Shown here: one piece after another, positions 1 through 64,000 of the stretch
Position numbering within the stretch: the first letter of the stretch is position 1
Layout of the letters: each line of letters opens with the position of its first letter
Assembly: GCA_041655695.1 (NCBI GenBank)
Contig: JBBAEW010000001.1
Location: 30,999-94,998, forward strand
From: Saccharofermentanales bacterium
GTDB taxonomy: Bacteria; Bacillota; Clostridia; Saccharofermentanales; DTU023
Direction: 5' to 3'
DNA length: 64,000 nucleotides
Notes under the pieces: model-generated
Databases searched by the model: none
Told to the model about the DNA's origin: nothing
The model's input: only the letters and a program-made list of their open reading frames with translations
Made by a program: the position numbers and the translations under genes

Positions 1-292
1 TCTTGACAGAGTGATGACAAGGCTTCAAGGTTCCCCCCTCCTGCATCCTTCTCCTGCTGTGTCCCACCGACGTTTCCGGCTCCGGTGCCTGTACGCGGGC
101 AAAAGCGGACCGGCAGGGTGGCGACAGAGCTTAACACTATACGATAGCGACAAAAATGTCAAACAGAATGGGGCATAAATTGTTATTCTGTACAATTGTC
201 AGGTCATGCCATGGGGCTTTTGCCCACCTGGTCCGGGTCGGTTTCGTGATAGACTCAAGGCAGTAAGAAATACCATGGGAGAGGGGCTAAAG

Positions 293-2086
293 ATGGTAAA
301 ACATGAGAAGCTGACCCGCTGGGTCCAGGAGATGACGGAACTCCTGCAGCCCGATCGCGTCATCTGGTGCGACGGCTCGGAGGAAGAGAACCAGCGGCTG
401 CTGGCTGAATGCGTTCAGGAGGGGGCCGCCGTCCGCCTGGATCCCCATAAAAGGCCCGGCTGCCACCTCTTCCGGAGTGATCCTTCCGATGTAGCCCGTG
501 TCGAAGACCGAACCTTTATTGCTTCGGTCAGGGAAGAAGATGCGGGACCAACCAATAACTGGATCGACCCTCAAGTCCTGCGGGAAAAGATGACCGGCCT
601 CTACCGGGGCGCCATGCGGGGCAGAACCCTTTATGTCATCCCCTTCTGCATGGGTCCCCTGGGCTCTCCCGCCTCAAAGATCGGGGTCGAATTGACTGAC
701 AGCGCCTATGTTGTGACCAACATGCGGATCATGACCCGCATGGGCAGGGAAGTCTTGGATCTTCTGGGTTCGGACGGGGAATTTGTCCCCTGCCTCCATT
801 CAGTCGGAGCTCCCCTGGAGCAAGGCCAGGCGGATGTGCCCTGGCCCTGTGCCCCCATGGAGGACAAGTACATCAGTCACTTCCCCGAGACACGCGAGAT
901 CTGGTCTTACGGTTCAGGCTACGGAGGCAACGCCCTCCTGGGCAAGAAGTGCTTCGCCCTCCGGATCGCCTCCGTCCAGGCCCGGGATGAGGGCTGGCTG
1001 GCAGAACATATGCTGATCCTCAAGCTGACCTCCCCGGAAAACCGGGTCTACTATATCTGCGGGGCCTTCCCTTCAGCTTGCGGCAAGACCAACCTGGCCA
1101 TGCTGAGACCGACCATTCCCGGCTGGAAGGTGGAAACGGTCGGCGATGATATCGCCTGGATGCGCTTTGGCGAAGACGGCCGACTATACGCCATCAATCC
1201 GGAGGCCGGCTTCTTCGGCGTCGCTCCCGGCACCTCCCACGACTCAAATCCCAACGCCATGGAGTCCATTCAATCCGATACCATCTTCACCAATGTGGCC
1301 TTGACGGATGACGGCGACGTCTGGTGGGAAGGAATCGGCCAGGATCCTCCCGGCCATCTGACCGACTGGCGGGGCGGGGATTGGTCGCCGGGGGCGCCTG
1401 ATAAGGCAGCCCACCCCAACGCCCGCTTTACGGCACCGGCCAGAAACTGTCCCTCCATCGCGCCCAACTGGGAAGATCCCCAGGGCGTCCCCATCGATGC
1501 CATTTTGGTAGGCGGCCGCCGGCCGTCGACCATTCCCCTGGCCTATCAGAGCTTTGACTGGGAGCACGGGGTTTTCCTGGGAGCCATCATGGGCTCGGAA
1601 GTGACCGCCGCCATCATCTCGGACAAGATTGGCCAGGTCAGGCGGGATCCTTTCGCCATGCTCCCCTTTATCGGCTACCACGTGGCGGATTACCTGCAGC
1701 ATTGGCTGCGCACGGGGCAGAAGACAAGTCCCGACAAGCTGCCCAAGATTTTTGCTGTCAACTGGTTCAGGAGAGGGGATGACGGTCATTTCCTCTGGCC
1801 GGGTTTCGGCGAAAACAGCCGGGTGCTCAAATGGGTGGCCGAGCGCTGCGACGGCACGGCCGGTGCCAGAGAGACAGCCATTGGTTACCTGCCTGGTCCG
1901 GAGGATCTGGATCTTTCTGGTCTGGATCTGCCGGCAGACGACCTGGAGGCCATTACCACAATCGACCCCGAGGCCTGGCTGGCCGAGCTTGACGCAGTTG
2001 AGGCACACTTCGGCACTTACGGGCCCAAGATGCCTCAGGTTTTGTTTGAACAGCTGGCCCGTGTCCGCCAAGGCTTGCAAGGATGA
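293..2086 (+). CDS. pckG: phosphoenolpyruvate carboxykinase (GTP)
   Basis: ORF 206..2086 shows full-length GTP-PEPCK signatures ([28 protein letters not shown]-loop, [14 protein letters not shown]). Start moved to ATG 293, which has GGGAGAGGGG 6 nt upstream; ATG 206 and 275 lack an SD. Confidence 0.9.
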
Positions 2087-2099
2087 AGAGGATGTTCCC

Positions 2100-3284
2100 A
2101 TGATCTCAGACCGTATCCGCCAAATTACGCCCTCCCAGACCCTGGAGCTCAACAGCAAGATCGCAAGACTGCGAAAGGAAGGCAAAAATATCATCGCCCT
2201 CAACAGCGGTGAACCCGACTTCAACACGCCGGCCCCCATCATCCAGGCGGCCTGTCAGGCCATGCTGGACGGAAAAACCAAGTATACTCAGACGCCGGGG
2301 ATACCGGAGCTTCGGGAGGCCATCGCCCGAAAACTCCTGCGCGAAAACAAGGTTGCCTATGAGGCCGACGAAATTCTGGTGTCGACCGGGGCCAAATATG
2401 CCCTGACCAACACCTTCCTGACTCTTTGCAACCCGGGCGACCAGGTTATCATCCCGACCCCCTGCTGGGTCAGTTATGTGGAGATGGTCAAACTGGCGGG
2501 CGCAGTCCCTGTCCTGATCCCGGTTCAGGAGGACAACCGCCTGGACCTCCAGGCCCTGGAAGCCGCCATCACAGCCAAAACCCGGGTCATCCTGATCAAC
2601 AGCCCCAACAATCCGACCGGGGCCGTCTACACGGAAGAAAGCCTGCGGACCGTGGCCCGGCTGGCGCTGGATCATGACCTGATGCTGGTGACGGATGAGG
2701 TTTACGAGAAGCTGATCTATGGGGACACGGCCCATGTCAGCATGGCCTCCTTTTCTCCTGAGATCCGGGAACGGACCATAACCATCAATGCCTTCTCAAA
2801 AGCTTACGCCATGACAGGCTGGCGCCTGGGATATGCCGCGGGGCCGCGCTCCATTATCCGGGGACTTTCTGCCATCCAGGGCCACACAACATCCAATGCT
2901 ACCTCCTTTGCCCAATGGGCAGCCATTACGGCCCTTGAATCCTGCGACAGGGAGGTCGAGGTCATGCGGCAGGCCTTCCAGGAGCGCCGGGATTACCTCT
3001 ATGGGCGTGTGAGCGCGCTCCCGGGGGTCCGCTGCCCCTTCCCCGACGGGGCCTTCTATCTCTTCCCGGACGTGACAGACCTGTTTGGCCGCCGGACGGG
3101 AGACCGGGTCATTGAGGATGCGTCCGCTTTGGCTGACTATCTGCTGGATGAGGCCGGCGTCGCCCTGGTACCCGGAGGAGCTTTTGAGGCTCCGCACGCC
3201 ATCCGGCTGACCTATTCCAACTCCATGGACAACCTGATCGAGGCCATGGACCGGATCGAAGAAGCGCTGGACCGCCTGGTTTAG
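2100..3284 (+). CDS. class I pyridoxal-phosphate aminotransferase (aspartate aminotransferase-like)
   Basis: Inner part of ORF 1629..3284. ATG 2100 is preceded by GAAGAGGA. Motifs NSGEPDFNTP, SPNNPTG and the PLP-lysine motif FSKAYAMTGWRLGY. Confidence 0.88.
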   Translation: MISDRIRQITPSQTLELNSKIARLRKEGKNIIALNSGEPDFNTPAPIIQAACQAMLDGKTKYTQTPGIPELREAIARKLLRENKVAYEADEILVSTGAKYALTNTFLTLCNPGDQVIIPTPCWVSYVEMVKLAGAVPVLIPVQEDNRLDLQALEAAITAKTRVILINSPNNPTGAVYTEESLRTVARLALDHDLMLVTDEVYEKLIYGDTAHVSMASFSPEIRERTITINAFSKAYAMTGWRLGYAAGPRSIIRGLSAIQGHTTSNATSFAQWAAITALESCDREVEVMRQAFQERRDYLYGRVSALPGVRCPFPDGAFYLFPDVTDLFGRRTGDRVIEDASALADYLLDEAGVALVPGGAFEAPHAIRLTYSNSMDNLIEAMDRIEEALDRLV

Positions 3285-3330
3285 GGGGATTCCCGGCAAG
3301 CCTGCGCCTCAGGCGCCTGGGGGAAAGCTT

Positions 3331-4083
3331 ATGAATCCGAAACACACAGCCTTTCACCGCAAGGTGGAAGGGGCTTCCAAGGCCGTGCTTTTTATCCATG
3401 GCATTTGCGGATCGCCCTACCATTTTCGCGACCTCTACAGTCAGGTCCCTCAAGACTGGACCATCGAGTCTATCCTGCTCCAGGGGCACGGGGGGAGCGC
3501 CCTGGATTTCGGCCGCGCTTCCATGGCCCGCTGGAGAGAGCAGGCCGGCCAGGCAGTCGATGATCTGGCCGCCCGCCACAGTACCCTACTGATCACCGGT
3601 CATTCCATGGGGACACTTCTGGCCATTGACCAGGCCCTTCAAAAACCGGATCAGGTGAAAGGTCTCTTCCTCCTGGCTGTCCCCTTGCGGGCCAGGGCAA
3701 CGGGCACGTCGGCCAATCAGGCTGTCCGCGCGGCACTGGATCTGAAGTCACGGGGCAATCCTTCGGTTGAGACTGCCAAGGCTCTCTACGGCATTGACCC
3801 AGACCGGAAGGTCTGGCGCTACCTGCGCTATATCTCCCGCTACAATGAGCTCCTGAGATTCATGAAACAGACGCGGGAAGCCATCCCCCGCCTGCAGATT
3901 CCCAGCCGGGTACTCATGTCCCGCCTGGACGAAATCGTCTCAGCCAAATCGGCTTCTTATCTGACACCCAATCCCATGATTTCCCTGGACTGGCTTGAAG
4001 ACTCAGATCACAAGTATTACCCGCCGGAAGACAAGGCCTTCCTGCTCAGGGACTTCGCGGAATTCTGCCGAAAGCTTGATTAA
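3331..4083 (+). CDS. alpha/beta hydrolase (esterase/lipase-like)
   Basis: ORF with FIHGICGS oxyanion region and GHSMG nucleophile elbow. Substrate unknown. Confidence 0.7.
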   Translation: MNPKHTAFHRKVEGASKAVLFIHGICGSPYHFRDLYSQVPQDWTIESILLQGHGGSALDFGRASMARWREQAGQAVDDLAARHSTLLITGHSMGTLLAIDQALQKPDQVKGLFLLAVPLRARATGTSANQAVRAALDLKSRGNPSVETAKALYGIDPDRKVWRYLRYISRYNELLRFMKQTREAIPRLQIPSRVLMSRLDEIVSAKSASYLTPNPMISLDWLEDSDHKYYPPEDKAFLLRDFAEFCRKLD

Positions 4084-4904
4084 GGGGAAGAACTTTTCCG
4101 GCAGATGAGGAGGGCGTGGTTGCTCATGCCGGTGCAGCTTTCATGGCGGGTCATCTGATCGTAGAGGGGCCGCATCTTTTCAAAGGCCTCAGGGGTCATC
4201 CGGTCGACCAGGCCCATGGTGATCATGAAGTCGGTTCCCAGGTTCTTGATCTTTTCCAGTCCGTGGCGGGCTGCCAGCCTTTCCATGTCTTCGGGCATGG
4301 TATAGAAAAAGGAGTCGGGCCGCAAATCATCGCGGCCTTCTTCCAGTATCAGCCTGTTGGCCCGGCTATTGGGATAGATGCCGTCCGGCCCCTGGGCCAG
4401 GCAGGCACCGGCATAGACGCCGACCCGGTTCATGTAGGCAAAGGCCAGGAGGCCGCCCGGCCGGCAGACGCGGACACATTCGGAAAAGGCGGCTTCCCCT
4501 TCTTCCTCCGGCAAATGGTAGAGGGGGCCAAGGCAGAGGACTGCATCGAATTCCTGGTCCATAATACCCAGAAGATGTGTGGCGTCACCCAGGCGGCAGG
4601 ACAGATGGGAATGTCCGCTGGTCTTGATCTTCTCCCGGAAGCGGTCAATGTGGGGCGGATGGATGTCAATGCCCAGGTATTCCCTGCAGGAGTCGGCGTA
4701 ATGAAAGGCGTAATAGCCTGTCGCGCAGCCGACCTCCAGGACCCGGTCCTCTTTTGTGATCAGGTCTTCCAGGTGGCTGACTGTGTAATGGTATTCAAGT
4801 GAAGCCGTGCGTGACCGGTGCCAGCGCTTCTCTTCGTCACCGCCGTCGCCATAGATCAGGGCCATTTCAAGGGGGTTTCCGGACATAAGCCTCTCTCCTG
4901 TCAT
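4080..4904 (-). CDS. class I SAM-dependent methyltransferase
   Basis: ORF with motif I VLEVGCATGYY. Converges on 3331..4083 with a shared palindromic TTAA stop overlap. Confidence 0.75.
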   Translation of the reverse strand: MTGERLMSGNPLEMALIYGDGGDEEKRWHRSRTASLEYHYTVSHLEDLITKEDRVLEVGCATGYYAFHYADSCREYLGIDIHPPHIDRFREKIKTSGHSHLSCRLGDATHLLGIMDQEFDAVLCLGPLYHLPEEEGEAAFSECVRVCRPGGLLAFAYMNRVGVYAGACLAQGPDGIYPNSRANRLILEEGRDDLRPDSFFYTMPEDMERLAARHGLEKIKNLGTDFMITMGLVDRMTPEAFEKMRPLYDQMTRHESCTGMSNHALLICRKSSSP

Positions 4905-4956
4905 GCTTGATAGAAACGAGCGGACTCTTACCTGTACTTTAACGGTTTTAGGGCAA

Positions 4957-4990
4957 CAAAAAAAGGAGGCGGGTCAGCTGACCCGCCTCC
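4957..4990 (-). terminator. rho-independent terminator after hsp20
   Basis: 26-nt perfect palindrome GGAGGCGGGTCAGCTGACCCGCCTCC (4965..4990), followed on the minus strand by a T7 run, about 21 nt after the hsp20 stop. Confidence 0.75.
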
Positions 4991-5011
4991 TTGCGGCAAC
5001 CGCAGGGCGGC

Positions 5012-5440
5012 CTAGTCTTCGATTTGGATCTCAATGGCTTCCGGTTCAGTTTTCCTGTCCTGCTTGGGCAGGGTCAGGGACAGGACTCCGTCCTTGAATT
5101 TGCCCTTGATGGCCCCGGTATCGATTCCGGAAACATCAAAGCTTCTGGAGCAGGAGCCGTAGGAGCGTTCCTTGTAAACGTAGTTCTTGCCTTCGTCAGT
5201 CTTCTCCGCGTTTTGTTCCGCCCGGATGGTCAGGAGCTGGCCGTCCAGACTGATCTTAATGTCTTCCTTTTTCGCGCCGGGGAGGTCTGCTTCCAGAAGG
5301 AAATGATCGCCCGCATCTTGAACGTCAACTTTGAAGCCTCTCACACCGGAGAAATCCTGCAAAAAGGCGTTGCCGAAGAAGCGGTTGAAATCATTGACCA
5401 GGCCGCGTTCACGGCGGCTGTAGGGAATTAAGTCAAACAT
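5012..5440 (-). CDS. Hsp20/alpha-crystallin family small heat-shock protein
   Basis: ORF with an alpha-crystallin domain pattern (FKVDVQDAGDHFLLEADLPGAKKEDIKI, GVLSLTLPK). SD AAAGGAGG upstream. Confidence 0.9.
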   Translation of the reverse strand: MFDLIPYSRRERGLVNDFNRFFGNAFLQDFSGVRGFKVDVQDAGDHFLLEADLPGAKKEDIKISLDGQLLTIRAEQNAEKTDEGKNYVYKERSYGSCSRSFDVSGIDTGAIKGKFKDGVLSLTLPKQDRKTEPEAIEIQIED

Positions 5441-5530
5441 ATCCTTTGCCTCCTTTGTTCTTATTCTGTAAACAGCATAAGGGCCGCTTGTGAAAATAGT
5501 TCAATGGAATTTTGGAGCAATTCTGACATT

Positions 5531-5557
5531 TTGGCACTCTCTTGTAAGGAGTGCCAG
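5531..5557. promoter_or_regulatory. CIRCE-like inverted repeat (putative HrcA operator)
   Basis: TTGGCACTC-N9-GAGTGCCAG versus the CIRCE consensus TTAGCACTC-N9-GAGTGCTAA. Lies about 90 nt upstream of the hsp20 start, in the divergent spacer. Confidence 0.6.
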
Positions 5558-5630
5558 TTTCTGTGGTCGGCCAAAGGACGCTTTTCTTCAAAGCTTTTGC
5601 GCTATAGTTGTCTTTATGTGAAGGGGGCTC

Positions 5631-6350
5631 ATGGAAACCGTCTATCTGATCATCGTCATTCTGATTGCCTATCTGGTCCAGTCGGTCACGGGCTTCGGCG
5701 GCGCCCTGCTCTCACTGCCCATCACCATTCTGCTGATCGGTTTTGACCAGGCCCGCCTGCTGGCAACCGCCCTCTCCCTGATCACGGGCATGCTGGTCTC
5801 CATCCGCTACTGGCGTCAGATCAACCGGCCCAAACTGGCTTTCATTCTCCTGGTCATGGCTATTGGAACCGGAGCCGGCCTGCTCCTGGACAAGGTGCTG
5901 GACGCCCCGCTGCTCATAACTCTTTATGGCCTGGCAACCATCGGGATCGCCCTGGCCAGCTTTATCCCCAGGAAAGGGCCGCCCCGCCGGCCTGGCAAGA
6001 TTCTGGGCCTTCTCATCCTCCTTCTGGCCGGGATCATGCAGGGGCTTTTTGTCGCCGGCGGCGCCTTTCTCATGGTTTATGCCATCCACGAGTTCCCGGA
6101 TAAAACGGAGTTCCGGGCCACCTGCTCGGCAGTCTGGGGTGCCCTCAACTGGTTCATGCTGCTCAATTACGGCTTTGCCGGCAAGATCAATCTCCAGGGC
6201 CTGAAGCTGATCGCCCTCTGTGCCCCCCTTGTACTGATTACCTTGTTTGTAGCCGAGAAACTGCAGTCCAGGATCAATCAGGCCTTCTTTTTCAAAGCAG
6301 CCAATGTGCTGCTCCTGGTCACGGGGGTCATTCTTCTGGCCAGCCATTAG
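5631..6350 (+). CDS. TSUP (TauE/SafE) family permease
   Basis: ORF for a polytopic membrane protein with the N-terminal GFGG motif (VQSVTGFGGALL) and an internal FRAT motif. Paralogous to the three genes at 16919..19224. Confidence 0.8.
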   Translation: METVYLIIVILIAYLVQSVTGFGGALLSLPITILLIGFDQARLLATALSLITGMLVSIRYWRQINRPKLAFILLVMAIGTGAGLLLDKVLDAPLLITLYGLATIGIALASFIPRKGPPRRPGKILGLLILLLAGIMQGLFVAGGAFLMVYAIHEFPDKTEFRATCSAVWGALNWFMLLNYGFAGKINLQGLKLIALCAPLVLITLFVAEKLQSRINQAFFFKAANVLLLVTGVILLASH

Positions 6351-6406
6351 GTCCGGTTGTACTTTGAAGGCCGGGAGTGGATAATGGTCGGGGAGGGCCT
6401 GGACCC

Positions 6407-7852
6407 ATGTACGATGTTGCCATTATCGGCGCCGGTGTGGTCGGCTGTGCACTGGCCTATACGCTGTCTCAATACCAAGTATCGGTTCTGCTCATTGAAA
6501 AGGAGAATGACGTCGCCATGGGCGCGTCACGTGCCAATACGGCCATTATCCATGCCGGTTTTGATCCCCCGCCTGAAAGCCTCATGGGCCAATTGAATGT
6601 TGAGGGCATGCACCGCTGCTATGAACTGTGCCGGGAGCTGGACGTGGAACACAGGCAAACCGGTTCCCTGGTCCTGGCCTTTGACGCCAGCCAGCGATTG
6701 ACTCTGGAGGAGCTCTACCGACAGGGTCTGGCCAACGGCTGCGCAGGTCTGGAGATCATCAGCGGGGATCAGGCGCGTCAGCGGGAACCCCGCTTGTCTC
6801 CCGATCTTGTCGCCGCCCTCTGGGCGCCGGAAGCAGGTGTCATCAATCCCTGGGACTTCGCCCTGGCCATGGCGGAGGTGGCGCTTCGCAACGGCGTGAT
6901 CTTCATGCCCGACTCCCGTGTCACAGCCATCAGGCGGGAGCCCGGTTTTTACAGGATGGGCTTTCAGGATTCAGAAGAAGAAATCAAGGCCCGCTATGTG
7001 GTCAACGCAGCCGGCCTTGAAAGCGGCCTCATCCACGATCTGGTTGCGGAACCTTCCTTTCAGATCCAGCCTACCCGGGGGGAATACTATCTCCTGGACC
7101 GGACAGCGGGGCCGCTGATCCAGTCCATCATCTTCCACTGCCCGACCGAGCACGGCAAGGGAGTGACTGTATCCCCCACCATTCACGATAACTTCCTGGT
7201 TGGCCCCAACTCCCAGATCATCGATGACCCGGACGATACGGGGGTCACCCGGGCAGGCCTCGACCATATCGGGGAGATCGCCCGCAAGATGGTACCCTCT
7301 CTCCCTTTGAACGCCAATATCCGCAATTTTGCCGGAGTCCGCGCCAACAGCGACCGCCAGGATTTTGTCATCGGTCTGGCAGCGGAGAACTTCCTGGATC
7401 TGGCCGCCATCAAGTCGCCCGGCCTCACCTCCGCACCTGCCATCGCGCGCCTGGGCCGTGATCTGCTTTCTGAGAACGGGCTGGACCTGAAAAAGAAAGA
7501 AGTCTGGGAGGGCGGCCGCCGGGTCATCCGCTTCAAGGAGATACCCGAAGACCAGAAAGAAGCCTTCGTCCGGGACAATCCCCTGTACGGACGGGTCATC
7601 TGCCGCTGCGAGACTATCACGGAAGGGGAGTTGGTTGCCTGCATGAAAAGCCCCATTCCCCCTGTCTCCATTGACGGGGTCAAGCGGCGGACCGGTTCGG
7701 GTCTGGGCCGTTGTCAGGGAGGGTTTTGCGGGCCCCGTGTCCTGGAGATCCTGGCCCGTGAGAGCGGCCGACAGCCCCTGGAGATTGAAGAAGATGGCCG
7801 GGGCAGCAGGATCCTGACACGTCCCACCAAAGAGGGTTGTCCCCGTGACTGA
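6407..7852 (+). CDS. FAD-dependent glycerol-3-phosphate dehydrogenase/oxidase-like oxidoreductase with BFD-like [2Fe-2S] domain
   Basis: ORF 6377..7852. Start taken at MYDVAIIGAGVVG (dinucleotide fold). C-terminal CRCETITEGE...GRCQGGFCG BFD-type cysteine motif. Linked to glpK. Confidence 0.8.
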   Translation: MYDVAIIGAGVVGCALAYTLSQYQVSVLLIEKENDVAMGASRANTAIIHAGFDPPPESLMGQLNVEGMHRCYELCRELDVEHRQTGSLVLAFDASQRLTLEELYRQGLANGCAGLEIISGDQARQREPRLSPDLVAALWAPEAGVINPWDFALAMAEVALRNGVIFMPDSRVTAIRREPGFYRMGFQDSEEEIKARYVVNAAGLESGLIHDLVAEPSFQIQPTRGEYYLLDRTAGPLIQSIIFHCPTEHGKGVTVSPTIHDNFLVGPNSQIIDDPDDTGVTRAGLDHIGEIARKMVPSLPLNANIRNFAGVRANSDRQDFVIGLAAENFLDLAAIKSPGLTSAPAIARLGRDLLSENGLDLKKKEVWEGGRRVIRFKEIPEDQKEAFVRDNPLYGRVICRCETITEGELVACMKSPIPPVSIDGVKRRTGSGLGRCQGGFCGPRVLEILARESGRQPLEIEEDGRGSRILTRPTKEGCPRD

Positions 7853-9149
7853 GCGCTGGCAGCTGGTTGTAATCGGCGGCGGGCCGGCCGGTATTGGCGC
7901 CGCTGTCGCGGCCAGGCGAAGCGGCCTGTCCCGGATCCTGATCCTGGAGAGGGACCGGGAAGCCGGCGGCATCCTCAACCAGTGCATCCATAACGGATTT
8001 GGCCTCCATTATTTCGGTCAGGAGCTGACCGGCCCCGAATACGCCGGCCGGCTGGCCGACCAGCTTAAGGCAGAGGGTCTCAAGGTCCAATGCGACACCA
8101 TGGTCCTGGCCATTGAACCGGGCGGGACAGGCCATCGGATCGGCCTCATGAGTGCTTCGGAAGGCTACCGGTGGATTGAGAGCCAGGCAGTCATCCTGGC
8201 TATGGGCTGCCGTGAGCGGACCCGGGGGGCTATTGGCATTCCCGGCAAGAGGCTTTCGGGGATCCTGACCGCCGGAACCGCCCAGCGCTATGTCAACATG
8301 GAAGGCTACATGGTAGGAGAGCGGGTCATTGTTCTGGGTTCCGGGGACATCGGCCTGATCATGGCCCGCCGGATGACCCTTGAGGGGGCGGAGGTGGTGG
8401 CCTGTGTCGAGCTCATGCCTTATTCGGGCGGACTTGCCCGCAACCTTGTCCAGTGTCTGGACGATTATGACATTCCCCTGCTCCTGTCCCACACCATCAC
8501 AAGGATTGACGGCCAGGAGCGCGTCAGCGGTGTCAATGTCCAGGCAGTCGACCAGGATCTGAAACCTGTCCCGGGGACCGACCGCTATTTTCAAGTGGAC
8601 ACGGTCCTCCTCTCCGTGGGCCTGATACCGGAAAATGAATTGACCCGGGCAGCCGGGATTGAGATGGATCCCAGAACAGGCGGAGCCCTGGTCCGGGAGA
8701 ACAAGGAGACCTCGGTCAGGGGTATCTTTGCCTGTGGGAACGTCCTGCATGTCCACGATCTTGTCGATTATGTGACCCAGGAAAGCGAGGAAGCCGGGCG
8801 GGCTGCCGCCGCTTATGTGAACGGCCTGACTCCGGCGGTTTCTTCGGAAGAAGATCTGGTTCGCGTCATTCCCGGCCCGGGAATTGCCTATACCGTCCCT
8901 CAGGAAATACGGGTGAGCCGGGCCCAGGATCCGATCCGGCTTTTCTTCCGTGTCCGGCAGCCGGAAAAGAGCCCCAGGCGTATTCTTCTTAAAGACGGTG
9001 ACCGGGTGCTGGGCTCCTTCCGCAAACCCTATATGGCTCCGGGTGAAATGGAGGATCTGACTCTGACCCGGTCCTTGCTGGAAGAAATCCAGGGCGGCCA
9101 GCTTGAAATTGCACTGGAAGAAAAAGAAGGCGGGATAACGGCCCAATGA
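7845..9149 (+). CDS. FAD/NAD(P)-dependent pyridine nucleotide-disulfide-type oxidoreductase (partner subunit of the glpA-like enzyme)
   Basis: ORF with two dinucleotide folds (VVIGGGPAGIGAA and VLGSGDIGLIMA). Overlaps the upstream gene by 8 nt. Confidence 0.75.
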   Translation: MTERWQLVVIGGGPAGIGAAVAARRSGLSRILILERDREAGGILNQCIHNGFGLHYFGQELTGPEYAGRLADQLKAEGLKVQCDTMVLAIEPGGTGHRIGLMSASEGYRWIESQAVILAMGCRERTRGAIGIPGKRLSGILTAGTAQRYVNMEGYMVGERVIVLGSGDIGLIMARRMTLEGAEVVACVELMPYSGGLARNLVQCLDDYDIPLLLSHTITRIDGQERVSGVNVQAVDQDLKPVPGTDRYFQVDTVLLSVGLIPENELTRAAGIEMDPRTGGALVRENKETSVRGIFACGNVLHVHDLVDYVTQESEEAGRAAAAYVNGLTPAVSSEEDLVRVIPGPGIAYTVPQEIRVSRAQDPIRLFFRVRQPEKSPRRILLKDGDRVLGSFRKPYMAPGEMEDLTLTRSLLEEIQGGQLEIALEEKEGGITAQ

Positions 9150-9496
9150 AAGAAATGATCTGCATTCTCTGCCCCCAGGGCTGCCATCTGACCGTTGATG
9201 AGGCGGATGATTTCAAGGTTTCCGGCAATCGCTGCAAGCGGGGGCTCAGCTACGGCCGTGAGGAAGCCATGAATCCGGTCCGGACGGTGACCTCAACCGT
9301 TTGTGTCCAAAGCGCCGTTCATCCGCGCTGCCCGGTCAAGACCGATCAGCCCATCCCTAAAAAAGACATGAAGGAGGCTGTCCGGCTTCTGGATGGGATC
9401 CAGATGATCCCGCCAATCCGCCGCGGTGACCTTGTCGTCGAAAAGATCCTGGGACACGCTGCCAATTTCGTTGCGACCCGGGATATTGACCAGTAA
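9146..9496 (+). CDS. DUF1667-type small Cys-rich protein
   Basis: ORF with an N-terminal CILCPQGC...GNRCKRG motif and a 4-nt overlap with the upstream gene. This trio occurs next to glpK in anaerobic Bacillota and Thermotogae. Confidence 0.65.
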
Positions 9497-9507
9497 GGAG
9501 GCAAGCC

Positions 9508-11013
9508 ATGAGTCAATACGTGATGGCCCTGGATGCGGGGACGACCAGCAACCGCTGCATTCTCTTTGACAGGGAGGGCCAGGTGGCCTCCATGGCTCAG
9601 AAGGAGTTCCGGCAGTTTTTTCCCCAGCCGGGCTGGGTCGAACACGATGCCAATGAGATCTGGTCCAGCCAGCTGGGCGTGGCAGTCGAAGCCATGAACA
9701 AGATCGACGCCCGTGCCCAGGATATCGCCGCCATCGGTATCACCAACCAGCGTGAAACGACCATTCTCTGGGACCGGCAGACGGGCGAGCCCGTCCATCC
9801 CGCCATTGTCTGGCAGTGCAGGCGGACTGCGGGTATCTGCGACCGCCTCAAGGAAGAGGGCCTGACTGATTTCTTTCGCCAGCGGACCGGCCTTGTCATT
9901 GACGCCTATTTCAGCGCCACCAAGATCAAATGGATTCTGGATCATGTGCCCGGGCTTCGCGGGCGGGCGCGGGCCGGCCAAATTCTCTTCGGCACAGTGG
10001 AGACCTGGCTGCTCTGGCGGCTGACCCGGGGCCAGGTCCATGTCACCGACTACTCCAACGCTTCCCGAACCATGCTCTTTGATATCAACCGCCTGACCTG
10101 GGATGAGGAAATTCTGAAGATCCTGGATATCCCGCCGGAGATTCTTCCAGAGGTCCGGCCGTCCAGCTGCCTCTATGGCCAGACGGATCCGTCCTTCCTG
10201 GGCGGCGCCATCCCCCTGGCAGGTGCCGCAGGCGACCAGCAGGCCGCCCTCTTCGGCGAGGCCTGTTTTTCGCCGGGTGAAGCCAAGAACACATACGGAA
10301 CCGGCTGCTTTCTTCTCATGAACACGGGGGAGACTCCTGTATTCAGCAGCAAGGGCCTGGTTACCACCATTGCCTGGGGGCTGAATGGCCGGGTTAATTA
10401 CGCCCTGGAAGGTTCCATCTTTGTCGCAGGGGCTGCCATTCAGTGGCTGCGCGATGAGCTGCACCTGATCAAAACAGCGGCTGACTCAGAGATCCTGGCA
10501 AGGCAGGTGGCCGATACCCATGGCTGCTATCTGGTGCCGGCCTTCACGGGCCTGGGAGCCCCCTACTGGGATCAGCATGCCCGCGGGGTTCTGGTCGGCC
10601 TGACCCGGGGTGTCAACGACCGCCATGTGGTTCGGGCGGCCCTGGAATCCATTGCCTACCAGACACAGGATGTTCTGGAGGTCATGCAGGAGGATTCGGG
10701 TATTTCACTGAGCGCCCTCAAGGCGGATGGCGGCGCGGCGGCCAACGACTTTCTCATGCAGTTCCAGTCCGATATTACGGGGGTCCCCGTCCTGCGCCCG
10801 GCCTGTGTTGAGACTACAGCCCTGGGCGCGGCTTATCTGGCCGGCCTGGCGGTGGGTTTCTGGTCGGGCCTGGATGAATTGGCTGCCAGCTGGAAAATCG
10901 ACCGCCTTTTCCAACCGTCCATGGCCGAAACCCTTCGCCATGACAAGGTCGCTGGTTGGAAAAAGGCGGTAACGCGCTCATTTGGCTGGGACCAGATTTC
11001 AGACTCACAATAG
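9508..11013 (+). CDS. glpK: glycerol kinase
   Basis: ORF with full-length FGGY kinase similarity ([52 protein letters not shown]). SD AAGGAGG upstream. Confidence 0.95.
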
Positions 11014-11068
11014 AAAACCTGCGCATGGCTTTACCTGACGGCTGATTGCCGTATAATACGCTTATTAA

Positions 11069-11089
11069 CCCCGACTTGGCCGGGGTTTT
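11069..11089 (+). terminator. weak hairpin plus T4 after glpK
   Basis: CCCCG-ACTTGGC-CGGGG followed by TTTT. Short stem and short U-tract. Confidence 0.4.
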
Positions 11090-11103
11090 GGAGAGGTGTA
11101 CTA

Positions 11104-11895
11104 ATGAGCTTTTTTCAGCATTTCTTTTATGGCGTCGAAAGAGCCGAACCCGTAGAAATTTCCTTGCCGCTCATGATCGCCATCCTGGCACTCTGGATCG
11201 GGGTCATGGTCTTCATTGTTCTCTTCCGCAAACGGCTGGCTTCCCAGAAAGACCCCGGCCGGCTGGCGCGGGTGATTGCGGTGATTCTGCTGGCAGACCA
11301 GATTGTGCTCTACCTTTGGCAGTTTTTATCCGGTTACTTCAACGTCGAACTCAGCCTTCCCCTCTATCATTGCCGGATCTGCGTCTGGCTCCTGATCCTG
11401 GATCTGATCTTCGGAGTCAAGGTCCTGCGCCATATCTGGGTCTATTGGGCTTTCCTGGGTTCCTTCTTCTCCATGGCCTTCATGGACCTTTACCGTTTTG
11501 ATTTTCCCCATTACACCAATTTCCAGTTCTTCATCGTTCATCTCCTGATCGGCTGGCTGGTCTTCTATGTCATCTTTGCCATGGGTTACCGCTTTGAAAA
11601 GAGGGGTCTGAAAATCGCCCTGCTGGTCACGACCCTATACAACGTCGGTTTGATTATTTTCAACGGTCTTTGCAACGGAACCTTCCTGGCCCACGAAAAC
11701 ATCCTTTTCAATTATGGCTACATGTCCTTTCCTCCGGGCCCGCTCAAGGACTTTGCCTTGTCTTTCCCGCCCTTTACCTTTAATCTTTTGATGTTGGCCG
11801 GCTACGATCTTTTGATTTTCCTGCTCTATTTGGGAGGCCGTGCCCTTAACCGCATCAGTGACCGTAACGGTCTGGCCAAGGCAGCCGGGGAGTAA
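11104..11895 (+). CDS. polytopic membrane protein (tentatively YwaF/TMEM164-like)
   Basis: ORF with about 7 hydrophobic segments and SD GGAGAGG upstream. The family call rests on recollection only. Confidence 0.55.
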   Translation: MSFFQHFFYGVERAEPVEISLPLMIAILALWIGVMVFIVLFRKRLASQKDPGRLARVIAVILLADQIVLYLWQFLSGYFNVELSLPLYHCRICVWLLILDLIFGVKVLRHIWVYWAFLGSFFSMAFMDLYRFDFPHYTNFQFFIVHLLIGWLVFYVIFAMGYRFEKRGLKIALLVTTLYNVGLIIFNGLCNGTFLAHENILFNYGYMSFPPGPLKDFALSFPPFTFNLLMLAGYDLLIFLLYLGGRALNRISDRNGLAKAAGE

Positions 11896-11903
11896 ACACA
11901 AGC

Positions 11904-12617
11904 ATGGATGATCTCAGGCAGGGGATATCGGTACCGGGACAGGAGCCTCCAAAAGGTTTAAAGGCCAAGCTGGCCTATTTGCGCTTCTACTGGCGCGACC
12001 TGATTCTCCTGGTTCTTTACCTGGCCACCATGTGGATCATGCAGCTGCTCAACCACCCCATCGGGACGGTACGCAGTCTTGAGATTCCCTTTGACCGGCT
12101 GATCCCACTCTGGCCCTGGACGTCCGTGATCTACAACAGCTGGGGACCTTTGATCTTCATTTTGGCCCTGGTTTATCTCTTCCGCGACCGGAGCCTCTAT
12201 CGCCGCTATACCCTGACTATGATCATCGGCCAGCTGATGGCGGATGCCACCTTTCCTCTCTTCCAGACGGAGATCCCCGTCCCCTATGAAAAAGTCTACG
12301 GGGCGACCGATCTATTTTCACGCATCCTGGCCTTTACCTACCGCACCGACAACAACTATTGCGGTTTTCCCTCCATCCATGTCATCCTTTGTACGCTGAC
12401 CATCTTCTTCATCTGGAAGCTGCGTCCGGTCAAGCTTTGGTTTAAAATACTGGTCAGCCTCTATTTCACCCTGGTTGCCCTGACAACGGTGACGACCAAG
12501 CAGCATGTCGTTCTGGACATACCCGGAGGCATCGTCTACGGGCTGCTTGCCATTCCCCTGACACTTCCTCTCTTCCGTCTGATTGAGAAGAAGGTCTTCA
12601 AGGAACCCTACCGCTAG
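11904..12617 (+). CDS. PAP2-superfamily-like membrane phosphatase/transferase
   Basis: Membrane ORF with GFPSIHV and TKQHVVLD motifs resembling the C2/C3 motifs (SxH, HxxxD) of PAP2/sphingomyelin-synthase-like proteins. Confidence 0.5.
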   Translation: MDDLRQGISVPGQEPPKGLKAKLAYLRFYWRDLILLVLYLATMWIMQLLNHPIGTVRSLEIPFDRLIPLWPWTSVIYNSWGPLIFILALVYLFRDRSLYRRYTLTMIIGQLMADATFPLFQTEIPVPYEKVYGATDLFSRILAFTYRTDNNYCGFPSIHVILCTLTIFFIWKLRPVKLWFKILVSLYFTLVALTTVTTKQHVVLDIPGGIVYGLLAIPLTLPLFRLIEKKVFKEPYR

Positions 12618-12652
12618 GTGACCGGATGTTTATATCCGAGGAGCAAAAAGAA

Positions 12653-13279
12653 ATGAGTAAACAAATAAAGCCATGGCCTGTTTTTCTGATTCTGGCCCTT
12701 TTGCTGGCCCTTCCTGCAGCAGGCTGCCAGCCTGGCGGCAGTCAGAGCACAGTGACCCCCGAACCTTCGGAGAGCTCACCTGTCTTTGAACATGAAGTTC
12801 ATGTCCGGATCCCGGCAGAAGAGCCGACGGACCTTGAACCGGGGCTCTATTGTTTAACGGCTCTGAACGGTGACGGCCTCTTCCATCTGCTGGCGGCTGA
12901 CCGCAATCAGACAGATCCCGTCCGGGTGCAGGCTTTCCGCCAGCGCGCCTGGGTTGAGGTGCGCCAGGGTGAAATCCTGCGCTATAAGGGGGCCAAGGTC
13001 GAAACAGAAGAGGAACGGGAGATGCAGGGCTGCTACCCGGTCACTTTGCGGGACGGCTTCTTCCGGATCGGTCTGGATATCTTCCCCGGAATGCTGACGG
13101 TTACAGGGGGGCAGGCAGACGGTGAGACTCCCGTCTGTGAGATCTACGCCTCAGCACACGATTTGGCCGGAGGGCCTCTTCGCACTTATGAGCTCAAGGA
13201 TTCACTCAACTACATCCAGGTGTCAGAGGGGGAATATTTGTATCTTTGGGGAGCTGAAGCCTATATCCCGCCTACCTGA
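12653..13279 (+). CDS. hypothetical lipoprotein
   Basis: ORF 12626..13279. Start taken at MSKQIK, with signal peptide and lipobox LPAAGC. No recognised domain. Confidence 0.5.
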   Translation: MSKQIKPWPVFLILALLLALPAAGCQPGGSQSTVTPEPSESSPVFEHEVHVRIPAEEPTDLEPGLYCLTALNGDGLFHLLAADRNQTDPVRVQAFRQRAWVEVRQGEILRYKGAKVETEEEREMQGCYPVTLRDGFFRIGLDIFPGMLTVTGGQADGETPVCEIYASAHDLAGGPLRTYELKDSLNYIQVSEGEYLYLWGAEAYIPPT

Positions 13280-13328
13280 ATGACCGGCGGCGTGACCGGG
13301 TCGTAGACACCGGAAGTTTTAGAAGAAG

Positions 13329-13997
13329 ATGAAAAGTATTAAGACCCTGAGGGCATTGACGATCCTGCTGGCCAGCATGTCCTTGCTGACAGGCTGCGGG
13401 CAAAGAATAGAAGAAGAAAGCAGGCCGGCAGCTCCGGTCATTACAGAAGGGACGAAGACCTTGACAGAAGAAAAAGTAGCGGAAGGCTACGTGATAAGCC
13501 AGGAAGAAACCAACTACATCGATTTCCTCATGGACAGCGGCAACCACATCGTCATTGAGCTGAACCCTGATTCAGCTCCCCTGACCGTTGCCAATTTCAA
13601 GACGCTGGTCGGCCAGTCTTTTTACGACGGACTGATTTTTCACCGGATTATTGAGGGCTTCATGATCCAGGGCGGCGATCCGGAAGGGACTGGCCGCGGC
13701 GGATCCAGGGAGACCATCAAGGGTGAGTTTCTTTCAAACGGCGTCGACAACCGCCTGTCCCACCGGCGGGGCGCTGTCTCAATGGCCAGAACTCCGCTTC
13801 CGAATTCAGCCAGCTCCCAGTTCTTTATCTGTCACGGGGACTCGCTTTTCCTGGACGGGGATTACGCTGCCTTCGGCCGTGTCATTCTGGGCATGGAAGA
13901 AGTGGACCGCCTGGCTCTGCTGGAAACGGGCGCGGGGGACTTTCCGCTGACACCGCCTGTCATGGAGCGGGTCTTCTTCGTTTCGCCGACTGCCTAA
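13329..13997 (+). CDS. cyclophilin-type peptidyl-prolyl cis-trans isomerase, lipoprotein
   Basis: ORF with lipobox LLTGC and cyclophilin core FHRIIEGFMIQGGDP...SQFFI. Confidence 0.9.
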   Translation: MKSIKTLRALTILLASMSLLTGCGQRIEEESRPAAPVITEGTKTLTEEKVAEGYVISQEETNYIDFLMDSGNHIVIELNPDSAPLTVANFKTLVGQSFYDGLIFHRIIEGFMIQGGDPEGTGRGGSRETIKGEFLSNGVDNRLSHRRGAVSMARTPLPNSASSQFFICHGDSLFLDGDYAAFGRVILGMEEVDRLALLETGAGDFPLTPPVMERVFFVSPTA

Positions 13998-14929
13998 CGC
14001 CGCCAAAAGGCCGGATAGACATCTCCTGGCTGCAGCTGGATCAGTTCATCGACCGTGACGGGAACAAAGCCATGGTCCAGCAGCAGAGGCAGGGCTTGGA
14101 TGAAGCCGTCGACCGTGGTCGGGTGGATGTCGTGCATGAGGAAGATCTTGCCCGCCCTGGCCCGTCTTAAAAGAAAATCATAGACGTAGCCGGCGTCCTT
14201 GTAAACCCAGTCAGCTGTATCGATATCCCAGAGCACGGTTGCCATTCCCTGGCGTCCGGCTTCCGCGTAGACTTCCTCCCCCCGATGGCCTCCAGGCGGC
14301 CTCATGATGGTCGGCCTGCTGCCCGTAAGATTTTCAATGATATCACTGGTTTCAAGCAGCTGCTGCTCCCGGATAAGCGGATCGGCTTTGGTTAAGAAAA
14401 CGTGGGAATAGGTGTGGTTGGCGACCTGATGGCCCTCTTCTTGCATGCGCTGGATCAGGTGGGGGTAACGTTCGGCCGCCCTGCCCTGGACAAAGAAAGT
14501 AACACGGACATTGAAACTCTTGAGGGCATCCAGCAGGCGCTCCGTATGCCGGCCGGGTCCGTCATCAAAAGTGAAGGCAATCCTTCCGGGGTTGGAAATA
14601 AGCGGATTGACCAGATGGCATTTGGCCTTGATCTTTTTGGCCGGCGAGGGGCTCTTGGCTGAAGCGGCCATGGAGGCAACGCCCGGGCACACCGCGTCTG
14701 TCAAAGCCACCCACTGAATCTGACTTTCTCCCAGGTTGATCAGGTCGGCAGCAACCGGCTCCTGATCATCGCCCGGGGCGGGACTTGCAGGAAGCGCTGA
14801 CAGATGCTGGGCGTCAGCCTTCTGACAGCCGCTCATGGCCAGGATCAGGGTGACGGCAACAAAGAGGGAGAGGACGATGGCGATGGCGACAAAAAGAGCC
14901 AATCTTCTTTGGAGTTTTTTACTTTTCAT
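13994..14929 (-). CDS. polysaccharide deacetylase (NodB domain), lipoprotein
   Basis: ORF with lipobox AMSGC and NodB motifs FTFDDGP, HTYSH and LMHD. Confidence 0.85.
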   Translation of the reverse strand: MKSKKLQRRLALFVAIAIVLSLFVAVTLILAMSGCQKADAQHLSALPASPAPGDDQEPVAADLINLGESQIQWVALTDAVCPGVASMAASAKSPSPAKKIKAKCHLVNPLISNPGRIAFTFDDGPGRHTERLLDALKSFNVRVTFFVQGRAAERYPHLIQRMQEEGHQVANHTYSHVFLTKADPLIREQQLLETSDIIENLTGSRPTIMRPPGGHRGEEVYAEAGRQGMATVLWDIDTADWVYKDAGYVYDFLLRRARAGKIFLMHDIHPTTVDGFIQALPLLLDHGFVPVTVDELIQLQPGDVYPAFWRR

Positions 14930-15042
14930 TCAGACGCAGCCTGCTAGCCTTAAAGGGCGATCTTTTGACTTCATTCTAACATGGCCGCAGTCCGGGAACA
15001 TTTGCGTATAATCATCGGGTAGAGATAATCCAGGAGGTAGGA

Positions 15043-15639
15043 ATGAAACTGATTTTGGCAAGCCGATCCCCCCGCAGAAACCAACTTCTGGCCATGGCGG
15101 GCCTGTCCTTTGAGACGGCTCCGGCGGCCTGTGATGAGGAGGCCCTGGCTTCCAGGATCCAGGAAGATCATCCCGGTTTGGCCAGGCAGGATCTTGTCCA
15201 GCTTCTGGCAAGGGCCAAGGCCTATGCCGTGCTGGATGCCCATCCCCAGGATCTGATTCTGGCCGCTGACACCCTTGTCAGCCTGGATGACCGGATATTT
15301 GGCAAGCCCCTTGACCGGGAAGAGGCCCGCTGGATGCTTAGAACCCTGGCAGGCCGGACGCATGAGGTGGATACTGGGGTTGCCCTGGTAGCCAAAGATC
15401 ATGAGGAATTATTCGTCAGCCAGTCACTGGTCACCTTCCGTCCCCTCACGCGGAATCTGGAAGATCTGATCGATCGCTATGTGGAGACGGGGCTCCCCCT
15501 TGACAAGGCCGGAGCGTACGGTATCCAGGAATTGGGGGGCCTTCTGATCGAGCGGATTGACGGCGACTTTTTCTCGGTTATGGGCTTGCCTGTTGCTGAA
15601 GTTTACGACCGCCTGAGAAAGTTTCCCATTCAGTCTTAA
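15043..15639 (+). CDS. maf: Maf-like nucleoside triphosphate pyrophosphatase
   Basis: ORF with LILASRSPRR, KAGAYGIQ and VMGLP motifs. Confidence 0.9.
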   Translation: MKLILASRSPRRNQLLAMAGLSFETAPAACDEEALASRIQEDHPGLARQDLVQLLARAKAYAVLDAHPQDLILAADTLVSLDDRIFGKPLDREEARWMLRTLAGRTHEVDTGVALVAKDHEELFVSQSLVTFRPLTRNLEDLIDRYVETGLPLDKAGAYGIQELGGLLIERIDGDFFSVMGLPVAEVYDRLRKFPIQS

Positions 15640-16907
15640 GCATCCGGGCTGCCCAGCCAGCTTGCCAGATAGGCCTTCTTATCTTCCGTGTAGCGGGCAT
15701 TGCTTACCTGCAAAGCGGGATTCTCAAAGAGGTCAATGACCGTCCCCAGAAGGACCCGGGCCGGATCCAGGTAGGTCTTTTCCTGGTCCTGGATTTCGAA
15801 GGCGGCACTGTGAACGCGGCCGCTGGTTCCAGAAAAACCAAATTGTACCGCCGGCAGGAGACTGGCCAGATCGCCCATGTCGCCTGAGGCGCTGGATGAA
15901 GGGCCCACCAGGATGTCCTCTGTCCGGCAGAGATTGAGCATGTTCCGGTAGATAACTTCATTGAGTTCAGCTGACTGGACCAGGGGCAGGTAGCCGCTGG
16001 TCCGGACAATTTCATGCTCCAGACCAAGCGCCCCGGCACAGTGGCCGGCCAAAGCCTCGAAGCGTTGATCCAGGTCAAGCAGGTCTTCGGTTGAATGGGC
16101 TCTCAGGTAGGTCTCCAGGACAGCTACTTCCGGAATGGCATTGGCCGACAAACCGCCCTGGGTCAAAATGGGGTAGAGGCGGACACCGGATTCCGGAGCG
16201 TATTGTTCCTGCAGAAAAGAAGAGGCCTGGATGCAAAGGGTCGCCGCCTGCAGGGCATTTCTCCCAAGATGGGGGGCTACACCCGAATGGGCCGCCCGCC
16301 CAAGGAAGCGGACTTGTTTGACATTGAAGCCGGCCAGGGTGGAGCCTACGTCAAAACGGAAGTGGTCATCCCCGGAAACGTGACAGCTGAGAACGGCGTC
16401 CACATCGTCGAAAAGACCCAGAGCTATCATGCTTTGCTTGCCGGACAGATGGGTGACCGTTCCCTGCCTGATCAACTCCCGCCGGAAATCCAGATCCAGG
16501 AATTCTTCAGCCGGTGTCGCCAGGAAACTGATCCGCCCGGGCTCTGACCCGGGGATTCCCAAGTCCTTGAAGATTCGCATTAAGGCCAGCATGACCGTCA
16601 CCTGGATGCTGTGGCCGCAGGCGTGGCGCAGGACAGGTCCCTTGTCCCCCTGGACTTCGAGCGCGTCCATATCGGCAACCAGAGCCAGATGATAACCCTC
16701 TGTCCCCAGGGTGGCCCGGATCCCTGTTCTGGCAAGCTCCCGCTGGAAGGGGATGCCGGTCCGCTCCAGATAGTCTCCGATGATGGCGGCTGTCTCAAAC
16801 TCCTGGAAGCCCCGTTCGGGATGGTCAAAGAGGGTCTGCCCCAGCTCAAAGATATGGTTGCGGGTCGCCTCCAGGAGGGCAAAGGCCTTCTCTCTGTACG
16901 AGCTCAT
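15636..16907 (-). CDS. M20-family amidohydrolase (aminoacylase/AbgB-like)
   Basis: ORF with an M20D-type pattern (HACGHS, metal-ligand region PAEE). Starts 11 nt downstream of the TSUP array on the same strand. Confidence 0.8.
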   Translation of the reverse strand: MSSYREKAFALLEATRNHIFELGQTLFDHPERGFQEFETAAIIGDYLERTGIPFQRELARTGIRATLGTEGYHLALVADMDALEVQGDKGPVLRHACGHSIQVTVMLALMRIFKDLGIPGSEPGRISFLATPAEEFLDLDFRRELIRQGTVTHLSGKQSMIALGLFDDVDAVLSCHVSGDDHFRFDVGSTLAGFNVKQVRFLGRAAHSGVAPHLGRNALQAATLCIQASSFLQEQYAPESGVRLYPILTQGGLSANAIPEVAVLETYLRAHSTEDLLDLDQRFEALAGHCAGALGLEHEIVRTSGYLPLVQSAELNEVIYRNMLNLCRTEDILVGPSSSASGDMGDLASLLPAVQFGFSGTSGRVHSAAFEIQDQEKTYLDPARVLLGTVIDLFENPALQVSNARYTEDKKAYLASWLGSPDA

Positions 16908-16918
16908 GGGGAGCCTGC

Positions 16919-17662
16919 CTAAACCAGTTTGCTGATGCCGCCCGCGATGGAGATCAGGCCGCTGACAAACTGAATGATGTAGACGAAGTTGGAGAACTTC
17001 TGATTGGAGATCCGGTGGTGCAGCCAGTTGCCGATGAAGTAGGCCAGGACCACCAGGGGGAGGGCATAGCCGATGGTCACGGCCATCTCATTGGTATAAA
17101 CCTGGAGGACAAAGATCCGGTAGAGGGTGGTAATGGTATTGGTCACGATCCAGACCGCTACCATGGTGGCCCGGAAAGTCCCCTTGTCCTTCATACGGCT
17201 GAGGGCGTAGATATTGATCAGGGGCGCTCCCATGGAGAACATGCCCTGGATGACGGCGCCGACGCCCAGGGAAATATACATGGCCAGAGGCGGCATCTGG
17301 CTGGGTTCTTTCTTGCGGATCATGCGAAGGATTTCCCGGCCGCTGACAAAGGTCACCAGTGTGCCGATGATCAGGCGCAGGGCCCACTCTACATTGCGGA
17401 GTGTCGCGAAGAGCAGGTAGCCCACCGGCATGATGGGTACGATGCAGGCCAGGATGATCAGAAATTCACGGACATTGATTTTCTTGTATTGGGTGGCCAG
17501 CATGATAGCCAGCATGAGCAGGCTGGTGGCCGTGAAGAGGGCAACGGATTTTTCCGCCCCCCAAAAGAGTGACAGGATCGGAACGCCGATGGAAATGGAT
17601 CCAAAACCGGCGATGGCCTCGATGATGTTCATCAGAAGGACCAGCAGAAGATAAAAACCCAT
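16919..17662 (-). CDS. TSUP (TauE/SafE) family permease, paralogue 3 of tandem array
   Basis: 247-aa membrane ORF with motifs AGFGSISIGVP, QGMFSMG and FRATM shared with its neighbours. Confidence 0.85.
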   Translation of the reverse strand: MGFYLLLVLLMNIIEAIAGFGSISIGVPILSLFWGAEKSVALFTATSLLMLAIMLATQYKKINVREFLIILACIVPIMPVGYLLFATLRNVEWALRLIIGTLVTFVSGREILRMIRKKEPSQMPPLAMYISLGVGAVIQGMFSMGAPLINIYALSRMKDKGTFRATMVAVWIVTNTITTLYRIFVLQVYTNEMAVTIGYALPLVVLAYFIGNWLHHRISNQKFSNFVYIIQFVSGLISIAGGISKLV

Positions 17663-17721
17663 ATGCGTTAACCTCTCAACGTTTCCTTACCAGAGTATAC
17701 GCTATTTGTCCGCCGGCCGGC

Positions 17722-18465
17722 CTAGAGAAGGAGGAAGATGCCTCCGCCGATGGAAAAGAGACCGCCGATCAGTTGGACGGCATAGACGATGATTGTGAAG
17801 CGCTGGTCGGGGACCTTGTAGTGGAGGCGGTTGCCCAGGAGAAATGCCAGGACAACCAGGGGCAGCGCATAGAGGATCCAAAGCCAGGTAGACTCCGTGT
17901 AGGCCCTCAGATAAAAAACGCGAAAGGCTATGGAAAGGCTGATGGTCATGACCCAGACGGCCGACATGGTCGCCCGGAAGACACTTTTGTTCTTGATCCG
18001 GGTCAGGGCGTAGACATTAACCAGGGGCCCGCCCATGGAGAACATGGCCTCAACCAGAGCGCCAAGAGCCAAAGAAGTATAGGCCACCCAGGCCGGCAGG
18101 TCGGAATCATCCCGCCTGATCAGCCGCCTCCACAGCTCATGACCAGCCACCAGGGTCACAACGGAACCGGTCGTCAGCCGCAGCAGCCATTCGAAGGGAC
18201 GGATCCAGGCGTAGAGCAGGTAGCCCAGAGGAAGCAGGGGCAGGACACAGACAGCCATAATCAGGAATTCGCGCCAGTTGATCTTGCGAAGCTGGGTTGT
18301 GAAGATCAGAAGGCAGAGAACAAAACCGGTGGTGGCCAGGAGGTTGATGGACCGCTCCGTGCCCAGAATAAGGGACAGGATAGGGATGCCGATGGAGGTT
18401 GAACCGAAACCAACAATGGTTTCAAGAACAAGCATGGCAAAGAGGATAATAAAAAAAGAGATCAT
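17722..18465 (-). CDS. TSUP (TauE/SafE) family permease, paralogue 2 of tandem array
   Basis: 247-aa ORF with the same motif set (VGFGSTSIGIP, EAMFSMG, FRATM). Confidence 0.85.
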   Translation of the reverse strand: MISFFIILFAMLVLETIVGFGSTSIGIPILSLILGTERSINLLATTGFVLCLLIFTTQLRKINWREFLIMAVCVLPLLPLGYLLYAWIRPFEWLLRLTTGSVVTLVAGHELWRRLIRRDDSDLPAWVAYTSLALGALVEAMFSMGGPLVNVYALTRIKNKSVFRATMSAVWVMTISLSIAFRVFYLRAYTESTWLWILYALPLVVLAFLLGNRLHYKVPDQRFTIIVYAVQLIGGLFSIGGGIFLLL

Positions 18466-18480
18466 CTGTGCGCCCCCCGC

Positions 18481-19224
18481 CTAAACCAACAGCAAAATGC
18501 CGCCGGCTATGGAGAAGAGGCCGGAAACCAGCTGAACCAGGTAGACGACGTGGGCGAATTTTTCGTTTGGAATCCGCTTGTGCAGTCGATTGCCCACGAA
18601 AAAGGCGGCAAAAATCAAAGGCAGGGAGTAAAGGATATAGGTCCAGATTACTCTTGTATAGGCGTGGAGGACGAAGACGCGAAAGAGGAGAGACAGGCTG
18701 TTGGTGATCAGCCAGACCATGATCATGGTTGCCCGGAAGGCGCTTTTGTCTTTGATCCGTGTCAAGGCATAGACATTGATCAGGGCTCCGCCCATCGAAA
18801 ACATGCCCTGGACCACAGCCCCGATACCGAAGGCAGTATAAACAAACCATTTGGGCGGGTCACCGGGGTCTTTACGGATCATACGCCGCCAGATTTCACG
18901 GCTGGCCACCAAGGTAACTACCGACCCCATGATCAGGCGCAGGGCCCATTCCATGGAGCGCAGCTGGGTGTAGAGCAAATAGCCCACAGGCATAACAGGG
19001 ATGACAAAGGCCAGGATGATCAGGAGCTGGCGGACCTGCACCTTTTTATATTGACTTGAGGCGATAATGAGACAGAGGACGAGTCCTGCTCCAGAAAGCA
19101 GCGCAACCGATGTTTCCGTTCCCAAAGCCAGAGCCAGCAGGGGGATGCCGATAGAAGTCGATCCGAATCCGGCGATTGACTCCAGTACCTGCATGAGAAA
19201 TACAACAATAAAATAAATGAACAT
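18481..19224 (-). CDS. TSUP (TauE/SafE) family permease, paralogue 1 of tandem array
   Basis: ORF 18481..19419 trimmed to ATG 19224 (MFIYFIVVFLMQVLESIAGFGSTSIG), which aligns with the starts of the other two paralogues and gives 247 aa. Confidence 0.8.
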   Translation of the reverse strand: MFIYFIVVFLMQVLESIAGFGSTSIGIPLLALALGTETSVALLSGAGLVLCLIIASSQYKKVQVRQLLIILAFVIPVMPVGYLLYTQLRSMEWALRLIMGSVVTLVASREIWRRMIRKDPGDPPKWFVYTAFGIGAVVQGMFSMGGALINVYALTRIKDKSAFRATMIMVWLITNSLSLLFRVFVLHAYTRVIWTYILYSLPLIFAAFFVGNRLHKRIPNEKFAHVVYLVQLVSGLFSIAGGILLLV

Positions 19225-19396
19225 GAAGTCCCGCCACCTCTGTCTCCATAGGGGCACTGTCATCAGACAATGCGCTTGCCATGATTCTACTACGAGACGC
19301 CCCCGACCTGTACCATCTGCAAGAGTATTTAAAGCCCATAGGCTATAATTTAGGCAAAAGAGGCGGACTGCCTTGACAGGGAAAAGGGAGCATGAA

Positions 19397-28219: not shown

Positions 28220-29350
28220 TTACCAGGGATTGACAGGGGGAGTCATGCAGAGATGAACCAGGACTGCCAGGATGCCAAAAAGAAGCAGGCCGGCCATGCT
28301 GGACAGGAGTTCATGAATCCAGGGTGATTTGCGCAAGGCCTTGCCGCTGACAACGGAGGAAACAAACTGGCCCAGGAGACTTCCCGCCAGGAGCCCCAGA
28401 TAGAAGGCCGGTGACTGGAAGATGGGGGTCAGGTCATCGAAGAGCAGATAGACAAAGCGCCCCAGGCTTACCCCGCCAAAGAGGGCAAAAAGCGGTTGCA
28501 GCAACCTGTGCCAGGTCAGCTGGCCGTTTCGGATACCGGCCCGTTCAGAAGGTCTCCGCCTGAAAAAGAACCAGGACAGAACCAGCCAGAAGACGAGCGG
28601 GATGAGATCCTGTGCCAGGGGTCTTATCCAGATAAAGTCAGTAATAAAACCGGCCGCGGGCGTCAGCAGCCAGAGGAGGCTGGAAGGCGGACTGCCGAGC
28701 CGCCCTGACATGGAGAGGACGTTGAGGATGGAAAAGAACCAGGCCATCTGCAGGCCAAGATTCAGGAGGATGGCATCAAAGAGGGTCCCCGACAGGGTAT
28801 ACCAGACCAGGCTGAAGGCAAGCAGCTGGAAAGCTGCCCCCGCCATACTCAGGTAGAGGCGGAGATAGTCCAGAAAATGGCTGAAGAGATCCCATTGGTA
28901 GAAGATGAGGCCAGTGAAAGCCGCGTTGAGTGTCAGGATCAGGGCCAGGCTGGTCATCAGCGCCAGAAGCCGGCCAAGAAACTGCTGGCCGCTTCTTAAA
29001 GGCAGGCTGACTTCGCTGTCAACAGTCTTCATCTGGAAGAGATAGCGGAATTGGGCCCCGCTCATGAGATAGACAGAAGCCACGGTGATCAGGCTTGTGA
29101 TCAGGTGCAGGGGAAAAAGAACCGGATTGGCGTAAATCTCCCCGTCCATGTAGAGAGAATCCGGCATATATGAGGTCAGATCAAAATAATTCTGCCTGCC
29201 GATAATCAGAAGAACCACGGGCATGGCCAGAAATGTCAGGAAGAGGAAGAATAAAGCAATGGAGCGGGTGCGGGCCAAAGCCTGCCGGAAGACCCAGGCT
29301 GTCCCGGGCATGGCCGCAAGCTCTTTGTGACGGTCACCTTCTTTGGTCAT
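28220..29350 (-). CDS. polytopic membrane protein (putative ABC permease component)
   Basis: 376-aa ORF, paralogous N-terminal region to 26281..28212. 17 nt downstream of the ABC ATPase. Confidence 0.6.
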   Translation of the reverse strand: MTKEGDRHKELAAMPGTAWVFRQALARTRSIALFFLFLTFLAMPVVLLIIGRQNYFDLTSYMPDSLYMDGEIYANPVLFPLHLITSLITVASVYLMSGAQFRYLFQMKTVDSEVSLPLRSGQQFLGRLLALMTSLALILTLNAAFTGLIFYQWDLFSHFLDYLRLYLSMAGAAFQLLAFSLVWYTLSGTLFDAILLNLGLQMAWFFSILNVLSMSGRLGSPPSSLLWLLTPAAGFITDFIWIRPLAQDLIPLVFWLVLSWFFFRRRPSERAGIRNGQLTWHRLLQPLFALFGGVSLGRFVYLLFDDLTPIFQSPAFYLGLLAGSLLGQFVSSVVSGKALRKSPWIHELLSSMAGLLLFGILAVLVHLCMTPPVNPW

Positions 29351-29367
29351 GTCGTCTCCTCCAATCC

Positions 29368-30312
29368 TCAGGCCAGAAGTTCGCTGACCGCGTACTGCCT
29401 GAGGCTCAGTTCATAAATGAAGACTTCTTCCAGTGAAAGGGGGAGGACGTCAAAAAGCAGGGGATCCAGAGTCCATATAAGCCTTTTGACTTCTTCTTCC
29501 GTTCCGCGGGCCAGGATCTCGACCAGGGAGCCCCTTTCTTTGTATTGCAGAATATTAAGGCCCAGTTGGGCCAGCTGGGCCTGGCTGACCGGCTGGGCAA
29601 AGGCAGCCTGGATCTTGACAATGCTCAGTCTCAATTTGTCCAGCTCTTCGACGAAAAGGAGGCCGCCCTGGTGCAGCAAGCCCACGTGGTCACAAAAATC
29701 TTCCAGCTCCCGGAGGTTTTGCGAGGCAATCAGGACGGTCATCCCCTGGTCGGCAACCTGCCTGGCCAGGACGCGCTTGAGGTTCTGGCGCATGACCGGA
29801 TCCAAACCATCGAAGGCCTCGTCCATCAAGAGGAGTTTGGGTCCCGCCGCGATGGCCAGGAGAACGGCGGCCTGTCTTTGCAAACCCTTGGACATGCGGT
29901 CCAGCCGATTCTTTTCACCCAGGGGGAAAACCCGGAGCAGTTCCTGGTAAAGAGCCTGATCCCAGTTGAGGTAGAGGGAGCGGAAGAGGCGGGCCATCTT
30001 CTCCAGGGTCTCAAAGGGGAAATAGGGCTGGTCGGCAACAAAAAGGATTTCCTGCTTGGCAGAGGCGTTCTCGAAGACCGCCTTCCCCTTGAAGAGCATC
30101 TGGCCTGCTGTTGGCTTATAGACACCCGCAGCCAGCCTCAGAAAGGTTGATTTGCCCGCCCCGTTCGAACCGATCAGACCGAAGATCGAAGAACCTGAAA
30201 TCCGGCAGGTCACCTGGTCCAGAGCTTTGACCGTTCCGAATTCCTTGCTCAGCTCCAGGGCCGACAGGACGGACTCCTCACCGTTTACCATTGAATTTGA
30301 TTGGGTTTCCAT
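29368..30312 (-). CDS. ABC transporter ATP-binding protein
   Basis: ORF with Walker A GSNGAGKST, signature MSKGLQRQ and Walker B LLLMDEAFDGLD. Confidence 0.9.
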   Translation of the reverse strand: METQSNSMVNGEESVLSALELSKEFGTVKALDQVTCRISGSSIFGLIGSNGAGKSTFLRLAAGVYKPTAGQMLFKGKAVFENASAKQEILFVADQPYFPFETLEKMARLFRSLYLNWDQALYQELLRVFPLGEKNRLDRMSKGLQRQAAVLLAIAAGPKLLLMDEAFDGLDPVMRQNLKRVLARQVADQGMTVLIASQNLRELEDFCDHVGLLHQGGLLFVEELDKLRLSIVKIQAAFAQPVSQAQLAQLGLNILQYKERGSLVEILARGTEEEVKRLIWTLDPLLFDVLPLSLEEVFIYELSLRQYAVSELLA

Positions 30313-30329
30313 GGCTCTTTCACCTTTCC

Positions 30330-30716
30330 TTACTCAGATGATTCGCGCTGCTCTTCCAGGCAGCTGTCCAGGATTTGATGGAGGGTTTCAGGTGCCAGGC
30401 CCGCTACCCAGGCAACCTGGGCGGCATGGCGGAAAGAGCGCCGGATCTCTTCTTTCTCCAGGGTCTGGTCCTGTTTTTGGCCGGACAGAAAATTGCCCCT
30501 GCCGGGCACTGCGTAAATCAGGCCTTCCTGTTCCATTTCCCGATAGGCCTTCTGAACTGTATTGGGATTGATGCCAAGTTCCGCCGCCATCTGCCGGACC
30601 GAGGGCAGCTGCTGATCAGGATCCATCAGGCCCAGGGCGGCCATCCGCTGGAAGGAACGCTTGAGCTGCTGGTAGAGCGGTACACCGCTTTGGTAATTGA
30701 TCTCCGGATAGACCAT
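30330..30716 (-). CDS. GntR-family (YtrA-like) transcriptional regulator
   Basis: 128-aa ORF with a winged HTH (LPSVRQMAAELGINPNTVQKAYREMEQEGLIY). First gene of the ABC module. Confidence 0.88.
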   Translation of the reverse strand: MVYPEINYQSGVPLYQQLKRSFQRMAALGLMDPDQQLPSVRQMAAELGINPNTVQKAYREMEQEGLIYAVPGRGNFLSGQKQDQTLEKEEIRRSFRHAAQVAWVAGLAPETLHQILDSCLEEQRESSE

Positions 30717-30744
30717 GCCGCCTTCCTCCCTCAGTGTTATAACT

Positions 30745-30763
30745 GTACTATCTCATATAGTAC
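30745..30763. promoter_or_regulatory. perfect inverted repeat GTACTAT-N5-ATAGTAC (candidate GntR operator)
   Basis: 7-bp arms located just downstream of the predicted -10 of the GntR gene promoter. Confidence 0.5.
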
Positions 30764-30767
30764 GGAC

Positions 30768-30796
30768 AGAATACACGGATTCAAGGCGTCTGTCAA
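30768..30796 (-). promoter_or_regulatory. sigma-70-type promoter of the GntR-ABC operon
   Basis: The minus strand reads TTGACA-17 nt-TATTCT, about 50 nt upstream of ATG 30716. Confidence 0.6.
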
Positions 30797-30813
30797 CGGC
30801 TGCAGGAGGGCAG

Positions 30814-30839
30814 AAAAAAGGGGGCTGCCAAGAGCCCCC
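30814..30839 (-). terminator. rho-independent terminator after pntB
   Basis: Minus strand GGGGGCT-CTTGGC-AGCCCCC followed by T6, about 22 nt after the pntB stop. Confidence 0.75.
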
Positions 30840-30861
30840 TTGATCTTGTAATCGATTCAGG

Positions 30862-33480
30862 TTAACACTTGCGGTAGGCCCGGATCAGGGCGTTGAGTGT
30901 TTCCTTGGCGTCCCCCAGAAGGAGAGCGATCTGGTCCCGGTAATCCGACTCGTAGAGCGGATTGTCTACGCCGGCGTAACCGGGCTGCCTGTCATAGTTG
31001 CAGATAATGACGTGCCTGGCTTCTTCCACATCCAGAATGGGCATGCCGTAGATGGGGGTTCCTTCCGCTGTGTTGGCGGCAGGATTGACCACGTCGTTGG
31101 CTCCGATAATGAGCGCCACGTCGGCTTCCTTGAAGGCAGGGTTGATGTCCTGCATTTCATGAAGCTTGTCGTAGGGCACATCAACTTCCGCCAGAAGGAC
31201 GTTCATGTGGCCGGGCATTCTGCCCGCAACCGGGTGGATGGCGAATTGGACATCCTTGCCTTCTGCCTCCAGTTCAGCCATCAGCTGCTTGACCAGTGAC
31301 TGGGCCTGTGAGATGGCCATGCCGTAGCCCGGTACGATGATGACCCGCTTGGAGTCCCGCAGCCATTGACCTGCCGCGTCTTCGGGCAGAGCCTTCCCAT
31401 CTTCCGTTTGCGCCGGAACCCGGCAGACCCGGTAAGCCTGCATGATGGCGTTCAAGGAGTCCTTGGCGTCGCCGAACATGAGGGCGATATGATCCTGGCG
31501 CCCCGGTTCGTAGAGGGGGTTGTCCACGCCCGCGTAGCCGGGCAGGCTGTCAAAGTTACACATGATGACGTGCCGGGCCTCTTCCACATCCAGGATGGGC
31601 ATGCCGTAAATAGGCGTCCCCTGGGCGGTATTGGCGGCCGGGTTGACCACATCGTTGGCGCCGATGACGATGACCACATCGGTCTCTTTAAAGGCGGGGT
31701 TGATGGCGTCCATCTCGCAGAGTTTATCGTAGGGAATATCGACCTCAGCCAGGAGGACGTTCATGTGGCCCGGCATTCTGCCCGCCACAGGGTGGATGGC
31801 GAAGCGGACATCCTTGCCTTCCTGCTCCAGTTCAGCCGTCAAATGCTTGACGGTTGCCTGGGCCTGGGAAAGCGCCATGCCGTAGCCGGGGACGATGATG
31901 ATCCGCTCGGCATCACGCAGCCAGTTGCCGCATTGGAGTTCGGTCGAAAGAGCCTGGCCTTCGGGCTGAGCCTGGCCGTCTCCGGCCTCGGCCGCCCGGT
32001 AGGATTTCATGATGGCATTGAGTGTTTCCTTGGCATCGCCCAGCATGAGGGCGATATGGTCTTCACGGCCTGCGTCATAGAGGGGATTGTCCACTCCGGC
32101 GTACCCGGGCATCCGGTCGAAGTTACACAGGATAACCTTCCGGGCCTCCTCGACATCCAGGATGGGCATACCGTAGATGGGAGTTCCCTCCGCTGTGTTG
32201 GCAGCGGGGTTAATGACGTCGTTGGCGCCGATGACAAGGGCCACATCCGTATCCTTGAATTCATCATTGATGTCCTGCATCTCGTAGAGCTTGTCGTAGG
32301 GAACATCAACTTCAGCCAGGAGAACATTCATGTGACCCGGCATTCTGCCGGCGACCGGGTGGATGGCGAACTTGACTTCCTTGCCCTGGGCTTCCAGTTC
32401 AGTCATCAGCTGCTTGACCAGGGACTGAGCCTGGGAAATAGCCATGCCATAGCCAGGCACGATGATAACGCGTTCCGCGTCACGCAGCCAGCAGCCGCAG
32501 GCTTCATCCGCAGACAGGGCTTCCCTGGCGCACTCCGCTTCCTTGGCAGGAGCGTCTTTCTTGGAGGCAGCCGGTTTGCTTGGTGTTGAGGTTTTGCCCA
32601 GCAGGATTTCAAAGAGCTTGCGGTTCATGGCCCGGCACATGATTTGTGTCAGCAGCAGGCCGGAGGCTCCGACAACACCGCCAATGGCGACCAGGAGCGG
32701 GTCATTGATGGCCATACCAGCGATGGAGCCGGCAACACCCGACAGGGAGTTGAGCAGTGAAATGGTGATGGGCATATCCGCCCCGCCAACGCGGATGGCA
32801 AAGATAACGCCGAAGGCTCCCGACAAAAGAGCAGAAAGGACGATGAGCACAGCCTTGAAGACCAAAGCCTCCTGGGTGGCCGGCAGGGCCAGCAAGGCGA
32901 CTGTGATCAGTGAGCCGATAAGGGTCAGGGCAGTCCAGACCGGATGGCCCTTGAGGACGATGGGGCGCTGGGGCATGACACCCTGCAGTTTGCCGGCCGC
33001 CACCAGGCTGCCGGTCAGGGTAAGGGACCCCACAAAGATGGCCAGTCCGGCTGTAACCAGGGAGAAAATAGTCTCCGTGGGGCCGGCCGCGATCAGGGTC
33101 AGGATTCCCGCCAGCATGGAGGCACCGCCGCCCAGTCCGTTGAGCAGGCCCACCATCTGCGGCATCTGGATCATCTTGACCTTCATGGCTATGAAGAGAC
33201 CCAGGAGCAGGCCGACCAGCATGGCGATCCAGAGTTCAACAAAGGTGAAGATATCGAAATACCACAAGGTCAGGACAATGGCCAGCAGCATGCTGACCGC
33301 GCCCAGGGCGTTCCCGGCCACTGACCGCTCAACGCGGCTCATCATGGCGATACCGGCCAGGACGGCAACGGTCAGGATACCTGCGGCTATGTAATAGATG
33401 ATCATGTGGGTGGAGGAACCCGCTTCTGCGGGCATGGCCGCTGCTATCAGGGGAAGGCGGGCAAGAAGAGTCGCGATCAT
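30862..33480 (-). CDS. pntB: NAD(P) transhydrogenase subunit beta with triplicated C-terminal NADP(H)-binding dIII domain
   Basis: 872-aa ORF. Residues 1-290 match the PntB membrane domain (VGGADMPITISLLNS, LTQIMCRAMNR). The dIII block (GYGMA, HPVAGRMPGHMNVLLAE, GANDV-NPAA, GYAGVDNPLY, GDAK) then occurs three times in tandem. Confidence 0.9.
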   Translation of the reverse strand: MIATLLARLPLIAAAMPAEAGSSTHMIIYYIAAGILTVAVLAGIAMMSRVERSVAGNALGAVSMLLAIVLTLWYFDIFTFVELWIAMLVGLLLGLFIAMKVKMIQMPQMVGLLNGLGGGASMLAGILTLIAAGPTETIFSLVTAGLAIFVGSLTLTGSLVAAGKLQGVMPQRPIVLKGHPVWTALTLIGSLITVALLALPATQEALVFKAVLIVLSALLSGAFGVIFAIRVGGADMPITISLLNSLSGVAGSIAGMAINDPLLVAIGGVVGASGLLLTQIMCRAMNRKLFEILLGKTSTPSKPAASKKDAPAKEAECAREALSADEACGCWLRDAERVIIVPGYGMAISQAQSLVKQLMTELEAQGKEVKFAIHPVAGRMPGHMNVLLAEVDVPYDKLYEMQDINDEFKDTDVALVIGANDVINPAANTAEGTPIYGMPILDVEEARKVILCNFDRMPGYAGVDNPLYDAGREDHIALMLGDAKETLNAIMKSYRAAEAGDGQAQPEGQALSTELQCGNWLRDAERIIIVPGYGMALSQAQATVKHLTAELEQEGKDVRFAIHPVAGRMPGHMNVLLAEVDIPYDKLCEMDAINPAFKETDVVIVIGANDVVNPAANTAQGTPIYGMPILDVEEARHVIMCNFDSLPGYAGVDNPLYEPGRQDHIALMFGDAKDSLNAIMQAYRVCRVPAQTEDGKALPEDAAGQWLRDSKRVIIVPGYGMAISQAQSLVKQLMAELEAEGKDVQFAIHPVAGRMPGHMNVLLAEVDVPYDKLHEMQDINPAFKEADVALIIGANDVVNPAANTAEGTPIYGMPILDVEEARHVIICNYDRQPGYAGVDNPLYESDYRDQIALLLGDAKETLNALIRAYRKC
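30865..32508 (-). repeat. three tandem in-frame coding repeats (dIII-1 31990..32508, dIII-2 31423..31953, dIII-3 30865..31389)
   Basis: The equivalent point GTTCATGTGG/ATTCATGTGA recurs at 31201, 31759 and 32326, giving periods of 558 and 567 nt. By manual alignment over 165 aa the copies are about 79-83% identical in protein. Confidence 0.9.
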
Positions 33481-33785
33481 GACTGTTTCCCCCCTTCCTT
33501 GGATTTGCTGCTGTGGAACATGCGGAGCATGCGATCCGTTACCCCAAAGCCGCCGACGACGTTAATCATGGCCAGCACGATGGCAATGAAGCCCATAATT
33601 TTGCTGCCCCAATGGGCGGCTGCGGCGGTCGCTGAAAGGCAGCCCAGGACCGTGACACCGGAAAAAGCGTTCATGCCCGACATCAGCGGCGTATGCAGCA
33701 AACTGGGTACACGGTTGATAATCTTATAACCGACCAGGGTTGCCACAACAAAGACAGCGATCAGAATCCCCTGTGTTGTTGTCAT
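33477..33785 (-). CDS. pntAB: NAD(P) transhydrogenase subunit alpha part 2 (membrane)
   Basis: ORF 33477..33875 trimmed to ATG 33785 (MTTTQGIL) behind AAGGAG. Has LHTPLMSGMNAFSG and NVVGGFGVTDRML motifs and an ATGA overlap with pntB. Confidence 0.85.
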   Translation of the reverse strand: MTTTQGILIAVFVVATLVGYKIINRVPSLLHTPLMSGMNAFSGVTVLGCLSATAAAAHWGSKIMGFIAIVLAMINVVGGFGVTDRMLRMFHSSKSKEGGKQS

Positions 33786-33828
33786 AGAAAACTCCTTGCA
33801 ATTTTGACGTTCATATTTCTCCCCACAG

Positions 33829-33856
33829 AAAAAGGCCGCACCCCGAAGGGTGCGGC
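33829..33856 (-). terminator. strong intrinsic terminator inside the pnt operon (between pntAA and pntAB)
   Basis: Minus strand GCCGCACCC-TTCG-GGGTGCGGC (9-bp GC-rich stem, UUCG tetraloop) followed by C then T5. Lies 16 nt after the pntAA stop. Confidence 0.75.
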
Positions 33857-33871
33857 TTCCTGTGGCGACTA

Positions 33872-35038
33872 TCAATGACCAAGTGCGGCGAAAGCCTCCA
33901 GCGCCCCCTGATGGACGACTTTCCCCTGGTGGGTGGTCAGGGCGCTCTGGACGATTTCATCATCCATATCCAGATGGATGCTGCCGTCTTTAACCAGATA
34001 CTTGAGCAGATTGTAAACGTTCTGGGCGAACATCCAGGTCGAGCTGGTGGGCAGCAGGCCCGGGATATTCTTGATACCGATCAGGGTCACGCTGTGCTTG
34101 ACCTCGATGGTGCCGGGCGGGGTGATCTCGCAGTTGCCGCCCTGGTCGATGGAGATATCGACGATAGCGGAACCCGGCTTCATGGTCTTGACCATTTCCT
34201 CTGTCAGCAGGTTGGGAGCAAGCTTGCCGGGGACCAGAGCCGCCAGGAAAATAATATCCATATCCTTGACGTGCTCGGCCAGAAGGCGGCGCTCCTCTTC
34301 CAGGCGTTTCTCGGACAGGGCCAGGGCGTAGCCTCCCTCACCGATGGCCTCCTGGGCAGGAACCTTGAGATCAATGATCTTGGCGCCAAGTGACATGGCC
34401 TGTTCAGCAGCATCGGGCCGGATATCCGCAGCGTAGACCACGGCGCCCAGACGCTTGGCTGTCGCGATTGCCTGCAGTCCGCCGACGCCGGCGCCGATGA
34501 CCAGGACGTTGATGGGCTTGATCATGCCGACAGCGGTGAAGATCTGCGGGACGAAGTTGGGCAGTTCATTGGCAGCGATCAGCATGCCCTTATAGCCGGC
34601 GCAGGTGCTCATGGAGGTCAGGGCGTCCATGACCTGGGCGCGGGTGATCCGGGGGATCCCGTCCAGCGTGATGCTGGTCACGCCCTGGGCGGCCATGTGC
34701 TTGACCATGTCATGATTGACCGGAGCCGCGGGGTGGATGAAGGTGATCAGGGTCTGTCCCTCATGCATCATGTCAACTTCGTGTTTGCCCTGCTCTTTGT
34801 TAAAGAGGGGCTCCTTGACTTTCAGGATAACGTCAGCGCGTTCAAAGAGCTTGCTGACATCTTCGACAATTTCAGCTCCGGCAGCCGCGTATTCCGGATC
34901 GTGGTAGAAAGCCCCCTCACCGGCATTCTTCTCGACCAGGACGGTCAAGCCGTCACCTACCATCTTTGCGACTGTTTCAGGCGAGGCGGCAACGCGACGC
35001 TCCCCCGGCATGATTTCCTTTGGGACACCGATAATCAT
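33872..35038 (-). CDS. pntAA: NAD(P) transhydrogenase subunit alpha part 1 (dI, NAD(H)-binding)
   Basis: 388-aa ORF with an alanine-dehydrogenase-like fold (IGVPKEIMPGERRVA, VLVIGAGVGGLQAIATAKRLGA). Confidence 0.92.
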   Translation of the reverse strand: MIIGVPKEIMPGERRVAASPETVAKMVGDGLTVLVEKNAGEGAFYHDPEYAAAGAEIVEDVSKLFERADVILKVKEPLFNKEQGKHEVDMMHEGQTLITFIHPAAPVNHDMVKHMAAQGVTSITLDGIPRITRAQVMDALTSMSTCAGYKGMLIAANELPNFVPQIFTAVGMIKPINVLVIGAGVGGLQAIATAKRLGAVVYAADIRPDAAEQAMSLGAKIIDLKVPAQEAIGEGGYALALSEKRLEEERRLLAEHVKDMDIIFLAALVPGKLAPNLLTEEMVKTMKPGSAIVDISIDQGGNCEITPPGTIEVKHSVTLIGIKNIPGLLPTSSTWMFAQNVYNLLKYLVKDGSIHLDMDDEIVQSALTTHQGKVVHQGALEAFAALGH

Positions 35039-35066
35039 TTCTGCACCTCCAATAATGCGTTAAGGG

Positions 35067-35096
35067 TATTAACTGCCTGTATGGTATCAGTTAATA
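35067..35096. promoter_or_regulatory. inverted repeat TATTAACTG-N12-CAGTTAATA upstream of pntAA
   Basis: Perfect 9-bp arms, 29 nt upstream of the pntAA start codon in the divergent spacer. Confidence 0.3.
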
Positions 35097-35327
35097 GGGT
35101 AAGTGACAATGGAGTTGTAAAGAACTTACAGAGGCGGACAGACCGGTCAATTTCCGGATACGTGGTATCATTTTTCATAGGTTCGAAAGACGCGGCAAGC
35201 GGCTGTAGCCGGCGCAGGCCGGGAGGGTATCAAAGTGGTTGCGATTTATCCTGAAACACTTATAGACGAGTGGCTGGCTGACTCGGGAGAGTGGTTCCTT
35301 GACCCGGAGAAGGAAGCCGCGGGGCGG

Positions 35328-37505
35328 ATGACCCAGCTGCTTTACCCTTATCGGGCCCTTTTCTCACCCCTGCGAATCAACCAGCTGACCTTAAAGAACC
35401 GCCTGATCATGGCCCCCATGGGCAATATCTCCATGGCCGAGGAGACAGGACGGCCGAGCCCTTCCATGATTGCCTATTATGAGGAACGGGCCAGAGGCGG
35501 TGTCGGTCTGGTCACTTCGGGCCTGGTTCCCGTTTCCTTTGGCATCGACCCCTCCCTGACCGAGCCGGGTAAACTGACCTACTTCCCCAAAATCCTGGGA
35601 AGCCGCACCCATCTGGCCGGCTGGCGGGATCTGGCCCATGCCGTACACGCGGGCGGGGCTCACTTCTTCATCCAACTGTCGGCGGGCCTGGGCCGTGTCG
35701 GCAATCCTCAATGCCTGATCAACCAGGGGAAATTCCCGGTTTCCGCCTCCTTCAACCCCAATTTCTACCTGCCGGGGGTTCCCTGTCTGCGCCTGTCTGG
35801 CAGGAAGCTCAAGCGTATTGTCAAAAATTTCGGCCAGGCAGCGGCAGACGCCAAAGAAGCCACCATCGATGGTGTTTATCTGCACGGCCACGAGGGCTAC
35901 CTTCTGGAGCAGATGTCCAACCGGGCCTTCAACAGGAGGAAGGTTGGCCGTTATGCCGACTGGCAGCGATTCGGCCTGGATGCGGTCAGGGAGATCCGCA
36001 GGCGGACCGGGCCCGACTACCCCATCATGTACCGGATTGACCTGTCGCTGGCCCTGAAGGCGACCTATGGGGACCGCATGGATACGGTCAAATCTCTGGC
36101 CAAATTCAAGCGTGAACGCACCCTCAATGAGACCTTCGCTTACATGAGGAACCTGGTTGAGGCCGGCGTGGACCTCTTCGATGTCGATCTGGGCTGCTAC
36201 GACAACTGGTGGCTGCCCCATCCGCCGGAGACCATGAAACCCGGCCTCTTTCTGGAGGTTGCTCAGGCGGCCAAAGACTTCTTCTTCGAGCACAAAATTG
36301 TCACCAACCAGGGCCAGCCGGTCGCCATCGCCGCAGTCGGCAAGCTGGGCTACCCGGATCTGGCGGAAAAAGCCCTGGCGGATGGCCTGTGCGACCTGGT
36401 TATGCTGGGACGGCCCTTGCTGGCCGATCCCCAGTGGCCCAACAAGGCCTATGCCGGCTGTGTCCCGGATATCCGGCCCTGTATCGGCTGCCAGGAGGCC
36501 TGTGTCCATGAATTCATCCAGGGCGGTCACCCCATGTGCGCCGTCAATCCGCGGACTTCCTTCGAGCTGACCCTGCCGGCAGAGATCAGCCGCGCCCCCC
36601 AAAGCAAACGTCTGGCGGTCGTGGGTGCGGGCCCTGCCGGCTTTGAGTGCGCCATGGCGGCCCTTGACCGGGGCCATGAGGTTCACCTCTTCGATCTGCA
36701 GCCGGGTGTCGGCGGCATGGTCCGGCTGGCATCCGTCCCCCCCTTCAAAAGAGATACCCGCAACTACCTGGAGTGGATGGAGCGCACTGCTTCCAAGGCC
36801 CGCAGGGATAATCCCCTCTTCCGCCTGAAGACGGGGACGGAGGCGACCTTGAAAGTGCTGACGGAGGGTCAATACCAGGCCATCGTCTGTGCCACGGGCA
36901 GCCGGGAACGGATTCCTGAGCTGGAGGGAATTGAAGTGGCCCTGTCGGCCCGCGATCTCCTGCGCAACCCCTCCCTCCTTGAAGGCAAAGAGCGAGTGGT
37001 CATTCTGGGGGGCGGTCAGCTGGGCTGTGAAATTGCCTTCATGGCGGCATCGGCCTACAAGCTCTCCGTCACCCTGGTGGAGCGGCTCCCCAACCTGATG
37101 GAAGGGGTCTGCACGGCCAACCGCGGCCACCTGATCCACGAGCTGGAGAAACGCCAGGTCCAGGTGATGAACGCTGCCAAAGCTTTGGCGCTGGAGCCGG
37201 GCAAAGTCATGGTTGAAGTCAATGTCTCGCCCACGGTCCCAGACCCTTACAATACCTGGAACCCCCTCCTGCCCAAAAATGTACCCAATCCCCTGGCACG
37301 GCCTATCAAGGAAGTCCTGGAGAAGAGGGAGCTGGACGCGGATCTGATCGTCCTGGCCACGGGCAGTCAGGCCAATGATGAACTCTACCGCCTGCTCCTG
37401 GAAACATACGCTGCGCCTCAGATTCACCTGATCGGGGATGCCGACCGGCCGGGCATGATCGTCCAGGCCGTGCGGGCAGGCTACCGGACCGGAATTAATC
37501 TCTAG
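35328..37505 (+). CDS. OYE-family NADH:flavin oxidoreductase fused to FAD/NAD(P)-binding domain (2,4-dienoyl-CoA/enoate reductase-like)
   Basis: ORF 35235..37505. The N-terminal LFSPLRINQLTLKNRLIMAPMG TIM-barrel start favours ATG 35328; GTG 35235 behind GGGAGGG is an alternative. Has a Cys cluster CIGCQEAC and a dinucleotide fold LAVVGAGPAGFECA. Confidence 0.8.
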   Translation: MTQLLYPYRALFSPLRINQLTLKNRLIMAPMGNISMAEETGRPSPSMIAYYEERARGGVGLVTSGLVPVSFGIDPSLTEPGKLTYFPKILGSRTHLAGWRDLAHAVHAGGAHFFIQLSAGLGRVGNPQCLINQGKFPVSASFNPNFYLPGVPCLRLSGRKLKRIVKNFGQAAADAKEATIDGVYLHGHEGYLLEQMSNRAFNRRKVGRYADWQRFGLDAVREIRRRTGPDYPIMYRIDLSLALKATYGDRMDTVKSLAKFKRERTLNETFAYMRNLVEAGVDLFDVDLGCYDNWWLPHPPETMKPGLFLEVAQAAKDFFFEHKIVTNQGQPVAIAAVGKLGYPDLAEKALADGLCDLVMLGRPLLADPQWPNKAYAGCVPDIRPCIGCQEACVHEFIQGGHPMCAVNPRTSFELTLPAEISRAPQSKRLAVVGAGPAGFECAMAALDRGHEVHLFDLQPGVGGMVRLASVPPFKRDTRNYLEWMERTASKARRDNPLFRLKTGTEATLKVLTEGQYQAIVCATGSRERIPELEGIEVALSARDLLRNPSLLEGKERVVILGGGQLGCEIAFMAASAYKLSVTLVERLPNLMEGVCTANRGHLIHELEKRQVQVMNAAKALALEPGKVMVEVNVSPTVPDPYNTWNPLLPKNVPNPLARPIKEVLEKRELDADLIVLATGSQANDELYRLLLETYAAPQIHLIGDADRPGMIVQAVRAGYRTGINL

Positions 37506-37516
37506 GGAGACTGGCC

Positions 37517-38656
37517 ATGACAGCAAGACAAAATAAAGACCAGCCCCTGCGGCTTCTTGTGATCGGCTGCGGCCGGGCTTCCCGGGCCCACTTCAAGGCC
37601 ATCGCCTATCTTGAGAAGAAAGGCCGGGTGGTCCTGGGCGGGCTGGTGGACCGCGACCCGGCCATGATGGGGGAGGTCCTGGCCCAAAGGGACAGGAGAC
37701 TTGCCAAGCCCTACATCTCCCAGGACCTGGACGCGGCCCTGGCAGACAACCGTTTCGATGCGGCGGTCATCGCCACGCCGCCCCTGACCCACGCACCCCT
37801 GGCCCTCAAAGCCCTGGACGCCGGCTGCCACCTGGTCATGGAGAAGCCGCTGACCCTGGATCTGGGCCAGGCCGACCAGATCCTGGAGAAGGCAAAGGCA
37901 GAACAAAAGCTGATTGCCATGGGTTTCAAGTACCGCTACATACCCGGCGTCGAAGCCATCCGATCCCTGATTACCAGCGGAGCCCTGGGCCCTGTGCTCT
38001 ACGGGACCACGACCGTCCGCTGGGGCCATGATCAGGCCTATTACGATCAGGCACCCTGGTTTGGAAGCTGGGAGGCGGAGGGCGGAGCCCTGATGAATCA
38101 GGGTATTCACGCCCTGGATCTCATGGCCTGGCTCATGGATGCCCGGCCTCTGGAAGCCGCCGCCGTCCTGGCCCGCCAGGCCCACGACATGGAGGCGGCC
38201 GATCTGGTATCTGGAACCCTGACTCTGGAGAACAATGCTTATCTGATGATTGAGGCGACGACCAATACCAGGCCGGATTACATGGAGGCATCCTTCTTTC
38301 TCCGCTGTGGGGAGGGTACCGTCCGGGCCTCTTTCGCCTCCGGCAAACAGTCGGTTTCGGTCCGGCGGGATGACGGTAAGGATCTGGCTCGAGGCCTGAT
38401 CTGGAAGGCTGTCCGGGGGCATATCCGCCGCCAGGGTTCCGGCCTCATCCGCCATCTGGGCAATCCCTACACCTTCCTCTATCTGGATCTCCTGGAAGCC
38501 ATCCGGGACAAGCGGGATCCACTGGCTCCCGGCCAGGCCGGCCGCGAATCCCTGGCTCAGGGACTTGCCCTCCTGCAGGCAGGCAAGGAGAAGCGGACCG
38601 TCCCCTATCCGCCCCAGGCCTTTACCATGGGGGATCTGGCTGGTTTATTCGACTGA
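37517..38656 (+). CDS. Gfo/Idh/MocA-family oxidoreductase
   Basis: ORF with N-terminal Rossmann LRLLVIGCGRASRAH and an EKP motif (VMEKPLT). SD AGGGAGA. Confidence 0.8.
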   Translation: MTARQNKDQPLRLLVIGCGRASRAHFKAIAYLEKKGRVVLGGLVDRDPAMMGEVLAQRDRRLAKPYISQDLDAALADNRFDAAVIATPPLTHAPLALKALDAGCHLVMEKPLTLDLGQADQILEKAKAEQKLIAMGFKYRYIPGVEAIRSLITSGALGPVLYGTTTVRWGHDQAYYDQAPWFGSWEAEGGALMNQGIHALDLMAWLMDARPLEAAAVLARQAHDMEAADLVSGTLTLENNAYLMIEATTNTRPDYMEASFFLRCGEGTVRASFASGKQSVSVRRDDGKDLARGLIWKAVRGHIRRQGSGLIRHLGNPYTFLYLDLLEAIRDKRDPLAPGQAGRESLAQGLALLQAGKEKRTVPYPPQAFTMGDLAGLFD

Positions 38657-39319
38657 TTCGTCCCGTGAAAGGTATTGACGGGCCAGATTAACCAGGCTAG
38701 AAGCGCCCAGTCTGGTCGCTCCCAAACGCATGAGCTCCTCTGCTTCCTCCAGGGTCCGGATGCCTCCGGAGGCCTTGATGCCGACCTTGGGGCCCACGTG
38801 TTCCTTCATGAGCCGGATATCCGCGGCCGTTGCCCCGCCCGAGGCAAAACCGGTTGAGGTCTTGATGAAATCGGCCCCTGTATCCGTGACAATCCGGCAA
38901 AGATGAATCTTCTCGGATTCGGTCAGCTCACAGGTCTCTACGATTACTTTAAGGATGACATCCTCGCAAAGATCCCGGATCTGGCTGATCTCGTCCTCAA
39001 CGAAATCCCAGAGCCCATCCTTGACCCAGCCCAGGTTGATGACCATATCAATTTCATCGGCTCCGCTCTCCAGGGCGTCTTCCGTCTGGAAAAGCTTGGA
39101 ACCGCTGGTGTCATAGCCGTTTGGAAAGCCGACGACTGTACAGACAGCCAGCTCTCCCTGGACAAAGGAAACAGCCTCCTGGACATAGGAAGGCGGAATG
39201 CAGCAGGAAGCACAGCCGAAGCGGATGCCCTCATCCAGCAGGGTCTCAATCTGACTCCAGGTGGCCGTAGGGCGAAGGAGGGTGTGGTCGGTAGCGCTCA
39301 GAATTTTCTTGATATCCAT
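38645..39319 (-). CDS. deoC: deoxyribose-phosphate aldolase
   Basis: ORF with DHTLLRP, LKVIVET, FIKTSTGF and KASGGIR motifs. Its 3' end overlaps the convergent gene by 12 nt. Confidence 0.92.
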   Translation of the reverse strand: MDIKKILSATDHTLLRPTATWSQIETLLDEGIRFGCASCCIPPSYVQEAVSFVQGELAVCTVVGFPNGYDTSGSKLFQTEDALESGADEIDMVINLGWVKDGLWDFVEDEISQIRDLCEDVILKVIVETCELTESEKIHLCRIVTDTGADFIKTSTGFASGGATAADIRLMKEHVGPKVGIKASGGIRTLEEAEELMRLGATRLGASSLVNLARQYLSRDESVE

Positions 39320-39417
39320 AGTTCATCCTTCCAGGACATGCAGCCGATTCAATCGGCAGGTGAAGCTGTAGATATGATAGCAGGGAGGGCCGATACTTGA
39401 ACAGCCGGGCCCGGATC

Positions 39418-40215
39418 CTATTTTTTAATGAAGAGTTGGACCCAGTAGTATCCATACTCACTGCCCGGTACATGGACGCAGGCGAATCCGATATCGGTAT
39501 AGCCCTTGTTGTCCTCATCCAGCATGTTCTTTTTGTGGCCGGCAGATGCCAGCCAGCCGTTGATGACACCTCTGGCCGTTGAGCGGCCGGCAGCGATATT
39601 TTCAGCGCAGCAAGTATGACTGATCGTGATAGCGGTATCCCATTTCTTGCCGTTTGGCCGCGTGTGGGAAAATTGCTCGACAATCTCCTGGGCCCGGACT
39701 TTGGCCGAAGCCAGCAGGGAGGCGTTCATCTGCAGGGGCCCCTTGCCCACGGCGGCCCTTTCCTGATTGAGAATGACCAGGGCCTGCTGAGCCAGGTCAT
39801 CCCGGAAGGTCGGTGCCTGGGTGGTGCTTGTCTTTTTGGTTGTCGTGGGAGTTGTTGTTTTAGTCGTTGTGGCCGCCTTGGTTGTGGTCGTCGGTTTCCT
39901 GGTGGTCGTGGGCTTAGCGCTTGTGGGTTTGGTTGTTTCAGGCGCGGCAGGGTTTGTCTCCGCCGCTGTAGACGTCTCCTGGGAGGACTCTTCAGGCGGG
40001 GGCAGGGAAGACTCCGGACAAAAAACATTATCGCCTTCTTCCGCCAGAGGGACCGTGGGGGTCGGACTTTCAACAGAAGTTCCTGTGGTAGTAGTGGGTG
40101 AGGTGTCTGTCAGATCAGTCGGGGGAATCTCTGGTGAGGGCCGGGGCGGACGGCAGGCTAACACAGAGCCTAGAAGCAGGAAGAGGGAAAGGCAGAGGGT
40201 CAACTTCCGGAGCAT
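39418..40215 (-). CDS. CAP/SCP-domain lipoprotein with Thr/Pro-rich linker
   Basis: ORF with signal plus lipobox SVLAC, a low-complexity linker and a C-terminal CAP domain (GHKKNMLD, YWVQLF). Confidence 0.75.
   Translation of the reverse strand: MLRKLTLCLSLFLLLGSVLACRPPRPSPEIPPTDLTDTSPTTTTGTSVESPTPTVPLAEEGDNVFCPESSLPPPEESSQETSTAAETNPAAPETTKPTSAKPTTTRKPTTTTKAATTTKTTTPTTTKKTSTTQAPTFRDDLAQQALVILNQERAAVGKGPLQMNASLLASAKVRAQEIVEQFSHTRPNGKKWDTAITISHTCCAENIAAGRSTARGVINGWLASAGHKKNMLDEDNKGYTDIGFACVHVPGSEYGYYWVQLFIKK
39820..39939 (-). repeat. low-complexity Thr/Lys/Pro-rich coding tract
   Basis: Encodes TTKPTSAKPTTTRKPTTTTKAATTTKTTTPTTTKKTSTT. Confidence 0.7.
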
Positions 40216-40354
40216 GGTTCAGGACCTCCATATAGTTAGTATGACTTATAATAGCATGTGGGTGTTATATTCATACAGGGTATTCAGGAATCTGTCTCCG
40301 GGACGCATCATGAAGAAAAATCCTTGCTCGGCAGGCCTTGCCGGCCCAAGCGAC

Positions 40355-40383
40355 TTACCTCCCGGCGGACTTTCTGATAGAAT
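40355..40383 (+). promoter_or_regulatory. candidate extended -10 promoter of the ABC exporter gene
   Basis: TTACCT-17 nt-TAGAAT with TG at the extended -10 position, about 60 nt upstream of ATG 40443. Confidence 0.4.
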
Positions 40384-40442
40384 CATTCATTGGGCCGTCG
40401 TTTGAGGATAATTTTGGGACTTTGGGAAAGGGATTGCTTTAG

Positions 40443-42212
40443 ATGGCAAAAGACATGCAGCCAGATCAAAAACAGAGAAGACTTATTTCACGCTTTGCTT
40501 CCTACTACAAGCCCTATCTGTGGCTCTTTACGGCGGATCTTTTCTTCGCGGCCATTGAAGGAGCCGTCGGGCTTGCCTTCCCGTCCATTATCCGCTATCT
40601 GATCAATGACGTCTTCACCATGGCCGACCGGGCCCTGATTGTGCCCATCCTGACCCGGACAGCTCTTCTGATGCTGCTCCTCTATGTGGTCGAGGCCATT
40701 GCCCTCTATTTCGTCACTTCCTACGGCCATATTCTGGGAGCCCGGATTGAGACGGACATGCGGCGGGAACTTTTCACCCACATGGAAAAGCTCTCCTTCT
40801 CCTTCTATGACAACACCAGTACAGGCAAGATGGTCTCCCGCCTGATCACCGACCTTAACGACATCACGGAGCTGGCCCACCATGGCCCCGAGAATGTCTT
40901 CATCTCCTTTTTTAAACTGGCGGGCTCCTTTATCATCCTGGCCCTCATCCATGTGCCCATGACCCTGATTCTCATCTTCTTTACAGGGGTTATGCTGGCG
41001 GTGACCCTGGGCTACCGCAAGATGATGACCAACGCCTTCATGGACAACCGGCGCAAGATCGCCGACGTCAACGCCATCGTCCAGGACAGCCTGTCGGGGA
41101 TCCGGACCGTCCAGTCCTTTTCCAGCGAAGAGGTCGAGATGGAGAAGTTCTCTCAGGGCAACGAGGCCTTCTACCGGTCCAAGCGCCGCACCTACATGGT
41201 CATGGGCCGTTACCACACCCTCAACCGCTTCATGCAGGGTATGCTTTACCTGACGACCCTGGCAGCCGGCGGCATCTTTGTCGTGCGCGGCACTCTCAAC
41301 CCCGCCGACGTCATCGCCTATATTCTTTACATCAATATGTTCCTGGATCCCATCCGCACCCTGATCATGTTCAACGAACAGTTCCAGCAGGGCATGACGG
41401 GCTTCAAGCGCATGATTCAGATTCTGGACACAGCTCCCGAAATCGCCGACCGGCCCCAGGCTGAGGACGCGGGCGAGCTGGACGGCCGGATTGTCTTCGA
41501 CCAGGTCACCTTCCGCTATGAAGATGAGAATGTCCTGGACCGCCTGTCCTTCACCGTTGAAGCGGGCAAGACCATCGCTCTGGTGGGTCCCTCGGGGGTC
41601 GGCAAGTCCACCATCTGTTCCCTGATTCCCCGTTTCTATGATGTGACGGAGGGCCAGGTTCTGATAGATGGAAAAGATGTGCGTGACTACACCCTGGATT
41701 CACTGCGCAGCAATATCGCGGTCGTCCAGCAGGACGTTTACCTCTTCAACAATTCCGTCCGGGACAACATCGCCTATGGCAATTGGGAGGCCAGCCTGGA
41801 AGAGATCAAGGAAGCGGCCCGGCGGGCCAACATCGACGACTTCATTGAATCCCTGCCGGACGGCTATGACACCATGGTCGGTGAGCGGGGGGTCCGTTTC
41901 TCAGGCGGTGAACGCCAGAGGATTTCGATCGCCCGGGCCTTCCTTAGAAACCCGCCCATCCTGATTCTGGATGAGGCGACAAGCTCCCTGGACAACATCA
42001 GCGAACGGGCCATCCAGGCAGCCCTGGACGATCTGTCCCGCGACCGGACAACCCTGGTCATCGCCCACCGCCTTTCCACCATCCGCAATGCCGACGAGAT
42101 CCTGGTTCTCTCGGACAGGGGCATCGCCGAGCGGGGAAGTCACGCCGACCTCCTGGCCAAGGGCGGCCAGTACGCCTTCCTTTACAAGAGCCAGTTTGCC
42201 GATATGGAATAG
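40443..42212 (+). CDS. ABC exporter, fused permease/ATPase (MsbA/multidrug type)
   Basis: 589-aa ORF with an N-terminal 6-TM domain, Walker A GPSGVGKST, signature FSGGERQR and Walker B ILILDEATSSLD. Confidence 0.9.
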   Translation: MAKDMQPDQKQRRLISRFASYYKPYLWLFTADLFFAAIEGAVGLAFPSIIRYLINDVFTMADRALIVPILTRTALLMLLLYVVEAIALYFVTSYGHILGARIETDMRRELFTHMEKLSFSFYDNTSTGKMVSRLITDLNDITELAHHGPENVFISFFKLAGSFIILALIHVPMTLILIFFTGVMLAVTLGYRKMMTNAFMDNRRKIADVNAIVQDSLSGIRTVQSFSSEEVEMEKFSQGNEAFYRSKRRTYMVMGRYHTLNRFMQGMLYLTTLAAGGIFVVRGTLNPADVIAYILYINMFLDPIRTLIMFNEQFQQGMTGFKRMIQILDTAPEIADRPQAEDAGELDGRIVFDQVTFRYEDENVLDRLSFTVEAGKTIALVGPSGVGKSTICSLIPRFYDVTEGQVLIDGKDVRDYTLDSLRSNIAVVQQDVYLFNNSVRDNIAYGNWEASLEEIKEAARRANIDDFIESLPDGYDTMVGERGVRFSGGERQRISIARAFLRNPPILILDEATSSLDNISERAIQAALDDLSRDRTTLVIAHRLSTIRNADEILVLSDRGIAERGSHADLLAKGGQYAFLYKSQFADME

Positions 42213-42256
42213 GCCGCAAGAAGGCTCCCAAACGAGGGCATATCCTGATCTTCAGA

Positions 42257-42290
42257 GGGTCCGCCGGTCATGGCCGCGGACCCTTTCTCC
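42257..42290 (+). terminator. terminator after the ABC exporter
   Basis: GGGTCCGC...GCGGACCC 8-bp stem followed by TTTCTCC (weak U-tract). Confidence 0.55.
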
Positions 42291-42319
42291 TTGAATGGCA
42301 CCTGTCGCCGTGCTAGAAT
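42291..42319 (+). promoter_or_regulatory. sigma-70-type promoter of ahcY
   Basis: TTGAAT-17 nt-TAGAAT with TGc extended -10, about 50 nt upstream of ATG 42372. Confidence 0.65.
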
Positions 42320-42371
42320 TTAGCTGATTTTACTAAGAGGAAACGATCCTGGCAGGGAGAGGTTGGACGCT

Positions 42372-43616
42372 ATGTCAGAAATATTCGACATTGATCTGAA
42401 AGACGAGGGTCTCCGGCGCATCCTATGGGCCGAACGCCACATGCCCGTTCTGGCAGCCATCCGCCAGCGTTTTGAAAAAGAGAAACCCTTCGAGGGTCTC
42501 CGCATCTCGCTGGCCATTCACCTGGAAGCCAAAACAGCCTGTCTGGTGAGGGCTCTTCGCCGGGGCGGGGCCGAGGTCTATGTGACCGGCTCCAATCCCC
42601 ATTCGACCCAGGACGCCATCTGCGCTGCCCTGGTCGCGGACGGCTGCCAGGTCTTCGCTGTTCACGGCGCTTCTTTCGCGCAATACAGGGAATTCTGGAA
42701 GAAAACCCTGAGCCTGGAACCCCACATCGTCATCGATGACGGGGCGGATCTGATCAATCTGCTCATGGGCGACTGCAAGGCTTATGCCGGCAGCCTGATC
42801 GGGGCTTGTGAGGAGACGACTTCCGGTGTCCAGCGCCTGCGGGCCTGGGACCGCCAGGGCCGCCTGACTTTCCCCGCTATCGCCGTCAATGACGCCAAGT
42901 GCAAGACCTGGTTTGACAACTACTACGGGACCGGTCAGAGCACTATCGGCGCCATCATGCGGGCCACCAACCTCATGCTGTCGGGCATGACCCTGGTCAT
43001 CGCCGGCTACGGCTGGGTGGGGCGGGGTATCGCCCGTATGGCGGCCGGCCTTGGCGCCCGGATCCTGGTTACGGAGATTGATCCCATCGCGGGTTTCCTG
43101 GCGGTCATGGACGGCTTTGAGCTCATGGAGATGGATGAAGCGGCCAGCCGGGGGGATCTCTTTGTCACGGCAACCGCTTCCATCGACGTCATTACCCCCC
43201 GCCACTTCGAGCGGATGAAACACAACGCCATTTTGTGCAATGCCGGCCACTTCAACAGGGAGATTGACCTGGAAGCGCTGGCGGCCATAGCAGACAGGGT
43301 TGAAACGGTGAGAGAAAATATCACCGCTTATACAATGAAAGACGGCCGTGAGATCCATGTCATCGCACAGGGGGCTCTGGTCAATATCGCGGCGGCGGAC
43401 GGACATCCGGTCGAGATTATGGATCTGTCCTTCTCGCTGCAGGCACTGAGCGCTGAATACCTTGTCAGCAACCGCTCAATTCCGGGCGGGGTCTACCCCG
43501 TACCGGAGGCGATCGACCGCAGTGTCGCTGCCATCAAACTGGATTCGGCAGGCATTGTGATCGACCGGGAGACTCCGGCACAAAAGGAGTACCGGCAAAA
43601 AGATCTGATTGTTTAG
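42372..43616 (+). CDS. ahcY: adenosylhomocysteinase
   Basis: ORF 42363..43616 (TTG); ATG 42372 preferred. Has NAD fold VIAGYGWVGRGIA and NAGHFNREID; the short archaeal/Clostridial-type length fits. Confidence 0.9.
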   Translation: MSEIFDIDLKDEGLRRILWAERHMPVLAAIRQRFEKEKPFEGLRISLAIHLEAKTACLVRALRRGGAEVYVTGSNPHSTQDAICAALVADGCQVFAVHGASFAQYREFWKKTLSLEPHIVIDDGADLINLLMGDCKAYAGSLIGACEETTSGVQRLRAWDRQGRLTFPAIAVNDAKCKTWFDNYYGTGQSTIGAIMRATNLMLSGMTLVIAGYGWVGRGIARMAAGLGARILVTEIDPIAGFLAVMDGFELMEMDEAASRGDLFVTATASIDVITPRHFERMKHNAILCNAGHFNREIDLEALAAIADRVETVRENITAYTMKDGREIHVIAQGALVNIAAADGHPVEIMDLSFSLQALSAEYLVSNRSIPGGVYPVPEAIDRSVAAIKLDSAGIVIDRETPAQKEYRQKDLIV

Positions 43617-43633
43617 TAAAACAGGAAGAAAAA

Positions 43634-44821
43634 ATGGAGGAATTTATGAAAAGCATCATGAAAAAACTGCTTGTGGCCGGCCTGGTTCTGGTTCTGATGG
43701 CCGGGGCCGCCTGCGCGCCCTCGACGCCCAAGCCCGAGCCGACGGATACGGCGGCTCCGACCGGAACGGTCGCACCGACGGCAGGCGAAGAAAAGGGCCT
43801 CAAGATCGCCATCGTGACCACCTCGGGTGTTGACGACGGCTCCTTCGGGCAAGACTGCTACAACGGAATTTTGCAGTTTATTGACAAGAACCCGGCTTCC
43901 ACCGTCAAAACGGTCAAGGAACCCGACAACGCCAAAGTCCTGCAGGCTGTCGCCGATATCTTCGCTGACTACGATGTCCTGGTTCTGCCGGGCTTCCAGT
44001 TTGCCCCAGTCGGCGTCCTGGCCATGGAAAACACGGACAAGCGGGTCATCCTGGTGGACAGCGCTCCTACGGATGAAGAAGGCAATGAGCTGGAGCTGGA
44101 CAATGTCTACGGCATGATGTTCGCTGAACAGGAAAGCGGCTTCTTCGCAGGCGTCGCGGCCGCCCTTGAAACCAAGACAGGCAAGGTTGCCTCGGTTCAC
44201 GGCATGGCCTTCCCTCCGGTTGTCAACTACCAGTTCGGCTTTGAAGCCGGCGTTGCTTACGCCAACGCCCACCTGGGGACCCAGGCCGAAATCATTTCCC
44301 TGCCTTCCTATGCCGGTGTTGATGTCAGAGGCGTCAATGTGGGCAGCAACTACGTGGGAGACTTCGCGGATGAGGCGACCGGCAAACTGATCGGCGCCAC
44401 CCTCTATGACATGGGCGTCGACATTATTTTTGTAGCCGCGGGCGCATCCGGCAACGGTGTCTTCACAGCTGCCAAGGAGCGGAGCGGTGTCTACTGCATC
44501 GGCTGTGATGTCGACCAGTACGATGACGGCGACCGGGGTGACGGGACCAACATCATCCTGACCTCCGGCCTGAAAGTCATGCACCTGAACGTGGACCGCC
44601 AGCTCCAGGCTATCCTGGACGGCACCTTTGCCGGCGGAAATGTGGTCCTGACTGTCCAGACCGACTCAACGGGCTATGTCTCGGCGGATGGGCGTCACCA
44701 GATGTCAGCGGACACCCTGGCCAAGCTGCAGGATGTTTACGGCAAGGTTAAGGGCGGAACCATCGTGCCGCCTGCCAACTTCAGCGAAACCACCGTGGAA
44801 GACTTCCCCGGCCTCAAATAG
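43634..44821 (+). CDS. BMP-family (PnrA/Med-like) ABC substrate-binding lipoprotein, probably nucleoside-binding
   Basis: ORF with signal plus lipobox MAGAAC and a basic-membrane-protein pattern. Followed by a double-ATPase gene and two permease genes. Confidence 0.8.
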   Translation: MEEFMKSIMKKLLVAGLVLVLMAGAACAPSTPKPEPTDTAAPTGTVAPTAGEEKGLKIAIVTTSGVDDGSFGQDCYNGILQFIDKNPASTVKTVKEPDNAKVLQAVADIFADYDVLVLPGFQFAPVGVLAMENTDKRVILVDSAPTDEEGNELELDNVYGMMFAEQESGFFAGVAAALETKTGKVASVHGMAFPPVVNYQFGFEAGVAYANAHLGTQAEIISLPSYAGVDVRGVNVGSNYVGDFADEATGKLIGATLYDMGVDIIFVAAGASGNGVFTAAKERSGVYCIGCDVDQYDDGDRGDGTNIILTSGLKVMHLNVDRQLQAILDGTFAGGNVVLTVQTDSTGYVSADGRHQMSADTLAKLQDVYGKVKGGTIVPPANFSETTVEDFPGLK

Positions 44822-44850
44822 GGGCAGCGGACAAGTTTATGCATCAAAGT

Positions 44851-44880
44851 CCCGGAGCTCCCCTTTAGAGGAGCTCCGGG
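44851..44880 (+). promoter_or_regulatory. intra-operon stem-loop after the binding-protein gene
   Basis: Perfect 11-bp stem CCCGGAGCTCC / GGAGCTCCGGG with an 8-nt loop and no good U-tract. Confidence 0.6.
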
Positions 44881-44913
44881 TGTCTTGCAGTCAAATGAAG
44901 AGAGGATGGGCCT

Positions 44914-46458
44914 ATGGGTGAGGACGCCGGCCGTCCGGTTGTCGTAGAACTGTCGGGTATCAGCAAGCAATTCCCGGGAGTCCTGGCCAACGACGCCATT
45001 TCACTTGAGATCAGGGAAGGCGAGATCTTCGCCATTCTGGGTGAGAACGGAGCGGGCAAGACGACCCTGATGAATATCCTCTTCGGCCTCTACCGGCCGG
45101 ATGAGGGGGAGATCCGGATCCGCGGCCAGGCGGTCTCTTTCACTTCCCCCCGCGATGCGACAGCGCAAGGCATCGGCATGGTTCACCAGCACTTCAAGCT
45201 GGTGGAAAACTATACAGTCACAGAAAACATCATCCTTGGCCTGGAGCCTTTGAAAAAATGGCTGGGCCTTTTCCCTCTTATCAACAGCAAGGGAGCCAAC
45301 CGGGAAATTGCCTCGCTTTCGGACCACTACGGACTCAAGGTCGATCCGCGCCTTGTCATCAGCCAAACCAGCGTTTCAGTCCAGCAGCGTGTCGAAATTC
45401 TCAAGATGCTCTACCGGAAGGCGGATATTCTCATTTTCGATGAACCGACCGCCATGCTGGCGCCCCAGGAGATCGAACATCTGATCGGTGTCATCCACGA
45501 ACTGCGCCGGCACGGCAAAACGGTTATCCTCATTACCCACAAACTGGATGAAATCAGACGCCTGGCAGACCGCTGCGCTGTCCTGCGCAGGGGCCGCCTG
45601 ATCGGTGTCTACGATGTGGCCTCGACGGACACGGCCCATTTGGCCGCGACCATGGTGGGCCAGGCGCTTGACCTGGAAATCCACAAGGAAGAACAGCCCC
45701 TGGGGGATGTGATCCTGGAGGTCGAAAACCTGACCGTCATGCAGGAGAAAAATGTCACGGCTGTCAGGGATGTTTCCTTCCAGGTCCGCTCGGGCGAGAT
45801 TCTGGCTCTGGCCGGTGTTTCGGGCAACGGCCAGGTTGAGATTGTGGAGGCTATTTACGGCCAGATGAAAGCCGCCTCAGGAACCATCCTGCTCAATGGC
45901 ATTGATATCACGGCTCATTCTATCCGAAGCCGGATCAGGGAGGGGATTTCCTATGTCCCCGAAGACCGTCAGAAGACCGGCCTGGTGGTCGACCTGTCCC
46001 TTTCTGAGAACCTGGCCCTGAAAACATACGGCCAGCCGCCCTTCTCCAGGAGAAAGATTCTCAACCGGGCGGCCTTCCGCCGCCACGCCGAGCAATTGAT
46101 TGAAGCCTACGATATCCGGAGCGGATCCGGTCAGGCTACCAAGGTCCACTCCATGAGCGGGGGCAACCAGCAGAAGGCCATTGTAGCCAGGGAGATTGAT
46201 CTGGATAATGGCCTGATCATCTTTGTCCAGCCCACCCGGGGCCTGGATATCGCGGCACGGGCCCATATTCACCGGCAGATCCTGGCGGAAAGAGCCAAGG
46301 GCCACGCCATCATCCTGGTTTCTCTGGAGCTGGAGGAGGTCATGGAACTGGCCGATACCATCGCCGTCATCTACAACGGCGCCCTGCGAAAAACCGCGCC
46401 CGCGCGTGACATGACCATGGAGGAAGTGGGGAAACTGATGTTGGGGGTTGATCTATGA
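44914..46458 (+). CDS. ABC transporter ATP-binding protein with duplicated ATPase domains
   Basis: 514-aa ORF with Walker A GENGAGKTT, Walker B ILIFDEPTA, and a second domain with MSGGNQQK and IIFVQPTRGLD. Confidence 0.9.
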   Translation: MGEDAGRPVVVELSGISKQFPGVLANDAISLEIREGEIFAILGENGAGKTTLMNILFGLYRPDEGEIRIRGQAVSFTSPRDATAQGIGMVHQHFKLVENYTVTENIILGLEPLKKWLGLFPLINSKGANREIASLSDHYGLKVDPRLVISQTSVSVQQRVEILKMLYRKADILIFDEPTAMLAPQEIEHLIGVIHELRRHGKTVILITHKLDEIRRLADRCAVLRRGRLIGVYDVASTDTAHLAATMVGQALDLEIHKEEQPLGDVILEVENLTVMQEKNVTAVRDVSFQVRSGEILALAGVSGNGQVEIVEAIYGQMKAASGTILLNGIDITAHSIRSRIREGISYVPEDRQKTGLVVDLSLSENLALKTYGQPPFSRRKILNRAAFRRHAEQLIEAYDIRSGSGQATKVHSMSGGNQQKAIVAREIDLDNGLIIFVQPTRGLDIAARAHIHRQILAERAKGHAIILVSLELEEVMELADTIAVIYNGALRKTAPARDMTMEEVGKLMLGVDL

Positions 46459-47552
46459 AGCGAGAGACAAAGCGGAAGGATTCCGCCAGGCGTGCATCTT
46501 TTGCCCGCCTCCTGATCCCCCTGGCCAGTGTTCTTCTGACCTTCATGGTTCTGACGGCTGTCTTTCTCCTGATTGGCCGCAATCCCCTGACTGCCATTTA
46601 CAGCTTCTTCCAGGGATCGGGCCTGGGCATGAAGTCTTCCTATACCAGCTCCAGCAGCATGCTGACTGACTTCTTCTCCTATCTGGGTATTCTCTCCCCC
46701 ATGCTCCTGGGTTCCCTGGGTGTCGTGGTCGGCCTTCGGGGCGGGCTTTTCAATATCGGGGTCTCCGGCCAGATGCTCCTGTCCGGCTTCACGGCGACTG
46801 TCCTTGTGGGTTATTCCAAACTTTCCCCGGCCCTTGCCATTCCCCTGGTTCTCCTGATCGGCCTTCTGACCGGCGCCCTTCTGGGAGCCGTCATCGGCTG
46901 GCTCAAATACCGTTTCAATGTCCATGAAGTTGTGTCCAGCATCATGTTCAACTACATCGTCAGTTTCCTGACCGGTTACTTCATCAAGACCCGCTACGTG
47001 GATCCCATCATCCGCTCCTCCCGTCAGGTGGCCGCCAATGCCCGCCTGAACCTGACCTTCAATACAGGATCCGGGCTCAAGCTGGTTATCCCGGTCGGTA
47101 TTTTCATTGCCGTTGCCATGGCCTTCCTTATCCGTTTCTACCTCGAACGGACAGTGGGAGGCTTTGAAATCCGCATGGTGGGTTTCAACCGACACGGGGC
47201 CGCTTACGCCGGAGTGCCCATCCGCAATGTCATGGTGCGGACCATGCTGATATCCGGAGCCCTGGCAGGGCTTGCGGGGGTGACCTACTACCTGGGCTAT
47301 TACTCGACCATGGTTCCCAAGGATCTGCCTTCACTCGGCTATGACGCCATTGCGGTCGCCCTCCTGGGCAACCTGGGCCCCATCGGCTGTATTTTTTCCT
47401 CGGCCCTGATCACGGTCTTCCAGAAGGGCGCCGTCTATATGAGTTCGGCAACCGGGGTTGTCCGCGAGATCGCCTCACTGGTGACGGGGATCCTGCTTCT
47501 TTTCAGTTCGCTGGGTGTGTCCATGCGGGACCGCATCCGCCATTACGATTAG
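46455..47552 (+). CDS. ABC transporter permease
   Basis: Polytopic ORF with a 4-nt overlap with the ATPase gene. Confidence 0.85.
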   Translation: MKRETKRKDSARRASFARLLIPLASVLLTFMVLTAVFLLIGRNPLTAIYSFFQGSGLGMKSSYTSSSSMLTDFFSYLGILSPMLLGSLGVVVGLRGGLFNIGVSGQMLLSGFTATVLVGYSKLSPALAIPLVLLIGLLTGALLGAVIGWLKYRFNVHEVVSSIMFNYIVSFLTGYFIKTRYVDPIIRSSRQVAANARLNLTFNTGSGLKLVIPVGIFIAVAMAFLIRFYLERTVGGFEIRMVGFNRHGAAYAGVPIRNVMVRTMLISGALAGLAGVTYYLGYYSTMVPKDLPSLGYDAIAVALLGNLGPIGCIFSSALITVFQKGAVYMSSATGVVREIASLVTGILLLFSSLGVSMRDRIRHYD

Positions 47553-47571
47553 CCGGGAGATGAGGTGAACC

Positions 47572-48534
47572 ATGATTGATCGGATTATCATTGACGGCCT
47601 GGCCTTCTCGCTCCCGCTTTTTGCCATGGCCATCGGCGGCATCTTCAGCGAAAAGAGCGGCATCACCATGCTGGCCCTGGAAGGCATCCAGGGTTTCGGC
47701 GCCTTCTGCGGGGCGGTTGCCTTCGCTCTTCTTCAGCCCCTGATCCCCGGGGGAACGCAGGTTATCATCTACCCGGTTCTGGCAGCCGCCATGCTGGGAG
47801 GCATGATCTTCGCCCTTCTGCACGCCTACATGTCCATCCGCTTCCGGCTCAACCAGGTCATCAGCGGTGTCGTGGTCAATATTCTGGCCATGTCCCTGAC
47901 CATCTTCCTGACGGGCCTGATCAACGAACGCCTGACGGGCGAACCCTCCAACAAGATCTGGCTGGGCGCTGCCCCCCGCTTCAGCGTTCCCGGACTGAGC
48001 AAGATCCCCGTCATCGGGGCCATCTTCCGGGACCTTTACATCTTCGCGCCCTTCATTGTCCTTTTCGCCCTAATTTCCGGCATCCTGCTTTACCGGACCC
48101 GCTTCGGCCTCAGGCTCAGAGCCTGCGGGGAAAATCCCCAAAGCGTCGAGGCCGCGGGCTGCAGCGTCAAACGCATCCGCTACCTGGCCCTGGCTCTCTG
48201 CGGCCTTTTGACCGGCCTTGGCGGAATGAACTTCGCCTTTACCTTCTCCGCCAACTTCTCCCCGACCATCTACATGGGCTATGGCTACCTGGCCATTGCC
48301 GCCCTGATCTGCGGCAACTGGGATATCCGAAGGACCCTATTCACCTGCCTGATCTTCGGCTTTGCCCGTTCCGGCGGTTACCAGCTCATCCTCAAACTGG
48401 GCATGTCAAGTGATCTGTCTGATCTCTTCCTCATGATCCCCTACGTTCTGACCCTCCTCCTCCTGCTCTTCCTCTCCAGGCACAACCATCCGCCCAGCGC
48501 CCTGGGCTCGGATTACGAGTACGACCGCAGATAG
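47572..48534 (+). CDS. ABC transporter permease
   Basis: Polytopic ORF, second permease of the BMP-type importer. Confidence 0.85.
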   Translation: MIDRIIIDGLAFSLPLFAMAIGGIFSEKSGITMLALEGIQGFGAFCGAVAFALLQPLIPGGTQVIIYPVLAAAMLGGMIFALLHAYMSIRFRLNQVISGVVVNILAMSLTIFLTGLINERLTGEPSNKIWLGAAPRFSVPGLSKIPVIGAIFRDLYIFAPFIVLFALISGILLYRTRFGLRLRACGENPQSVEAAGCSVKRIRYLALALCGLLTGLGGMNFAFTFSANFSPTIYMGYGYLAIAALICGNWDIRRTLFTCLIFGFARSGGYQLILKLGMSSDLSDLFLMIPYVLTLLLLLFLSRHNHPPSALGSDYEYDRR

Positions 48535-48694
48535 AGCCGGCCAAAGCTTGTCTGTTTCAGCGGTTGCCGTTTCTATTAAGAAACCTATGGAGATAAGGAC
48601 AAGGTTTTTTATCGTCAGCTTTACAATCAGCAAGGCAGGCCCTTCTTGTACCTCTCCGCCATTGGAAGATAATCGACTTATCAAACAAAATAAA

Positions 48695-48722
48695 GAGGGG
48701 AGCAAGCTCCCCCCTTTGTTTT
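48695..48722. terminator. bidirectional terminator between convergent genes
   Basis: GGGGAGC-AA-GCTCCCC hairpin flanked by A-rich sequence (AAAATAAAGA) on the left and TTTGTTTT on the right. Confidence 0.6.
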
Positions 48723-48755
48723 GGTGATGGCTTGACCTGTCAAGACAACAATTGT

Positions 48756-50042
48756 CTAAAAGAAGGTACTCTTCAAGAATGAGATGAAAGACCAAACACC
48801 GACGATTGAGAACGCAAAACCAACCGCAATCGTTAACCTATGGAACCAGCCGATAGCATATTTCCCCATGATTTTTTTACTTGTTGAAATATAAAACAAA
48901 GAAGCAATAATGAATGGGGTGAACAAATTGAGAATGCCCATCGCGATCATAATGACAATGAAAGGTGCAACGACCTTAGCAACCAGGGGGCCGAGCAGCC
49001 AACTGACCATAGTCAGACCTGACAGGATTTTGAATCTTGTGTCGCTGTGGATGTCTCCGTCGATCAACGCCTTTTCTTCATCACCTTTTGTTTTGAAGTT
49101 TAGCAGGTCAGCGACATAGTATCCTGTACCGAAACAAGGCGATACAGCCGTTGACCAAACTACCGCAAAGAAACCGAGAGAGAATAACCATTTGGCCGCT
49201 GATCCTCCGATAGGCGCCAAAGCGTTTGCAGCTTGGATTGCGTTTTGTACCGGAGCGGCACCAGGAGCGTGGAGGGCCGATCCGGCGAGCAGGACGCTAA
49301 CCGAGATCAAGCTGAATGCTACTCCAAGGAACATGATATTGTCCCATCTCATGACGGGCAGGTCTTCCTTTTTGAAGCCAGCCGCCTTGACCTGATAGGG
49401 ATAGAAAAGCATGGGTAGACCACCGATCGATCCACCAATTATGCCGGTCACCGCAATCAGGCTGCCTGCGGGTATCGTGGGTACCAGACCTGACAGCGCT
49501 TCAAAGAAATTGATTTTCACGAAGAAGATGTTGAGGACGAACAGAACGACCATGGCTCCTACAATGACTGATATCATAGACTTGATAAAGCTATACTTCC
49601 CTCGAAGAACCATGAAAAACAAACTGATAACCAGCAGAATCAGAGTAGAGAGGAAAGTTGAAAGATTAGGGAAGAAGACCTTAAATGCATCTGCCATCCC
49701 GACGGATACACCAATTACCGCCCCGATATTGCATACAACTTGCACCCACCCATTAACTTTTCCCCATCCCTTAAACACGTGCCTGTCGAGAGCTTGAAGA
49801 GTCGTTTTTCCAGTGACTACTGTTACCGTGCCTGCCATCATCGTAAGAGCGGCAAGCCAAACTCCTGACAGGGCCACAAGCCAAAGCAGATTGAGCCCGA
49901 ATCCGGAGCCGGCGAACAATGTCGAAGACATCGTGCCGGGCCCGATCTGAACCCCTGCTACTAAGGCGCTACTTCCGAGAGCCCTCAGCCAAAGCTGAAA
50001 ACTACTCCCTCTTTTCTTTGTGTTCAATTGCACCTCTGACAT
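48756..50042 (-). CDS. Nramp-superfamily-like transporter with non-canonical TM1 motif
   Basis: 428-aa polytopic ORF. LRALGSSALVAGVQIGPGTMSSTLFAGSGFGLNLLWLV aligns with the Nramp TM1 region, but DPGN is replaced by GPGT. Confidence 0.6.
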   Translation of the reverse strand: MSEVQLNTKKRGSSFQLWLRALGSSALVAGVQIGPGTMSSTLFAGSGFGLNLLWLVALSGVWLAALTMMAGTVTVVTGKTTLQALDRHVFKGWGKVNGWVQVVCNIGAVIGVSVGMADAFKVFFPNLSTFLSTLILLVISLFFMVLRGKYSFIKSMISVIVGAMVVLFVLNIFFVKINFFEALSGLVPTIPAGSLIAVTGIIGGSIGGLPMLFYPYQVKAAGFKKEDLPVMRWDNIMFLGVAFSLISVSVLLAGSALHAPGAAPVQNAIQAANALAPIGGSAAKWLFSLGFFAVVWSTAVSPCFGTGYYVADLLNFKTKGDEEKALIDGDIHSDTRFKILSGLTMVSWLLGPLVAKVVAPFIVIMIAMGILNLFTPFIIASLFYISTSKKIMGKYAIGWFHRLTIAVGFAFSIVGVWSFISFLKSTFF

Positions 50043-50086
50043 TTTTTGCCTCCTTTTGCTTAAGTGCTAATGTCACCTCCGGCTGT

Positions 50087-51106
50087 TTATTGGTAGCCTT
50101 TCACTATATTGATTAGGCGGCCCAATCTTTCTATCTCAACTTCTAAAACATCCTCAGCTTTCAACAAGATACTTTTTCCCGCGTACATGTGGTCAAAGAG
50201 TTTGTCAGTAGCGCTATAGCCGACGTTGGCTCCTTTGGCCATTCCCACGCCAGCGCCCGTTCCAGTGGCGATGACATCGCCAGGTGACAGAGTCGTGACT
50301 GATGATGCCGTTGCGATCAATTCGGCAACACTCCACACCATCAGATTGGTATTCGTATTTTGCATGATCTCGCCGTTTAGGTAGAGTCTGATTGATAGGT
50401 TGTCAATATCAGGAATAAACTGTGCAGGGGTTATATAAGGCCCCAAAGGCCCGAAGGTATCATTGCCTTTATTGGAAAACCAATCAAAATCAAAAGTTTC
50501 ATCGTGCCGTATCATGCGATCTCTAGCCGAGATATCGTTGTAGCAGGTGTAACCGGCTACATAATCAAGAGCTTTTTCAGCCGGAACATCTTTTGCAGAT
50601 TTCCCGATAACAATTGCCATTTCAGCTTCCCAATCCACAAAATTAGAGCGGGGTGTTAGCCTGATGGGGTCACCATGGCCAATGATGGTGTGCGTGCGGC
50701 CTTTGTAGAAAAAATAAGGTTCATGACCATCTTTTTTCGGTTTGGCTGCGCCCATTTCTAAAGCATGATCATAGTAATTAGAACCAGCATTCAGGATCTT
50801 GTCTGGGTATAGAACAGGAGGCTTGAATGCGATATCGTCCTCTTCGTAAACAAAAGATTCGGTACGGCTTGGGTTGTCATTGTAGAATCCTGCCATCTCT
50901 CCCAGAAGATTATTAAACAACTCCCATTCTTCCAAAATATCGAGCATAGTGTAGTTATGTTTAGCCTTGAATAAATCACGCTTGCCCGTTCTCATCTTGT
51001 AGTATTCATACCCACGGTTAATATCATAAAGAGAACTGTTGATCTCGATAACGGGGAATACAAATCCTCGGTGGTCGACTGTTGCTAGCTTAAATACAAG
51101 TGACAC
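50087..51106 (-). CDS. fumarylacetoacetate hydrolase (FAH) family protein
   Basis: ORF with GTG start behind AGGAGGG and a C-terminal FAH fold (VDWEAEMAIVIGK, YTCYNDISARD, LSPGDVIATGTGAGVG). Confidence 0.8.
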   Translation of the reverse strand: MSLVFKLATVDHRGFVFPVIEINSSLYDINRGYEYYKMRTGKRDLFKAKHNYTMLDILEEWELFNNLLGEMAGFYNDNPSRTESFVYEEDDIAFKPPVLYPDKILNAGSNYYDHALEMGAAKPKKDGHEPYFFYKGRTHTIIGHGDPIRLTPRSNFVDWEAEMAIVIGKSAKDVPAEKALDYVAGYTCYNDISARDRMIRHDETFDFDWFSNKGNDTFGPLGPYITPAQFIPDIDNLSIRLYLNGEIMQNTNTNLMVWSVAELIATASSVTTLSPGDVIATGTGAGVGMAKGANVGYSATDKLFDHMYAGKSILLKAEDVLEVEIERLGRLINIVKGYQ

Positions 51107-51207
51107 AATTTCCCTCCTGCTGTCTGAGATAATTTCATTTAGTAGCCTTACTTGTTATACATCTGTTCGCACTTGTCCTAAACAGACAGATCAGGCCTGG
51201 GATTGGC

Positions 51208-52224
51208 TTAATATCCTTCCACTTTGTTTTCTAATTGACCGACTTCATCGATATCGACAACAACCGTATCACCATCCTTGAGCATGATGCTCTTTCCGGC
51301 ATACATATGTTCGAATACCTTCCAAATTTCTCCGTGTTTGACTTTGATGCCTTTGCCCATTCCTACTCCAGCTCCCGTACCAGTAGCGATGATATCTCCA
51401 GGTGAAAGAGTTGTGACGGAAGAAGCAGTTTCAATCAGCTCGGCGATATCCCAAACCATCAAATTCGTATTTGTGTCTTGCATGAGTTCGCCATTAAGGT
51501 ACAATTTGACAGGCAGGTTGTTGGGATCGGAAATAAATTTCGAGGGGACGATGTAGGGTCCTAGTGGACCAAAGGTGTCATTCCCTTTATTTGAGAACCA
51601 GTCATAATCAAAAGTCTCATTCTTCCTTATCATGCGATCTCTACCGGAAATATCGTTGTAGCAGGTATATCCGGCTACGTATTCCAGTGCGTCTGAGGCG
51701 CTGACATTTTTAGCTGTTTTTCCGATCACAATAGCCAGTTCGGCTTCCCAGTCAATGTATTTGGCGCGAGGAGTTAGCCGGATTACATCCTTGTGACCAA
51801 TGATCGTATGTGTCCTACCTTTATAAAAGAAGTAAGGTTCATGGCCTTCTTTTTCTGGTTTGGCAGCGCCCATTTCCAATGCGTGATCGTGATAGTTCGA
51901 ACCGGCATTGAGAATTTTGTCGGGATAGAGGATGGGCGGTTCGAACTTAACTTCATCAACATCGAAGAAGAAATCAAAATCTTTACCGATATCAGGCCTA
52001 TAGAAAGCGCTTAATTCATCGCAAATATCTTCAAAAAGAGACCATTTCTCTAATATGTCGAGCATAGTGTAGTTGTAGTTTTTCATGAATAGATCTTGCT
52101 TGCCCACAACCTCTTTATAGTGATTGTAGCCATGACTGATCGATATTAATTTCCCATCTACTTCGATTACGGGGAAAGTGAATCCGCGATATGTAACTGT
52201 CGCCAGTTGGTACCTATTTTTCAT
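51208..52224 (-). CDS. fumarylacetoacetate hydrolase (FAH) family protein, tandem paralogue
   Basis: ORF collinear with 50087..51106 over its full length with high identity (same motifs). Confidence 0.8.
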   Translation of the reverse strand: MKNRYQLATVTYRGFTFPVIEVDGKLISISHGYNHYKEVVGKQDLFMKNYNYTMLDILEKWSLFEDICDELSAFYRPDIGKDFDFFFDVDEVKFEPPILYPDKILNAGSNYHDHALEMGAAKPEKEGHEPYFFYKGRTHTIIGHKDVIRLTPRAKYIDWEAELAIVIGKTAKNVSASDALEYVAGYTCYNDISGRDRMIRKNETFDYDWFSNKGNDTFGPLGPYIVPSKFISDPNNLPVKLYLNGELMQDTNTNLMVWDIAELIETASSVTTLSPGDIIATGTGAGVGMGKGIKVKHGEIWKVFEHMYAGKSIMLKDGDTVVVDIDEVGQLENKVEGY

Positions 52225-52323
52225 CTCTGACTGCCTCCATGTTTCTGTTTAAATTTGTCGATCGTCAATTTGACGGAATCTTAGCGAGTCGGCAATAAAT
52301 ACACTTACTCGCCTTCAAACCTG

Positions 52324-52369
52324 AAAAAAAAACCAGTGCACGTTTCAAACAAGCTGATACCCGCACTGG
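52324..52369 (-). terminator. putative terminator after the molybdoenzyme operon
   Basis: Minus strand CCAGTGC...GCACTGG (7-bp stem, large 23-nt loop) followed by T9. Confidence 0.45.
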
Positions 52370-52504
52370 CCAGCACGACGGCAACTTTGACTGTCTCCAT
52401 CGTACCTTCCATATGTGATTATTGTTCGGTTGACCTCTCGAAAGGTGCAACCCAACCAGTTAATATTTCAAGTTTCTGTACTAATTATAATGCAGCGTTC
52501 ATGC

Positions 52505-53497
52505 CTAGTCAAAGATAGCCGTGATTTTGTCAATAAGATCGAGAATGTTGCTGAAACTGTTCCGCTTTGTCTTTATAGACAGGCCAGCTTCTCTGACTAA
52601 GGCACTTTTTTGGGTCAGTTCTGCGAGCGCTTGTTTCTCAATATCATCACGTTCTTTTGATAATGAGTTAAGCGTTGTAAGTATTTTTGATTGAGTTTCT
52701 GTAAGTTCAATCGGTTCTGGAGCGACAGCCCCAACAATAATTCGCAGTCCCGGTTGAACAGAGTCAGGTGTGAATTTAAAGGCCATGTTGATAATGGGAA
52801 AGTTAAGTGAATCTCTTAAGCTTTGTTTTTGGAACTCAGCCAATGCCCCGGGCTTACATTCAGGAATGAAGAAACCCTCAATGATGAAATCTTGGCTTTG
52901 GATCAGGCCATTGATTTCGATATGTGATGCGATCAGATCATCGATGGGGATTTCTCTTCTGATACCGTCGAAGATAATTGCGGTTGCATCAAGGCTGATC
53001 AGGACCGGAGCTATATCGGAATAGTAGAGTGCTTTACAAACAGGGGATCGTGGAGCCTGATGGCAAACATCTCCACCGATTTTGAAGCATGGGGCAAGAT
53101 TTTCGCGCCATTGCGACGACTGATTGAAATAGATACATCTTCGATCCTGCAGGATATTTCCGCCAATTGTCGCGCTATTCCTTATCTGTGGGGTCGCTAC
53201 TCTTCGGGCAGCTTTTACCAGAGATGGAAACCTTGTTGCCACCAGGGCACTGTCAGCGATTTCTCGTAATGTGACCATGGATCCTATGCGGATACCTTTT
53301 TCTATCGGATCGATTCTTTTCAGTTCATCCAGATTCGCCAGACTTATGATAGCTACCGGTGCTTTTAGATTATATTTGAGCAGAGGAATGAAATCGGTTC
53401 CCCCGGCTAGATAACTGGAATTCACAACTTGATTCTTTTTCTGAAAGGCTTCCTTCAAAGTATCAGGAGCGAAAAAGTTAAAACCGTCCGTTCTCAT
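52505..53497 (-). CDS. xanthine dehydrogenase family FAD-binding subunit (CoxM/XdhB-like)
   Basis: 330-aa ORF with the FAD_binding_5 pattern (YLAGGTDFIPLLK, ATIGGNI). Confidence 0.85.
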   Translation of the reverse strand: MRTDGFNFFAPDTLKEAFQKKNQVVNSSYLAGGTDFIPLLKYNLKAPVAIISLANLDELKRIDPIEKGIRIGSMVTLREIADSALVATRFPSLVKAARRVATPQIRNSATIGGNILQDRRCIYFNQSSQWRENLAPCFKIGGDVCHQAPRSPVCKALYYSDIAPVLISLDATAIIFDGIRREIPIDDLIASHIEINGLIQSQDFIIEGFFIPECKPGALAEFQKQSLRDSLNFPIINMAFKFTPDSVQPGLRIIVGAVAPEPIELTETQSKILTTLNSLSKERDDIEKQALAELTQKSALVREAGLSIKTKRNSFSNILDLIDKITAIFD

Positions 53498-53535
53498 CTC
53501 TTATGTCCTTTCTACTTACCTTATCGCGCTAAAGA

Positions 53536-55794
53536 TTAACTATTTGATCCCTTGGGATAATAGGTATGCGTGATAGGGATAGCGGTCATATAGGTCCCGG
53601 TTGCGTTATAGATGGCGTTGACAATGGCGGGAGCTACCGGAGGGGTCGGGAGTTCACCAACACTCTTCGCACCGAAAGGGCCCGTCGACTCATAGCTTGT
53701 GACAATGTGCGTGTGAATAGCGGGCATATCGAGAGCAAGGGGGGTGTTGTAGTGAAGCAGATCTGAAGAAAGAACTTTCTTGGTTATCCTGTCAATCTCA
53801 ATCTCCTCCGTCAGGGCATAACCTAATCCCATACTGATACCACCGTGAATCTGGCCTTCGACGACATCAGGATTAATTGGTTGTCCTACATCCACGGCCT
53901 GAATAATGTGCTTAACCTGAACGCTCTTGGCTCGTTCATCAACAGCAACTTTTGCCCAACATACTACAAATGACAGAGGATCATCGGCAGGTTTGTAGTT
54001 TGAAGACCCTGTGATGATCTCATAACCCGTCTTGAGAGTCAGCATCTCCATAACTTCTTTCAAGTCCATGTCGAAATTCTTACGTCCACTATTCAGGGTG
54101 AATCGCCCCTTTGCGAAACCAATCTCTTTCCCGTCAACACTGTATAGCCGAGCTAGTCGCTCTTTTGTTTTATGAATGCAGTCTTCTACAGCCTGAGTAA
54201 CGGCGTTGCCAGCTCGGTAGGCTTGGCTGCTTGCGACGGTTCCTGTCTCATAAGGTGTGATCTCTGTATCAGCTGCGATGATGGTGATATCATTCAGATC
54301 AATCCCAAGTCCTTCAGCAGCGATTTGACTTAAGATTGTTTCGCTACCCTGACCGATATCGGCTGAACCTGTCAACAAGCTGACTGTGCCGTCTGAATTA
54401 ATCATAATCAGGCAACCGCTCGCATCCGCAATTGTTCCAGCCCCACTGGGATGGCATCCAAATGCTACGCCCCAGGCCTCTTTAATATGGTTGCTTTCAG
54501 GCTTTTTTTGATTTGCTCCTAGGTCAATATTCTTCCGAATTTGTTCTGCTTCGACGATGCATTCTTCCATGGCGCAACTGAATACTGTCTTTTCAGAGCC
54601 AGGGATTTTATCACCGGAGTTAACATGATTCTTCCGCCGAAAATCAACGGGGTCAAGCTGTAAGGCTTTGGCGATTTTCTCGAACATTACTTCCCGTGCA
54701 AAGGTTGCTTGGGGATTACCAAATCCCCTCATGGCACCGCCTGGGACGTGGTTTGTGTAAATTGCATAGCCTCTGCCAAGAAAATGTGGGATCTTGTAAT
54801 TGGTGAAAGCGAGGCTGATATTGACAACAATTCCTGCTACGTTTGCGTAAGCGCCACTGTTCAGATAGTTGTCAACAAGCATGGCTTTCAAATAGCCTTC
54901 CCTTGAGACTCCGATTTTAAGTTTCATTTTTGCGCTATGCCGCACTGTAGATCCGTACATCTGCTCTTCTCGGGAGTTGATAATCTTGACTGGCCTTCCG
55001 AGTTCCTTCGAAAAAATGGCAGCAACAGGTTGGTTATGTATCTGTTGTCTTTCTCCGAAGCCTCCACCCATAATCGGCTTGATAACGCGGATGTCGTTTT
55101 CTCTCATTTCCAGAAGCCTTGCCAGGAGACGCTTGTCTTTGAAAGGGCTTTGCGAGGTGCTGATAATTGTAAGCTTGCCACCATCGGAATAATTACAGAT
55201 GCAGCCGTTTGGTTCCAGTGAAATATTTTGAACGGTGGGGACGGAAAATTCATCTTCAAAAATGTAATCAGACTCTGCAAAACCTTGATCGATGTCACCT
55301 CTCTTTAGCTCTTTTTTGTAGAAAACATTGGAATCGAATAAATCAGGATGGAGCAAGTCAGCATCTTCTTTCATTGCTTCAAGCACGTCGAATACCGGTT
55401 TTAAAATTTCATACTCTATAACAAGTTTGTCAAGCGCCTCCTGACAGGCGATTTCGCTCGTCGCCGCAACGGCAGCGATTCTGTCTCCCATGAATAGAGG
55501 GTGGTCAGTCAGGATGGTTTGATCTTCTATAAATACCGGCGATTGAGTTATGACGGCACTATTATATAGCCTTTGGGGAACATCTTGTGGCAATAAAATT
55601 TTCAGCACTCCTGGAACCTTCTCGGATTCGGTCTTGTCGATGCTAATTACTTTGGCGTGCGAATAAGGACTTCTTTTCACCATCGCATAAACCATATTGG
55701 GCAAGGTATAGTCATCAGTGTATTTCGCCGTCCCGTTTATTTTTCTTACAGCTTCAAGTCGGGGATAGGAATCCCCTACCACTCTCAGCGCCAT
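53536..55794 (-). CDS. xanthine dehydrogenase family molybdopterin-binding large subunit
   Basis: ORF 53536..55815 (TTG) trimmed to ATG 55794 behind GGAAGGAG. Has an aldehyde oxidase/XDH a/b hammerhead and Mo-binding domains (GGGFGERQ, GNPQATFA, GQGSETILSQIAAE, GAKSVGE). Confidence 0.88.
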   Translation of the reverse strand: MALRVVGDSYPRLEAVRKINGTAKYTDDYTLPNMVYAMVKRSPYSHAKVISIDKTESEKVPGVLKILLPQDVPQRLYNSAVITQSPVFIEDQTILTDHPLFMGDRIAAVAATSEIACQEALDKLVIEYEILKPVFDVLEAMKEDADLLHPDLFDSNVFYKKELKRGDIDQGFAESDYIFEDEFSVPTVQNISLEPNGCICNYSDGGKLTIISTSQSPFKDKRLLARLLEMRENDIRVIKPIMGGGFGERQQIHNQPVAAIFSKELGRPVKIINSREEQMYGSTVRHSAKMKLKIGVSREGYLKAMLVDNYLNSGAYANVAGIVVNISLAFTNYKIPHFLGRGYAIYTNHVPGGAMRGFGNPQATFAREVMFEKIAKALQLDPVDFRRKNHVNSGDKIPGSEKTVFSCAMEECIVEAEQIRKNIDLGANQKKPESNHIKEAWGVAFGCHPSGAGTIADASGCLIMINSDGTVSLLTGSADIGQGSETILSQIAAEGLGIDLNDITIIAADTEITPYETGTVASSQAYRAGNAVTQAVEDCIHKTKERLARLYSVDGKEIGFAKGRFTLNSGRKNFDMDLKEVMEMLTLKTGYEIITGSSNYKPADDPLSFVVCWAKVAVDERAKSVQVKHIIQAVDVGQPINPDVVEGQIHGGISMGLGYALTEEIEIDRITKKVLSSDLLHYNTPLALDMPAIHTHIVTSYESTGPFGAKSVGELPTPPVAPAIVNAIYNATGTYMTAIPITHTYYPKGSNS

Positions 55795-55795
55795 C

Positions 55796-56329
55796 TTATA
55801 CTCCTTCCTTTTCAAGGGATTTCTTCACTCGCATCTCTTCTGCCGCATCTGCTACCGCTTCAACGATCTTGGTGTAGCCAGTGCAGCGGCAAAGATTTCC
55901 TGAGATTGCTTCCTTAATTTCAAATTCAGTTGGATCGGGATTGTTGTCAAGAAGATCCTTGGCCGCCATGATCATACCTGGGGTGCAGAAGCCACACTGA
56001 ACTCCCCCGAGTTTGGCGAAAGATTTTTGTAATGGATGGAGATCTTGATCACAAGAGATACCTTCAATCGTTATGACGCTCTTTTGATCCACTTGTGCAG
56101 CCAGTGTGGTACACGCATAAACGGCTCGTCCATTCAGAAGGACAGTGCACGCACCACAATGACTGCTATTACAAGCATTTTTAGTGCCCAAAAATCCTAT
56201 TTCTCTTCTCAGTAGTTCAAGTAACGTCAGCTCGGGACGAATTGAACATTCATGGAGTTGACCGTTGATGTGCAATGTTATGACGAGCATTTGACGTTCT
56301 CTTCCAAGGGGGTTCATTTTATCTAGCAT
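55796..56329 (-). CDS. xanthine dehydrogenase family [2Fe-2S] small subunit
   Basis: ORF with cysteine motifs [11 protein letters not shown] and CGFCTPGM...[17 protein letters not shown] 7 nt before ATG 56329. Confidence 0.9.
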
Positions 56330-56350
56330 CTCAGTGCTCTCCTTTTCCGA

Positions 56351-56400
56351 AAATAAAAAGGCCGGTACACCAATTGCCGCAACAATTGTATGTACCGACC
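56351..56400 (-). terminator. intrinsic terminator in the leader immediately upstream of the molybdoenzyme operon (candidate attenuator)
   Basis: Minus strand GGTCGGTACA...TGTACCGGCC (10-bp stem including one G-U) followed by CTTTTTATTTT. The U-tract ends about 6 nt before the SD of the first operon gene. Confidence 0.65.
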
Positions 56401-56525
56401 AATATGATAACTATAACTATTTATCACACCTGCCGACACAAAATCGGTTTTAGTTGAAATTCTATTTGTGTAAAAATTCAACCAAAATTAAGGTTGGGAA
56501 AGGCTCTCCCCTGTCGATAAGAGTA

Positions 56526-56870
56526 TCATCTTTCGATCATTTTATCAAGAATAAACAAAAAATAAAGCGTATCTTTCTCGATCGAAAGCTTGCTGAGAAA
56601 ATCAATGACCTTGCAGCCTAGGAGTCGCTCAACTTCAGCAGCGTGATGCTCTTGGCATCGTGCTTTGATAATCTTTCGAAGTTTACCTATCAGTTCGATT
56701 CCATCACTCGTATGAAGCAGGCTCGTCTCCAGGGGTGTGAAAATTCCATTGAACTCGACGACGATGTAGTTTTTGGTCACACCTACGTTAGTCTGGACGG
56801 GTCCCTTCCCCACATCATCCTTATAAAGCTTTATGAAGCTTTCCCTCAGTTGCACCTCAAGTGGCTTCAT
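56526..56870 (-). CDS. DUF2294-family small protein
   Basis: 114-aa ORF. The pattern DDVGKGPVQTNVGVTKNYIVVEFNGIFTPLE...GCKVIDFLS...LYFLFILD matches my recollection of the DUF2294 consensus. [10 protein letters not shown]. Confidence 0.6.
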   Translation of the reverse strand: MKPLEVQLRESFIKLYKDDVGKGPVQTNVGVTKNYIVVEFNGIFTPLETSLLHTSDGIELIGKLRKIIKARCQEHHAAEVERLLGCKVIDFLSKLSIEKDTLYFLFILDKMIER

Positions 56871-57156
56871 TAAGACTACCTCCTTTCCGGTTTTTCCCAG
56901 CGGACAACGTGTTCACCGGCAATCTTGTTCCAGTTCGGGTCTAACAAGATGGACTGCGATTCTGTTCATATCATAACAGCAACATACAATTATCTTGTAT
57001 TTTCTACCAATTGCCAAGCAGCATCAGAGAGCTGTTATTTAGATTGTAGATGACTAATTCCTGTGTTTCTTCCATGTGTGGGTTTCCTTCAATATATCAC
57101 CCTATTTCAATATGCTTCACGGCAGGTCATCTTAGCCGGTCGCCGTACAGGTGTGC

Positions 57157-57185
57157 TTTACAAAGCCAGGTCTTCCTGATATCAT
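57157..57185 (+). promoter_or_regulatory. candidate sigma-70-type promoter of the str operon
   Basis: TTTACA-17 nt-TATCAT, 66 nt upstream of the rpsL ATG. Confidence 0.5.
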
Positions 57186-57194
57186 TTGTACTCA

Positions 57195-57220
57195 GTCGCC
57201 CGCATAGCGGGCAACTTTTT
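57195..57220 (+). promoter_or_regulatory. 5' leader hairpin plus T5 upstream of rpsL
   Basis: GTCGCCCGC-ATA-GCGGGCAAC (one mismatch) followed by TTTTT. Lies between the candidate promoter and the SD GGAAGGAGG. Confidence 0.45.
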
Positions 57221-57250
57221 GAGCAAATCTTTATGGAAGGAGGTGTGTTG

Positions 57251-57676
57251 ATGCCTACGTTCAACCAGTTGGTTAATAAGGGACGGAAGTCAAAGCAGGA
57301 TAAAACCAAGGTTCCGGCATTGGCTTCGGGACTGAATACCTTGAAAAGGCGCGCGTCCTACTATGCGTCACCGCAGAAGCGCGGTGTGTGTACGGTTGTT
57401 AAAACGACAACGCCCAAAAAGCCGAATTCGGCTCTCCGCAAGGTCGCCCGTGTCCGTCTTACGAACCAGCACGAGGTTTATGCCTACATCCCTGGCATCG
57501 GCCATAACCTGCAGGAACACAGCGTGGTTCTGATTCGCGGCGGCCGTGTCAAGGATCTGCCTGGTGTCCGCTATCACGTGATACGCGGGACACTTGATAC
57601 AGCCGGAGTGTCGGATCGTAAACAAAGCCGTTCCAAGTACGGTGCCAAGCGCCCGAGGGTCGCAAAGACCAAGTAA
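57251..57676 (+). CDS. rpsL: 30S ribosomal protein S12
   Basis: Inner part of ORF 57050..57676. [13 protein letters not shown]...[10 protein letters not shown]...[12 protein letters not shown]...[14 protein letters not shown] is full-length S12. SD GGAAGGAGG. Confidence 0.97.
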
Positions 57677-57825
57677 AGGCCAGCGGTTGGATAAACACAT
57701 GCAGACGAGACACGCCTCTTTATCGGGCCGGTTTCCTGTGCATGACACGTGTCCATATCGTGAGTACCTTATGGTTTCGGGTTCCCAGAAACGAACCCGC
57801 ATAATCATGAAAGGAGGGAAGACCA

Positions 57826-58296
57826 TTGCCAAGGAAAGGCCATATTCCCAAGAGAGAAGTACTGCCCGATCCCGTCTATCATGACGTGAGGGTAGCCAAA
57901 CTGATTAACAACGTCATGCTGGACGGCAAGAAAGACCTGGCCCAGGGCATCGTTTACAGCGCCTTTGATTTGATGGAGGAGCGCGCGGGTCAGCCGCCGC
58001 TTGAAGTATTCAACAAGGCCATGGAAAACGTCATGCCTGTGCTGGAAGTCAAGGCTCGCCGCGTCGGCGGATCCAACTATCAGGTCCCCATTGAGGTCAG
58101 ACCGGACAGGCGCCAGACGCTGGCTCTGCGCTGGATTGTTCAGGCAGCCCGCTCAAGAAGCGAACGCACCATGAAAGAACGTCTGGCCAATGAGCTGCTT
58201 GACGCATCCAAGCAGGCCGGTAACGCACACAGGAAAAAGGAAGAGATCCACCGCATGGCGGAAGCCAACCGCGCTTTTGCCCACTACCGCTGGTAA
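57826..58296 (+). CDS. rpsG: 30S ribosomal protein S7
   Basis: ORF with TTG start behind [27 protein letters not shown]...[18 protein letters not shown]...AFAHYRW. Confidence 0.97.
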
Positions 58297-58332
58297 AACG
58301 GATCAAGAAGAAGGGAACAGGAGAACAAAAAG

Positions 58333-60408
58333 ATGCCACGCGAATTCTCGCTTGAGAATACAAGAAATATCGGCATCATGGCCCATATCGACGCCGGCAA
58401 GACGACGACGACGGAGCGTATCCTTTACTACACGGGAAGGATCCACCGGCTTGGTGAAACCCATGAGGGTGCCGCCACCATGGATTGGATGCCCGAGGAA
58501 CAGGACCGCGGCATTACGATTACATCGGCCGCGACGACGACGACATGGGAAGGGTGCCGGATCAATATCATTGATACGCCCGGCCATGTCGATTTTACCG
58601 TTGAAGTGGAACGGTCGCTCCGTGTTTTGGACGGGGCGGTCACTGTTTTGTGCGCCAAAGGCGGTGTTGAACCGCAGACGGAAACCGTCTGGCGCCAAGC
58701 CGACAACTATGGGGTTCCCCGGATCGCTTACATCAACAAGATGGACATCATCGGGGCTGATTATTTCCATGTCGTCAAGATGATGAAAGACCGTCTGGGT
58801 GCCAACGCCGTGCCCATCCAGCTGCCTGTGGGCAAGGAAGATTCTTTCCTGGGTATCATTGATTTGATGACCATGAAAGCGGAACTCTACGAAGATGACG
58901 ACCTGGGTAAGACCATTACCGAGGCCGAAATCCCCAATGAACAGCTGGAAGAAGCCAGGGAATGGCGGGGGCGGATGGTTGAGGCCATCTGCGAAACCGA
59001 CGACGCCCTGGCGGAGAAGTTTCTGGGCGATGAGGAGATCTCCGTCCAGGAACTGAAAGAGGCGCTGCGCAAGGCCACCATTGCCACGGCCATCACGCCG
59101 GTGACTTGCGGTTCATCCTATAAGAACAAGGGTGTCCAGATGCTTCTGGACGCCATGATCCAGTACCTTCCTTCGCCCCTGGACATCCCGCCGGTGGTGG
59201 GGTTTGACCCCAGGACCGGAGAAGAACTGTCCCGGCCGGCTGATGACAAGGCACCTTTCTCAGCCCTGGCCTTCAAGGTCATGACCGACCCCTATGTCGG
59301 CCAGCTGTGTTTTTTCCGCGTTTACAGCGGAACCCTCAAAGCGGGCACCTATGTGAAAAACGCAACCAAGGACAAAAGGGAGCGCATGGGCCGCATCCTC
59401 ATGATGCACGCCAACCACCGTTCGGATGCCAGTGAAGTCTACGCCGGCGACATCGCCGCGGCGGTCGGGCTTCGCAATACAACGACGGGGGATACACTGA
59501 CGACCGAACAGTCGCCCATCGTTCTGGAGAGCATGGACTTTCCCGAACCGGTGATCTCGGTCGCCATTGAGCCCAAGTCCAAGGCAAGCCAGGAGAAGAT
59601 GGAAGTCGCTTTGGCCAAGCTGTCCGAGGAGGATCCAACCTTCCAGACACGCGTGGACAAGGAGACCGGGCAAATGATCGTTTCCGGGATGGGTGAACTC
59701 CATCTGGCCATCATTGTTGACCGGCTCCTGCGCGAATTCAAGGTGGAAGCCAATGTGGGCCAGCCCCAGGTTGCCTACCGCGAGACCATCACCGCTCCGG
59801 CCAAGGGCGAGGGACGCTTTGTCCGTCAGACAGGCGGCCACGGCCAGTACGGCCATGTGGTGATTGAGATCGAGCCGCTTGAAGCCGGAGAAGGTTTCCT
59901 CTTCGAAGACAAGACAGTTGGCGGGGTCGTCCCCAAGGAGTTCATCAAGCCGGTGGAAGAAGGCATCAGGGAAGCCATGAACGGCGGCCTGGTTGCCGGC
60001 TACCCGGTCGTCGACCTCAAGGCCCGACTGATCGATGGTTCAGCACATGACGTCGATTCGTCGGAAATCGCCTTCCGGATCGCCGGATCCATGGCTCTTC
60101 GGGATGCCTTGAAAAAGGCCAGCCCCATCTTGATGGAACCCATTATGAGGGTCAGCGTCATCGTTCCAAGTGATTACCTGGGCGATGTCCTGGCAGATCT
60201 GAGCGCCAGGCGCGGTCAGATCCAGGGGATGGAGGCCACGCACAACGCACAGGCGGTGACCGCCTTCGTTTCCTTGTCGGAGATGTTCGGTTATGCGACC
60301 GCCTTAAGATCGCGGACGCAGGGGAGGGGTGATTTCACCATGGAGCCCAGTCATTTTGAACAGGTACCGGAAAGTATCCGGGCAAGCATGGTGACACGCT
60401 CCTATTAA
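58333..60408 (+). CDS. fusA: translation elongation factor G
   Basis: 691-aa ORF with G-domain motifs [14 protein letters not shown] and NKMD. Confidence 0.97.
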
Positions 60409-60544
60409 GGCCCGGGAATGCCTGAAATGAGCATTCTCACGCAATATAGATTGCGTTCATATGTGTTTTATGAGAAAATCATGGGACACGCAAAATAAAA
60501 ATAATCAGATCCAAATAACGATCGACCAGCAGGAGGATATCTGA

Positions 60545-61750
60545 ATGGGAAAACAGAAATTTGAAAGAACAAAACCGCACGTTAACGTCGGTACGATCGG
60601 TCACGTTGACCATGGTAAGACGACCCTGACGGCCGCCATTACCAAGGTGCTTTCGAGCGAAGGCCTGGCCAGCTTCACTGACTACGCCGCCATCGACAAG
60701 GCACCCGAAGAAAGAGCGCGCGGCATCACAATCAACGCCGCCCACGTCGAATACGAAACAAAAAACCGCCACTATGCCCACGTTGACTGCCCGGGCCACG
60801 CCGACTACATCAAGAACATGATCACCGGTGCCGCGCAGATGGACGGTGCCATTCTGGTCGTATCAGCCGTTGACGGCCCCATGCCCCAGACGCGTGAGCA
60901 CATCCTGCTCGCCCGCCAGGTCGGCGTTCCTGCCATTGTCGTTTTCATGAACAAGTGCGACCAGGTGGATGACGAAGAGATTCTGGACCTGGTGGACATG
61001 GAAATCCGTGAGCGCCTGAACGAGTATGACTTCCCCGGCGATGACACACCCATTATCCGCGGTTCCGCCCTGGAAGCCCTGGAATCAACCAGCACCGACC
61101 ACAATGACCCGGTCTACAAGCCCATCCTTGATCTCATGGAAGCCGTCGATACCTTCATTCCGACGCCTGCCCGTCCGATCGACCTGCCTTTCGCCTGTCC
61201 GATCGAAGACGTCATGACCATCACAGGCCGCGGCACTGTTGTCACCGGCCGTGTCGAGCGCGGTCAGATCGATGTCAACAAGCAGGTTGAGATCGTCGGT
61301 CTTGCGGATGAGCCCAGAAAAACCGTTGTTACGGGTATTGAGATGTTCCGCAAGATGCTGGATCACGCCGAAGCAGGCGACAACGTCGGACTTCTGCTCC
61401 GCGGTGTTTCCCGTGACGAAGTCCGTCGCGGCCAGGTTGTTGCGGCGCCCGGATCCATCAAGCCTCTGACCAAGTTCATCGGCCAGGTCTATGTCCTGAC
61501 CAAGGATGAAGGCGGACGCCACAAGCCCTTCTTTGACGGCTACCGTCCCCAGTTCTACTTCCGCACCACCGACGTGACCGGCGTTGCCCATCTGCCTGAA
61601 GGCGTTGAGATGTGTATGCCTGGTGACCACGTTGAAATCAGTGTTGAGCTGATCACGCCCATCGCCATCGAACCCGGACTCAAGTTCGCTATTCGTGAAG
61701 GCGGCAAGACGGTCGGATCCGGTACGGTTGTCAAAATCGTCGAAGACTGA
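60545..61750 (+). CDS. tuf: translation elongation factor Tu
   Basis: 401-aa ORF with [14 protein letters not shown] and NKCD. SD AGGAGG. Confidence 0.97.
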
Positions 61751-61776
61751 AGCAAAACGTCTGAAAAACACAAATA

Positions 61777-61812
61777 GGGCGCCCCGGGCTCGTACCCGGA
61801 GCGCTCTTTTTA
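61777..61812 (+). terminator. rho-independent terminator after tuf
   Basis: GGGCGCCCCGGG-CTCGTA-CCCGGAGCGCTC followed by TTTTT. Confidence 0.7.
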
Positions 61813-61856
61813 TTGGCGGCCTTGTGAGAGAATGTGAAACCAAGGAGGTGGCAGGC

Positions 61857-62384
61857 ATGCAGGATATTTTACTGGTTGTCGATATGCAGGAGGATTTCGT
61901 GGACGGCTCCCTGGGGACCCTCGAGGCGCGCTCGATCGTTGCCAATGTGGTCCGGAAGATGGAGAACCATCAGGGTCCCGTCATCTTTACCCAGGATACG
62001 CACGGTCCCGATTATCTTGAGACCCAGGAGGGCAGGATGCTCCCCGTCGAGCACTGCATCCGCGGCAGCCGGGGCTGGCAGATCGTCCAGGAAGTGGCCC
62101 AGGCCCGTCAGGGGCGGATTATTGAGAAGGATACCTTCGGCGCCCGCGACCTGCCCGGCCTTCTGATGGAAATGAATGAGGAAGACCCCATCTCCTCCAT
62201 CACTCTGGTGGGCCTTTGCACGGACATCTGTGTCATCTCCAATGCCATGCTGATCAAGGCCTTCCTGCCGGAAGTACCTATTATCGTCGACTCGGACTGC
62301 TGCGCGGGCGTCACACCACAAAGCCACCAGGTGGCCCTGGATGCCATGAGAGTCTGCCAGATTCAGGTGACCGGCCCGGCTTAA
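61857..62384 (+). CDS. isochorismatase-family cysteine hydrolase (nicotinamidase-like)
   Basis: ORF 61695..62384 trimmed to ATG 61857 behind AAGGAGG. Has LLVVDMQEDF and the catalytic Cys region LVGLCTDICV. Confidence 0.8.
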   Translation: MQDILLVVDMQEDFVDGSLGTLEARSIVANVVRKMENHQGPVIFTQDTHGPDYLETQEGRMLPVEHCIRGSRGWQIVQEVAQARQGRIIEKDTFGARDLPGLLMEMNEEDPISSITLVGLCTDICVISNAMLIKAFLPEVPIIVDSDCCAGVTPQSHQVALDAMRVCQIQVTGPA

Positions 62385-62731
62385 AGAAGGCCGTCGTAGT
62401 CGCCTTCCCTGTAGCCGATCAGGACCTGATCATCCAGAACAAAGAGCGGCCTTTTAACCAGAAAACCGTCGGTGGCCAGAATTTCGATCATCTGATCCTC
62501 GCTCATGAGCGGCAGCTTGTCCTTGAGACCCAGCTGCCGGTATTTGATTCCGCTGGTATTGAAAAAGCTTCTGGCGGGTTTGCCGCTGCGGGTGATCCAG
62601 GTTTTCAGCTCCTGGCTTGTCGGCCTCTCCTCGTGGATGGGCCGGTAGGTGTAAGGGATTTTGTGCTCATCAAGGAACCTCCTTGCTTTTCGGCAGGTCA
62701 TTCACTTGGGATAACAGAGAAAGAGATTCAT
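62381..62731 (-). CDS. ArsC/Spx-family thiol-redox protein, predicted selenoprotein (TGA codon 10 read as Sec)
   Basis: ORFs 62702..62989 (tail ...MNLFLCYPK) and 62381..62701 (MTCRKARRFLDEHKIPY) are in the same frame, separated only by TGA (62702..62704). Joined, MNLFLCYPK-U-MTCRKARRFLDEHKIPY aligns with Spx [36 protein letters not shown] is 7 nt before ATG 62731, and there is no SD before ATG 62701. Confidence 0.65.
62671..62685 (-). promoter_or_regulatory. candidate bacterial SECIS stem-loop
   Basis: The mRNA reads CAAGGA-GGU-UCCUUG starting 16 nt after the UGA. The apical loop contains GGU about 22 nt downstream of the UGA. A flanking UGC/GCA lower helix is possible. Confidence 0.45.
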
Positions 62732-62753
62732 CCTTCCGCTCCTTTCACAGGGG

Positions 62754-64000
62754 TCAAAGCCCCAGCTGCTGCCTGGCTTTGATGTAGTCTTGGGGTGTAT
62801 CCAGATCCAGGCCGCCCTGCCAGTCGGGGTCGGGGATCTCCATGATGGCTTCCTGGTGGCGGCCCAGGATCTGACGGCCGCCCGCGTCACCCGTAAGCAG
62901 AGATAATTCCGGATAGTAGAGCCGGTCAAAGAGTACGGGTGAGGACCGGTGACCCTGGCGGACAGGGACCATGATCTGCCCCTCCTCATGGGCCTCCAGG
63001 AGATGGCGGATCAGGCGGGGGGAGATCAGGGGCTGATCGCCCGGGACAAAGAAACAGACACGGCTTTGCGGGTCCAGCTCCTGGACCCCGCAGGCAACCG
63101 ATGTCCCCTGGCCCTCCCGGTAGCGGTCGTTTGTGACAAGGGCGGTCCGGATTCGTCCGGCCTTCTTCCCTGCCAGCAAAGGTTTCAGGTTTTCCCTTAT
63201 TTTTTCGCTGTCATGGCCGGTTACAATGACAAGATCACTGATGGGCTGATCCAGAAGCTGCCGGACGGTCCGGGAGATAACTGTTTCCTCCCCCAGTTTG
63301 AGGAGGAGTTTGTTTGCCCCCTCCATGCGGCTGGAAAGGCCGGCCGCCAGGACCAGGGCTGAGATGACGGGGGATGTCCGCCCCTCCTGCCGGCAGCTAT
63401 AGAACGTTCTTGATTCAGAGTCGGTCCGGCCCTGAAAGAAAAGAGCGTCGACCCGGTCCATGGCCAGCAGTTCTTTGGCCAGGGCCTCCAGACGTTCAGG
63501 GGTCCGGTCTTCCGGACGCAGGTGGTCGCATTGATTAAAGACCAGGGCGACTTTGCTGGAAAGGGGAATACCTTTCCAGAAATGACCGCTTTTAAGAAGG
63601 CGGAGCAGGTGACCAAAAAGGACAGGCTGTCCCTGCTTAAGGCCGGCTTTTTCCGAGAAGATCCCGCTTCGATGGACCAGGCTTTCATCCAGAGGCTGGC
63701 CCAGGGCCGAGAGGCCGAAAACGATCAGGGTCAAATCCGTTGTTCTGGGAATGACCGGTTCGTGGGGGGCATGTGCCTTGAGGGCTTTGCGCTTGGAGCC
63801 GTCCGCCTCGCAAAGGATCAGGGAGGACGAATCCGAGAGGCGGCGGCGGTCCCTGACCCAGCCGTCCAGGAGGTCCCGGTCAATACCCTGATACTTGCCT
63901 GGTATCTCCTGCAGGGCAGATCCCAGCCAAAGGCCGGACCGGCCGTCCGGTTCAGGAAGCAATTTTGTCAGATCCGGGTTCTCTTTCTGTTTTGGGGTCA
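62754..64000 (-). CDS. YqeC-like selenium-cofactor accessory domain fused to MobA/MocA-like molybdenum cofactor nucleotidyltransferase (5' end outside window)
   Basis: The ORF frame stays open to the window edge. The N-terminal part (CEADGSKRKALKAHAPHEPVIP) resembles YqeC. Residues ~198-402 (nt 62757..63371) show the NTP_transf_3 pattern LVLAAGLSSRMEGANKLLL...VPGDQPLI. Confidence 0.6.
   Translation of the reverse strand, partial: TPKQKENPDLTKLLPEPDGRSGLWLGSALQEIPGKYQGIDRDLLDGWVRDRRRLSDSSSLILCEADGSKRKALKAHAPHEPVIPRTTDLTLIVFGLSALGQPLDESLVHRSGIFSEKAGLKQGQPVLFGHLLRLLKSGHFWKGIPLSSKVALVFNQCDHLRPEDRTPERLEALAKELLAMDRVDALFFQGRTDSESRTFYSCRQEGRTSPVISALVLAAGLSSRMEGANKLLLKLGEETVISRTVRQLLDQPISDLVIVTGHDSEKIRENLKPLLAGKKAGRIRTALVTNDRYREGQGTSVACGVQELDPQSRVCFFVPGDQPLISPRLIRHLLEAHEEGQIMVPVRQGHRSSPVLFDRLYYPELSLLTGDAGGRQILGRHQEAIMEIPDPDWQGGLDLDTPQDYIKARQQLGL

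Follow-up and report, generated by a model that had tools for sequence, protein, structure and literature searches.

The Transhydrogenase Operon

The window, a 64,000-nt stretch of DNA from a Saccharofermentanales bacterium, contains three genes on the minus strand, pntAA, pntAB, and pntB, that encode proteins of 388, 102, and 872 aa, respectively, and that from their sequences represent a genuine three-subunit membrane transhydrogenase operon with pntB as the last gene. PntAA (positions 33872–35038, minus strand) is the soluble NAD(H)-binding domain, dI, made as a separate polypeptide; it matches the Pfam models AlaDh_PNT_N (3.7e-44) and AlaDh_PNT_C (2.7e-59), as a dI subunit should, and its closest solved relative is the alpha1 subunit of T. 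thermophilus (E = 2.5e-88). The gene for the small membrane subunit PntAB (alpha2, TM2–4; 33477–33785, minus strand; Pfam PNTB_4TM, 2.7e-31) has its true start at the ATG at 33785, which is preceded by an AAGGAG ribosome-binding site, and on an independent contig the gene caller likewise predicts a PntAB of 102 aa. The beta subunit gene, pntB (30862–33480, minus strand), begins with an ATG that overlaps the pntAB stop codon (ATGA), which suggests translational coupling of the two genes. The subunits are thus divided into a free dI, a small alpha2, and a beta subunit that carries the remainder of the membrane domain, dII, together with dIII, the domain that binds NADP(H).

Scans for terminator-like structures revealed two hairpins. 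The first lies 20 nt past the pntB stop codon (30818–30841, minus strand), consists of a 9-bp stem with 6 GC pairs followed by a T-run, TTTTTCTG, and as an intrinsic-terminator-like element marks the end of the operon. The second, in the 85-nt spacer between pntAA and pntAB (33835–33856, minus strand), is a GC-rich hairpin with a U-run after it; it has a folding energy of -42.7 kcal/mol (z = -4.4), is kept with compensatory stem changes in relatives of the same clade (loci L002–L010, L015, and L070), and may be a partial terminator or an mRNA-stabilizing element.

Domain Architecture of PntB

PntB matches the Pfam model PF02233 (PNTB) in three stretches and reaches the NCBIfam equivalog PRK09444 with 743 bits over 3 stretches. 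Domain limits were set with purpose-built hidden Markov models (HMMs) of dII and dIII. The dII domain (aa 25–295; 32596–33408, all coordinates in this paragraph being on the minus strand) has nine transmembrane helices according to alignments and the AlphaFold2 helices and is followed by an Ala/Lys/Pro-rich linker (aa 296–330; 32491–32595; pLDDT below 50 at 296–321). The HMM and alignments then place three dIII copies, at aa 331–496 (31993–32490), aa 520–685 (31426–31923), and aa 706–871 (30868–31365), separated by linker 1 (aa 497–519; 31924–31992; AEAGDGQAQPEGQALSTELQCGN; pLDDT below 50 at residues 498–509) and linker 2 (aa 686–705; 31366–31425; CRVPAQTEDGKALPEDAAGQ; pLDDT below 50 at residues 687–696). 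The protein ends one residue past copy 3. An earlier note, made from the DNA alone, had described a PntB of 872 aa in which one dII is followed by three complete dIII units, and both Pfam and the custom HMMs bear this out. The WLRD anchors that it placed at aa 331 and 520 are confirmed, and the third is at 706 rather than 707. The motifs GYGMA, HPVAGRMPGHMNVLLAE, GANDV, GYAGVDNPLY, and GDAK each occur three times, and positions computed from the motifs confirm that the segments at 31201, 31759, and 32326 all encode FAIHPVAGRMPGHMN.

Measured between HMM ends, the three linkers are 35, 23, and 20 aa long and rich in Ala, Glu, Pro, Gln, and Gly, a composition that the earlier note had reported for those between the copies. 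Across the multi-dIII family, the linkers between copies have a median length of 20 aa and are rich in Ala, Glu, Ser, Pro, and Gly, and the linker from dII to the first dIII (head 1) has a median of 35 aa; some of this inter-head length is taken up by the helix with which the following head begins. The AlphaFold2 model of PntB gives the linkers low confidence and, with a pTM of 0.34 for the whole model, is uninformative on how the heads are arranged. The layout supports the view that copy 1 alone is joined directly to dII. PntB therefore has the features of a multi-dIII protein, namely tandem complete dIII domains behind one dII, intact pockets (described later), and low-complexity linkers.

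Exposed linkers of this kind invite the idea of a polyprotein, in which the linkers are cut and free dIII is released to form a soluble transhydrogenase with (dI)2; isolated dI and dIII do assemble into an active (dI)2(dIII) heterotrimer (PMC13635403). The linkers contain no conserved cleavage motif, however, and vary freely in both sequence and length, and inspection of the gene content of the operon revealed no protease gene. We know of no precedent for a cleaved PntB precursor in the transhydrogenase family and regard such processing as highly improbable.

The Triplicated Domain Is Real

Assembly errors are common at tandem repeats, and two assemblies of P. endodontalis disagree on whether its PntB has 3 or 4 copies, so that a repeat could have collapsed in one of the two. 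We therefore considered whether the three copies in the window might have arisen by mis-assembly of a tandem repeat, belong to a pseudogene, or be duplicates that evolve neutrally. A DNA repeat finder detects three 300-nt copies at spacings of 558 and 567 nt; the dIII copies are only about 78% identical in DNA, which is too low for collapse or expansion during assembly, and the frame of 872 codons is unbroken. Because the identical 872-aa protein is present with the same neighbors on at least five other contigs, an assembly artifact is excluded. In addition, all of the 120 best homologs are also multi-dIII proteins, and they come from many assemblies, including megabase-scale contigs. Neutral copies are excluded by a dN/dS of about 0.1 at a dS of about 1. 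Divergence, open frame, independent contigs, and dN/dS together effectively refute an origin of the three-dIII PntB as an artifact or neutral repeat.

Divergence and Selection among the dIII Copies

Over 166 aligned residues, protein identity is 78.9% between copies 1 and 2, 82.5% between copies 1 and 3, and 78.3% between copies 2 and 3, and the codon-position differences are about 25/10/75; both agree with the 79% and 83% identities and the mostly synonymous differences that had been noted by eye. The comparison of substitution rates among the three copies, which the earlier note had proposed, gave a dN/dS of about 0.1 at a dS of about 1.0–1.3 (dN/dS 0.08–0.14; dS 0.96–1.30). Between orthologs, dN/dS per dIII copy is 0.04–0.18, comparable to or below that of dII. 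The proposal of an old triplication with purifying selection on all three units thus holds both between copies and between orthologs. Constraint is strong and equal on all copies, with copy 1 being the most constrained in most ortholog comparisons (dN 0.04–0.10 in seven comparisons and 0.15 in one; dN/dS 0.07–0.18 for copy 2 and 0.05–0.11 for copy 3), which hints at some asymmetry among the heads. The clade consensus sequences of the three copies differ at only 17 of 166 sites, all variable, and at a threshold of 0.8 no site is conserved within each copy and different between copies; we found no copy-specific specialization among the dIII copies. In D. massiliensis, the first three copies share 99% protein identity at about 8% DNA divergence (omega about 0.02). 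From this constraint and from the conservation of the pocket, we infer that all three dIII copies are likely to be functional.

The NADP(H) Pocket and Loop E

Each dIII copy matches solved dIII structures at E values of about 1e-52, and GYG, HPVAGR(M/L)PGH, GANDxxNP, and the GYAG of loop E are present in all three. These motifs, and with them the pocket residues G314, Y315, H345, R350, D392, G430, and Y431 (in the numbering of E. coli), show little or no variation among the 460 copies surveyed. The retention of NADP(H)-binding motifs claimed in the earlier note is therefore correct for the motifs that it listed; it does not extend to the KRS motif of loop E (E. coli beta K424-R425-S426), which is replaced by NFD in copies 1 and 2 and by NYD in copy 3. 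Among the 460 copies, Asn is found at the first of these positions in 460, Tyr or Phe at the second in 439, and Asp at the third in 457, so that every copy is of an N-x-D type, whereas the loop is KRS in R. rubrum and KRG in T. thermophilus. Loops D and E set the specificity toward NADP(H) rather than NAD(H), and KRS is part of the NADP(H) site (PMC9529548).

The Membrane Domain Lacks the Channel Histidine at Both Known Positions

The PntAB helices and the nine helices of the beta subunit make up a membrane domain with conserved channel residues: N244, D235, and S158 (E. coli beta N222, D213, and S139) are at least 99% conserved in the subfamily. The earlier note had called residues 1–290 a normal dII, which is right as far as the nine helices and these channel residues are concerned but not for the central histidine, which is absent at both of its known positions (E. 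coli beta His91 in TM9 and T. thermophilus alpha2 His42 in TM3). Asn114 of PntB occupies the position of His91, as does Asn in 135 of 139 dII domains of the N-x-D type, and Ser42 of PntAB occupies the position of the gating His42, which is Ser or Ala in each of 79 related loci as well as in two operons with a single dIII. Two residues of the dII cytoplasmic loops, His179 and Arg230, are specific to the subfamily. The central histidine may have shifted to a third position; His179 is 98% conserved but located at the cytoplasmic end of TM11. The reaction of the canonical enzyme (EC 7.1.1.1) is NADH + NADP+ <-> NAD+ + NADPH, coupled to translocation of one H+. Because loop E is altered and the histidine is missing here, neither the nucleotide that dIII prefers nor the ion that is coupled should be taken as given, and the nucleotide-gating and ion-coupling chemistry of the subfamily probably differs in detail from that of E. 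coli, T. thermophilus, and mitochondrial transhydrogenases.

Distribution of Multi-dIII PntB Proteins

The PntB in the window is not a singleton. Public databases hold hundreds of PntBs with two to five dIII domains under the plain name PntB, and the survey of homolog lengths and domain counts recovered such forms in Clostridia, Porphyromonas, Dysgonomonas, Prevotella-group bacteria, Treponema, and Desulfovibrio; the 2-, 3-, 4-, and 5-copy forms span four phyla. The best 120 protein matches include 29 three-copy, 83 four-copy, and 6 five-copy proteins, 80 genome loci include two-, three-, and four-copy forms, and at the level of representatives there are about 20 clusters at 50% identity. The dS between copies ranges from 0.02 to more than 2 across these proteins, and dIII copies within a protein are more alike than copies from distant lineages; by these measures, dIII duplication is recurrent and of many ages, with each copy under strong purifying selection. 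In the literature searched, we found no description of a multi-dIII transhydrogenase, in agreement with the earlier note, and a structural paper of 2026 describes the protomer as three domains, dI, dII, and dIII. We propose multi-dIII PntB as a class that, judging from sequence, is common in anaerobic bacteria. The Pfam PNTB model covers both dII and dIII and the NCBI equivalog sums its stretches, so the architecture is hidden; the proteins are annotated as plain PntB and are consequently treated as ordinary PntB in metabolic reconstructions. Porphyromonas, Prevotella-group bacteria, Treponema, Desulfovibrio, and Clostridia from guts and digesters are among the anaerobes that encode them, a large group of medical and industrial relevance.

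Multi-head forms account for 15 of 56 representatives of the N-x-D type and 1 of 83 of the KR type (p = 3.7e-6), and in the sole KR-type case the second dIII copy is degenerate; among the representatives surveyed, no R. rubrum/T. thermophilus-type three-subunit KR enzyme has multiple intact heads. A loop E of N-[F/Y/L]-D instead of KRS and a histidine-less channel are traits of a larger PntB subfamily to which multi-dIII proteins are almost confined. This association suggests that the change in loop E makes extra heads useful or tolerable, and it favors a reading in which heads 2 and 3 act independently of dII: with (dI)2 they would form membrane-anchored sites of hydride transfer that are ion-uncoupled or cyclic, or would buffer NADP(H)/hydride locally, since heads lacking the Lys-Arg pair of KRS may exchange nucleotide freely when detached. 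The channel would be coupled to head 1 only, and the extra heads would multiply the sites or alter the ion-per-hydride ratio. Replacement of KRS by N-x-D in 460 of 460 copies, within a loop that belongs to the NADP(H) site (PMC9529548), the short inter-head linkers, and the somewhat higher constraint on copy 1 than on copies 2 and 3 are all consistent with it. However, an uncoupled site would dissipate the NADPH/NADP+ disequilibrium built by its coupled neighbor, copies 2 and 3 show none of the relaxation or divergence at conserved sites relative to copy 1 that would be expected had docking been lost, and N-x-D enzymes with one head are common, which means that the altered loop E is in itself no adaptation to having several. 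On balance, we consider dII-independent distal heads somewhat unlikely.

In each of the 78 related loci with both upstream genes present, pntB is accompanied by one separate pntAA and one pntAB. The presence of a separate soluble dI at every locus raises the possibility that the extra heads serve as a scaffold that recruits or concentrates (dI)2 at the membrane, or that senses the NADP(H) pool, with little net catalysis. The (dI)2 of three-subunit enzymes must remain bound to a dIII (PMC13635403), and the conserved pntAA-pntAB hairpin could raise the PntAA:PntB ratio, which would fit a need for more dI. Pure scaffolds, though, rarely keep all catalytic and pocket residues invariant over 460 copies, whole-domain omega is near 0.02–0.1, and the query shows none of the visible decay of pocket motifs that marks the drifted second dIII of two other proteins (P0254 and P0255). 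A scaffold that adds little to net catalysis is therefore distinctly unlikely.

A Proposed Model of Interchangeable Heads

The reading that we favor, at a probability of roughly 45%, is that the three dIII copies act as swinging heads, any of which can take the place of another, and that they move back and forth between dII and a (dI)2 that is not tethered. It draws on the constraint on every copy, the equivalence of the copies, the recurrent gain of heads, the flexible linkers, and the separate dI. The three near-equivalent heads follow a single dII on linkers that are short, flexible, and rich in Ala, Glu, and Pro, and in this model every head would bind nucleotide and transfer hydride with the free (dI)2 dimer. 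One head could sit face-up on (dI)2 while another, docked face-down on dII, exchanges nucleotide and takes part in the ion step. Such an enzyme would have more hydride-transfer heads per membrane channel, and the covalently untethered (dI)2 would always have a head to hold. We infer both the alternation and any kinetic benefit; they are in keeping with reports that exchange of NADP(H) on dIII is confined to the dII-attached state and that the dIII domains are engaged sequentially by (dI)2 (PMC13635403). Counting against this model are the inter-head linkers, whose median of 20 aa is shorter than the 35 aa between dII and head 1, and the stronger constraint on copy 1. In addition, KR-type three-subunit enzymes also have a free (dI)2, but among those surveyed none has several intact heads, and therefore retention of dI alone cannot explain the distribution. 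As loop E is altered and the channel histidine is missing, the canonical cycle of docking and occlusion may not apply to swinging heads in this subfamily. The suggestions in the earlier note that extra dIII domains recruit further dI dimers, buffer NADP(H), or change the coupling ratio are each possible.

The histidine-less N-x-D enzymes might also be coupled differently, either to Na+ or through gating without a titratable channel residue, with positive charges supplied by Arg230 and His179 of the dII loops instead of loop E. We think this unlikely, although it would have consequences: nucleotide exchange would no longer need the canonical occlusion cycle, the repeated selection for extra heads in this subfamily would be explained, added heads could alter hydride-per-ion stoichiometry or throughput, and multi-headed forms would offer a natural way of setting the coupling ratio of an ion-motive redox enzyme.

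Transhydrogenase is a textbook example of long-range conformational coupling of a redox reaction to an ion channel. Two to five equivalent heads per channel, repeatedly selected, provide a direct test of the current models, all of which assume a single dIII for each dII that swivels between dI and dII. If distal heads reach dII in turn, geometric and kinetic limits are set on the swivel; if hydride transfer and nucleotide exchange proceed away from dII, obligatory occlusion is contradicted.

Comparison with Known Systems

The three-subunit enzymes of T. thermophilus (alpha1, alpha2, and beta; PDB 4O9U, 4O9P, and 4IZH) and R. rubrum (PntAA, PntAB, and PntB) have the same gene order and subunit split as the query and share its sizes for dI (about 385 aa) and the membrane subunit (about 100 aa) and its beta order of dII followed by dIII. 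They are also the best solved relatives of the three query proteins, with E values of 2.5e-88, 8.3e-20, and 2.3e-89, respectively. Relative to these three-subunit enzymes, dIII keeps its fold and most residues of the pocket at 53–57% identity, and as in T. thermophilus the Asn of beta TM9 lies within an NG[LM]GGGA motif. The query differs in having three dIII domains in the beta subunit rather than one and N-F/Y-D rather than K-R-G/S in loop E; relative to T. thermophilus it also has Ser42 instead of His42 in PntAB and the subfamily-specific His179 and Arg230 in the dII loops.

The dI, dII, and dIII domains are homologous to those of the two-subunit E. coli PntAB (PDB 9L76 and related entries) and the single-chain mitochondrial NNT (6QTI), and E. 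coli residues N222, D213, S139, G314, Y315, H345, R350, D392, G430, and Y431 are conserved in the query. Unlike in these enzymes, dI is a polypeptide apart from the membrane domain and the beta subunit has three heads; relative to E. coli, Asn replaces His91 and NFD or NYD replaces KRS. The published catalytic cycle of the E. coli/NNT type presumes that (dI)2 is tethered and that each dII has a single dIII. Among the matching solved sequences, all 16 distinct ones have just one dIII, and the query, with three dIII per beta chain, departs from the (dI)2(dII)2(dIII)2 arrangement of one dIII per dII.

Tandem carrier domains, such as the three lipoyl domains of E. coli pyruvate dehydrogenase E2 and the tandem acyl carrier protein (ACP) domains of polyunsaturated fatty acid (PUFA) synthases, offer an analogy rather than a homology. 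They too are near-identical mobile domains on flexible Ala/Pro-rich linkers in species-variable number, and each carries a reaction intermediate from one fixed catalytic station to another, as dIII heads might. The folds are unrelated, and the dinucleotide of dIII is non-covalent and must also exchange with the medium; Pfam detected no lipoyl or phosphopantetheine attachment domain in the query, and the resemblance is architectural only.

The nearest dII domains, at 55–73% identity, belong to single-dIII N-x-D PntBs of Clostridia and other Bacillota (for example P0126, P0164, and P0196). These proteins share with the query the N-[Y/F]-D loop E, the three-subunit operon, and Ser42 of alpha2, but they have one dIII and a length of 457–517 aa, whereas the clade of the query has added two copies.

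Domain Architecture of PntB

The last gene of the pnt operon, pntB (30862–33480, minus strand), encodes an 872-aa protein that matches the Pfam PNTB model, which combines the membrane domain dII and the domain dIII, which binds NADP(H), in one model, in three stretches. HMMs that we built from the query sequence itself give the domain order as dII at aa 25–295 followed by dIII at aa 331–496, 520–685, and 706–871. Both approaches agree with the earlier note, which had proposed one dII and three complete dIII domains from the DNA alone. The five motifs that it named occur three times each; two of its WLRD anchors lie at aa 331 and 520 as reported, whereas the third is found at aa 706 rather than 707. 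Over 166 aligned residues the three pairs of dIII copies share 78.9%, 82.5%, and 78.3% protein identity, the first two values reproducing manual estimates of approximately 79% and 83%; in DNA the identity is approximately 78%. Third codon positions account for three quarters of the nucleotide differences, as expected from the claim that most are synonymous, and dS between copies is 0.96–1.30 with a dN/dS of 0.08–0.14, indicating purifying selection.

Matches at the sequence level to solved structures of dIII, dII, and dI (dI being the NAD(H)-binding subunit) decide the assignment of the domains; an AlphaFold2 model of the full-chain monomer (pLDDT 67, pTM 0.34) has too low a confidence to inform on head arrangement or docking. 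The linkers between the dIII domains, or heads, are flexible with a median length of 20 aa. Two long ORFs lie antisense to pntB across the repeats (31366–32589, 407 aa, and 32462–33394, 310 aa, both on the plus strand); we read these not as genes but as by-products of the GC-rich codon usage of the coding strand.

At least five further assembled contigs carry the identical 872-aa protein with the same neighbors, the reading frame is intact, and homologs are found everywhere. Moreover, dIII copies that have diverged by 22% in DNA cannot be produced by mis-assembly of a repeat. We, therefore, reject an assembly artifact or pseudogene, and the chance that the extra heads reflect an artifact or a neutral expansion is practically negligible.

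Multi-dIII PntB Proteins Form a Widespread Class

The query had appeared to be an oddity, a view that did not survive the database searches: all 120 best hits to the query are likewise multi-dIII PntB proteins. Three dIII domains are present in 29 of them (845–880 aa), four in 83 (about 970–1155 aa), and five in six (1168–1234 aa), and the remaining two are fragments truncated at the N-terminus. Proteins from Desulfovibrio and Anaerococcus are among these protein-search matches. When one genome was scanned for each species, more than 588 loci matched. Among the best 80 of these loci, two-copy forms are found in Ruminococcaceae, Treponema, Parabacteroides, Hoylesella marshii, Prevotella, and Merdimmobilis hominis, three-copy forms in Saccharofermentanales/Mageeibacillus MAGs and Porphyromonas uenonis, and four-copy forms in Dysgonomonas massiliensis and P. 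circumdentaria. The closest relatives among the matches listed are the Saccharofermentanales/Mageeibacillus MAGs with 71–83% identity to the query, and those of the best 80 loci that include the upstream genes each have one pntAA (approximately 390 aa) and one pntAB (approximately 100 aa). Given these numbers, we reject the view that the protein is a singleton.

An exhaustive HMMER search of 1.84 billion cluster representatives identified 754 representatives that carry dIII at an E value of 1e-30 or better, and about 20 of the best 150 contain at least two dIII stretches, revealing that multiple heads are a recurrent minority state. Summed over its three stretches, the query reaches the NCBI equivalog cutoff (743 vs. 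689 bits), and automated annotation consequently names it an ordinary PntB. In agreement with the earlier note, which knew of no such enzyme, we found no description of a multi-dIII PntB in searches that covered open-access papers and bioRxiv; the Desulfovibrio papers in this literature deal with NfnAB and do not treat multi-dIII PntB.

Loop E Defines an N-x-D Subfamily

Loop E of dIII has the sequence KRS in Rhodospirillum rubrum and KRG in T. thermophilus; in contrast, the query has NFD (aa 453–455), NFD (aa 642–644), and NYD (aa 828–830) at this position. Among 460 dIII copies from the 120 multi-dIII proteins, the first residue is N in all 460, the second Y or F in 439, and the third D in 457, and a conserved Pro follows at position 429. 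Because N-[Y/F]-D is also present in about 105 single-dIII PntB proteins that are nearest in dII sequence, the motif is not an adaptation particular to multi-dIII proteins. No solved structure of this large N-x-D subfamily exists, and no characterized member was found in open-access papers and bioRxiv.

There is a clean separation between the KR and N-x-D types, and dIII positions co-vary with it: from KR to N-x-D, 404 changes from S to T, 401 from D to A, 399 from R/K to N, 428 to K, and 439 from F to Y (E. coli numbering). Compared with a small KR-type set (n = 10), the dII of the N-x-D type has conserved His179, Arg230, Gln171, and Ser121 in or near the cytoplasmic loops. His179 (32944–32946, minus strand; 98% of N-x-D-type dII) and Arg230 (32791–32793, minus strand; 99%) are both on the cytoplasmic face, at which dIII docks; in the ten KR-type enzymes the first position is Gln and the second Pro or Ser. 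The two residues may be part of a charge swap that involves the Asp of loop E or may provide phosphate contacts in trans.

Multi-dIII proteins account for 15 of 56 N-x-D representatives vs. 1 of 83 KR representatives counted (p = 3.7e-6), and the second copy of the sole KR-type multi-dIII representative is degenerate. Underlying these counts are the 150 best-scoring hits to a query of the N-x-D type. In this search a single KR-type domain scores about 190–200 bits, and KR proteins with two intact heads would, therefore, still have been listed. Judging from these sequences, multi-dIII forms with intact copies are essentially confined to the N-x-D type.

The Channel Histidine Is Absent from Both Known Positions

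The central histidine has been described as the only protonatable residue of the E. coli channel. The position of E. coli beta His91 in TM9 is occupied by Asn114 in the query PntB (33139–33141, minus strand), as it is by Asn in T. thermophilus, and by Asn in 135 of 139 relatives. The T. thermophilus enzyme has its histidine in TM3 of alpha2 (His42); the corresponding residue of the query PntAB is Ser42 (33660–33662, minus strand), as in E. coli. This alpha2 position is Ser or Ala in all 79 related loci and Ser in two operons of single-dIII N-x-D relatives, and a histidine moved to alpha2 in the manner of T. thermophilus was thus not found. With no histidine at either known position across the subfamily, neither the coupling ion nor the gating should be assumed to be canonical. 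The subfamily might be coupled differently, for instance to Na+, in which case stoichiometry or throughput would be tuned by the number of heads. Anaerobes of this kind commonly rely on Na+-based energetics, and the literature includes papers on the Na+-NQR of Prevotella. We consider this reading unlikely.

Evolution of and Constraint on the dIII Copies

Within one protein, dIII copies are 78–96% identical and up to 100% identical in some cultured genomes vs. only 57–70% between distant lineages, and orthology by position, in which copy 1 corresponds to copy 1 and so forth, is visible in the query's close relatives alone. The dS between copies is 0.02 in a Treponema MAG and above 2 in several lineages. 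A MAG of P. endodontalis has four copies, the first two of which are 99% identical in DNA (dS 0.05), and the assembly of the type strain ATCC 35406 has three and lacks the extra copy, a difference that is due either to intraspecific copy-number polymorphism or to the collapse of a repeat in one of the assemblies. The first three copies of D. massiliensis are 99% identical in protein at a dS of 0.4–0.5, giving an omega (dN/dS) of about 0.02. The range of dS and the restricted positional orthology argue against a single ancient triplication common to all; rather, the copies appear to have been gained repeatedly, or homogenized by concerted evolution, and then kept almost unchanged.

In comparisons of the query with eight orthologs, omega is 0.04–0.19 for each domain. 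In most of them dN is lowest for copy 1, and the constraint on copies 2 and 3 matches that on dII. Consensus sequences of each copy within the clade disagree at just 17 of the 166 positions, every one of which is a variable site, and no copy-specific conserved site was found among the 166 positions in the query clade at a threshold of 0.8, leaving subfunctionalization without support. The copies of this clade thus show no apparent sign of subfunctionalization or decay. What a decaying extra dIII looks like can be seen, in contrast to the query, in two two-dIII proteins of other lineages, found among the cluster representatives, whose second copy has clearly degenerated and has a broken HPVAGR motif: the KRS-type P0254 (664 aa), with HPLAGHMPG and GYGAGRAQ, and P0255 (659 aa), with HPYAGRILGH.

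The constraint on copies 2 and 3 bears on the main rival to the model proposed below, in which detached heads could exchange nucleotide because of the altered loop E, and the distal heads would work without dII, serving as a buffer or as sites that are uncoupled or cyclic. Free exchange by detached heads would explain why heads multiplied only in the N-x-D subfamily; however, these copies show no relaxation and an uncoupled bypass carries an energetic cost, both of which fit poorly, and we regard the idea as doubtful.

A Proposed Model of Interchangeable Heads

In the established mechanism, dIII exchanges NADP(H) only when it is face-down on dII, becomes occluded on detachment, and then meets the dI dimer, (dI)2, for hydride transfer; two dIII domains cannot be engaged by (dI)2 simultaneously (PMC13635403). 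All three heads of the query are intact, equally constrained, mutually indistinguishable, and joined by flexible linkers, which suggests that they may be interchangeable swinging heads, a reading that we prefer and to which we assign a probability of roughly 45%. One head would react with and hold (dI)2 while another docks on dII, and the extra heads would make productive encounters at each channel more numerous and keep free (dI)2 on the complex. Readings in which the additional heads act solely as a scaffold, or in which PntB is processed as a polyprotein, are less likely, the former being quite improbable and the latter highly so.

Operon Organization and Neighboring Genes

Upstream of pntB, the operon encodes soluble dI in pntAA (33872–35038) and the 102-aa PntAB in pntAB (33477–33785), which overlaps the pntB start by ATGA; all genes are on the minus strand, and a terminator-like hairpin 20 nt past the pntB stop marks the operon end. 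The 85-nt spacer between pntAA and pntAB (33786–33871) contains a second, GC-rich hairpin inside the operon (GCCGCACCC-UUCG-GGGUGCGGC followed by a U-run; 33835–33856, minus strand) with a folding energy of -42.7 kcal/mol (z = -4.4). It is retained, with compensatory changes in the stem, in the query clade (related genome loci L002, L003, L005–L010, L015, and L070), and of 78 related loci, 21 have comparable hairpins. The spacer hairpin could serve as a partial terminator or 3' stabilizer that sets a high dI:PntB ratio, and greater output of dI relative to PntB would be in keeping with any model that requires additional dI for additional heads.

Divergent from the operon, a gene on the plus strand (35235–37505) encodes a 756-aa enzyme with Oxidored_FMN and Pyr_redox_2 domains, an architecture of the 2,4-dienoyl-CoA-reductase or NADH-oxidase-like kind, and is likely an NAD(P)H consumer; such a gene also adjoins pnt on an independent contig (L082). 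Downstream of pntB on the minus strand are genes for a GntR-family regulator (30330–30716), an ABC ATPase (29368–30312), and two large polytopic membrane proteins (28220–29350 and 26281–28212); of these two, the first was scanned against Pfam and had no match. This region (26281–30716) has the appearance of an ABC-2-type exporter cassette linked to GntR, with no relation to pnt.

Comparison with Known Transhydrogenases

The protomer described in a 2026 structural paper consists of dI, dII, and dIII and varies only in the split into one, two, or three subunits, and every solved structure matched by the query has a single dIII. Three features usually taken as defining, namely one dIII per dII, the KRS motif, and the channel histidine, are absent from the query, and without the latter two neither an NADP(H)-strict dIII nor H+ coupling can be assumed. 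On the basis of sequence comparison, we assign the query to a widespread multi-dIII class within an N-x-D, histidine-less PntAB subfamily. By homology it is a three-subunit-type PntAB transhydrogenase, and the known enzyme closest to it in structure is that of T. thermophilus.

What the first reader, a model, noticed from the sequence alone, without database searches (positions are those of the whole stretch)
62381..62731. In-frame TGA at the CxxC position of an ArsC/Spx-family gene: probable selenoprotein
Two track ORFs lie in the same frame, separated only by TGA (62702..62704). Read through, the product is MNLFLCYPK-[TGA]-MTCRKARRFLDEHKIPYTYRPI..., 116 aa. That is the normal size for the ArsC/Spx/YffB family (PF03960). 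The TGA falls exactly where these proteins carry the first Cys of the N-terminal CxxC (Spx: [10 protein letters not shown]). The upstream ATG (62731) has a good SD (AAAGGAG, 7-nt spacer). The ATG right after the TGA has none, and starting there would remove the first beta-strand and the redox residue. Sixteen nt after the UGA is the hairpin CAAGGA-GGU-UCCUUG, with a G-containing apical loop at the distance typical of bacterial SECIS elements. To my recollection ArsC-like proteins are on published lists of prokaryotic selenoprotein families. A standard gene caller would truncate or split this gene.
Basis: partly seen in the sequence, partly recalled or inferred. Interest (0 to 1): 0.7.

Follow-up and report, generated by a model that had tools for sequence, protein, structure and literature searches.

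The report
Selenocysteine-containing ArsC/Spx-family redox protein gene
A small thioredoxin-fold gene that gene callers truncate at an in-frame TGA is almost certainly a real selenoprotein with selenocysteine in place of the first active-site cysteine; this selenoprotein type is already published, so it is a correct but unsurprising find.

Summary

- **The gene:** on the minus strand, 62731..62381 reads MNLFLCYPK-TGA-MTCRKA…, 116 codons.
- **Position of the TGA:** full-length homologues (about 60 % identity) start MxFLCYPK-C-[ST]TC. The TGA therefore lies on the nearly invariant first Cys of the CxxC motif, at the N-cap of helix α1.
- **Not an error:** four independent metagenome assemblies of the same species carry the TGA.
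- **Conserved elsewhere:** 32 orthologues in GTDB genomes carry it too. They form 18 clusters at 70 % identity, mostly Clostridia. Five are close Mageeibacillus-clade relatives with no nearby alternative start codon.
- **Selection:** both sides of the TGA are under purifying selection.
- **Sec machinery:** a same-species contig (3 mismatches in 6,860 bp) has tRNA-Sec 3.7 kb upstream, just beyond the window end, next to yqeB and yqeC/mocA.
- **No reassignment:** TGA is otherwise a normal stop codon here (11 of 46 genes).
- **Hairpin:** the post-UGA hairpin is not significant in this gene alone. As a class, Sec forms have longer stems and G-first loops compared with matched Cys forms.

selA, selB and selD could not be searched for. 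UxxC ArsC-like selenoproteins are already in published lists, so this is a new member of a known kind. The biochemical substrate is unknown.

The parts
62381..62731 (-). Complete coding sequence of the ArsC/Spx-family (TIGR01617, 3gkx-like) selenoprotein: 116 codons including Sec10, plus a TAA stop at 62381..62383
   Evidence: The closest solved structure is 3gkx at E 5.5e-34.
62702..62704 (-). In-frame TGA read as selenocysteine (residue 10, first position of the U-M-T-C redox motif)
   Evidence: It aligns with the nearly invariant Cys10. The TGA is identical in 4 independent assemblies and is present in 32 orthologues.
62693..62695 (-). TGC codon for Cys13, the presumed resolving cysteine of the UxxC motif
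   Evidence: This column is invariant in alignments A1 and A3.
62729..62731 (-). True start codon ATG
   Evidence: The N-terminus MNLF[LV]CYPK is conserved in the clade, with many synonymous and almost no non-synonymous changes.
62739..62745 (-). Shine-Dalgarno sequence AAAGGAG, 7 nt upstream of the ATG
   Evidence: Read directly. Similar GGAAAGG-type sites lie upstream of the ATG in the five clade relatives.
62671..62685 (-). Candidate bacterial SECIS hairpin CAAGGA-GGU-UCCUUG (6 bp stem, 3-nt loop starting with G), 16 nt after the UGA
   Evidence: Present. It is identical in four of the five clade relatives; L015 has loop GUU. All 33 Sec forms have a stem of at least 5 bp here, against 51 of 95 Cys forms. 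Loops start with G in 27 of 33 Sec forms against 5 of 51 Cys forms. It is not significant for this gene alone.
62699..62701 (-). ATG (Met11) directly after the UGA. This is the false start used by gene callers, it has no ribosome-binding site, and it is unique to this species.
   Evidence: Met at this position occurs in 1 of 33 Sec forms and 0 of 95 Cys forms. Clade relatives have GGG here.
62754..64000 (-). Upstream gene yqeC/mocA fusion (selenium-dependent molybdenum hydroxylase maturation). It is cut by the window end and its stop lies 22 nt before the selenoprotein ATG, so the two are probably co-transcribed.
   Evidence: The full-length 497-aa form is on L002, where the YqeC model TIGR03172 scores 116.6 bits against a cutoff of 73. 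The adjacency is conserved in L018, L020, L030 and L037.

Best explanation
The gene at 62731..62381 (minus strand) encodes a 116-residue thioredoxin-fold protein of the ArsC/Spx/YffB superfamily. It belongs to the uncharacterised CxxC subfamily TIGR01617, represented by structure 3gkx.

Codon 10, UGA, is decoded as selenocysteine, which gives a U-x-x-C redox motif at the N-cap of helix α1. Translation starts at the ATG at 62731, which has a Shine-Dalgarno site. At the UGA, SelB carrying Sec-tRNA(Sec) is recruited by a short hairpin in the mRNA 16 nt downstream (62685..62671, loop GGU) and inserts Sec instead of terminating.

The protein then most likely acts as a catalytic reductase. Sec10 would be the attacking nucleophile and Cys13 the resolving residue, forming a selenenylsulfide. 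The substrate is unknown.

Shown here: homology, the position of the TGA, its conservation, purifying selection on both sides, tRNA-Sec in the same organism, and class-level enrichment of a G-loop hairpin. Inferred: actual Sec insertion, presence of SelA, SelB and SelD, the chemistry, and the substrate.
For: **Position and fold**
- The TGA aligns with nearly invariant Cys10, and the 9 upstream codons match the family N-terminus MxFLCYPK.
- Family models score above their cutoffs. 3gkx matches at E 5.5e-34.
- The AlphaFold model of the gap-free homologue P0019 has pLDDT 96, β1 at residues 3-6 and α1 at residues 11-22.

**Not an error, and not recent**
- The TGA is identical in 4 independent metagenome assemblies, including strains about 97 % identical at the DNA level.
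- 32 of 34 genome hits to YPK-TGA-xTCxKA are intact orthologues. Together with the window and the metagenome Sec form L100, the Sec forms fall into 18 clusters at 70 % identity.

**Selection**
- dN/dS is 0.08-0.21 downstream of the TGA. In the 9 upstream codons dN is about 0-0.1 while synonymous change is saturated.
- Clade relatives have GGG after the TGA and no in-frame start codon for 32-52 codons.

**Sec decoding capacity**
- tRNA-Sec is found by ARAGORN and by Rfam RF01852 (70.8 bits against a gathering score of 47) on L002 and L003.
- L002 is the same organism as the window, with 3 mismatches in 6,860 bp.
- yqeB and yqeC/mocA lie in the same cluster.
- TGA is a normal stop codon in 11 of 46 genes.

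**SECIS hairpin**
- Synonymous-codon resampling gives mean z -1.21 for Sec forms and -0.18 for Cys forms, p 7e-6.
- A stem of at least 5 bp occurs in 33 of 33 Sec forms and 51 of 95 Cys forms.
- Paired with the nearest Cys relative, Sec forms have stems 1.4 bp longer, p 3e-4. The loop starts with G in 27 of 33 Sec forms against 5 of 51 Cys forms.

**Literature**
- UxxC ArsC-like selenoproteins are already reported.
Against: - No selA, selB or selD is in the window, and the rest of the genome could not be searched.
- The hairpin of this gene alone is not better than shuffled sequence (z 0.07) or than synonymous recoding (z -0.88, p 0.2).
- RNAalifold gives no consensus structure. Column-wise covariation is weak: 78.8 % of cells paired against 76.3 % in shuffles, reached by 40 of 500 shuffles.
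- The window clade's hairpin sits 2 nt out of register with the majority.
- No curated Rfam SECIS family matches.
- The Sec-versus-Cys statistics are only partly corrected for relatedness.
- An ATG directly follows the UGA in this species, so a truncated product is physically possible.
- There is no experimental evidence of selenium incorporation, and the substrate is unknown.
Confidence: 0.88

Rival explanations
1. Pseudogene or N-terminally truncated protein. A TGC/TGT to TGA nonsense mutation inactivated the gene, or the cell makes only the 106-residue product from the ATG at 62701, as gene callers annotate it.
For: - A single base change turns a Cys codon into TGA.
- An ATG directly follows the TGA.
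- Public gene calls give the 106-aa product (P0001).
- The hairpin is not individually significant.
Against: - The TGA is conserved in 5 same-species copies and in 32 orthologues from other genomes, all with intact reading frames.
- The 9 upstream codons and their ribosome-binding site are under purifying selection.
- Relatives have no start codon after the TGA for 32-52 codons.
- The ATG at 62701 has no ribosome-binding site.
- A Met11 start would remove β1 and the active-site residue of a thioredoxin fold.
Confidence: 0.04
2. Read-through without selenocysteine. The UGA is decoded by a near-cognate or suppressor tRNA (Trp, Cys or Gly), or UGA is reassigned in this lineage.
For: Selenium insertion has not been shown directly. 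selA and selB have not been seen.
Against: - TGA terminates 11 of 46 Pfam-supported genes in the window, including tuf and pckA, at full model length.
- A canonical tRNA-Sec with anticodon TCA lies 3.7 kb away and is 100 % conserved across the clade.
- The TGA replaces a redox Cys specifically, and a G-loop hairpin is enriched in TGA forms only.
Confidence: 0.03
3. Dual output. The gene is a selenoprotein, but in this species the UGA-AUG junction also allows termination and re-initiation. This would yield a truncated single-Cys protein when selenium is scarce.
For: Met at the position after U is unique to this species: 1 of 33 Sec forms and 0 of 95 Cys forms. Getting from the clade's GGG to ATG needs two base changes.
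Against: - There is no ribosome-binding site.
- The truncated product lacks β1 and would probably misfold.
- A single lineage-specific substitution can be chance.
Confidence: 0.05

Closest known systems
ArsC-like / 'arsenate reductase 2' (UxxC) selenoprotein families from computational selenoproteome surveys (Zhang et al. 2006, PMC1794560; GOS survey 2008, PMC2398784; review 2022, PMC9312934)
   Same: The protein has a thioredoxin-fold ArsC superfamily domain (PF03960/COG1393). Sec replaces the first Cys of an N-terminal CxxC motif. Cys-type homologues greatly outnumber Sec forms: 238 to 42 in GOS, and 120 to 1 in my row-capped metagenome sample.
   Different: The published examples are from Deltaproteobacteria and marine metagenomes, and I could not retrieve their sequences to test orthology. 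The present gene is from a Mageeibacillus-related Clostridia lineage. It lies in a selC-yqeB-yqeC/mocA cluster.
NCBIfam NF041106 'ArsC family (seleno)protein' (ArsC_rel_Se_1)
   Same: It belongs to the same superfamily and is a selenoprotein-aware model.
   Different: The window protein scores 18.9 bits against a cutoff of 85. Other Sec forms score 27-31 bits. This is therefore a different subfamily, and the model that does match (TIGR01617) is not flagged as a selenoprotein model.
Structural-genomics proteins 3gkx, 2m46 and 3fz4 ('putative ArsC family related protein')
   Same: These are the closest solved relatives (E 5.5e-34 to 2.5e-25). They have the same length and the same YP-C-xTC-KA N-terminus and FFNTSG and KRP motifs.
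   Different: They carry Cys, not Sec, and their function is also unknown.
Spx (Bacillus subtilis redox-sensing RNA polymerase-binding regulator; 1z3e)
   Same: It has a CxxC motif at the same position and the same fold. The matching NCBIfam model TIGR01617 is named 'Spx/MgsR family'.
   Different: The Spx-specific models are far below their cutoffs (46.6 bits against 123). The PDB match is only E 2e-9. The protein is 116 aa, not about 131, so it lacks Spx's C-terminal extension. RNA polymerase binding was not tested.
Glutaredoxin-coupled arsenate reductase ArsC (R773 type) and YffB
   Same: Same superfamily, with an N-terminal nucleophilic Cys.
   Different: TIGR00014 scores 38.5 bits against a cutoff of 106, and the YffB model NF008107 scores 46.6 bits against 121. 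By my recollection, true ArsC has a single catalytic Cys rather than CxxC.

Membership tests
Bacterial selenoprotein (UGA decoded as Sec) | In-frame UGA aligned with Cys in homologues (a Cys/Sec pair) | tested here: met
   The TGA lies on nearly invariant Cys10. 109 matched Cys-type family members were found in metagenomes.
Bacterial selenoprotein (UGA decoded as Sec) | Sequence conservation on both sides of the UGA, and conservation of the UGA itself in orthologues | tested here: met
   32 TGA orthologues were found. dN/dS is low both upstream and downstream of the TGA.
Bacterial selenoprotein (UGA decoded as Sec) | SECIS stem-loop immediately 3' of the UGA, with G in the apical loop | tested here: inconclusive
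   A hairpin is present 16 nt after the UGA with loop GGU. Class-level enrichment in Sec over Cys forms is strong. However, this gene alone is not significant, there is no alifold consensus and covariation is weak, and there is no Rfam match. bSECISearch was not available.
Bacterial selenoprotein (UGA decoded as Sec) | tRNA-Sec (selC) in the genome | tested here: met
   Found on same-organism contig L002 at 6162-6258 by ARAGORN and by Rfam RF01852 at 70.8 bits. L002 differs from the window by 3 mismatches in 6,860 bp. There is no tRNA inside the window itself.
Bacterial selenoprotein (UGA decoded as Sec) | selA, selB and selD in the genome | not testable with these tools
   They are absent from the 64-kb window and from the 7 kb of extra flank on L002. 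selD is implied by yqeB/yqeC (co-occurrence stated in PMC9312934).
Bacterial selenoprotein (UGA decoded as Sec) | Selenium demonstrated in the protein | not testable with these tools
   This needs 75Se labelling or mass spectrometry.
ArsC/Spx/YffB superfamily (Pfam PF03960) | Domain model scores above the gathering score | tested here: met
   59.8 bits against 24.
NCBIfam TIGR01617 arsC_related subfamily | Score above the curated cutoff | tested here: met
   102.4 bits against 75.05 with Cys substituted at the TGA. Four other Sec forms score 78-110 bits.
Spx transcriptional regulator | Spx-specific models score above cutoff | tested here: not met
   NF002459 scores 46.6 against 123, NF009885 34.1 against 152, and NF009210 31.8 against 159.
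Glutaredoxin-dependent arsenate reductase ArsC | Equivalog model TIGR00014 scores above cutoff | tested here: not met
   38.5 bits against 106.05.
YffB-type ArsC family reductase | Equivalog model NF008107 scores above cutoff | tested here: not met
   46.6 bits against 121.
NCBIfam NF041106 ArsC family (seleno)protein | Score above the curated cutoff | tested here: not met
   18.9 bits against 85.

The most novel reading that the evidence does not exclude
The UxxC ArsC-like selenoprotein may be a dedicated component of the selenium-dependent molybdenum hydroxylase maturation pathway. It lies 22 nt downstream of yqeC/mocA, apparently in one operon with yqeB, and the cluster begins with selC. 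This arrangement is conserved in five species of the clade (the window organism plus four relatives). An XDH-type molybdenum hydroxylase operon lies 6 kb away. The selenoprotein could reduce or carry the selenium that YqeB and YqeC install on the molybdenum cofactor. That would give a first functional handle on both this uncharacterised ArsC subfamily and the poorly understood third selenium-utilisation trait.
Probability: 0.08. Interest if true: 0.6.

Novelty: new member of a known kind. Interest (0 to 1): 0.3.

Why it matters
**Annotation.** This gene and at least 32 orthologues, including those in three cultured gut Clostridia, are truncated or missed by standard gene callers. The NCBIfam model they match is not flagged as selenoprotein-aware, so the error will keep propagating.

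**Biology.** The finding adds a Clostridia-wide, repeatedly arising Sec variant to an uncharacterised CxxC thioredoxin-fold subfamily. It also shows a compact selC-yqeB-yqeC/mocA-selenoprotein cluster in one clade.

**Limits.** It does not change how selenocysteine decoding is understood. UxxC ArsC-like selenoproteins have been listed since 2006-2008.

Tried and rejected
- **RNAalifold** on 33 Sec-form post-UGA segments gave no consensus structure. The named helix barely beat column shuffles. I therefore dropped strict covariation as evidence and used Sec-versus-Cys comparisons instead.
- **Rfam** gave nothing at gathering threshold. A sensitive scan of 62560-62760 gave only chance-level hits to unrelated families.
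- **Other selenoproteins in the window:** I searched for other TGA-split genes. The only pair of real genes in one frame, 22466-23143 and 21293-22399, looks like two separate genes, because the downstream one has its own camelysin-type N-terminus.
- **No sel genes:** the window annotation found no selA, selB or selD.
- **Extending the window:** a look-up with the PEPCK protein found no exact record.
- **L003 artefact:** an apparent deletion in yqeB/yqeC on L003 turned out to be two 100-N scaffold gaps.
- **Not attempted:** I considered walking upstream of L002 with a database search to look for selAB. I judged the odds too low for the cost.
Full report
**1. The observation**

On the minus strand the window reads ...AAAGGAG-CGGAAGG-ATG AAT CTC TTT CTC TGT TAT CCC AAG TGA ATG ACC TGC CGA AAA GCA AGG AGG TTC CTT GAT.... 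The ORF list shows two minus-strand ORFs in the same frame. One is 62702..62989, which ends ...MNLFLCYPK followed by TGA. The other is 62381..62701, which starts MTCRKA. Read-through translation gives 116 codons and a TAA stop.

No ribosome-binding site precedes the ATG at 62701.

The split alone is not remarkable. An in-frame TGA precedes an ORF of at least 80 codons 100 times in this window.

**2. Homology places the TGA on the active-site cysteine**

With Cys substituted at the TGA, the protein matches Pfam ArsC PF03960 (59.8 bits). It also matches NCBIfam TIGR01617 'arsC_related' at 102.4 bits, against a cutoff of 75.05.

A search of 5.8 billion proteins returned thousands of homologues of 115-117 aa at about 60 % identity. 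It also returned one 98 %-identical protein of 106 aa, which is the truncated gene call.

In the alignment the homologues begin M-x-F-L-C-Y-P-K-C-[ST]-T-C-x-K-A. The nine codons upstream of the TGA are therefore homologous, and the TGA falls on the nearly invariant Cys10.

The closest solved structure is 3gkx (E 5.5e-34), followed by 2m46 and 3fz4. All three are uncharacterised structural-genomics proteins. YffB (1rw1) and Spx (1z3e) are far more distant.

An AlphaFold model of P0019, a Cys homologue that aligns without gaps and has the same length, has pLDDT 96. It places β1 at residues 3-6 and helix α1 at residues 11-22. Residue 10 is thus the N-cap nucleophile position of a thioredoxin-fold CxxC motif. 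A start at Met11 would delete β1 and the redox residue.

**3. Not an error and not a recent nonsense mutation**

Four independent metagenome assemblies, from different samples and different assemblers, carry the gene with the identical TGA. One of them (L001) has two amino-acid substitutions. Another (L003) is about 97 % identical at the DNA level.

I scanned one genome per GTDB species for TAYCCNAARTGANNNACNTGYNNNAARGC, which encodes YPK-TGA-x-T-C-x-K-A. This gave 34 hits against roughly 4 expected by my own estimate. Thirty-two of them are intact orthologues that read through the TGA. They are mostly Clostridia:
- cultured isolates Bariatricus massiliensis AT12, Sellimonas caecigallum JCM 35759 and Faecalicatena faecalis AGMB00832;
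- Lutispora, Alkaliphilus, Tissierella, Pelotomaculum and Oscillospiraceae;
- two Chloroflexota.

The closest relatives are five genomes of the Mageeibacillus clade, four labelled Mageeibacillus sp. and one (L018) Clostridiaceae. They read MNLFVCYPK-U-GTCRKARRFLDEH...

Within this clade dN/dS is 0.08-0.21 downstream of the TGA. The nine upstream codons have almost no non-synonymous change but saturated synonymous change. The five relatives have GGG after the TGA, and their next in-frame start codon is 32-52 codons downstream. Only read-through can give them a functional protein.

The Sec forms, including the window, fall into 18 clusters at 70 % identity. Twelve of the 33 have a Cys form as nearest neighbour, which indicates repeated interchange between Cys and Sec. 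In a row-capped metagenome sample of the same motif with TGH at that codon, Cys forms outnumber Sec forms 120 to 1.

**4. Sec-decoding capacity of the organism**

The window contains no tRNA, no Rfam family, and no selA, selB or selD.

However, contig L002 matches the window over 6,860 bp with 3 mismatches, so it is the same organism, and it extends past the window's end. It carries a 97-nt tRNA-Sec with anticodon TCA. ARAGORN finds it, and so does Rfam RF01852 at 70.8 bits against a gathering score of 47. The position corresponds to window coordinate about 66,444-66,540. That is 3.7 kb upstream of the gene on the same strand.

The same tRNA-Sec, 100 % identical, lies in the same neighbourhood in L003, L020, L030 and L037.

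The gene order is lgt - selC - CofE-like - yqeB - yqeC/mocA - arsC-like(U), followed by a convergent isochorismatase gene and then tuf. YqeB matches TIGR03309 at 323 bits. YqeB and YqeC are the markers of the selenium-cofactor trait, and SelD is the general signature of selenium use (PMC9312934), so selD is implied. selA and selB remain inferred from selC.

UGA is not reassigned. It terminates 11 of 46 Pfam-supported genes in the window, including tuf and pckA.

**5. The SECIS question**

For this gene alone the hairpin is unremarkable:
- The 65-nt fold has z 0.07 against shuffles.
- The local fold has z -0.88 (p 0.2) against synonymous recoding.
- RNAalifold on 33 Sec forms finds no consensus.
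- The commonest helix is paired in 78.8 % of cells against 76.3 % in shuffles, a value reached by 40 of 500 shuffles.

This is partly because the hairpin overlaps the conserved K-A-x-x-W/F-L codons, and because the window clade's hairpin is 2 nt out of register with the majority.

The informative test compares Sec forms with Cys forms matched on the same motif:
- Synonymous-recoding z averages -1.21 in Sec forms (n=33) and -0.18 in Cys forms (n=95), Mann-Whitney p 7e-6.
- A perfect stem of at least 5 bp within +12..+42 is present in 33 of 33 Sec forms and 51 of 95 Cys forms.
- Among sequences with Trp at the W/F position, the free Ala third base and the base after it are pairing-competent in 17 of 21 Sec forms and 34 of 76 Cys forms, p 0.006.
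- Paired with the nearest Cys relative, Sec forms have stems 1.4 bp longer (Wilcoxon p 3e-4) and a local MFE 2.4 kcal/mol lower (p 0.0014).
- The apical loop starts with G in 27 of 33 Sec forms and 5 of 51 Cys-form hairpins, p 2e-11.

As far as I recall the published bacterial SECIS model, this pattern fits it: a stem-loop shortly after the UGA with G in the apical loop. I could not run bSECISearch. I rate the SECIS as supported for the class and plausible for this gene.

**6. Mechanism**

The best explanation has these steps:
- Translation starts at 62731.
- SelB carrying Sec-tRNA(Sec) is recruited by the hairpin at 62685..62671 and inserts Sec at codon 10.
- The 116-residue protein carries a U-M-T-C motif at the N-cap of α1.
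- It works as a catalytic reductase through a Sec10-Cys13 selenenylsulfide.

The decoding part rests on the evidence above. The chemistry is inferred from the general behaviour of thioredoxin-fold CxxC/UxxC proteins. The substrate is unknown.

The protein is not Spx, YffB or true ArsC by curated cutoffs. It is also not covered by NCBI's selenoprotein-aware ArsC model NF041106, which scores 18.9 bits against a cutoff of 85. Other Sec forms also fail that model.

**7. Rivals**

- A pseudogene or a Met11-start product is contradicted by conservation of the TGA, of the upstream codons and of the ribosome-binding site. It is also contradicted by the lack of alternative starts in relatives and by the structural cost of losing β1.
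- Non-Sec read-through or codon reassignment is contradicted by normal TGA stop usage, by the adjacent tRNA-Sec and by the Sec-form-specific hairpin signature.
- A dual-output idea, termination followed by re-initiation at the UGA-AUG junction, cannot be excluded. The Met after U is unique to this species (1 of 33 Sec forms, 0 of 95 Cys forms). There is no ribosome-binding site, however, and the product would probably be unstable.

**8. Comparison with what is known, and novelty**

- 'ArsC-like' is one of the 25 bacterial selenoprotein families in Zhang et al. 2006 (PMC1794560).
- The GOS selenoproteome lists 'Arsenate reductase 2, cd03032, UxxC' with 42 Sec and 238 Cys sequences (PMC2398784).
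- The 2022 review lists 'Arsenate reductase-like protein, COG1393, UxxC' (PMC9312934).

The finding is therefore a new member of a known kind. Two things appear to be unreported, though I could not check this exhaustively. One is the breadth of the Sec form in gut and anaerobic-digester Clostridia. The other is the selC-yqeB-yqeC/mocA-selenoprotein cluster in the Mageeibacillus clade.

That cluster is clade-specific. YqeB and YqeC homologues are found next to the gene in the window species and in L018, L020, L030 and L037. They are not found in any other retrieved Sec-form or Cys-form locus. A functional link to selenium-cofactor maturation is thus only a low-probability hypothesis.

**9. Verdict**

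My confidence that this is a genuine Sec-containing ArsC-superfamily protein is about 0.88. Interest is modest (0.3). The result is a correct re-annotation with a neat genomic context, not a surprise to specialists.

Noticed in passing
L002 6162-9948, equivalent to window about 62754-66540 on the minus strand (mostly beyond the window end): There is a compact selenium cluster: selC (tRNA-Sec), a CofE-like 411-aa gene, yqeB, the yqeC/mocA fusion, then the Sec-containing arsC-like gene. A sigma-70-like site (TTGACA-17-GACAAT) lies just upstream of selC. The cluster is conserved in four Mageeibacillus-clade genomes but is not found next to Sec forms of other lineages.
   Followed up: yes
window 62754-64000 (-): The yqeC/mocA fusion gene is cut by the window end. 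The ORF list's 402-aa TTG start is an artefact, and the full gene is 497 aa on L002.
   Followed up: yes
window 48756-56870 (-): A stretch with low GC (GC3 0.40-0.54, against about 0.70 elsewhere) holds an XDH-type molybdenum hydroxylase operon: 2Fe-2S subunit at 55796-56329, Mo subunit at 53536-55815, FAD subunit at 52505-53497. It also holds two paralogous FAA-hydrolase genes (50087-51106 and 51208-52224) and an Nramp transporter. It may be a horizontally acquired island, and it is the likely client enzyme of yqeB/yqeC.
   Followed up: partly
window 62699-62704 (-): The Sec codon is followed directly by ATG (UGA-AUG). Met at this motif position is unique to this species (1 of 33 Sec forms, 0 of 95 Cys forms), whereas clade relatives have GGG. 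This is why gene callers find a clean 106-aa ORF here. It could also allow re-initiation.
   Followed up: partly
L002 6162-6258; L003 1417-1513; L020 4609-4705; L030 343-439; L037 2904-3000: The 97-nt tRNA-Sec is 100 % identical in five loci from at least four species, although the neighbouring protein-coding genes have dS above 1.
   Followed up: partly
window 5631-6350 (+), 16919-17662 (-), 17722-18465 (-), 18481-19419 (-): There are four TauE/SafE-family (sulfite exporter-like) permease genes, three of them in tandem. Their substrate is unknown.
   Followed up: no
window 30862-33480 (-): The PntB transhydrogenase subunit is 872 aa, about twice the usual length. It has three PNTB-matching stretches and a TPP_enzyme_M-like region, and sits downstream of normal PntA-type genes (33477-35038).
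   Followed up: no
window 62381-62384: The selenoprotein gene and the convergent isochorismatase-family gene overlap by 4 nt at their stop codons, which leaves no room for a terminator between them.
   Followed up: no
L003 2967-3066 and 4483-4582: The apparent deletions in yqeB and yqeC/mocA in this strain are 100-N scaffold gaps, not real variants.
   Followed up: yes
window 21293-23143 (-): Two ORFs (225 aa and 368 aa) lie in the same frame, separated by a TGA and 22 codons. The downstream ORF has its own camelysin-like N-terminus and a lamin-tail domain. I judged them to be separate genes rather than a selenoprotein.
   Followed up: partly

Follow-up and report, generated by a model that had tools for sequence, protein, structure and literature searches.

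A YqeC-MocA fusion protein encoded beside YqeB in a Saccharofermentanales bacterium, with a 4-hydroxybenzoyl-CoA-reductase-like enzyme as candidate client

The gene that runs off the end of the 64,000-nucleotide stretch of Saccharofermentanales DNA analysed here (the window) is a real fusion, joining an N-terminal YqeC P-loop NTPase to a C-terminal nucleotidyltransferase of the MocA/YgfJ type. It is translationally coupled to a yqeB gene upstream. The overall explanation that we consider probable, with some reserve, is that YqeC::MocA and YqeB mature selenium-dependent molybdenum enzymes, the likeliest client within reach being encoded in a low-GC island of the same window. The interpretation given in the initial annotation of this DNA was thus supported overall, and the system is a known one, of which the present locus is a well-supported and fairly ordinary further member.

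On the minus strand, the reading frame of the fusion gene is open from 64000, the window end, as far as the TGA stop codon at 62756-62754, so that positions 62754..64000 hold 414 codons (codons 84-497) and the stop, the 3′ 83% of the gene. Its 5′ end lies outside the window, as had been noted, and is supplied by contig L003 (gene at 5614-7107), which is 100% identical over 2201 nt and adds 83 codons to give a full protein of 497 aa. The P-loop GGGGKT of the YqeC domain, seen in the identical L003 sequence, falls within these 83 residues. The C-terminal two thirds of the YqeC-family domain are encoded at 63393..64000 (minus strand), where residues 31-173 of the window fragment matched TIGR03172 (YqeC) with 87.1 bits (E 1.4e-24, model positions 71-206 of 209), above the curated cut-off of 73.05 bits, and PF19842 with 73.3 bits (cut-off 27.6). 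When the full-length protein from L003 was searched, the TIGR03172 match reached 116.6 bits and covered model positions 1-206.

The C-terminal domain (62757..63392, minus strand) was assigned as a MocA/YgfJ-type molybdenum cofactor nucleotidyl(cytidylyl)transferase, residues 213-407 matching PF12804 (NTP_transf_3) with 124.3 bits. The same residues scored 141.8 bits (E 2.4e-41) against TIGR03310, under the trusted (equivalog) cut-off of 186.45, yet this was the best-scoring family; PucB gave 86 bits against the domain. The MobA/MocA-type assignment made initially therefore stands by Pfam, motifs and fold and falls short at the equivalog level, the domain being clear but divergent. The motifs LVLAAGLSSRMEGANKLL and FFVPGDQP were found in the translation, and an alignment of 59 fusion proteins revealed GxGGKT, EADG, AAGxSxR..K and DQP as invariant, together with the K and HEP motifs of the YqeC domain; GxGGKT and EADG were also invariant in a second alignment (A5). 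AF2 modelled the fusion as a confident two-domain protein (pLDDT 92.7; 91.5 for the YqeC domain alone), and the top Foldseek matches of the C-terminal domain were Rv0371c (TM 0.83-0.87) and MobA (TM 0.77). Profile and fold searches of the YqeC domain against solved structures returned likeness at the P-loop level alone (FtsY, MeaB/MMAA, HypB and guanylate kinase), with no close solved relative found (best Foldseek E 2e-3, TM ≤0.46). Membership of the MobB-like or G3E-chaperone groups is accordingly not claimed, and for the same reason a chaperone-like role for YqeC is an analogy only.

Extension of the window into the identical contig L003 placed yqeB directly upstream of the fusion gene, whose start it overlaps; the encoded protein of 273 aa matched TIGR03309 with 323 bits (cut-off 220). 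The operon thus reads (cofE-like)-yqeB-yqeC::mocA-arsC(Sec), and Saccharofermentanales relatives retain this four-gene block next to the str operon, with the same gene order in L001, L010, L014 and L016. A scan of genome contigs with the full-length fusion protein yielded 5 loci, and the portion of this genome analysed came to about 73 kb. In 3 of 3 Chloroflexota loci, the fusion gene directly follows genes for XDH-family molybdenum and FAD/FeS subunits, and yqeB overlaps its start in one of the three.

The ArsC/Spx-family gene (62381..62731, minus strand) begins at an ATG at 62731, on the same strand as the fusion gene and 22 nt downstream of it, in accordance with the initial annotation. The gap holds a GGAG-type ribosome-binding site, and the two genes are probably co-transcribed. 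With U read as C, the product matched TIGR01617 with 102 bits. Its in-frame TGA at codon 10 (62702-62704) lies at the first Cys of a CxxC motif and is found at the corresponding codon of L001, L014 and L016, the position being occupied by Cys (CxxC) in 114 of the 120 nearest homologues listed. A conserved hairpin, CAAGGA-GGU-UCCUUG, lies 19 nt past the UGA and is a candidate SECIS, with no covariation in RNAalifold across three sequences and no match to a SECIS family in Rfam. The earlier reading of this gene as a selenoprotein is consequently credible on sequence grounds. If the organism decodes Sec it must have SelD, whose presence is deduced from Sec use only; tblastn gave no selD match in the window, its 9-kb extension or the fetched loci, a weak negative obtained with an approximate SelD query.

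The candidate client is encoded in an island of ~8.5 kb (48600..57140) between an ABC permease gene and rpsL, delimited by GC, Pfam and synteny. Its GC is 0.448 (48.6-57.1 kb) versus 0.58 elsewhere in the window and 0.59-0.60 for the fusion gene, which bears out the description of a compositionally foreign island and a host-like maturation gene. Pfam analysis identified genes for Nramp, two FAA-hydrolase-family proteins, three XDH-family subunits and an MpsC-like protein. In L016 a distance of 180 nt separates the permease gene from rpsL, and XDH genes are missing from this site in L014; the operon occupies an unchanged position in relatives that lack the island, which is therefore a lineage-specific insertion. 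Island-free relatives include GCA_040767365.1 and a Fastidiosipila sp. MAG. The left junction of the island is the same in several samples and independent assemblies, which argues against an assembly chimera, and the right junction is bridged by overlapping ends of contigs from short-read assemblies alone. No integrase, transposase or tRNA gene was found at the borders. A 9-bp direct repeat, GCTTTACAA, at 48618 and 57155 was rejected as a target-site duplication, since ~0.5 matches are expected by chance.

The XDH-family genes of the island are arranged in S-L-M order (56329-52505, minus strand), 6.4 kb from the maturation operon. They encode the only such enzyme of the window, as first reported, and tblastn revealed no second XDH-family gene in the window or in any fetched locus. 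The [2Fe-2S] small subunit (55796..56329) was recognised by PF01799, PF00111 and NCBIfam gamma-subunit models, and the molybdenum-binding large subunit (53536..55794; 752 aa as called in L020) by PF01315, PF02738 and PF20256. The large subunit corresponds to NCBI protein MFA5585005.1 from a Saccharofermentanales bacterium. The translated FAD subunit (52505..53497) contains a [4Fe-4S] insertion, C-x15-C-x7-C-x8-C, of the type of 4-hydroxybenzoyl-CoA reductase (4-HBCR). The best solved relative of both larger subunits is 4-HBCR HcrCAB (PDB 1RM6): the molybdenum subunit matched the alpha subunit (1RM6_A) with 321 bits and the FAD subunit the beta subunit (1RM6_B) with 134.8 bits, C120, C136, C144 and C153 all aligning with Cys of the latter, so that the four-Cys insertion is identical. 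Unlike HcrCAB, the island subunits score far below the equivalog cut-offs of TIGR03193-03195 (alpha 494 vs 994.55, beta 174.3 vs 404.55, gamma 176 vs 257.8) and lie in a different context, among FAA-hydrolase paralogues, Nramp and an MpsC-like gene. Judged by its sequence, the enzyme is 4-HBCR-like. We know of no use of selenium or of YqeB/YqeC by 4-HBCR itself.

This 4-HBCR-like three-subunit enzyme is the most likely client within reach of the operon. The molybdenum subunits of its two closest homologous clusters (L027 and L028) are 71-72% identical to that of the island, and both clusters share the island's FAA-hydrolase genes and end their gene strings in yqeC-mocA-yqeB, the stand-alone MocA of L027 passing TIGR03310 with 189.5 bits. 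Between the two clusters the yqeC, mocA and yqeB products are only 36-50% identical and the molybdenum subunits 79%. Both clusters further encode a TPP decarboxylase, an aminotransferase and an NhaC-type transporter. The two clusters appear to tie this enzyme type to the maturation system, which supports the initial proposal of the island enzyme as client. Among 78 more distant loci, just one had yqeB and yqeC nearby within the fetched flanks (Fisher p ~9e-4, to be read with caveats).

The last figure also serves a different account, namely that the operon works for an XDH-family enzyme elsewhere, such as a purine hydroxylase, and lies 6.4 kb from the island enzyme by coincidence. It would agree with the absence of nearby yqeB and yqeC from 77 of the 78 distant homologues, with the recent insertion of the island, and with the syntenic loci L014 and L016, in which the operon is present, the island is absent and no XDH genes occur within 10 kb. 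Against it, yqeC-mocA-yqeB stands in the same gene string as the enzyme in the two closest clusters, and no mocA, xdhC, yqeB or yqeC was detected by Pfam within the island, which must therefore rely on host functions. We regard a purely coincidental proximity as rather unlikely, and service to an enzyme elsewhere is compatible with maturation of the island enzyme, since the operon may have several clients. Indeed, since the operon persists in relatives that lack the island, the loci compared imply that the island enzyme is neither the sole nor the original client and that at least one other must be encoded elsewhere.

An accessory role for YqeB, YqeC and YgfJ in selenium-dependent molybdenum hydroxylases has been put forward (PMC2276186), and YqeB with YqeC are published markers of the Se-cofactor trait (PMC2276186, PMC5029168). 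Consistent with the invocation of YqeC and a MocA-type cytidylyltransferase as such markers in the initial annotation, both families were found here together with yqeB, YqeB and YqeC by HMM, as was the three-subunit XDH-family enzyme at 52505-56329. In the mechanism suggested by knowledge of these families, the MocA domain, following the described function of MocA (PMC2997495), would add CMP to Mo-molybdopterin to yield the molybdopterin cytosine dinucleotide (MCD) cofactor. Introduction of the labile selenium ligand would be the next step, carried out by YqeB and the YqeC NTPase domain on either MCD or the apo-enzyme, with selenophosphate made by SelD as the donor. YqeC-MocA may be seen as a Rosetta-stone fusion, its two parts being encoded by neighbouring genes in E. 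coli, C. difficile and L027/L028, and it would imply a physical link between cytidylylation and the YqeC step similar to that of MobA and MobB.

It is also conceivable, if improbable, that selenium is not involved and that the task of the operon is to mature MCD for XDH-family enzymes, in place of sulfuration and insertion of the XdhC type, in which case the selenium label would rest on phylogenetic profiling only. No biochemical function has been demonstrated for YqeC, whose role is unproven anywhere because deletion of yqeC in C. difficile produced no phenotype (PMC11448449); Zhang and colleagues considered a Se-independent role possible for YqeB or YqeC when either occurs alone (PMC5029168). 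The nearest characterised relatives of the island enzyme point the same way, a literature search having found no report of selenium in 4-HBCR-type enzymes, nor of a selenium requirement in the related urolithin dehydroxylase (Ucd), and so does the failure to find selD in the window. However, this locus has YqeB together with YqeC, a combination accepted as the signature of the trait, and YqeB is confined to selD-positive genomes (PMC2276186). Moreover, deletion of yqeB in C. difficile mimics that of selD on xanthine and urate (PMC11448449), DOPDH activity requires SelD (bioRxiv 10.1101/2025.04.24.650524), and an organism that uses Sec has selenophosphate available. Within the selenium-dependent reading that we prefer, a more specific proposal is made tentatively: the island's 4-HBCR-type enzyme, with its [4Fe-4S]-containing FAD subunit and FAA-hydrolase paralogues, might represent an unrecognised selenium-dependent molybdenum branch, probably reductive and acting on a non-purine substrate, matured in trans by host YqeB and YqeC::MocA, with YqeC acting at or just after the MCD-making cytidylylation.

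The YqeC-MocA fusion is widespread, because at least 115 protein clusters from Clostridia and Chloroflexota have the same YqeC plus NTP_transf_3 architecture (115 of the 120 homologue clusters listed). NCBI names these listed homologues 'selenium cofactor biosynthesis protein YqeC', and our literature search found no published description of the fusion. An assembly or frameshift artefact joining two separate genes, raised only because the gene is cut at the window end and comes from a metagenome assembly, found no support and can be dismissed with near certainty, as the junction is identical in the independent assembly L003 and shares 95% identity with that of L001 and L002, the architecture recurs across two phyla, and AF2 folds the product into one compact protein with pTM 0.92.

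Comparison with known systems places the locus more precisely. E. coli encodes the same three families in adjacent genes, YqeC (b2876; TIGR03172), MocA/YgfJ (b2877; TIGR03310-like) and YqeB (b2875; TIGR03309), whereas the present locus encodes YqeC and MocA as a single polypeptide with yqeB upstream in the same direction, the E. coli yqeC-yqeB genes being divergent from mocA. E. coli YqeB also has an extra XdhC-CoxI domain (541 aa versus 273 aa here), and the MocA domain of the fusion is divergent, lying below the equivalog cut-off. In C. difficile, likewise a member of the Clostridia, yqeC stands beside mocA near XDH-family genes, but the genes are separate, yqeB lies elsewhere and the clients are purine-degrading XDHs rather than a 4-HBCR-like candidate (Johnstone and Self 2024, PMC11448449). 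The Rv0371c/PucB/MocA-type cytidylyltransferases, which include the best structural match of the C-terminal domain (2WAW/2WE9), are all associated with XDH- or CODH-family enzymes; they are stand-alone proteins of ~190 aa with no YqeC domain. Bifunctional MobA/MobB (NCBIfam NF011056) likewise combines a Moco nucleotidyltransferase with a small P-loop NTPase and is the analogue for the guanine dinucleotide branch, MobA making MGD for DMSO-reductase-family enzymes and not MCD. Its domain order is reversed and its P-loop family is another one, YqeC being weakly similar to MeaB, HypB and FtsY.

To our knowledge, no route of biological selenium use is less well understood than the insertion of selenium into molybdenum hydroxylases, and we know of no biochemical role for YqeC. 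The widespread natural fusion of YqeC to a cytidylyltransferase indicates where in the pathway YqeC should act, and it offers a single polypeptide for biochemical study. Unless selenium dependence is confirmed experimentally, the known picture is unchanged; the link of yqeC-mocA-yqeB to a 4-HBCR-like gene cluster suggests that the selenium-dependent group may reach past the purine and nicotinate hydroxylases.

The gene at 62754-64000 (- strand) had been read in the initial annotation as a YqeC-like domain fused to a MobA/MocA-type domain, and its ORF, which is open from 64000 and ends with TGA at 62756-62754 (414 codons), contains both of the motifs quoted for it (LVLAAGLSSRMEGANKLL and VPGDQP). 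HMM scans placed YqeC at residues 31-173 of the window fragment (TIGR03172, E 1.4e-24, aligned over model positions 71-206 of 209, with 87.1 bits where the cut-off is 73.05; PF19842, 73.3 bits) and the MocA/YgfJ group at residues 213-407 (TIGR03310, 141.8 bits, E 2.4e-41; PF12804, 124.3 bits), confirming the fusion and both domain assignments far above chance. TIGR03310 was the top-scoring family for the C-terminal domain yet stayed under its equivalog cut-off of 186.45, and because of this score the domain is named MocA-type and not an equivalog. As had been proposed, the 5′ end lies outside the window. It was recovered from L003 (ENA ERZ27247346), a contig reached by look-up of the neighbouring isochorismatase-family protein, which matches window 61800-64000 with 100% identity and runs 9 kb beyond. 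L003 supplied 83 more residues, including the P-loop GGGGKT, to give a full-length gene of 497 codons, on which TIGR03172 is covered from model position 1 (116.6 bits).

In an alignment of 59 sequences, the invariant columns of the YqeC half are those of the P-loop GxGGK(T) and EAD(G), together with a Lys and a Glu-Pro pair (part of the conserved HEP motif), and those of the MocA half are AAGxSxR..K and DQP. The AlphaFold2 model of the fusion is compact and two-domained (pLDDT 92.7, pTM 0.92), with a C-domain resembling MocA-like Rv0371c (TM 0.83-0.87) and MobA (TM 0.77). Modelled by itself, the YqeC domain reached pLDDT 91.5; a search of solved structures with it found no close relative, the best matches (E 2e-3 or worse, TM ≤0.46) being P-loop NTPases such as MeaB/MMAA, HypB, FtsY and guanylate kinase, so that calling YqeC a 'nucleotide-gated chaperone' would be an analogy and not a result.

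The fusion is real and widespread among homologue clusters of Clostridia (Fastidiosipila, Saccharofermentanales; 45-54% identity) and Chloroflexota (Anaerolineae and relatives; ~30-35%), PF19842 and PF12804 occurring together at 440-550 aa in 115 of the 120 best clusters. NCBI labels these homologues 'selenium cofactor biosynthesis protein YqeC' and JGI 'molybdenum cofactor cytidylyltransferase'; our search of the literature found no description of a YqeC-MocA fusion. At all three Chloroflexota loci examined, the fused gene lies immediately 3′ of XDH-family Mo and FAD/FeS genes, and in one of them yqeB overlaps its start.

L003 also recovered yqeB (TIGR03309, 323 bits; cut-off 220) directly upstream of the fusion gene, with a 23-nt overlap with the fusion start. 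Farther upstream follow a gene for a 411-aa CofE-like protein (L003 7945-9180, - strand, just past the window end; PF01996 with a ~160-aa insertion), lgt, a DUF4190 protein and a UvrD-type helicase. Gene order, the yqeB overlap and a promoter-like site upstream of the cofE-like gene (consensus match only) point to a predicted four-gene transcription unit, (cofE-like)-yqeB-yqeC::mocA-arsC. In all Saccharofermentanales-type loci (L003, L010, L014, L016) the CofE-like gene immediately precedes yqeB, at 72-80% identity versus only 45-56% for YqeC::MocA; a sequence search found no solved relative of its product. In the Chloroflexota loci L017 and L019, the F420 genes CofC and CofD (CofE also in L019) adjoin the XDH genes and yqeC::mocA.

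Downstream, after the annotated 22-nt gap, the same-strand ArsC/Spx-family gene starts at 62731 (62381-62731, - strand, 116 codons; TIGR01617, 102 bits when U is taken as C). Its TGA at codon 10 (62702-62704) replaces CxxC by UxxC. Of the 120 nearest homologues, 114 have the first Cys of CxxC at this position (FLCYPKCSTC versus FLCYPKUMTC here), and the TGA occupies the identical codon in L001, L014 and L016 (68-97% protein identity), with coding sequence conserved on either side. A conserved hairpin follows the UGA, with neither covariation nor an Rfam match. Sec decoding, as first suggested, is well supported by these comparisons and would imply SelD in the organism. Gene callers give this gene as a truncated 106-aa protein or, in relatives, as fragments of 58 and 36 aa; the selenoprotein is therefore under-annotated in databases. 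Linkage of arsC to the operon is confined to closely syntenic genomes and missing in L009 and L010, and the evidence therefore does not support a functional connection with cofactor maturation.

The relatives L014/L015 (a Fastidiosipila sp. MAG) and L016 (GCA_040767365.1) share the order Bmp-ABC-permease-permease, rpsL-rpsG-fusA-tuf-isochorismatase, followed on the opposite strand by arsC, yqeC::mocA, yqeB, cofE-like and UvrD, and the flanking genes of the window match. The permease and rpsL are 180 nt apart in L016 and separated here by 8.5 kb of low-GC DNA (48600-57140; 44.8% versus 58% background), which is therefore a lineage-specific insertion, in agreement with the foreign island originally described. 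Its left junction was found again in several independent samples, and short-read contigs from several samples stop exactly at the right one (L003 begins at ~57142; L020-L024 stop ~400 nt beyond the MpsC-like gene). No integrase, transposase or tRNA was found at the borders, and the 9-bp repeat that flanks the island is of the order expected by chance. Island genes specify an MpsC-like protein, the three subunits (FeS, Mo and FAD) of an XDH-family enzyme, a pair of FAA-hydrolase-family paralogues and an Nramp transporter.

Elsewhere in the window, three long ORFs have no Pfam match at or below E 1e-5: 26281-28212 (643 aa), 28220-29350 (376 aa) and 35391-37526 (711 aa; strand uncertain, overlapping an opposite-strand 756-aa ORF), all on the - strand. 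An 872-aa ORF (30862-33480, - strand) has three stretches that match the transhydrogenase beta subunit, PNTB (1047 bits); its length, about twice the usual, suggests a fused or duplicated pnt gene.

The island enzyme is the only candidate client in the window, where no second XDH-family gene was found. The closest solved relative of its Mo (321 bits) and FAD (135 bits) subunits is 4-hydroxybenzoyl-CoA reductase (4-HBCR), with which the FAD subunit shares the four-Cys [4Fe-4S] insertion (C-x15-C-x7-C-x8-C); because NCBIfam equivalog cut-offs were missed, it is classed as 4-HBCR-like rather than 4-HBCR. The nearest Mo-subunit homologues, at 71-72% identity, come from two loci of low GC, L027 (GCA_964408955.1, 36% GC) and L028 (fermentation metagenome, 35%). 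Both also carry the FAD subunit and FAA-hydrolase genes, then a TPP decarboxylase in split form, an aminotransferase and an NhaC-type transporter. At the end of each locus stand yqeC, mocA and yqeB as unfused genes, scoring 182, 189.5 (above cut-off) and 362 bits. Identity between the two loci is 79% for the Mo subunit, 36% for YqeC, 39% for MocA and 50% for YqeB; the linkage has therefore either outlasted considerable divergence or been put together twice. Of 78 loci at greater distance (41-56% identity), only one had yqeB and yqeC in its fetched flanks (Fisher's test, p ~9e-4, with uneven flanks and non-independent loci). In L027 an IS110-family transposase (111-1817) occupies the expected place of the [2Fe-2S] subunit gene, tblastn found no FeS subunit there, and this copy may be disrupted. 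L058-L107, human-gut metagenome contigs, form a large, near-uniform clade (Mo subunits 43%, FAD subunits 35-43% identical to the island's) that may be of the Enterocloster urolithin dehydroxylase (Ucd) type (bioRxiv 10.1101/2024.02.08.579493).

Taken together, the L027/L028 clusters and Chloroflexota neighbourhoods tie the fusion to XDH-family enzymes generally and, more specifically, connect YqeB, YqeC and MocA with the type of enzyme found in the island, supporting the proposed client. The overall interpretation of the initial annotation is supported. No mocA, xdhC, yqeB or yqeC was found in the island, so its enzyme must rely on host functions, the host operon lying 6.4 kb away.

MocA adds CMP to Mo-MPT, forming molybdopterin cytosine dinucleotide (MCD) for xanthine-oxidase-family enzymes (PMC2997495), and an accessory role for selenium-dependent molybdenum hydroxylases has been put forward for YqeB, YqeC and YgfJ (PMC2276186). 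In C. difficile, yqeB deletion phenocopies selD deletion on xanthine and urate and yqeC deletion is silent (PMC11448449); the reductive enzyme DOPDH requires SelD for activity (bioRxiv 10.1101/2025.04.24.650524). Domain architecture, conserved catalytic motifs, operon structure and gene-neighbourhood links are observed here; from family knowledge, the MocA domain would transfer CMP onto Mo-MPT to give MCD. The fusion into one gene of yqeC and mocA, neighbours in E. coli, C. difficile and L027/L028, argues that YqeC works at or beside this step, MobA/MobB fusions being the architectural analogue. That the 4-HBCR-type enzyme belongs to the selenium-dependent group we regard as possible, though somewhat doubtful. 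A further client of the operon must exist, because island-free relatives retain it, and what the operon encodes is a known accessory system in a widespread, so far undescribed fused form.
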